In this document: piece after piece, positions 1-20,569 of the stretch | Position numbering within the stretch: position 1 is the first letter of the stretch | Layout: each line of letters begins with the position of its first letter | Origin: Myxococcota bacterium | GTDB lineage: Bacteria > Myxococcota > XYA12-FULL-58-9 > JABJBS01 | Direction of reading: 5' to 3' | DNA length: 20,569 nucleotides | NCBI GenBank assembly: GCA_036339465.1 | Contig: JAYZAY010000082.1 | Coordinates: 1-20,569 of the forward strand | The notes under the pieces: model-generated | What the model was told of the DNA's origin: nothing | The model's database searches: none | The model's input: only the letters and a program-made list of their open reading frames with translations | Made by a program: the position numbers and the translations under genes

Positions 1-60
1 CAATTCCCTGTTATTATCGAGGCATTTGATTCTCCGGTGATTAAAAAGTCCCTTGGGGCT

Positions 61-94
61 GCCCCCCCCCACATAAGCCCCCCCCCCACACAAG
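61..94. repeat. Imperfect tandem duplication built on poly-C tracts (gC9acataa / gC10acacaag)
   Basis: C9 at 62-70 and C10 at 78-87, followed by acataag and acacaag respectively. Confidence 0.75.
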
Positions 95-224
95 ACCGAA
101 ACCACTCCAAGCCACCGTTTTTATTGCAATAACCCGTAAATAGAAGGCCCCACCCCGTCCCACCCTGACCCGAAAAAGAAAATCAAAAAAAAAGCCACAA
201 ACACCCCACTCCCAACTCCCTCGG

Positions 225-309
225 TCATGGAATCAAGGCATGTTTTCATGGAATCAAGGTGTTTCAACAACCGCCGTGATGGAATCAAGGTGTTTCAACA
301 ACCGCCGTG
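225..309. repeat. Perfect 31-bp tandem duplication plus a partial third copy
   Basis: ATGGAATCAAGGTGTTTCAACAACCGCCGTG at 248-278 and 279-309. The core ATGGAATCAAGG also occurs at 227-238. Confidence 0.95.
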
Positions 310-450
310 CCCACAATCAACCTCCTCCTGCTCACCTGCGACAACCACAACTTTTGCCCCGCTCCATCCTTGGTTTAATACAGGTAATTTCATCGCTTGA
401 GGGTTTTTCTCTGCCCCTATGACCGTGGCGCCTTGAGTCTTGTTGTCTAT

Positions 451-479
451 TCGACCTAAAGCCCATTACTTGCTACCCT
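451..479 (+). promoter_or_regulatory. Candidate sigma-70 promoter of the diguanylate cyclase
   Basis: TCGACC (451-456), 17-nt spacer containing an extended -10 TG (471-472), TACCCT (474-479), 27 nt before ATG 507. Confidence 0.3.
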
Positions 480-506
480 AGGCAAGACACACTCAGTGGG
501 GACGCC

Positions 507-1478
507 ATGCATTTGGTTCAGCAAGACCTAAACAACATCAATTTATTTCGGGGCGTCCAAACAGACACCATTTATGGGATGCTACAGTCCTGTCCCATCA
601 GGCACATCGAGACAGAGCAAACCCTTATTTCCCCGGGAGACGAAAGCAAGTGTCTCTTTGTAGTTTTAGAGGGAAAACTCCGGGTACAATTGGAAAATCA
701 AGCCACCGAGCCCGTGATTATTGTGAGCAAGGGCGATTCTGTGGGGGAGCTATCGTTGATCGACAATCAGCCCCGCTCCGCCTTTGTGGTCGCCACTGAA
801 GCGTCGGTGGTTTTGGAAATCGACCGTCAGGTTTTTTGGCGATTGGCCAACTCGTTTCCCGGGGTAGCTGTCAATCTCTTAATCATCCTTTCCGCACGCC
901 TCCGAGGCAACAATGACAACATTATCGAAAGCCTCAAAGAACAAGAGAAATACCGCATCCATGCCACCGTAGATGGACTCACGGGGCTTCACAATCGACG
1001 TTGGCTCGATGAATTTCTCGAACGACAGATTACCCGCGCAAAAATGGCCCAGCAAGACCTTTCCGTGGCGATGGTCGACGTGGACCATTTCAAGAGTTTC
1101 AACGATACCTACGGGCACCAAGCGGGGGACTTTGTTTTGCTGCAAGTCGCACAGCGTCTTAGCGCCTGCCTTCGCCCCACGGATCTCACGGCTCGATACG
1201 GTGGAGAGGAGTTTACGGTGATCTTTCCCCAAACTGCCATCCACAAAGCCGAAAAGGCCGCCAACCGGGTCCGGGAAGCGGTTAAAGCCCTCAAACTCGT
1301 CACCCCCGATGGCGTTGAACTTCCCACCATCACCATTTCCCTCGGGGTAGCCGACATTTCGGCCGCCGAGACCATGAAAAAACTCATCCAACATGCGGAT
1401 CAAGCCCTCTACGCCGCCAAGGAAAGCGGGCGAGATAGGGTTTGTCTGAGCCGGGTAGCGCTTGGAACGCAAGCATGA
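507..1478 (+). CDS. Cyclic-nucleotide-binding (cNMP) domain + GGDEF diguanylate cyclase
   Basis: The N-terminal CRP-like domain has the phosphate-binding cassette GELSLIDNQPRSA. The C-terminal domain has DGLTGLHNRR, DVDHFKSFNDTYGHQAGD, active site GGEEF, I-site RPTD and ADQALYAAKESGRDRV. Confidence 0.96.
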   Translation: MHLVQQDLNNINLFRGVQTDTIYGMLQSCPIRHIETEQTLISPGDESKCLFVVLEGKLRVQLENQATEPVIIVSKGDSVGELSLIDNQPRSAFVVATEASVVLEIDRQVFWRLANSFPGVAVNLLIILSARLRGNNDNIIESLKEQEKYRIHATVDGLTGLHNRRWLDEFLERQITRAKMAQQDLSVAMVDVDHFKSFNDTYGHQAGDFVLLQVAQRLSACLRPTDLTARYGGEEFTVIFPQTAIHKAEKAANRVREAVKALKLVTPDGVELPTITISLGVADISAAETMKKLIQHADQALYAAKESGRDRVCLSRVALGTQA

Positions 1479-1632
1479 ATCTCGGGTGTTCCCATGTGCC
1501 CGCTTATCCCACTTTGCGACCCTAATTTCATGCAAAAAAGTTTATGTAAAGGTGAGTTCATCCAAACCACACCCTTGGATAAACACCCATCCTATGGGTG
1601 AGAGACTCGTTTTTTCTCAATAGCCTTGGTGC

Positions 1633-1664
1633 GCCTAAAAGCCTAAAAGACTAAAAGCCTAAAA
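1633..1664. repeat. 8-bp tandem repeat x4 (GCCTAAAA, one copy GACTAAAA)
   Basis: Copies at 1633, 1641, 1649 (variant) and 1657. Confidence 0.9.
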
Positions 1665-1803
1665 AAGCAATTCTAAGCCCCAAGTTCGTCTAGAAGCAAT
1701 CTAAAGAGTAAAACCACCTTCCCCCGCGCCTCCAACAATCACCCCCCACACTTCATGGGCCATAATACCGGGGCCAAGCTCCCGTTGAGAAACGGGTTTC
1801 CAA

Positions 1804-1830
1804 GCAACTAGGAGCGCCACCCGACGATAA
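1804..1830 (+). promoter_or_regulatory. Sigma-28-like promoter motif GCAAC-N14-GACGATAA
   Basis: The -10 element is one mismatch from the FliA consensus GCCGATAA. The same architecture and spacing occur upstream of the PLD gene (13134-13160). Confidence 0.55.
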
Positions 1831-1871
1831 TGCCATTGAACGTTGTTAACCACTTTGAAGGGCACCACCCC

Positions 1872-2900
1872 ATGCCAAGCATCAACTCTACTCCCCTTAA
1901 AGCAACCCAACCCTCCCCAACAACGCCCCCAGAACAAACAACCACTCCGGAGACGTCCTCTGCCTCGCAGCTTCATGGGGATATATTCGGCGCTATCATG
2001 AGCAACCTCTCGCCCAATGACCGAGCAACCTCACGGGGCGTCAGCGCTCAATGGAATCGGTGGCTTAATGAGGGACTCGGAGTTGCACATCAGGTCAAAA
2101 TCCCCAGTCTGCCAAGAAAAGACCTCCGGAAATTTTTCAGCTCCGCGGAGGTGAAACACGCCCGCACCATCGATGCCAGAAACTACCGACGCTTCGTCCT
2201 CACAGACGCCGACCTTGACTACTTGGCCCCCAGTGGGAAGGTAAAGGCCATCGACTTGCGAATGCACATGCACCTTGGCAGTAAGGCCCTTGAAATCCTG
2301 TCGACCCGATTTCCAAACCTGGAATACCTCTCCCTCCACGGCTGTGACCCGGTGGTCCTCTCAGGGCTGCCCACCCTTGGAGAGAACTCGAAGAACCTGA
2401 AACGAATCGCCCTCTCTCACCGAGGCGGCGTGGGCTGCACACCCATCAACGCGTTCCTGAGCCATAGCGGTGGGCAGCTCGAGTCCCTTTGCATCTATTG
2501 GGGCGGTCTCTGGTTGGAAGGAAAGCCTGCGCCGCGGTCCTGCTACCTACGCAACTGGCCACCCCGCGATGCCCTTTCCGGAGTTGTAGCGGCATCGTGC
2601 CCGGGGCTTAAACGCCTCGCCCTTCCCGGGCACCACAACCTAACCGACCACCAACTAGATCAGATCATCAAGGGATGTCCGGAGTTGACAACCCTCCATC
2701 TGTGCGTTGAGAAGCTCAGCCCCGAGTATGTAGACCAGCTCCTTGAGAGCTGCCCCACGCTCAATTTTCTTTTTCACCACACCCCATTTTCCTACACCAA
2801 AAGGAAGGCTGAATGGAGTGCCCTCGAAAACAAATACGCCAGGATGGTGTGCCAACAATCGTTCGAGTCGTGGCGCAACGACGAACTCGCCCGCTCGTAA
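1872..2900 (+). CDS. Eukaryote-like F-box + leucine-rich repeat (FBXL/AMN1-like) protein
   Basis: F-box-like LHGDIFGAIMSNLSPNDRATSRGVSAQWNRW. LRRs such as FPNLEYLSLHGC and CPGLKRLALPGHHNLTDHQLDQIIKGCPELTTLHL. Pro/Thr/Ser-rich N-terminus. Start 1872 is preferred over 1830 because GAAGGG lies upstream and ATG 1830 overlaps the putative -10 box. Confidence 0.8.
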   Translation: MPSINSTPLKATQPSPTTPPEQTTTPETSSASQLHGDIFGAIMSNLSPNDRATSRGVSAQWNRWLNEGLGVAHQVKIPSLPRKDLRKFFSSAEVKHARTIDARNYRRFVLTDADLDYLAPSGKVKAIDLRMHMHLGSKALEILSTRFPNLEYLSLHGCDPVVLSGLPTLGENSKNLKRIALSHRGGVGCTPINAFLSHSGGQLESLCIYWGGLWLEGKPAPRSCYLRNWPPRDALSGVVAASCPGLKRLALPGHHNLTDHQLDQIIKGCPELTTLHLCVEKLSPEYVDQLLESCPTLNFLFHHTPFSYTKRKAEWSALENKYARMVCQQSFESWRNDELARS

Positions 2901-3323
2901 CACAAACGCTTCCTAGAAACTTCCCCTGCCCAAGTAACAAAGCCCCCAAATCTCTCGATCCAGGGGTCTTTTCTTATCAAAATCGCCCCGGACGGAGCAC
3001 GGCCGAAATTCCAAATCCCTTCAGTAATGGCGTTGTGTTGGCATTTTTCTATTAAGGCACTGGCGGCGCAAAACTCAGCGATAACCCTGCCACAATAGGA
3101 GCATGAGATACCACCAAGCGATGCTACTCACGCCGGTTCCAGCACCGATACAACCGCCGCCCTCCCCCCCATTCACACCGACTTCTGTGCCCATATAAAC
3201 ACCCACCCGTCCTCTGTTCCCTAGCCCCAAAAGGCCGGAAAAGTTTATTCCCCCTCCCCAATGGACTATTCTCTAGGTGATTTTAATGGGCAATTCAGAC
3301 GGCGGCGGAGAAACCAAATAACC

Positions 3324-4373
3324 ATGTGCCTTCTCAAGGGAAAAGCAATTGCCCAAGGTTTTTTCTGCTTCACCGCATTGCTCCTCCCTCTCGGGCCCGC
3401 TCTGGCCCAAGAAAACCCATCCGCCCTGGCTGACAGCACCCCTCAGCCAAAAAAAGAGGCCAAGAAAAAGTCAAAACAAACCCTCCCCCACATTCAACAG
3501 GTGGCCGCCACCACTGCCGCCAAACCTAAATCGGAGTTTGAAACAAAACTCGCCGCCGACGTGCTCAAGAAATTCCAAGCCGCCAAGGTCCTTTTCGACG
3601 ATATGGAATTCGATGAAGCCCTCCCCCTCATTGACGCGCTCCTTTTGAAACCCCAAGCCGAGGTGAACGTGGTCACCCGCATCGATCTCTACTATATGAA
3701 AGGCTGCTCCTTGGCCATTATGGGACAGCAATTTGAAGCCGAGAAGCCCTTTCGATTTCTTTTGAGCCTACAACGGGATTTCGACGTCCCTCCCACCCTC
3801 TCGCCCAAAATCGTCCAGGTCTTCAAAAAGGTAAAAGCCGAAATCGAGGCGGTCCATGTTCAAATGCTCCAACTCGAGAGACTACGCACCATTCGCGAGA
3901 TGGAAATCGTAGGAAAACTCCCCAAGACTCTTCGAGGGGGCTTGCCAATCGAATTCCAATACACGGTGCAAGATCCAAAAAAGGCGGTGGATAAGGTCTT
4001 GATCCACTACAAGCGAAATCACGAAGAGGCCTTTTCGTCCCTGGCTCTGAGCAACAAGAGTAAGGAAAACTGGTCGGGACAGCTTCCAGGGGCATGGACC
4101 TCCAACGAAGACGGCTTCAGGTTTGATTATTATGTCCAAACGAAAAGCAACCGACTGGGTTCACTGCTGGGCCGGGGTGATGAGATCAAACCACTTAACA
4201 TAAACATTCAGCCGGGAAAATTCATCAAGGTTGAGATTTTACCTTGGTACAAACAACCATGGTTTTGGTGGACCACCGCCATTGCCGCCACCGCCATTGG
4301 AGGACTCAGTTATTGGGGATACAGCGAAGCCACCAGCACCACCGTCAGCGAAGGGGGCGATATCGCCTTTTAA
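3324..4373 (+). CDS. Exported TPR-like protein with a beta-rich domain and C-terminal membrane anchor
   Basis: Signal-peptide-like FFCFTALLLPLGPALA|QE. TPR-like helices (AKVLFDDMEFDEALPLI, LYYMKGCSLAIMGQQFEAEKPF) and the motif PPTLSPKIVQVF. C-terminal PWYKQPWFWW plus a hydrophobic Gly/Ala segment, typical of myxobacterial TPR/PEGA proteins. The ORF is open from 3261; 3324 is the inferred start. Confidence 0.75.
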   Translation: MCLLKGKAIAQGFFCFTALLLPLGPALAQENPSALADSTPQPKKEAKKKSKQTLPHIQQVAATTAAKPKSEFETKLAADVLKKFQAAKVLFDDMEFDEALPLIDALLLKPQAEVNVVTRIDLYYMKGCSLAIMGQQFEAEKPFRFLLSLQRDFDVPPTLSPKIVQVFKKVKAEIEAVHVQMLQLERLRTIREMEIVGKLPKTLRGGLPIEFQYTVQDPKKAVDKVLIHYKRNHEEAFSSLALSNKSKENWSGQLPGAWTSNEDGFRFDYYVQTKSNRLGSLLGRGDEIKPLNINIQPGKFIKVEILPWYKQPWFWWTTAIAATAIGGLSYWGYSEATSTTVSEGGDIAF

Positions 4374-4382
4374 TTGGAACAC

Positions 4383-6584
4383 ATGAGCACCATTGACAAA
4401 GAATATCTCGTATTTGGCAAATACGCCTGTATCCGCCGCCTTGCCGTGGGCGGTATGGGAGAGATTTTCCTGGCACAACAACACGACGACATTGGCATCG
4501 ACCGCCTAGTGATCATCAAAAGCCTCTTGCCGGAACTCGCCCGTGATCCAAACTTCACCCAACAGTTTCTAGATGAAGCCCGGGTCGCCTCCCACCTCAA
4601 TCATCCCAATATCGTATCGATCTACGACGTGGGGCTCTGGCGAAGCCTTTACTTCATTGCTATGGAGTATATCCAGGGCATCACCCTAGCCCAGCTCATG
4701 AGAAATATCATCGGCAACCAGCAACGGGTTCCATATAGCCTCAGTGCCAAAGTGGTCATGGACGCATGTATCGCCCTGGGACACGTAAGAGATGCCACCG
4801 ATAGCCAAGGGCAAGCCCTCAATATCGTCCACCGCGACATCAGCCCCCAAAACATCATGATTCGACAAGATGGGGTCACCAAACTCCTGGACTTCGGCAT
4901 CGCCAAGGCCGACAACAAGCAACACCACACCCAAACCGGCCTTCTCAAGGGGAAATACTGCTATATGTCCCCGGAACAAGCATTGGGAAAAAAAATCGAC
5001 TGGCGCACGGATCAATTCGCCCTGGGTATCGTCCTTTGGGAGCTACTCACCCACGAACGCTACGTCTCAGCAACCCTGGGTCAAGAGGCAATACTGAAAC
5101 GAATTACCCAAAGTGAAATACCGAGCGCATGTGAACTTCGCCCCGACATCCCATCCGCCCTCGACGACATCATTGGCCAGATGTGTCAACGGGATCCCGA
5201 GAAAAGGTTCTCAAGTTGGGACGCAATCCTGGAGGCCTTCGAGCAATATCGTTCCTCCTCAGAAAACCGCATGGAAGATCGGCACGTCGCCACCTACCTC
5301 AATGCGAATATCGCCTCGGATATCGCAGACCAAACCCTAGACCGAACCCCTCGGGCTCGCGAAATTCTCGCCACCATCCTCCCTGTCCACGAGTTGAGTA
5401 ACCCAATTATCGATCCGAAAGCCCCTGGCCCAAGATCCAATGAGAGCGGGGATGACGTCACCGAGCAAGATCTAGAAGAAGAGGAACTCACAGGAATTCA
5501 ACCGCCTCTTCCCCAAAGAGAAGAAGCTGAGATCTTCGAAGAAATCAATGCCTTGGGTCGAATGCCCACCGCCAAAATCCCCAAGCCAAACCGCGCAAGT
5601 CACCACCGCCATCATCATGACGGCGTTCACCCCCAAAAACCTTCCAAACTGCCATGGGTGGTGGCCACCTTGGCCCTTCTAATACTCCTTGCCAGTCTGG
5701 CCATTCAAATTCCGACCGTTAAAGATACACTTCCTCCCACCGTGTTGGGCCCGATTCAAAAGATTCATGAAGTCTACGTCAACAAAATCCAGCCTCTTTT
5801 CAGTGGAGCAAAAAACAAAACGGCCCCGAATACGAATCAACTTACCTCCATCGAAATCCCAATCCCAGCCGGCGCCACAGTCTTCGTGGACACCATTAAG
5901 TGGAAGGAACTTGTCCCCACCACCATCACCGGACTCAAACCCGGCCGACATAAAATTCGCCTAGAACTCCCGGGACATGACCCCATCGTTCGCATCATGG
6001 AGCTGCTCCCTAACCAACCCATACAACTGCGCGAAGAAGCCAAGCCCATCGGTGCCGATCTCGTTTTGCGCTCCATTCCAAAAGGCGCTCGGGTATTCAA
6101 GGGCAGTCGTATTTTAGGAATCACCCCCGTAAGTATTGGAAACCTCCCCTCGGGAGTCGAGCACCTTTTCACCCTCACACACAAAGGCTTTGCCACCCAG
6201 AAATTGGCCATCACCCTAGCCCCCAAGGAAAAAGCAACGAGGGTGATAACCCTTGCCAAGACCAACCGTAAAACCAAAACAAAGAACGCAACAAACAAAA
6301 ACAAGTCCCCTAATATCTCACAGGCCCTAGCCCCAGCACCACCCTCCCCACTGAAGAAAAGCGTAGAATCCAAGGAACCGGGCTTCCTAACTCTGAAAAC
6401 CGAGCCATGGGTGCAAGTGGAGATCGATGGGGAAAAAGTTGGGGTCACCCCCCTTTGGAAGCACCCATTAAAACCGGGAGCACACACCCTTCGGCTCTAC
6501 AATGAAGAAGCCGGGGTCAATACCACCCGCAAGATACAAATCGGGTCCGACAAAATCACCAAGCTGAAATGGAAACTTGAATAG
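4383..6584 (+). CDS. Membrane-bound Hanks-type Ser/Thr protein kinase with extracytoplasmic PEGA-like domains
   Basis: LAVGGMGEIF, VIIK, FLDEAR, HRDISPQN, LLDFGIAK, GKYCYMSPEQ and DQFALG motifs. TM helix LPWVVATLALLILLASLAIQI. About three PEGA-like units (PAGATVFVD..LKPGRHKIRL; SIPKGARVF..LGITPV; TEPWVQVEIDG..VGVTPL). Alternative TTG start at 4374. Confidence 0.95.
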   Translation: MSTIDKEYLVFGKYACIRRLAVGGMGEIFLAQQHDDIGIDRLVIIKSLLPELARDPNFTQQFLDEARVASHLNHPNIVSIYDVGLWRSLYFIAMEYIQGITLAQLMRNIIGNQQRVPYSLSAKVVMDACIALGHVRDATDSQGQALNIVHRDISPQNIMIRQDGVTKLLDFGIAKADNKQHHTQTGLLKGKYCYMSPEQALGKKIDWRTDQFALGIVLWELLTHERYVSATLGQEAILKRITQSEIPSACELRPDIPSALDDIIGQMCQRDPEKRFSSWDAILEAFEQYRSSSENRMEDRHVATYLNANIASDIADQTLDRTPRAREILATILPVHELSNPIIDPKAPGPRSNESGDDVTEQDLEEEELTGIQPPLPQREEAEIFEEINALGRMPTAKIPKPNRASHHRHHHDGVHPQKPSKLPWVVATLALLILLASLAIQIPTVKDTLPPTVLGPIQKIHEVYVNKIQPLFSGAKNKTAPNTNQLTSIEIPIPAGATVFVDTIKWKELVPTTITGLKPGRHKIRLELPGHDPIVRIMELLPNQPIQLREEAKPIGADLVLRSIPKGARVFKGSRILGITPVSIGNLPSGVEHLFTLTHKGFATQKLAITLAPKEKATRVITLAKTNRKTKTKNATNKNKSPNISQALAPAPPSPLKKSVESKEPGFLTLKTEPWVQVEIDGEKVGVTPLWKHPLKPGAHTLRLYNEEAGVNTTRKIQIGSDKITKLKWKLE

Positions 6585-6623
6585 AACCATGAGCCTGCGT
6601 TTATCTGCCACAAGGACTGAGCC

Positions 6624-9600
6624 ATGAGGCAAGCCCGCCTTTGCTCACAACCCATCCTCATAGGCATTACCCTCGCCCTTGGCCTGGGGCTTTCAGCCTG
6701 TGAGGCTCCCAGCCATTTCGTTCTCAAAGTGGCCATCCCGGAGGCCCCAGCAGAGGCAAGCCCCGATGACCCGATGACCCGATGGCTAACCAAGATCCAA
6801 GAAACCAACCTTATCCGCATTTCTCTCCATACACCGGGCAATGCCCCAGCCAGAGGGGGCCAAACCATCGAAAAAATCCCCGCCACCGGCAGTGTCTTTT
6901 TCCAGAAACCCGCAAGCTCGACCTCATTCACAATATTGCCCGGCACCCAATGCCAGAAGGCCTGTGATTTTCGTATCGAAGCCCTTCTCGACGACCAGAT
7001 CTTGGCAGAGACCTTCATATTCCTCGATTTCGAAGACCAAAATGAGAGAATTAGTTCCGTGGGTTCGGCCAATGCCACCCTTCTGCCCCACTGCGCGACC
7101 ATTGGCACCATCGCAGGGAAAACCGACGAGGAGGTAAGCCTACTTGAACCCATCTGTTTGCGTTCGGACCGTAGCCAAAACCAGGTCGGCTACAACACCG
7201 GCACCTGCCGAATCTCCGGGGGAGAAGCGGGCCTCGAATGTCTCCCCTCCTGTGGCGACGGGATGGTGGAGACCTCCGAAAATCCCGCCACACAAAAGCC
7301 CTATGAGGAATGCGACCCGGGCGCCGGCGGTGAAACTAGATTCTGTGACGCAGACTGTAGCGCAGTCGTCTGTGGGGATGGTTACGTCAACCGGCAAAAC
7401 GAAGACTGTGACCCCGGCGAAAGCGGGGAAAGCATCGACTGCGACTCCGACTGCAGTATTCGACAATGTGGGGATGGTGTCGTCAATGCCAGCGCCGGAG
7501 AACAATGCGACCCCGGCCCCGACGAGAGCGGCAATCCCCAACATACCGCCCATTGCGACGACGACTGCTCCCTCGTGGTGTGTGGCGATGGGATCTTCAA
7601 CCCTCTGGCAGAAAGCTGCGATGATGGAAACGAAGACAAAACCGATAGCTGTATCGGTTGCAAACCAGCGAGATGTGGTGACGGCCACGTTTGGAAGCAA
7701 CAAGAGGTATGCGATCTTGGAAAAAGTGAAAACGGGCAGATTCAATTTGACTCAAGCTGCGACATCGACTGCACTACCCCCATCTGTGGCGACGGGTTGA
7801 TCAATAGTGAAGCGGGGGAACAGTGCGAAATTGGTATCTCAGGAAGCACGGCCCTAGATTGCTATGGGTGTAGAATCGATCAGTGCGGCAATGAAATCAT
7901 CAACCCCGCTAGTGAACAATGCGAGATCGGTGAAGCTATTCCCGGAAGCCAGGAAATAGCCACCCAAGCCAGTTGTTTCCAATGCAAACTATCCACCTGC
8001 GGCGATGGAGAAATAAATCCCCATGCCGGAGAAACCTGTGAGGTGGGTATCAACGGCGCAACCAGTGCCCAGTGCTTAAACTGCACCCCTTCCACCTGTG
8101 GAGATGGCCGAATCAATGCCGACGCCAACGAAACCTGTGAAGTGGGAGTGGGCAATGCAACCACCGCCAATTGCCTAGACTGCACCCCCTCCACCTGCGG
8201 GGACGCAAGGATTAACCCCGTCAACGAAGCCTGCGAAATAGGCATAGGCAACGATAACGCGGCTACCTGCCTAAATTGTAGCGCCTCCACCTGTGGAGAT
8301 GGGCGAATCAATCCCGATGGGGGCGAAACCTGTGAAGTGGGAGTGGGCAATGCAACCACCGCCAATTGCCTAGACTGCACCCCCTCCACTTGTGGCGACA
8401 AACGCATCAATGCCGCGGCCGGAGAGGTTTGTGACGACGGTAATAAGAGCAACAATGACGATTGTCGAAACGACTGTCTGGCAAATATTTGCTCCGACGG
8501 CTTCCACAATCAATCGGAGCTCTCCACAGAGGAGTGCGACGATGGCAACAACAATGCCAACGATTTTTGCCACCAATGTCGCAACGTGACCTGGAGCACC
8601 CTGCTTCGTTCTGGAACCTTGGGCCCCGGTTTGGGCATTACCGACGCCTCTACAGGCATGGATTCCATCTCCACCAGCGACGAGGAGGTCTCAAGCCTCG
8701 GGTACGACACCGAAGACAATCTCTATGTCGCCAGTAAAAGTATCACCGGTATCGCCAAGCAATTGGGCGCAATGGATCCAGGAACCGGGCACTTGGTCCG
8801 AGTCACCGGCAAGAATGCCGAGAACTATCTGTGCAGGAACTGGTCAGGACAACCCACCGAAGCATCGACCATGCAGCTCTGTGGGCCCACCGATTTCGTT
8901 TTTGATAGCTACGGAAATCTCTTCTTCTTCGAACTACAAACCGACAAACAATATATTCTAAAGCTCGGCAGCGGTGGCATGGTTCAACGTCTCGCGACCC
9001 CCTACGATAAAGATTGCAGAAACAAATACACCGCCGACAATAGCGCTTTCAATCAACCGGTGAACCACCAGGCCATCTCAAATATGGACATTGGTAAGAA
9101 CTTAACCTCGGACCCCAATGGCACCCTTTACTATCTCGGCGGCGATGAACTACTCTGCTATGACGAAGGCGACAACGTAGAAGACGGCTACCAAAATCCC
9201 AACGATCATGGCTCTGACACCGACGACCGTGCAGAGCTGGTAGCAACCACCCAGGGACGACGCATTTGGCGTTTGGCCACCAGCCCCTTAGAACAGCCCA
9301 TAAGCGTCAACGACGTGACCAATAAACTAGATTTTCGCTACGGGATCCCCAACAATTCATTGGAAGCGAACCTTCGGGTTTCCTTAGCCCATCAATGTTA
9401 TTCCGACACCCAATCTCCCGCCCCCTACACCCAAGCAGTGGGCGGATTGACCACTGATACCAACGGTTATCTTTACTGGTTCACCGAGAATCAAATCTAT
9501 CGTTCCAAAGTGGAAATGGTGGTAAAATCAGCAACAGGCCAGAACCCTTCGAATTATTTCTGCATCGACCCAAAACGATTGACCAGCGCCAATTCGAGTG

Positions 9601-12245
9601 CCGCGGCGGCCAATACCTGCAGCATCACCGTGGGCGCTGCAGCCTCAGACATCATCTTCACTCCATTGTCCATTCTGGATTTGGCCTCAGACGGTGAAGC
9701 AAGACTCCATGTCGCCCATAAATGCATGCACAACAATACAGAACAGCACGGCGTTCTCACTCTGAAACAAGATTCCGAAAACGTTTGGAAAGTGGAACGC
9801 ATCGACCGACCCATCCAGGTGACCGACCCCTCGGCATCCCTAGGCGCCCCCAATCCCGAAATCCAACCGCTTCAGCTCGCAGGTAAGAAATCGGGTTGGG
9901 GCACCATTGCTTCGGGACAACTCATTGTTGAAGGTGGCACCACAGCCCCGCCCCACGTCGTGATGGGCACATCACAAAACGAGGATTGTGTGGTCACCGG
10001 TCGTGGGTCCAAGAAACGAAACCTCCAGTACACCGGCCTAGCCACAGACAATTCCGGAAACATTTTCTTTACCTCCACCCTCGACCTCGGTTCAGAAACC
10101 AAGCATGGATTAACAGTCATACGTCACAGCGACGGCATGGAGAGGACCATCGCGCTCGGTGATTCCGTGCCAAAACCCAATGCCTTGGCCTTTGATAGCC
10201 AAGGTGACCTGTTTATCCACGACCAAGAAAACCACAAAATAGTCAAAATTCCCCTTAGCACTGCCCCACATGGATGGGAAACCAACTGCGACGCCAACCT
10301 TCCATCCCTAGAACTTATACTCGAAGAAACTCCTGAGGATGATGGCAGCGAACACGGTCCCAAAATGGCATTCGACAGCCAGGATCGGCTCTATTTCCAA
10401 ACCAGTACCTCGCTCTCCTACTTGGCTGCAGATCCCCAACAGGGCGTACCCCTCTCTTTGATATCCCTACTGACGGGACACTTTTCGGGATTCGAAATCG
10501 CCACCGACACCGAGATTTATGTCGCCGACGACACCAATTCGGTGGTCCGAAAACTCACCCTTGACCATGGCGGTAACCTCGTCAACGACACCATTGTCGC
10601 CGGTAGTACCGGGCAAAACTGCGACCTTAACAGCCAAGGGGAAACCGCTAGCTGCGGGGACGGCGCTAGCGGCACAAGCGCCACCTTTCCCGCCGACAGT
10701 CCACGTGACGTCCTATGGATGGACAACAAACTCTACGTCGGTAGTGCGGCAATTGTGTCGAGTATGTCGGGCTCCTCCGATAAGTCCTGGGTGGGCAATC
10801 TTCGGCTCCTAAGCCCCGATGGTAACGGGAGCTTTGACGTTTCCACCCCCGCATCCCCATCTTGGGTGGGTTATGGATCGCAGACCAAACCCAATGGGGA
10901 TGGTTACACTCCAGACCAACTAGACTCCCGCCCCACCCGATTCGTGAAAATCCCCCCTTCCTCACCCTCCCCATACGCCATGCTCTGGCTGGAAAGCAGT
11001 GTGAGCCGTGGTCACTCGATCCGAGCCCTTGAGCGCGTGAGCGGTACTGTCCAAACCCTCAACGGCATGCACTTAGGCCCGAGCAATGATGGCCCGAGCC
11101 CGCAGGGTAAACTCAATACCCCCGTGGGCATGACCCTCATCCAATCCCCCCAAAGCGGTGAAGCCATTTGGTGGGTGACCGACCATTCCCAAAACCGTGT
11201 GCGCTCCTTTAAGTGGAATGTGAGTAAAAACACCAGCATCATCAATACGGAGGTAGGGTTCCAAAAAGAGTCCTCCTCCTTTGCCACCAGCGATGACCCC
11301 CACTACTCGGTCCCGACCATCCTCTATGGAGACTCAAGCAGCACCAATCCGCCACAGGCGTTACCAGCTCGACTCCTCGGCAATCCCTACGGGATCTTCT
11401 ACGCCTCAAACCGACACGAGATCTACATCACCGAGACCGACCGAAACCTAAGCCTAAGTCCTACAGACCCTAGCTGGTACTCTCCCACCATGACCTTTGG
11501 TCCCCTCATTAGCTGTATCGACACCAGCGGTTCCCAATGGACCCTTCACCCCTTCGCGGGCAAAGGAGAGTTGGTAAACACCTACACCAACGGCACCGCG
11601 CAAGAGGTGCAATTCAGCGACCCCACCGGTATCTTGGTGCACAACAACCACCTTTACGTCACCGACCGAAGCAACCACATCATTCGGCGAATCGCTCTCC
11701 ATGCCACCAAGACCTGTGCCCCTGAAATCGATGCGCAATTTGAAACCATCGCGGGCATACCCGCTCAACCGGCCTTCGCACAAGACAACGGTGCCCAGGC
11801 CACCGAGTCCAATCTAAATCACCCCGACTCCATAGTGATCAGCCCCATAGATGGAAGCATTTTCGTCGCTGACACGGGCAATCACCGCGTTCGCCGGATC
11901 AGCGATGACGGCACCATTGTTACGATTTTAGGATTGGGCATCGAGAGCAACACCGGCGACGGAACCCCCGCCACCGATTTCCCCGTCAACACGCCACGAG
12001 GAATGGCGATGGACACCCACGGCAATCTCTACGTCGCCGCCAAGGATACCATCCGCCAGGTCATCGCCCACAATGACGGCACCATCGATGGCACCAATTC
12101 CGTGCACACCATCCACGGCAAGTACCCATTGACCTTTCCCGAAACCAGCACCCGATGCCTCACTGCGGTGGCCATGGAGTCTCCGAGCTCGCTCCAAGCA
12201 GTGGATAGCTGCAACGGCTTCTGGATCTCCATCGACCGACAGTAA
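6624..12245 (+). CDS. Giant lipoprotein with myxobacterial Cys-rich (DUF4215-like) repeats and NHL beta-propeller repeats
   Basis: Lipobox LGLSA-C26. Thirteen CGDG-type repeats (ExCDDGN/ETCEVG). NHL repeats include FSDPTGILVHNNHLYVTDRSNHIIRRI and LNHPDSIVISPIDGSIFVADTGNHRVRRI. AAGGA RBS upstream. Confidence 0.88.
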   Translation: MRQARLCSQPILIGITLALGLGLSACEAPSHFVLKVAIPEAPAEASPDDPMTRWLTKIQETNLIRISLHTPGNAPARGGQTIEKIPATGSVFFQKPASSTSFTILPGTQCQKACDFRIEALLDDQILAETFIFLDFEDQNERISSVGSANATLLPHCATIGTIAGKTDEEVSLLEPICLRSDRSQNQVGYNTGTCRISGGEAGLECLPSCGDGMVETSENPATQKPYEECDPGAGGETRFCDADCSAVVCGDGYVNRQNEDCDPGESGESIDCDSDCSIRQCGDGVVNASAGEQCDPGPDESGNPQHTAHCDDDCSLVVCGDGIFNPLAESCDDGNEDKTDSCIGCKPARCGDGHVWKQQEVCDLGKSENGQIQFDSSCDIDCTTPICGDGLINSEAGEQCEIGISGSTALDCYGCRIDQCGNEIINPASEQCEIGEAIPGSQEIATQASCFQCKLSTCGDGEINPHAGETCEVGINGATSAQCLNCTPSTCGDGRINADANETCEVGVGNATTANCLDCTPSTCGDARINPVNEACEIGIGNDNAATCLNCSASTCGDGRINPDGGETCEVGVGNATTANCLDCTPSTCGDKRINAAAGEVCDDGNKSNNDDCRNDCLANICSDGFHNQSELSTEECDDGNNNANDFCHQCRNVTWSTLLRSGTLGPGLGITDASTGMDSISTSDEEVSSLGYDTEDNLYVASKSITGIAKQLGAMDPGTGHLVRVTGKNAENYLCRNWSGQPTEASTMQLCGPTDFVFDSYGNLFFFELQTDKQYILKLGSGGMVQRLATPYDKDCRNKYTADNSAFNQPVNHQAISNMDIGKNLTSDPNGTLYYLGGDELLCYDEGDNVEDGYQNPNDHGSDTDDRAELVATTQGRRIWRLATSPLEQPISVNDVTNKLDFRYGIPNNSLEANLRVSLAHQCYSDTQSPAPYTQAVGGLTTDTNGYLYWFTENQIYRSKVEMVVKSATGQNPSNYFCIDPKRLTSANSSAAAANTCSITVGAAASDIIFTPLSILDLASDGEARLHVAHKCMHNNTEQHGVLTLKQDSENVWKVERIDRPIQVTDPSASLGAPNPEIQPLQLAGKKSGWGTIASGQLIVEGGTTAPPHVVMGTSQNEDCVVTGRGSKKRNLQYTGLATDNSGNIFFTSTLDLGSETKHGLTVIRHSDGMERTIALGDSVPKPNALAFDSQGDLFIHDQENHKIVKIPLSTAPHGWETNCDANLPSLELILEETPEDDGSEHGPKMAFDSQDRLYFQTSTSLSYLAADPQQGVPLSLISLLTGHFSGFEIATDTEIYVADDTNSVVRKLTLDHGGNLVNDTIVAGSTGQNCDLNSQGETASCGDGASGTSATFPADSPRDVLWMDNKLYVGSAAIVSSMSGSSDKSWVGNLRLLSPDGNGSFDVSTPASPSWVGYGSQTKPNGDGYTPDQLDSRPTRFVKIPPSSPSPYAMLWLESSVSRGHSIRALERVSGTVQTLNGMHLGPSNDGPSPQGKLNTPVGMTLIQSPQSGEAIWWVTDHSQNRVRSFKWNVSKNTSIINTEVGFQKESSSFATSDDPHYSVPTILYGDSSSTNPPQALPARLLGNPYGIFYASNRHEIYITETDRNLSLSPTDPSWYSPTMTFGPLISCIDTSGSQWTLHPFAGKGELVNTYTNGTAQEVQFSDPTGILVHNNHLYVTDRSNHIIRRIALHATKTCAPEIDAQFETIAGIPAQPAFAQDNGAQATESNLNHPDSIVISPIDGSIFVADTGNHRVRRISDDGTIVTILGLGIESNTGDGTPATDFPVNTPRGMAMDTHGNLYVAAKDTIRQVIAHNDGTIDGTNSVHTIHGKYPLTFPETSTRCLTAVAMESPSSLQAVDSCNGFWISIDRQ
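7251..8579 (+). repeat. Intragenic array of 13 Cys-rich repeats, with a 66-bp exact duplication at 8129-8194 / 8324-8389
   Basis: Repeat starts: CGDGMV, CGDGYV, CGDGVV, CGDGIF, CGDGHV, CGDGLI, CGNEII, CGDGEI, CGDGRI, CGDARI, CGDGRI, CGDKRI, CSDGFH. The identical DNA copies are 195 nt apart. Confidence 0.9.
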
Positions 12246-12402
12246 GCCCACACAGACGCAAGCCTAGAAAAGAGCACCTCCAATTTAAATCCGAGGCAAC
12301 ATGGATAATCCACGCCCGTTCCCTTGCAAATAATTCGAATAAACTCAACGCCTTGAAAACGAGGGGATGATGCCAAACAGATACCAGGTTACCATTGATT
12401 TC

Positions 12403-12431
12403 TTGAAATGCCCTCCGTTTTAACTTAGCTT
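12403..12431 (+). promoter_or_regulatory. Candidate sigma-70 promoter of the ABM gene
   Basis: TTGAAA-N17-TAGCTT. Confidence 0.35.
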
Positions 12432-12500
12432 CCCACGTGGTTGTCGGTCCCTGTATGGAGGCCGTTTCTATTTTTGAAACAAGTCAAAGAGGAGTTAGAT

Positions 12501-12812
12501 ATGTCGTGTGCAGTCGTGGCTGAATTTGTTTTTCAAGAGGGGAAAATTGCTGAAGGATTGGCGCTCTTGGAATCTCCGGCCGGTCTAGAGGCCACAAGGG
12601 ACTACAAAGGATGCAATCAAGTGGATTTGGCATTGGATACTGAAAACCCCAACAAGGTCGTTCTCACTGAATTTTGGGATTCCAAAGACGACCATCTTGC
12701 CTATTTCCAATGGAGACAAGAAGGCGATGAGAGCGGAGCGCTAGAAAAGCTTGGAGCAATTATGGCTGCCGAACCCAAATTTACGTGGGCTAATATCAAA
12801 AAGACCTACTAG
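12501..12812 (+). CDS. Antibiotic biosynthesis monooxygenase (ABM/YgiN-like) family protein
   Basis: About 103 aa with ATRDYKGC...ENPNKVVLTEFWDSKDDHLAYFQWR, a typical ABM pattern. Strong AGGAG RBS before ATG 12501. Confidence 0.85.
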   Translation: MSCAVVAEFVFQEGKIAEGLALLESPAGLEATRDYKGCNQVDLALDTENPNKVVLTEFWDSKDDHLAYFQWRQEGDESGALEKLGAIMAAEPKFTWANIKKTY

Positions 12813-13133
12813 TCAAAATCAAAGAGATTTTTGAGCCGCACTTAAGAAATACCTCCCGCAGGGATGGTGGTGCATGTTCTGCACGAGACGTCGTTGTTTT
12901 TTGCGCCTCCTTAGGCTCTTTGTGCCTAGAAAATTCAAACCCCAATTTAGCTTCGACGCAACCTTTGGCGAGTTTCCCTCCCAATTTTGCCTCCTTTGGA
13001 TTTTGCTGCTTTCGAAAACCACAAGTTTTGGTAGCCGTGTATTGGGCCCAAGGCTTGGGTGCAGAAACAAAGGCCGGTTAGATCTAAACCCATTTAGCGG
13101 GCATCTTTTCCCTGCCCTTCAGTACAAATCCAC

Positions 13134-13160
13134 GCAACGCGACAATTTTGGCGCCGATAA
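13134..13160 (+). promoter_or_regulatory. Sigma-28-like promoter motif GCAAC-N14-GCCGATAA
   Basis: Perfect FliA-type -10 (GCCGATAA, 13153-13160), with GCAAC at the same spacing as upstream of the F-box gene. Confidence 0.6.
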
Positions 13161-13226
13161 AGGAGAGCCCAACGAAAAAAAGACCATGACCCCTTGAGTC
13201 TGGGGTCTGGCGAGAGGAAATAGATT

Positions 13227-14804
13227 ATGCCAGCCATACCAAACCCAACCCGCCCTACACTTCAGCCCACCCGCCCATCCGAGCCCAACGCGCCGGCAAC
13301 GCCTCAAACACGCACCACGTCTAACACCAACTCGGGTGATTGGTTTGAGAATGCCATGTTTGGTGCCCTTGACAACCTCCTGTGGGGATTAAATGCAACA
13401 GGCCTGGCACAGCCTGTGGCTAACCTCACCCTCAAAGTGGCCGCAAGTGGTAACAAGCCAAACTGGTATGCCGGGACCTCTGAGCATGCAGCGATGATCT
13501 TAGCTGCAGAATACGACGAACGAGACACCCGAAAGAGCTTTGCTGAACGTAGCCGTGAATACCTCTCTGAAGCCAGGGTTAGAACATTGACTGGAATGCC
13601 ACTCCGCGGCGGAACCGCTTTTGAGAATGAAGGATTTATCAAAGATCTCGAAAAAGCAGGCAACGCAAAATTCACAGCGGGCAACACGGTTGAGTTTCTC
13701 ATCGATGGTCCCCAGTCTTTTGCAAAGCGCAATGAGCTCATTGATAACGCAACCGATAGTATTCATCTTCTGACGTGGAGCATCTACGACGATGCGACCG
13801 GAGAGGACCTCTGTAAGCGGCTGGTGAAAAAATCCAAAGAAGGTGTGGATGTAAAAGTCATCATCGATCGCAATATTGCCCGCCAGCGTAACAACAAAAA
13901 GACCTCCGACTATTTGATAGCCAATGGTATTAAAGTCATTTTCTGGGAAGACCCAGACAACATTCAATACGGCAACCACTGCAAGGTGATGATCGTCGAT
14001 GGCACCAAAGCTGTTGCCGGCGGCATGAACCCAGGCAACTACTACAGCCACGCCACCAATCTAGACCCTACCTACGATGGGCCTAAATGGCGCGACACGG
14101 ATATATTCGTGAGCGGTGTAGGTGGTGTCGACCAAGAAGCTCTGTTTGTGAGCTACTGGAATAGCCAGATTGAGAAACACAACCTTCCGTTTGCGCCTAT
14201 GGAAATGGATCGTGATGCACTTATAGCCAAAGCCGATACCTCAGGCACCAGCCGGGTCGCTGTGGTTGAGCATAAGCCAGACGACGAAACCTTTGATGTT
14301 CTGAGCACGATGTTGAAAGCATTATCGGGCGCGACCACAAGCGTTGATATCGAGAACGCCTACTTTCTCACTCTGCCCGGTATGGACCAGCTCCTCTATG
14401 CTGCCCTCGCACGCGGGGTGAAGGTTCGTATCTTCACCAACTCCGACAAAAGTGTGGATGAGCCGCTGGTGAGTGAGCCCATCATGAAAGCGCTTCCAGA
14501 CTTAATGAAAGCAGGCGCCGAGATTTACATCAAGAAGGGTGACACCCTTCACAGCAAGTTCATGGTTGTCGATGACGCGTTCGTCTCATTGGGCAGTCTC
14601 AACCTCCATCCTCGCTCACTCTACTACGATACAGAAATGGCCGTGAACGTCATTGACAAAAACGCCGCCAAAGCGCTTCGTGAACAGTTTGACCGTGATA
14701 TCGAAGAGGAGGAGGCACTTGCAATCAAGACCGCCAAAGACCTCGAGATAGACTCACAGTGGTACAACCGATTTATCGCTAAGTACTTTTCCCGTCACCT
14801 TTGA
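13227..14804 (+). CDS. Phospholipase D superfamily protein (cardiolipin-synthase-like, two HKD motifs)
   Basis: HCKVMIVDGTKAVAGGMN and HSKFMVVDDAFVSLGSLN, plus WRDTD and IENAYF. No N-terminal TM helices; Pro/Thr-rich N-terminus. GAGAGG RBS. Confidence 0.92.
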   Translation: MPAIPNPTRPTLQPTRPSEPNAPATPQTRTTSNTNSGDWFENAMFGALDNLLWGLNATGLAQPVANLTLKVAASGNKPNWYAGTSEHAAMILAAEYDERDTRKSFAERSREYLSEARVRTLTGMPLRGGTAFENEGFIKDLEKAGNAKFTAGNTVEFLIDGPQSFAKRNELIDNATDSIHLLTWSIYDDATGEDLCKRLVKKSKEGVDVKVIIDRNIARQRNNKKTSDYLIANGIKVIFWEDPDNIQYGNHCKVMIVDGTKAVAGGMNPGNYYSHATNLDPTYDGPKWRDTDIFVSGVGGVDQEALFVSYWNSQIEKHNLPFAPMEMDRDALIAKADTSGTSRVAVVEHKPDDETFDVLSTMLKALSGATTSVDIENAYFLTLPGMDQLLYAALARGVKVRIFTNSDKSVDEPLVSEPIMKALPDLMKAGAEIYIKKGDTLHSKFMVVDDAFVSLGSLNLHPRSLYYDTEMAVNVIDKNAAKALREQFDRDIEEEEALAIKTAKDLEIDSQWYNRFIAKYFSRHL

Positions 14805-14973
14805 TTGGAGTTGGTGAAGATGGGTCTGATTGGGATTGCTGGGGTTTGTTTAGAACTGAGAATAATCGTCGTCGAAAGAGTGACCACGCGCCGGTTTCCC
14901 CAAATAAACTGCGAACTTATCTGACGTCTACGGGCTCTGGCACCTTCTTCTAGAATCAGGTAATGTCCTCGCC

Positions 14974-16002
14974 ATGAAGCTAACTTTAACCAGACCCGAC
15001 GATTGGCACCTTCATTTTCGAGATGGTGACGCACTTGCCCTTACCGTCTCACATTCGGCAGCCACCATGGGGCGTGCGGTCGCCATGCCCAACCTTAATC
15101 CTCCGGTAACAACCACAGCGGAGGCTTGGGCATATCATCAGCGGATCCTTGCGCATCGACCCGACAAAAGCAGCTTCCAGCCTCTAATGACTCTCTATCT
15201 GACAGACAATACCAGTTGTGACGAGATTCACCGCGCCGCCGACTCCGGGGTGATACATGGGGTAAAGGTTTATCCGGCAGGGGCCACCACCAACTCGGAT
15301 TCAGGAGTCACCAACATCCATTCGCTTTACCCGGTGTTTCAAACCATGGCTGAGCGTGGTTTGAAATTACTGATACATGGTGAGGTGACGGGGACAAAGA
15401 TTGATATTTTCGACCGTGAGGCGGCCTTTCTGGGCACCTACCTCGACGATATCGTTAAAACCTTCCCTTCTTTGAAAGTTGTGCTCGAGCATATCACCAC
15501 CAGCGAAGCAGCGCACTATGTGAAGGATGGCCCCGATAATCTCGCAGCAACCATCACCCCACAGCATTTGCTTTTCAATCGCAACCACATGCTCGCTGGA
15601 GGAATCCGCCCACATTACTATTGCTTGCCGATTCTCAAAAGGAGCGAAGATCAGCAAGCACTGCTTCAAGTTGCGACAAGTGGTCATCCCCGATTCTTTC
15701 TGGGCACAGACAGCGCTCCACACTCCGCTGCCACCAAAGAGCAGAGCTGCGGTTGTGCCGGTTGTTACACCGCGTTCGCGGCCATTGTGATGTATGCCAT
15801 GGCCTTCGAAGCAGTAGGTGCGCTGAACAAACTCGAAGCATTTGCAAGTTTTTATGGCCCCGACTTTTACGGACTTCCCCGCAATACCGACACCATCACT
15901 TTGGAGAAAAGAGATTGGCGTGTTCCGAACCATTATATGTTGGGTAAACACCCCTTAAGACCTTTGATGGCAGAGGAGATTCTCCCCTGGCGAGTTGTAT
16001 AG
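14974..16002 (+). CDS. pyrC: Dihydroorotase (homodimeric, E. coli type II)
   Basis: [59 protein letters not shown]; 342 aa. Confidence 0.97.
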
Positions 16003-16254
16003 ACCGCATCAAACACCTACTTTTGACCATATAAACCCAAGCGACTCAATGTTTGGAGTCTAGTCTAAGAGGGAAAGCGTCACACGAATCGGTGAGGCGG
16101 CCAAGCTCCGAGCGGAAGGTTTCTAGCTGGGATTGAAGGATGCACGTTAGCAGTGCCCGCAAACAGACCAAAGAAATTGACATGTACCCTATGTTGGTTA
16201 TGAAAAAAGACGAAGATTTTAAAATATTCGATGGGCGAGTGGGTACCTAACTTG

Positions 16255-16269
16255 GGTCAAGCTATGACC
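16255..16269. promoter_or_regulatory. Short inverted repeat GGTCA-N5-TGACC upstream of abfD/hcd
   Basis: GGTCA AGCTA TGACC, about 45 nt before ATG 16314. It could be an operator or a small hairpin. Confidence 0.25.
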
Positions 16270-16313
16270 AAATAATCTTTAGAATATTTACAGCAAAAGA
16301 CGGAAGTAAACAT

Positions 16314-17840
16314 ATGCAAAAGACAGTCAGACCTATTAGAACCGGCGAAGAGTATATTGAAAGTTTGAAGGGTCGTAGTCTCAAAGTTTACTTGTTTGGC
16401 GAACTTGTCGAGGAACCCGTTGACCATCCAATGATTCGCCCTTCCATCAACGCGGTTGCAAAAACCTATGACCTTGCTCTTGAAGAAGAAGAGCTTGCAT
16501 CCACCAAATCATCTATTACAAGAAAACGAGTAAACCGTTTCTTACATATCGCAGAAAGTGCGCAGGATGTCGTTTTACAAAACAAGATGCAACGAAAGCT
16601 AGGTCAACTTACTGGTACTTGCTTCCAAAGATGTGTCGGTATGGATGCACTAAACTCACTTCACTCCACAACATTTGAGATAGATGAAAAACACCAGACA
16701 CAATACCACAAAAAGTTGTTAGAATTTATCAAGATGGTTCAATATGAAAACCTGGTAATTGGTGGAGCCATGACCGATGTCAAGGGAGACAGAAGCAAGG
16801 GACCAGCTGAACAAGAAGATCCTGATCTCTTTGTTCACATCGTAGACAGAGATGACAAGGGCGTTTACATTTCTGGTGCAAAGGCTCACCAGACTGGCTG
16901 TATTAACTCTCATTGGATGATTGTCATGCCGGGCACAAGATTGACCGAAGCCGATAAAGACTATGCTGCTGTTGGCGCCATTCCAGTAGACGCACCGGGA
17001 ATAACTTACCTCTATGGAAGACAGTCTTGTGATACAAGAAGTATGGAACCTGGTGTTATTGACCAAGGAAACTCTCAATTCTCGGGTCAAGAAGCAATGG
17101 TAATCTTTGACAGAGCTTTCATTCCAAACCAATTGATCTTCATGGATGGTGAGTACGAATTTGCATCGATGTTAATTGACCGATTTACGTGTTATCACAG
17201 ACGAAGCTATGTCTGTAAGACTGGTGTAGGTGACGTTCTTATTGGTGCTGCGGCTTCTATAGCAGACTATAACGGTGTGCCTAATGCTTCTCACATCAAG
17301 GATAAACTGGTTGAAATGACTCATCTCAACGAGTCCATCTATGGCACTGGTATTGCGTCCTCGTATCAATCTCAAAAAATGAAATCTGGAGTTTGGCAAA
17401 GCGACGAGATGTTAGCAAATGTGTGCAAACACAACGTTACACGCTTCCCTTATCAAATAGGAAGACTTGCGCAGGACATTGCTGGTGGACTCATGGTTAC
17501 ATTGCCATCTGATGCTGAATTTAGAAACCCAAAAACCGGACCGCTACTCAAAAAATACCTGAAGGGAAGAAAGGGTATTGACGTTGAAAGCAAGATGAGA
17601 ATTTTACGTTTGATTGAAAACATGACCATGGGCAGGAACGCTGTCGGTTATCTTACGGAATCAATGCATGGAGCTGGATCGCCACAAGCCCAAAGAATTC
17701 AAATTGCACGCCAAATGCAATTAGGTTACAAGAAAAACCTTGCAAAATCTCTCGCGAAAGTCACAGAACAAGACGAACAAGCCCCAGAAAACGAGGATTA
17801 CTTCAAACGCGTCTTCAAATTAACCAATTCGAAGGAGTAG
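16314..17840 (+). CDS. abfD: 4-hydroxybutyryl-CoA dehydratase / vinylacetyl-CoA isomerase (FAD, [4Fe-4S]); thaumarchaeal-like
   Basis: [4Fe-4S] ligand motifs GTCFQRC and YHRRSYVCK, plus GAMTDVKGDRS, GAKAHQTG and ESMHGAGSPQAQR. These Cys/His ligands distinguish it from HpaB. Confidence 0.93.
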   Translation: MQKTVRPIRTGEEYIESLKGRSLKVYLFGELVEEPVDHPMIRPSINAVAKTYDLALEEEELASTKSSITRKRVNRFLHIAESAQDVVLQNKMQRKLGQLTGTCFQRCVGMDALNSLHSTTFEIDEKHQTQYHKKLLEFIKMVQYENLVIGGAMTDVKGDRSKGPAEQEDPDLFVHIVDRDDKGVYISGAKAHQTGCINSHWMIVMPGTRLTEADKDYAAVGAIPVDAPGITYLYGRQSCDTRSMEPGVIDQGNSQFSGQEAMVIFDRAFIPNQLIFMDGEYEFASMLIDRFTCYHRRSYVCKTGVGDVLIGAAASIADYNGVPNASHIKDKLVEMTHLNESIYGTGIASSYQSQKMKSGVWQSDEMLANVCKHNVTRFPYQIGRLAQDIAGGLMVTLPSDAEFRNPKTGPLLKKYLKGRKGIDVESKMRILRLIENMTMGRNAVGYLTESMHGAGSPQAQRIQIARQMQLGYKKNLAKSLAKVTEQDEQAPENEDYFKRVFKLTNSKE

Positions 17841-18145
17841 CTTTAGTTGGCATATTTCTTTGTCTTTCTCGTCACTTGGGCGTCATACGCCGCCAAATCC
17901 CCCGCCTCACTTCAATCTCACCCGTGAGGTACAAGGGGACCAGTAGGACCTTTTTATTCATGTCAACCTGGAGGACTCTTTCTCGATGCGAGGTGTCTTT
18001 TCAGCAAACCTTTGCCCCTCTCCTTCATTCGTGAGTCATGATAACCAAACATAAAACTCTAATTATTTACAAGTGCTTACGCATTTCCAGACACCTGTTC
18101 CATCTTGGCGTTTTGATGCCTGTCACCGGATATCACGACATCGAT

Positions 18146-18175
18146 TTGCAAAAGATTAGCGAAAACCCATATCCT
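18146..18175 (+). promoter_or_regulatory. Candidate sigma-70 promoter of the receiver-domain gene
   Basis: TTGCAA-N18-TATCCT, about 30 nt before TTG 18207. Confidence 0.3.
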
Positions 18176-18206
18176 CATGAGTAGGGCAAACTAAAGGCGG
18201 GTAAAC

Positions 18207-20066
18207 TTGACACGTTTATGTGTATGGCTCATTGAAGACGACAAGCGTTGTATTCAAAATGTTGAATCTTGGTGTCAAGAATACGGGGCAGACCTTGTCT
18301 TGTTTAAGCATCCTGCCGACCTCTTTGGTGTTCTGGAAGACAGCTTTCAGGTGCACGACCTAGTTTTGATGGACTCTGATCCCGTAATTCATTCTGCCGA
18401 TGAGCTATGCCGATCCATCATTGATTCGGGGGAAACGGACAAGACCCTCATTTTTACTATGTGCGATACCTACAATGCCAATATTCGGGAAATGGGACGA
18501 TTGATGGGCACGGACGGATGGCTGTTGCGCCCCCTTAATAAGCAAAGCGTGCTTCAATTGTTTGAGGTGACTCAATCGGATATCAATCTTCGATTCTCGG
18601 AGCGAAAGGACGCATTGTTCGATATCAAGATGGGGAAACTCAGCATAGGATATGATGGGAAGAATATCCTGTGCTCTGGCACGATGGATGAGAATTCAAA
18701 TTTCGAGCGCGTGTTGAGCCTTCTTCCTGACGACACAGCTAACAACATCGGTATTGATTGGTCTGGGTTGCGGAACATCAATATTCAAGGGATGCTAGCT
18801 TGGCGGGACTTCGTCGAAAACTTTGATATGGCTCGACATACATTTATGTTTTTTCGATGTCCCATTATTATGCTTGAATATTATCGGTTGATGCCGGAAC
18901 TTTTTGGAGACAATGTTGAGATTGCTTCCGTACATCTCGTGGTTAGTTCCCATATCGAATCAGAATGCATTGGGGCGCTTATGGAAACGAACCAGCAGCG
19001 CTCTACGAAAGGTTCGTACCTGTCAATCCGCCCACAAACTCGAGAATTGGCTTTTGGTGATTATTTGGATTGCTTTCTCGATTTGCACAAACCTCCCGCT
19101 ACTACACACAATATGTTTTTTGAGTATCTGTTATTCTTGCATATCAATATCCGGCACACTCTATCAGAATTTTTTCTAACGCGGCATACCATTCTCGAGC
19201 AGGTCACCCAGATGGCGGCAAGATTTTCGAGTTTTGATAGGGCGGTCCGATTCTTAGGCGCGGAATGTCAATCAAAACCCGCAACCCGAGAGGAAATGAT
19301 TGACTGTGTCACTTCGGTCTACGAGCCCATTTTCTTCAACCTACTTGCCGCAGAGCGGGTTCTAAACTGCCTACAGTTCAAGATTAACCCAGATGAAAAT
19401 TGTGAATGTACGCGGCGAATGTTGACCGATCTTCTCTTTGAGTTTTCCGGGTCTGGCTTTGGGCAGGCGAGATTCTCCCTGAAAGTAAATAAAGTTGCAA
19501 AACTTGAAGCGGCATATGACCGCTCCCAGTCTCAAGCTGATCTCGATAATCTCGTGATGGCTGTTTATCGGGCGGTGTCTCAAATCATTGGGCGTCTGAC
19601 CGGCGTCATTAACGAGATTGGCGCGCACGTGATGAAGCTATTAGCAAGCTATTCAGAAGTGGAGCCCTTTGTGTTTGCAGCTGCTTCAGCATTGGAAGAG
19701 TCGGTTGGCAAAGTGGAGCCGGCGACACTGTATCAGTTTATTCATCACTCGTTGCAATGTTGGGATGGTACCGCGATGGATATGGCTAACGCGATCGACA
19801 CCGCCATGACAACGTGCTTAGACTACGAAGTCGAGATGATTCGAATTATGCACTCACTGAGCTCCCATGATGAACTGACTCAGGTTTTGGAACACCGGAT
19901 GGTCGAACTGGAACGGATTTGTGAAGGTGCAGACCGTCAAGAAATTATGGATAGAATTCGAGATAGAGCCGTAACGATTCTAGAAAAGAAAATCGTGTCC
20001 TTTGTCTTTCAAGAGTTTAAGGATGCCTTTGATGATTCTACTTCAACAGAAATGGAGCTCTTCTAA
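18207..20066 (+). CDS. Atypical response-regulator receiver + STAS-like domain + long helical C-terminal domain (putative signalling protein)
   Basis: Receiver: WLIEDD, DLVLMD, MGTDGWLLRP. STAS-like: CSGTMDE...IDWSGLRNINIQGMLAWRDFV. Helical C-terminal part ending in EMELF. TTG start with AAAGGCGGG upstream. Confidence 0.75.
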   Translation: MTRLCVWLIEDDKRCIQNVESWCQEYGADLVLFKHPADLFGVLEDSFQVHDLVLMDSDPVIHSADELCRSIIDSGETDKTLIFTMCDTYNANIREMGRLMGTDGWLLRPLNKQSVLQLFEVTQSDINLRFSERKDALFDIKMGKLSIGYDGKNILCSGTMDENSNFERVLSLLPDDTANNIGIDWSGLRNINIQGMLAWRDFVENFDMARHTFMFFRCPIIMLEYYRLMPELFGDNVEIASVHLVVSSHIESECIGALMETNQQRSTKGSYLSIRPQTRELAFGDYLDCFLDLHKPPATTHNMFFEYLLFLHINIRHTLSEFFLTRHTILEQVTQMAARFSSFDRAVRFLGAECQSKPATREEMIDCVTSVYEPIFFNLLAAERVLNCLQFKINPDENCECTRRMLTDLLFEFSGSGFGQARFSLKVNKVAKLEAAYDRSQSQADLDNLVMAVYRAVSQIIGRLTGVINEIGAHVMKLLASYSEVEPFVFAAASALEESVGKVEPATLYQFIHHSLQCWDGTAMDMANAIDTAMTTCLDYEVEMIRIMHSLSSHDELTQVLEHRMVELERICEGADRQEIMDRIRDRAVTILEKKIVSFVFQEFKDAFDDSTSTEMELF

Positions 20067-20569
20067 TTCATCTAGTGGGGCATTTACCGTGGGCAGTAGA
20101 CAAAACCGGGAATTTAGAGCTTCTGTCGCCAACTCGAGACAGCCGGTAACGAAGGTCATTACCATTGGTTGGTAGCTAAAAAGGAAGCTAAGTTACATCT
20201 GTATTGAAGATATTATCGCAAAACGCGACATCCAATCGTTCTATTCAACATACCACACTTCGAGAGATTGAGTTGATTCAGATGATTCCCAAGGGATGGG
20301 TGCGTCCAATTCCAGGTGGGAACCATAAAGAACAATTCAATTACCCAATCTCTGGAATCAAAAGGAAAAAATTCCGTTCCTCTAGATTCGGTTTGAGTTT
20401 GCCATAGGGTCCTGACATGCTCACCCTCACTTTTGGGGCCACTCTAAGATCCTTGCGTGTCTTTTGTTTCATTTTTGCGTGAGTCTCCCCCTGTCCAGAT
20501 GGTATAAATAATAGCGAGGGAAGTTGCTCCCTGTCGAATGCCGGAACCCATAGAAATCGATGGTCTAGG

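Follow-up and report, generated by a model that had tools for sequence, protein, structure and literature searches.

The window analysed here, a stretch of 20,569 nt (positions 1 to 20,569) of the Myxococcota bacterium contig JAYZAY010000082.1 (assembly GCA_036339465.1), carries a gene for an F-box/leucine-rich-repeat (LRR) protein and a gene for a phospholipase D (PLD), each preceded by the same bipartite, promoter-like motif (Table 1). The two sites (1804-1830 and 13134-13160) lie on the + strand, have identical 14-nt spacers and end 41 and 66 nt ahead of the ATGs at 1872 and 13227, exactly as the original prediction had them. The box GCCGATAA is of the sigma-28 class; the TAAA(G) expected of that class at -35 is absent and GCAAC occupies the same register. 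Scans for sigma-70 promoters and terminators around both window genes returned nothing on the + strand. The GC contents of the two genes, 0.57 and 0.51, are unremarkable beside those of their neighbours.

Table 1. Promoter-like sites in the window and the genes behind them
Feature	Position	Strand	Basis
-35-like box GCAAC, candidate promoter of F-box/LRR gene	1804..1808	+	site 24.8 bits (genome-trained matrix)
-10-like box GACGATAA, sigma-28 type, 14 nt past -35-like box	1823..1830	+	sequence
Orphan gene for an F-box/LRR protein (342 aa), candidate effector against eukaryotes	1872..2900	+	Pfam LRR matches
Candidate signal for type III export, 30 N-terminal codons rich in Ser/Thr/Pro	1875..1964	+	S+T+P 0.67
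F-box-like segment, residues 37-65	1980..2066	+	PF00646, E 0.04, under cut-off
-35-like box GCAAC, candidate promoter of PLD gene	13134..13138	+	site 25.0 bits (genome-trained matrix)
-10-like box GCCGATAA, perfect sigma-28 type	13153..13160	+	sequence
PLD superfamily gene, 525 aa	13227..14804	+	PLDc_2 E 1e-39; two HKD motifs
Pro/Thr/Ser-rich N-terminal 30 codons of PLD gene, candidate type III export signal	13230..13319	+	S+T+P 0.57

The F-box match of the 342-aa protein is weak (14.3 bits against a cut-off of 20.5). In the Atlas the nearest clusters consist of F-box/LRR proteins (0.95), eukaryotic where taxa are recorded, and its top Foldseek match, obtained from a weak model (pLDDT 58), is Skp2 (E 9e-5). 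Just two homologues were found, none of them among 21 genomes of the same order. The -10 box shares sequence with an alternative ATG at 1830; the homologue P0122 begins at the equivalent of 1872 and retains a similar N-terminus. The HKD motifs of the PLD are encoded at 13977-14000 and 14550-14573 (residues 251 and 442). Homologues of this protein carry the label of cardiolipin synthase in their source. The cardiolipin synthase ClsA has an N-terminal membrane anchor; the window protein has neither such an anchor nor a signal peptide, 11-residue hydropathy in its first 40 residues peaking at -0.52. Homologues in other genomes have the motif upstream at 6 of 8 loci, the locus L130 being excluded from the PLD footprint because the gene is cut by a contig end, and the N-termini of the close ones stay low in complexity with a different sequence.

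Ser, Thr and Pro make up 0.67 (F-box/LRR) and 0.57 (PLD) of residues 2-31, values higher than in every one, or in all except 0.07%, of 2832 other genes, 0.67 being the highest scored. Neither N-terminus contains a hydrophobic stretch, in keeping with the absence of a Sec signal noted at the outset. The two N-termini had also been described as matching. What they share is this composition; the literal start MP(S/A)I is not a common export code, because Pro stands at position 2 in only 6 of the 33 motif-preceded genes described below.

The motif precedes genes at a fixed spacing, with an N-terminal bias behind it

The exact pattern occurs twice in the window and not once in 100 dinucleotide shuffles; genome-wide, spacer 14 gives 8 matches and every other spacer from 10 to 19 between 0 and 2. 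With the relaxed form GCAAC-N14-NNCGA[TA], 48 intergenic matches are found in the whole genome, against 5, 13, 20, 10 and 7 at spacers 12, 13, 15, 16 and 17, while matches within coding sequences are flat over the spacers (59-72). The anticipated enrichment upstream of genes is borne out. The pattern was defined post hoc from the two window sites, which could be held to make them chance matches; the genome-wide counts, and those from other genomes, all taken outside the window, refute this reading, to which we give virtually no weight. Scanned alone, the -10 box yields 120 intergenic sites with an unclear logo, the signal being carried by the -35 box. Two flagellin genes have TAAAG, not GCAAC, in the register of the latter.

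Behind strong sites, scored with a matrix seeded from the intergenic matches, lie 33 genes, at a median distance of 41 nt. Their Ser+Thr+Pro content is 0.33 versus 0.18 in controls (p 3e-11), gene starts having been picked by different rules in the two groups. The content reaches at least 0.3 in 23 of the 33, as against 139 of 1601 first-in-operon controls, and a signal-like hydrophobic stretch is present in 1 of 33 versus 441 of 1601. The motif genes thus display the type III effector trait of a Ser/Thr/Pro-rich, low-complexity N-terminus without a signal peptide. They include four phospholipases D (the window gene among them), F-box, U-box, ankyrin and Fic proteins, an ADP-ribosyltransferase-like protein and lipid-modifying enzymes, so that the predicted enrichment for such N-termini and for effector-like domains was indeed found. 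Others look ordinary: a glutathione transferase, ExbD, OMPP1/FadL, a P450 and a DEAD helicase. The reverse test was marginal, a weak site being present at 4 of 57 Ser/Thr/Pro-rich genes outside the set versus 7 of 300 (p 0.057).

A sigma factor inside a type III secretion cluster

[quoted passage not shown] Its product scores 161 bits against TIGR02479 (FliA/WhiG), under the curated cut-off of 189.6, and this is still the best match among 67 families. Region 2 of sigma factors recognizes the -10 box, and its pattern R-I/V-R/K/Q-G-A/S-x-x-D-x-x-R is retained in both the T3SS and the flagellar clades (alignment A2). The region 4.2 helix, in contrast, reads SKSWTSR in the T3SS-cluster sigma versus ESRVCQ in flagellar FliA; in the T3SS clade it is of the SKSW type and not the ESRV type. 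The KSW-type sigmas form one side of a 100/100 branch, together with proteins named from Myxococcus. The divergent FliA-like factor postulated beforehand is thus present, with an altered -35 recognition helix.

An export apparatus had been predicted as well, and the T3SS genes supply it: SctV (on C59; 835.6 against a cut-off of 692.25) and SctR (215.2 against 208.6) pass, SctS passes its own cut-off and that of FliQ, and SctN, SctU, SctT, SctJ and SctQ have an Sct family as best match, yet below cut-off. Together these make up an Sct-type export apparatus with its ATPase complex. The likely export route is accordingly narrower than first proposed, namely the non-flagellar T3SS and not the flagellum or a Tad system; three strong T2SSE ATPases look like PilB/PilT pilus types from their neighbours and our own reading, and no Tad ATPase was recognized. 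A dedicated secretin SctC was not found in this 93%-complete assembly, its sole secretin being the PilQ of a pilMNOPQ operon. No translocon was recognized. SycD-like chaperones are present, and two genes next to one of them lack hydrophobic segments and family matches; the C30 locus was not supported as a translocon.

No gene of this genome passes a Pfam needle family. The family of the gene at C64:36653 appears needle-like: in the relative G029 it matches PF09392 weakly (E 0.043), G029 proteins of 73 aa score 28-29 bits against its profile, and PF09392 is found in 13-32% of the members of these proteins' Atlas neighbours. Sequence searches of the PDB gave no match for the needle-like protein or its alignments, nor for the 73-aa protein or the ORF that precedes the sigma gene. 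The model of the needle-like protein is poor (pLDDT 57; a single long C-terminal helix). Its C-terminal 55 residues modelled on the adjacent TPR protein reached 0.92, the best of three controls 0.01, with contacts agreeing at 96% or more and partner pLDDT of at least 77, a mark attained by 116 of 157 solved pairs and 2 of 215 mismatched pairs; this pass may reflect resemblance to solved needle-chaperone complexes. Good sites are lacking at the T3SS genes of this genome (needle-like gene -3.3 bits, sctI -3.3, sctV 0.9, a DUF1521 gene -0.7), the best within the cluster scoring 11.3 bits.

Motif and sigma factor in related genomes

Among 31 related genomes the motif has 695 matches versus 63 at wrong spacing, and in 41 genomes of the Myxococcus-related family 229 versus 12 in the control; within the latter it is present in 34 of 34 sigma carriers, and the sigma is absent from 4 of 4 genomes without the motif, all these genomes being kin and hence not independent samples. 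The same-order uncultured Myxococcota have the sigma in 19 of 21 sampled genomes, many with dozens of sites. The co-occurrence is broken in places: G054, G063 and G065 have no sigma, yet 5, 1 and 3 sites; no orthologue was found in G008 (20 sites) or G002 (8 sites); G028 has a KSW sigma and zero sites, and G010 (65% complete) also has zero. These breaks and the kinship of the genomes would suit a motif bound by some other transcription factor, its link to the sigma being merely common ancestry with the T3SS. We consider this extremely unlikely, as the motif is oriented and non-palindromic, has a promoter-like fixed spacing and a sigma-28 -10 box, and lines up with the TAAAG promoters of the flagellin genes, and as the sigma has changed its -35 helix while retaining region 2.

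Another candidate reader is flagellar FliA, with export through the flagellar apparatus. Flagellar genes, flgM included, are present in the genome, the -10 box is that of FliA, and flhA, fliPQR and flagellar fliA, absent from the 93%-complete assembly, are found in kin. Against this, the flagellin genes bear TAAAG; G006, G012 and G017, where neither a second FliA nor FlhA was found, have 33, 11 and 51 sites; and G024, where the matches are FlhA-like only and the sigma is of the flagellar type, has 2 sites versus 1 in the control. This possibility appears very unlikely.

Across the relatives, sites lie upstream of the needle-like gene at 9 of 12 loci, of sctI at 9 of 20 and of the sigma gene at 1 of 18. 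In two Myxococcus-related genomes the motif precedes peptidoglycan hydrolases, and one of the two also has it ahead of needle-like genes of 73 residues. The hydrolases behind the motif in G058 lack signal peptides; one other motif gene of that genome has a signal-peptide-like start. In G007, 30 of 88 sites were examined; 12-15 had a downstream start under the rules applied here, with a mean Ser+Thr+Pro of 0.24-0.25.

One could envision that the T3SS sigma reads the motif as part of a broad predation or host-contact programme, most products of which are not type III substrates. Bdellovibrio is a predator whose sigma-28 likewise works beyond flagellar genes: its attack-phase FliA, with the promoter TTAAG-N16-CCGATA, accounts for 92 of 140 attack-phase promoters, many of which are non-flagellar (PMC3627812). 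The ordinary enzymes and envelope proteins among the motif genes, the missing secretin, the weaker bias in G007 and the signal-peptide-like start in G058 favor such a programme. Conversely, a hydrophobic signal is missing from 32 of the 33 motif genes though many encode enzymes with outside targets, the G058 hydrolases are signal-less, and the best-conserved sites precede T3SS rod and needle-like genes, all of which makes it unlikely.

A proposed T3SS regulon and its counterparts

We consider it likely that GCAAC-N14/15-NNCGATAA is the promoter of the sigma-28 (FliA) paralogue encoded in the Myxococcota non-flagellar T3SS cluster and that the genes behind it, both window genes included, encode substrates of this T3SS; promoter use and export alike are predicted from sequence. 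The initial reading, a FliA-like sigma driving dispersed exported effectors, is supported, narrowed to the T3SS-cluster paralogue as distinct from flagellar FliA, and with the proviso that not every motif gene looks like an effector. The motif shares its -10 box and geometry with late flagellar and Bdellovibrio attack-phase FliA promoters and differs from them in its GCAAC and in leaving the flagellin genes outside the set. Unlike FliA, the sigma considered here is a second paralogue; its recognition helix differs, and it is encoded in a non-flagellar T3SS cluster. This paralogue would retain the sigma-28 -10 box and read GCAAC instead of TAAAG, a switch that would insulate its regulon from that of the flagellum. 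It would turn on rod and needle-like subunits plus scattered cargo genes. The apparatus operon would probably be switched on too, by way of the promoter that some relatives have ahead of sctI. Disordered Ser/Thr/Pro-rich N-termini would steer the cargo to the T3SS. The cargo of this genome would fit a eukaryotic target, a protist for example, whereas that of Myxococcus relatives includes cell-wall hydrolases, which would fit bacterial prey.

Alternative sigmas encoded with a T3SS are familiar from HrpL (hrp box, Pseudomonas syringae) and BtrS (Bordetella), both of the ECF type. Their boxes mark apparatus genes and scattered effectors and can therefore be used for finding effectors. The present sigma resembles them in its T3SS location and its promoter box, and differs in being FliA-derived, with another box, and not an ECF factor. 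A FliA derivation fits the flagellar ancestry of this T3SS. Since the motif is likely read by the T3SS-cluster sigma, it would flag proteins exported by the T3SS, in Myxococcus as well.

The M. xanthus counterpart, T3SS* (MXAN_2434-2464), is the "Myxo" NF-T3SS of PMC3459982 (see also PMC12075869, PMC10433427, PMC12428579, PMC10849154). The available portions of these five sources mention no sigma regulon; three of them (PMC10433427, PMC12075869, PMC12428579) present the system as required for lysing prey, with peptidoglycan degraded locally, as needle-less and as having unknown effectors. To that published picture we add a proposed promoter, needle-like subunits and candidate cargo. Here, unlike in M. 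xanthus, sctV stands apart, the genome has flagellar genes as well, and a Tad ATPase was not recognized; neither cluster contains a secretin.

It is possible, and we put it forward tentatively, that the earliest non-flagellar T3SS took a sigma-28 copy on splitting from the flagellum and re-coded its -35 box, which would now tag the myxobacterial T3SS secretome. In Myxococcus and its kin it would mark overlooked needle-like subunits together with cell-wall hydrolases that lack signals and would be the prey-lysis effectors still missing for the supposedly needle-less T3SS*, and in this marine lineage eukaryote-directed effectors. The findings suggest that the most basal injectisome inherited flagellar sigma-28 control and that an uncultured Myxococcota order runs the same machine with very different cargo. 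A promoter signature that tracks the cluster's own sigma offers a candidate effector list for T3SS* and makes the question of its effectors testable. The head of the M. xanthus cluster has the gene order seen here: MXAN_2434 (type III protein), 2435 (TPR), 2436 and 2437 (sigma-70 factor), the last of which carries a sigma-factor annotation and shows good expression in published RNA-seq (PMC11804543).

The motif and the genes behind it

The bipartite motif, a -35-like GCAAC box and a sigma-28-type -10-like box, lies at both sites named in the original prediction and at the distances claimed from the two start codons (Table); 100 shuffles of the window gave no match. The second gene does encode a phospholipase D (PLD), with two HKD motifs and no signal peptide. 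The other assignment is softer, the first product being an orphan F-box/LRR-like protein whose F-box Pfam match falls below the cut-off and whose structure model is weak. Throughout the source assembly (4.17 Mb, 93% complete; related sequencing runs are seawater metagenomes), the exact pattern occurs eight times with a 14-nt spacer and zero to two times with every other spacer from 10 to 19. A relaxed form picked post hoc, GCAAC-Nn-NNCGA[TA], has 48 intergenic matches at n=14 versus 5, 13, 20, 10 and 7 at n=12, 13, 15, 16 and 17, and is flat in coding DNA (59-72 matches across spacers). A matrix for which 34 intergenic sites served as the seed gives, in a partly circular count at 16 bits or more, 39 intergenic sites at spacer 14 and 12 at spacer 15, versus 1 at 13 and 5 at 16. 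We regard the motif and its regulon as real.

Among 2865 genes defined by a simple purpose-made caller, 33 have a site of at least 15 bits within 200 nt (median distance, 41 nt). Their products share the Pro/Thr/Ser-rich, signal-less N-termini anticipated from the first two: the Ser+Thr+Pro fraction of residues 2-31 is 0.33 versus 0.18 in controls (p 3e-11, with start codons picked by slightly different rules in the two sets), reaching at least 0.3 in 23/33 versus 139/1601 first-in-operon genes, and a hydrophobic stretch occurs in 1/33 versus 441/1601. The reverse test was marginal, weak sites preceding 4 of 57 Ser/Thr/Pro-rich genes outside the set versus 7 of 300 (p 0.057). The effector-like domains expected of such a set emerged from a Pfam scan of 41 ORFs that follow a strong or a weak site (part of a 52-protein set), which returned three further PLDs, a phosphatidate phosphatase, a second F-box-like protein, Fic, ankyrin, a deaminase and a C92 peptidase. 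Many of the 41 are orphans, and ordinary-looking genes are also present (glutathione transferase, P450, DEAD helicase, ExbD, OMPP1/FadL). A strong site precedes the gene for an ADP-ribosyltransferase-like protein; those for a U-box fragment and a caleosin-like protein follow weak ones.

Table. Positions of sites, genes and loci (G000, source genome; C, contig; L, extracted locus)
Feature	Position	Strand	Remarks
First motif site	window 1804-1830		41 nt ahead of F-box/LRR-like gene
Second motif site	window 13134-13160		66 nt ahead of PLD gene
Single gene run	window 3261-12245		orphan helical protein; Ser/Thr kinase with PEGA domains; 1873-aa protein (cysteine-rich, NHL repeats)
619-aa protein	window 18207-20066		0 Pfam matches; receiver-like start (by eye); in lower-GC stretch (0.46; adjacent hpaB-like gene 0.43)
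Divergent motif pair, back to back	L069 (G000:C24:47979 and 48038)	- and +	
Divergent motif pair, back to back	G007:C1:180481-180579		
2068-aa orphan	L048:290-6493	+	behind top-scoring site
2670-aa orphan	L250:177-8186 (G000:C1:76873-84885)	-	
Motif gene	L059:88-1032 (G000:C2:3037-3981)	-	faintly mitochondrial-carrier-like (Pfam E 0.71); lead only
FliA-like sigma	G000:C64:38204-38956		
157-aa orphan	L015:2727-3197	+	conserved; always directly upstream of sigma; candidate regulator or anti-sigma; 0 structure matches
Flagellar clusters	L017 (G000:C100), L084 (G000:C18)		coexist with Myxo-type T3SS
Scattered flagellin-like genes	G000:C11:149791-174107; G000:C16:21822-22556		
Tandem 73-aa genes	L137:9900-11029 (G029:C57)	-	three, near-identical
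Only secretin	G000:C67:20449-25611	+	1720 aa; in pilMNOPQ operon; secretin frames of same size class in five relatives, 667-1386 codons
Large protein	L245:156-1712 (G000:C1:68052-69611)	-	conserved segments shared with L246; variable middle
Large protein	L246:180-1946 (G000:C3:24776-26545)	-	conserved segments shared with L245; variable middle
Orphan genes (227, 767 aa)	L083:4449-7977 (G000:C30:56448-59976)		converge on gene for a SycD-like chaperone, outside main T3SS cluster; neither hydrophobic segments nor a family found

A sigma factor encoded in a type III secretion cluster

The assembly contains a single FliA-like sigma factor, divergent as predicted (TIGR02479, 161 bits versus a cut-off of 189.6), and the export apparatus that was also foreseen is found in the sigma's own cluster, on contig C64, where genes for TPR chaperones accompany sctI, J, L, N, O, Q, R, S, T and U; SctV, above its cut-off, lies alone on C59. 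Orthologues of this sigma, 55-81% identical, occur in 19 of 21 same-order genomes. These kin often carry two FliA-like genes, the second about 30% identical and adjoining flhA where checked, and in a midpoint-rooted tree, whose bootstrap had not converged completely, a 100/100 branch divides T3SS-type from flagellar-type sigmas. Region 2 is alike in both types; the region-4.2 helix reads SKSW(T/V/A)SR in the orthologues versus ESRV or ESRA in flagellar FliA, and we infer that this change would account for the GCAAC -35 box. The source genome has flagellar genes on C100 (NCBIfam) and C18 (by reading of translations), with flhA, fliPQR, flhB and flagellar fliA absent from the 93%-complete assembly. 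Two of its flagellin genes bear TAAAG-N14-GTCGA, in register with the GCAAC motif, and flgM also has a TAAAG-type site (by eye).

Co-occurrence of motif and sigma factor

Scanning relatives, as the original prediction had proposed, gave 695 matches to GCAAC-N16-CGATAA versus 63 with N19 in 31 genomes, and 229 versus 12 for the control in 41 genomes of a Myxococcus-related family (the G029 family), related genomes not being independent in such counts. Proteins named from Myxococcus, Pyxidicoccus and Corallococcus match the sigma of G029 at 85-93% identity. In this family, sites are present in 34/34 sigma-bearing genomes (220 sites), and the seven genomes without the sigma have 0, 0, 0, 0, 1, 3 and 5. 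Elsewhere, three genomes that show just one sigma and one SctV each (G006, G012, G017) have 33, 11 and 51 sites, and four in which a full SctV orthologue is absent (G022, G024, G026, G027) have one to three. Exceptions are G008 and G002 (20 and 8 sites), where SctV is present and no sigma orthologue was found, G028, with a KSW sigma and no sites, and G010 and G015, with 0 and 4 sites. Six of eight PLD homologues in other genomes follow a site (locus L130 left out). Under two rules, downstream starts were found at 12-15 of 30 sites from G007 (which has 88) and 12-18 of 21 from G058, versus 1-2 of 25 wrong-spacing controls; the N-terminal Ser+Thr+Pro bias is kept in G058 (0.29-0.34) and weak in G007 (0.24-0.25). 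Four of 12 scanned motif genes in G058 combine a peptidoglycan-binding domain with an amidase, VanY or NlpC/P60 domain, and one of eight in G029 encodes a LysM-transglycosylase.

Position, helix change and co-occurrence together make the T3SS-cluster sigma-28 paralogue a well-supported candidate for the factor that reads the motif, and the products of the motif genes are likely exported by that T3SS. Taken as a whole, a regulon read by this sigma and exported by its T3SS seems to us a distinctly probable reading of the sequences. The sigma may also drive the entire machine, beyond late cargo, since sctI, which heads the apparatus genes, is preceded by a site of at least 9.9 bits in 9/20 T3SS-cluster loci. 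The needle-like gene is preceded by one of at least 11 bits in 9/12 loci, and the sigma gene by a site in 1/18. The source genome has no good sites before its own needle-like gene or sctI.

The Myxococcus system and candidate parts

The G029 cluster is syntenic with that on C64 and includes sctV. According to PMC11804543, the first genes of the M. xanthus T3SS* cluster encode a type III protein and a TPR protein, followed by a third gene and then by MXAN_2437, which carries a sigma-70 factor annotation; this cluster was matched to those above on gene order and label. T3SS* has been described as needle-less, with effectors unknown (accessible portions of PMC12075869, PMC10433427, PMC12428579), and a word search of the same portions and that of PMC3459982 found no mention of a sigma factor. 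Mostly open-access literature, not including Thiery 2022, yielded no myxobacterial T3SS sigma regulon or needle, and prior mention is possible; a search within the supplement of PMC10196010 was also without result. MXAN_2457 is already labelled an inner-rod family protein in a database (PMC11804543, in part).

Of the tandem 73-aa genes in the G029 cluster, two lie directly behind sites. T3SS_needle_F occurs in 13-32% of members among the Atlas neighbours of their products, which score 28-29 bits against the C-terminal profile of the needle-like family of C64:36653. Modelled on the adjacent TPR protein, the C64:36653 C-terminus scored 0.92 versus 0.01 for the best control (contact agreement at least 96%, partner pLDDT at least 77), a mark reached by 116/157 solved and 2/215 mismatched pairs; this pass may stem from likeness to solved needle-chaperone complexes. 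Because these proteins passed no Pfam or PDB sequence test, "needle-like" is a lead only. A dedicated secretin was not found in the source assembly; relatives have two to six secretin matches each. The large proteins of L245 and L246, whose genes both lack an upstream motif, are possible tip or filament proteins. Their C-terminal tails weakly resemble the needle-like family. The L245 protein also contains a DUF1521 domain (E 2e-11), and MXAN_2458 of the M. xanthus T3SS* cluster bears the same label (PMC11804543).

Follow-up and report, generated by a model that had tools for sequence, protein, structure and literature searches.

How did a thaumarchaeal-type gene for 4-hydroxybutyryl-CoA dehydratase (hcd) come to lie among bacterial genes on a contig of a marine Myxococcota-like bacterium, and what would it do there? 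The initial annotation of this contig, whose 20,569-nt stretch is the window analysed here, placed the gene in a block at 16165–17870 and offered two explanations, archaea-to-bacteria transfer or a chimeric contig. We favor, with a probability of about 0.85, a real and fairly old transfer from archaea to bacteria, in which one working gene arrived on a 1.7-kb Marine Group I fragment.

The open reading frame at 16314–17840 on the plus strand encodes a 508-aa protein with Pfam HpaB_N and HpaB domains (PF11794, 292.7 bits; PF03241, 228.8 bits). Its length, its N-terminus, the YHRRSYVCK variant (within CYHRRSYVCK, residues 293–302) and the C-terminal YFKRVFK all agree with the features first used to recognize it. 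In the PDB comparison, the product matches 6vjr (E = 2.6e-274, 913 bits) and 1u8v (E = 2.7e-175, 587 bits), while HpaB monooxygenases reach at most 111 bits, and it scores far under the cut-offs of the NCBIfam HpaB-1 and HpaB-2 models. Judged by these homologies, the gene encodes a 4-hydroxybutyryl-CoA dehydratase and not a flavin monooxygenase.

We then compared the residues that bind the cluster and shield it from oxygen. Like Clostridium aminobutyricum AbfD (1U8V), a protein of the same family and fold, the inserted enzyme has three cysteine ligands and one histidine ligand; C103, C107, H295 and C301, which we take to be the four [4Fe-4S] ligands partly from the 1U8V literature, are kept and are invariant across the 66 archaeal and 13 bacterial rows of our alignment. 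The match to Nitrosopumilus maritimus Hcd (6VJR, ‘Nmar_207’ in the preprint) spans residues 8–505 in the same numbering, with an identity of ∼82% as read from the printed alignment. Both proteins have the tunnel-closing residues L77, T102, R441 and N442, which are also kept in all 13 aligned bacterial homologues. Q237 and G258 are retained as well, and position 257 is a serine, as in 30 of the 66 archaeal rows. The roles of the ligand and oxygen-tunnel residues are described in a preprint whose figure legend marks cysteine ligands alone, and which gives S98, A447, S448 and A73 as the tunnel positions of the oxygen-sensitive C. aminobutyricum enzyme (DeMirci et al., bioRxiv 10.1101/2020.02.05.935528). 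By its residues and tree position, the inserted gene is predicted to encode an oxygen-tolerant, thaumarchaeal-type Hcd.

Its best genome matches are five deep-sea Marine Group I thaumarchaeotes (NIOZ-UU124, SCGC AAA007-O23, SuakinDeep_MAG47_3 and strains N8 and D17; L002, L003, L004, L005 and L030), with 90–92% protein identity; DNA identity to deep-sea Marine Group I is 87–90% over 16160/16170 to 17839/17868 (blastn). Bacterial-labelled hcd loci have only 68–74% protein identity to it, and the Myxococcota homologues, at 68–69%, are placed in the outgroup. In the tree, the inserted gene is sister to the five deep-sea rows (SH-aLRT 96), this group lies within a 28-row marine Nitrosopumilaceae clade (support 99), and an AU test rejected archaeal monophyly without the inserted gene (delta lnL 72.5, p = 0.007). 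The resemblance to archaeal Hcd noted in the initial annotation is borne out, and a branching with deltaproteobacterial AbfD, the outcome set beforehand as contrary to it, is not seen. We regard the donor clade and the archaea-to-bacteria direction as shown by these sequence comparisons. A search of metagenome contigs for hcd had best matches of 92% and found neither a closer donor nor a second bacterial host; among viral contigs, four pattern matches were obtained, none was confirmed and a viral vector was not seen.

Bacteria also have homologues of their own, found in MAGs labelled Myxococcota, Rhodospirillaceae, Anaerolineaceae, Gammaproteobacteria and others, whose carriers are aerobes or likely aerobes. 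Plesiocystis pacifica is named among such homologues (DeMirci et al., bioRxiv 10.1101/2020.02.05.935528). These sequences fall outside the archaeal clade; the inserted gene does not belong with them and is a separate, later import that came from within the archaeal crown.

The archaeal homology is confined to 16160–17868 (blastn limits), almost exactly the block delimited by eye, and comprises a synthetase stub, a promoter region, hcd and ∼28 nt beyond it. The preceding DNA at 16003–16159 is bacterial and intergenic; it has no similarity to any of 160 hcd loci, and its last 60 nt (16100–16159) show 16–18 ungapped matches to archaeal loci, which is the random level. The stub occupies 16160–16250 on the plus strand and is the dead 3′ end of an archaeal ADP-forming acyl-CoA synthetase gene, 91 nt or ∼26–30 codons, closing with a TAA stop codon at 16248–16250. 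Its counterpart in L003 is the 3′ end of the gene at 7835–9937, which has CoA_binding_2, Succ_CoA_lig and ATP-grasp_5 domains. Such a gene adjoins hcd in 87 of 133 testable loci and precedes it in marine AOA. The initial annotation had seen no other 3HP/4HB genes nearby; this overlooked the stub directly 5′ of hcd, although an intact synthetase is indeed not found.

Between the stub and hcd lies the archaeal intergenic and promoter region (16251–16313, plus strand; 42–49 of 63 nt match the sister AOA). The AT-rich sequence that had been noticed before the ATG is a TATA-like box, TTTAGAATATTTA, at 16278–16290, 24–36 nt upstream, and of the nine AOA rows aligned, at least the five closest share these 13 nt with the insert unchanged. 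A strong Shine-Dalgarno sequence is absent upstream of the inserted hcd, as first described, and a scan for the sigma-70 consensus found no site upstream of the gene (five found, compared with a shuffle mean of 4.0). At the other end, the archaeal 3′ flank (17841–17868, plus strand) matches L004 at ∼24 of 28 nt, as read from the printed sequences, and the two are unrelated past 17868. Bacterial intergenic DNA follows (17869–18206), with no similarity to any hcd locus. At 16160 and 17868, the search for target-site duplications and terminal inverted repeats yielded only chance-level short repeats; Rfam families are absent from 15900–20569 and tRNA genes from the whole window. The inserted copy therefore shares with deep-sea Marine Group I hcd its 508-aa length, its TATA-box upstream region and the preceding synthetase end, and differs in being flanked by bacterial genes and in having that synthetase cut to a 91-nt stub.

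To the left, pyrC (14974–16002, plus strand) encodes a dihydroorotase (TIGR00856 pyrC_dimer, 445 bits; cut-off 293). It is single-copy in the host genome, 80% and 76% identical to the pyrC genes of the same-family genomes G001 and G004, and among named records it comes closest to a MAG of Myxococcales (73%), followed by one of Myxococcota (68%). To the right, a 619-aa protein of unassigned function (P0121; 18207–20066, plus strand) has three paralogues in the same genome (54, 29 and 26% identity, on C89, C28 and C56) and homologues in G004 and G001 (28%). A Pfam search assigned it no family, and 40 pattern matches in metagenome contigs yielded no confirmed copy. Its Atlas matches to response-regulator clusters, with a score of 0.80, are a lead only. 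According to these relationships, both flanks are native bacterial genes. In G001 and G004, the pyrC surroundings have pyrC alone in common with the window and offer no empty site to compare. The host genome is a MAG of 102 contigs, 92.8% complete; an hcd homologue is absent from all 40 related genomes, of which 29 have a completeness of at least 90%, and a single contig is the only record of the full-length inserted protein. We propose that a 1.7-kb fragment of a deep-sea Marine Group I chromosome, broken inside the archaeal 4-hydroxybutyrate-CoA synthetase gene, integrated by illegitimate recombination between pyrC and the native gene to its right. Because of the break inside the synthetase gene, only hcd would have arrived whole, together with its own upstream region.

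The GC3 of hcd lies between those of its archaeal sisters and its host. The coding sequence has a GC content of 42.9% and a GC3 of 39.7%, compared with a host genome GC of 48.9%, and its GC3 ranks at the 0.4th percentile among 1286 long host ORFs. The archaeal sisters have GC3 values of 0.31–0.33, the inserted gene 0.397 and the host a mean of 0.502. AGA supplies 16 of its 28 arginine codons, as against 13% across long host ORFs, and so the heavy AGA use first noted is confirmed. The AT-richness relative to the neighbours is also real, but the contrast was overstated: the upstream 16 kb, at 53.1% GC, itself exceeds the genome mean. Low total GC extends from the insert downstream to the contig end. 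We rejected this downstream block as foreign DNA, since the GC3 of P0121 (0.497, 49th percentile of host ORFs) is host-typical and its paralogues are likewise low in total GC. Lineage-specific changes in the inserted gene run 44 AT>GC to 19 GC>AT, while archaeal controls show 19:21 and 24:52. A Tajima test counts 94–106 unique changes in the inserted gene against 24–46 (p ≤ 2e-6; archaeal control, 40 against 45), its terminal branch is 0.12 compared with 0.003–0.014 in its sisters, and it evolves 3–4 times faster than they do. The inserted gene is drifting toward the host’s GC content and evolving faster in its new host.

What could such an enzyme do in this bacterium? The N. maritimus enzyme serves the autotrophic 3HP/4HB cycle; the host here is heterotroph-like, and an intact ADP-forming 4-hydroxybutyryl-CoA synthetase was not found in its genome, the sole ATP-grasp_5 match being weak (35 bits). 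A dc-megablast comparison of AOA hcd neighbourhoods with the host genome gave 174 hits, 160 of them to the insert. Of the remaining 14, 13 trace to bacterial-labelled loci and one, to L161, is weak at 68%, so that no further DNA from these neighbourhoods is present. With its synthetase reduced to a stub, the inserted gene is taken to belong to no carbon-fixation cycle in the host. The partners of C. aminobutyricum AbfD, AbfT and AbfH, likewise lack counterparts in the host genome: AcetylCoA_hydro-type CoA-transferases are absent, and all 11 aldehyde dehydrogenases score below the cut-off for SSADH. We considered whether the sole Fe-ADH (C51) might be a 4-hydroxybutyrate dehydrogenase that works with the CoA ligase next to it, and rejected the idea: the enzyme scores 150 bits where the cut-off is 500, and it lies in a LuxE/LuxC-type cluster, with a LuxE/LuxC fusion and a sugar amidotransferase as neighbours. 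The host does have 11 crotonase-family and two 3-hydroxyacyl-CoA dehydrogenase profile matches, 19 AMP-binding matches over the cut-off and one CoA_transf_3 (family III CoA-transferase). The role of the inserted gene is probably aerobic 4-hydroxybutyrate breakdown. A generic host acyl-CoA ligase or the single family III CoA-transferase would activate the substrate, the inserted enzyme would act as an air-tolerant dehydratase converting 4-hydroxybutyryl-CoA to crotonyl-CoA, and host beta-oxidation enzymes would consume the product. Transcription may start at the AT-rich archaeal promoter or reach the gene by read-through from pyrC. In the aerobic bacterium Cupriavidus necator, an aerobic archaeon’s oxygen-tolerant 4-hydroxybutyryl-CoA dehydratase is reported to work (PMC13288912).

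The locus could instead be an arrangement that exists in no cell, with thaumarchaeal reads misjoined into a bacterial contig by assembly or binning. The genome is, after all, a 102-contig MAG, AOA contigs with similar hcd pieces are far deeper in the same metagenome runs (depth 70–366), and the low-depth contigs break within hcd at ∼16377 and ∼17685. Such a chimera would need two junctions, however, and separately assembled per-run contigs span both of them. The left junction is bridged without mismatch in four of four runs from three studies (X1, 15667–16377; X2, 16010–16376; X4, 16116–16367; X6, 16117–16267), and the right junction in three of four runs from two studies with 0–1 mismatches to the window (X1, 17693–18013; X2, 17685–18060, one mismatch; X4, 17786–17954). 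These bridges are short metagenome contigs rather than single reads, and the window itself may derive from one of the three studies. Their word depth of 2.0–8.0 is similar to that of flank contigs, and their archaeal part is the insert’s own variant, which differs by ∼10% in DNA from every AOA sequence recovered from two collections. An insert-free allele was not seen in the four runs. In X1 and X6, low-depth contigs leave parts of the hcd interior uncovered, which is uninformative with contigs that are fragmentary at 2–5x. The accelerated rate and the GC-ward bias are also not expected of misjoined archaeal DNA. We consider the chimeric option, the second of those raised at the outset, to be largely refuted and very improbable.

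Given a real transfer, the gene may still be a silent passenger, unexpressed or useless and not yet decayed. No partner genes lie next to it, neither a bacterial promoter nor a strong ribosome-binding site is recognised, and only one lineage is known to carry the gene. Its omega of 0.07–0.11 is roughly double the value for most archaeal pairs (0.05–0.06; range 0.02–0.09), so constraint is somewhat relaxed. A useless gene would nevertheless hardly have kept its frame while its branch accumulated a dS of 0.34–0.46 with a dN of only 0.032–0.040 (omega ∼0.1). Of 36 private residue changes, two fall on the 237 archaeal-invariant positions, where ∼17 are expected by chance, and each of the two is an E-to-D replacement. 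In the adjacent stub, on which no coding constraint acts, identity with the five sister AOA is down to 73–79% (66–72 of 91 nt), while the coding sequence is still at 88.5–90.9%. Purifying selection on the inserted gene continues, and we judge the silent-passenger explanation unlikely. The enzyme may also serve in another direction or pathway: from crotonyl-CoA to 4-hydroxybutyryl-CoA, for example for storage polyesters, as a vinylacetyl-CoA isomerase only, or in partial carbon fixation. The reaction is reversible and an oxygen-tolerant archaeal enzyme has been so used in C. necator (PMC13288912); genes that form or activate 4-hydroxybutyrate are not identified in the host. Against this, the polyhydroxyalkanoate route was rejected, as the 92.8%-complete genome has no PhaC_N match; the transfer cut the archaeal synthetase short, and the host genome has no other DNA from AOA hcd neighbourhoods. 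The neighbours of the bacterial homologues, TetR regulators, zinc alcohol dehydrogenases, an aldehyde dehydrogenase and a CoA ligase, also form a catabolic setting. We give these other uses very little credence.

Transfer of a working gene for breakdown remains the preferred reading, and a more specific version of it can be put forward as a speculation that we think has a minor chance of being correct. A predator-like marine Myxococcota would have taken up DNA of the dominant deep-sea archaea, possibly its prey, and would have kept hcd because the archaeal enzyme is an air-proof version of an oxygen-sensitive radical dehydratase, while the archaeal TATA-type promoter, preserved as the sequence around it decayed, would now serve as a bacterial promoter. 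If true, it would be a natural cross-domain co-option of an archaeal promoter together with its enzyme.

We found no published report of this transfer among PubMed Central open papers and bioRxiv. Studies such as PMC8139981 use hcd (KEGG K14534) to indicate thaumarchaeal 3HP/4HB autotrophy; the ‘archaeal autotrophy marker’ also resides in a bacterium. At ∼89% DNA identity to deep-sea archaeal hcd, primers, read recruitment and KEGG assignment would count this copy as archaeal; with depth as a rough guide, the low depth of the inserted-hcd contigs beside the archaeal ones in the four runs means that the resulting bias is probably small. The locus is an unusually clean case of archaea-to-bacteria transfer, with a truncated-neighbour scar, measurable amelioration and a rate shift, and it suggests that the oxygen-tolerant enzyme is valuable outside autotrophy.

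The hcd gene is an open reading frame at 16314–17840 of the plus strand, encoding a 508-residue protein in which a profile search finds Pfam HpaB_N and HpaB; it scores 913 bits against the solved dehydratase 6vjr and 587 bits against 1u8v, whereas HpaB-type monooxygenases are distant matches (at most 111 bits). The window corresponds to contig C82 in full. The host genome comprises 4.17 Mb in 102 contigs, 92.8% complete with 1.44% contamination. The coding sequence has 42.9% GC and 39.7% GC3 in a genome of 48.9% GC, its GC3 falls at the 0.4th percentile among 1286 long host ORFs (mean 0.502, SD 0.049), and AGA supplies 16 of its 28 arginine codons against a host-wide share of 13%. These values bear out the AT-rich, AGA-heavy composition described in the initial annotation. 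The GC contrast that it drew with upstream genes is real, but inflated, as GC over the contig's first 16 kb exceeds the genome mean. This stretch (1–16000) is itself compositionally atypical in the direction opposite to hcd, with 53.1% versus 48.9% GC and genes whose GC3 lies at the 87th–98th percentile.

The suspected archaeal origin of hcd is confirmed by sequence identities, a maximum likelihood tree and an AU test. In the protein database, the closest non-self matches are 91, 87 and 84% identical, and the named ones are thaumarchaeal (for example, Candidatus Nitrosopelagicus, 82%). From a species-representative genome collection we retained the best 80 of 417 confirmed relatives; the top matches among these 80 are titled Thaumarchaeota or Marine Group I (loci L002 and L004, 92%; L003, 91%; L005 and L030, 90%), while the bacterial-labelled loci among them, two from Myxococcota, are 68–74% identical. 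A metagenome collection contains no hcd match above 92%. In the 80-row tree, with 13 bacterial rows as the outgroup, the window's protein is sister to these five deep-sea sequences (SH-aLRT 96), which we take to be ‘water column B’, within a clade of 10 rows and a marine clade of 28 (both 99). An archaeal clade of 66 rows that excludes it costs 72.5 log-likelihood units (AU test, p = 0.007). Consequently, the protein does not branch with deltaproteobacterial AbfD, the placement that had been named as counting against an archaeal source.

Using blastn against the hcd loci, we found that window positions 16160–17868 align to L004 (89.7% over 1709 nt) and 16170–17839 to L002 and L003 (88.8%), with no archaeal match outside those limits. 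The alignment starts upstream of hcd, and therefore the 154 nt 5′ of its ATG are archaeal too. Upstream of hcd in L003, separated from it by 63 nt, an ORF encodes 700 aa with CoA_binding_2, Succ_CoA_lig and ATP-grasp_5 domains. The ADP-forming 4-hydroxybutyryl-CoA synthetase Nmar_0206 has this architecture (PMC11494057), and DeMirci et al. (bioRxiv 10.1101/2020.02.05.935528) name ‘Nmar_207’ as the gene for the dehydratase. Directly upstream of this pair, the L003 single-cell genome carries a small RNase H/RVT_3-like ORF (7428–7784). In the window, the synthetase gene is reduced to a stub (16160–16250) of its final 26–30 codons, through the TAA at 16248–16250. To its left, identity to the archaeal loci drops to a random level (16–18 of 60 positions); on the right side, about 28 nt past the hcd stop match L004 before similarity stops. 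The two genes are adjacent in 87 of the 133 loci having enough upstream DNA. The other 46 comprise 14 bacterial-labelled loci, locus L166 and 31 archaeal loci whose hcd, of Nitrososphaera or Nitrosotenuis type, is at most 79% identical.

Both flanks of the insert are bacterial and native to the host genome, and neither matches any of 160 hcd loci. The upstream pyrC (14974–16002; TIGR00856, 445 bits) is single-copy in the host, shares 80 and 76% identity with its counterparts in two same-family genomes, and has Myxococcales and Myxococcota MAGs as its top named relatives. The downstream gene (18207–20066) encodes a 619-aa protein, P0121, with homologues in two same-family genomes and three host paralogues of about 620 aa (54, 29 and 26% identical), a family of four (C89:48850–50703, C28:414–2237 and C56:58303–60168 on other host contigs). 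Its GC3 is host-typical and its low total GC is common to its paralogues. P0121 has no Pfam or NCBIfam match; its N-terminus looks receiver-like by eye, and its Atlas hits, a weak indication (0.80), are to clusters of response-regulator receiver plus STAS proteins. Elsewhere in the window, a Ser/Thr kinase with PEGA domains (4374–6584) precedes an 1873-aa protein (6624–12245) with teneurin-type NHL repeats, DUF4215 and a myxobacterial cysteine-rich acidic repeat.

The initial annotation had also allowed for a chimeric contig, in which thaumarchaeal sequence was falsely joined into bacterial DNA. Parts of window 15400–18900 occur in 20 public runs from ten studies, and we checked the junctions in four runs from three studies, using contigs that had been assembled run by run, independently of the window. 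The left junction (about 16160) is bridged with zero mismatches in runs X1 (15667–16377), X2 (16010–16376), X4 (16116–16367) and X6 (16117–16267), and the right junction (about 17868) in X1 (17693–18013), X2 (17685–18060, one mismatch) and X4 (17786–17954). Every bridging contig has at least 43 nt on either side of its junction and a word depth of 2.0–8.0, similar to flank contigs, though contig depth is a rough figure. Each junction is supported by two or more studies, though one study may be the window's own source. A chimera would require two false joins recurring across samples, and the archaeal sequence so joined would have to be a variant whose DNA identity to the archaeal records of two collections nowhere exceeds about 90%; we consider it very improbable and reject it. 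All four runs also contain short hcd pieces within 16303–17805, 95–99% alike at depths of 70–366, which evidently come from co-occurring archaea. It follows that the bacterium and its likely donor group live in the same habitat, where the latter is much more abundant.

Archaea are abundant in the samples holding the bacterium, and on the simplest reading a free archaeal chromosomal fragment would have been integrated by illegitimate recombination. We found no tRNA gene in the window, no Rfam family in 15900–20569, no flanking direct or inverted repeats above chance and no viral carrier of hcd.

The integrated gene has since evolved differently from its archaeal sisters. A three-taxon decomposition of Nei–Gojobori distances gives the window branch a dN of 0.032–0.040, a dS of 0.34–0.46 and an omega of 0.07–0.11; archaeal pairs mostly have an omega of 0.05–0.06 (range 0.02–0.09). 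In Tajima tests, the window lineage carries 94–106 private nucleotide changes versus 24–46 in each sister (p ≤ 2e-6), compared to 40 versus 45 in an archaeal control pair. Among 72 polarized private changes, 44 are AT>GC and 19 GC>AT (19:21 and 24:52 in archaeal control lineages), and GC3 has risen from 0.31–0.33 in the sisters to 0.397, toward the host's 0.50. The stub and intergenic DNA are 70–79% identical to the sisters, near the dS-predicted level for unconstrained sites; the hcd coding sequence is 88.5–90.9% identical. Residue changes private to the window's protein number 36; two of them, E289D and E400D, hit the 237 positions at which all 66 archaeal rows agree, where about 17 are expected randomly. 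No change affects the cluster ligands (C103, C107, H295 and C301) or the tunnel residues L77, T102, Q237, G258, R441 and N442, which DeMirci et al. (bioRxiv 10.1101/2020.02.05.935528) associate with oxygen tolerance. An unsampled, divergent archaeal donor could account for part of the branch length, but leaves the rate asymmetry and the GC-ward bias unexplained. Taken together, omega, rate asymmetry, GC-ward bias and retained residues show that hcd has long resided in a different, faster-evolving, GC-richer genome, under purifying selection throughout.

None of 40 related genomes (five same-family; 29 at least 90% complete) has an hcd homologue, and the gene is therefore a lineage-specific gain. 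It is very unlikely to belong to a carbon-fixation cycle here: the synthetase is truncated and the host genome contains no other DNA of archaeal hcd neighbourhoods. The host genome matches the crotonase family 11 times, 3-hydroxyacyl-CoA dehydrogenases twice, AMP-binding ligases 19 times over cut-off and family III CoA-transferases once. One crotonase-family match (C38:25309–26043) has an in-frame TGA, possibly a sequencing error, pseudogene or recoding. In the host genome, we found no AcetylCoA_hydro-type CoA-transferase, no PhaC_N match and a weak ATP-grasp_5 match only; none of 11 aldehyde dehydrogenases reaches the SSADH cut-off, and the single Fe-ADH belongs to a LuxE/LuxC-type cluster. 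Neighbours of the bacterial homologues include TetR regulators, zinc alcohol dehydrogenases, aldehyde dehydrogenase, short-chain dehydrogenase and AMP-forming CoA ligase. Across the bacterial-labelled loci (L023–L056), these are varied small catabolic sets, none fitting a characterized pathway. From the host's enzyme set and these neighbourhoods, the most likely role of hcd is to convert 4-hydroxybutyryl-CoA aerobically into crotonyl-CoA, which would enter beta-oxidation; a generic host ligase or transferase would activate 4-hydroxybutyrate. The gene is co-oriented with pyrC, and between them there is no plus-strand terminator-like site and no consensus sigma-70 site. The archaeal TATA-like box (16278–16290), read directly from the sequence, is unchanged and includes TAGAAT, a 5/6 match to the bacterial −10 hexamer.

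Neither the enzyme family nor its oxygen-tolerant form is new, interdomain transfer is a known process, and bacterial aerobic-type homologues are common (68–74% identical to the window's protein), with four oxygen-tolerance-linked residues retained in all 13 aligned rows. New is the particular event: an hcd copy nested in the marine ammonia-oxidizer crown resides in a bacterium, with its scar, amelioration and selection visible. A search of open papers in PubMed Central and of bioRxiv found no report of this transfer. It provides no new mechanism, but is a clean example of transfer and a reason for caution in counting hcd as a marker.
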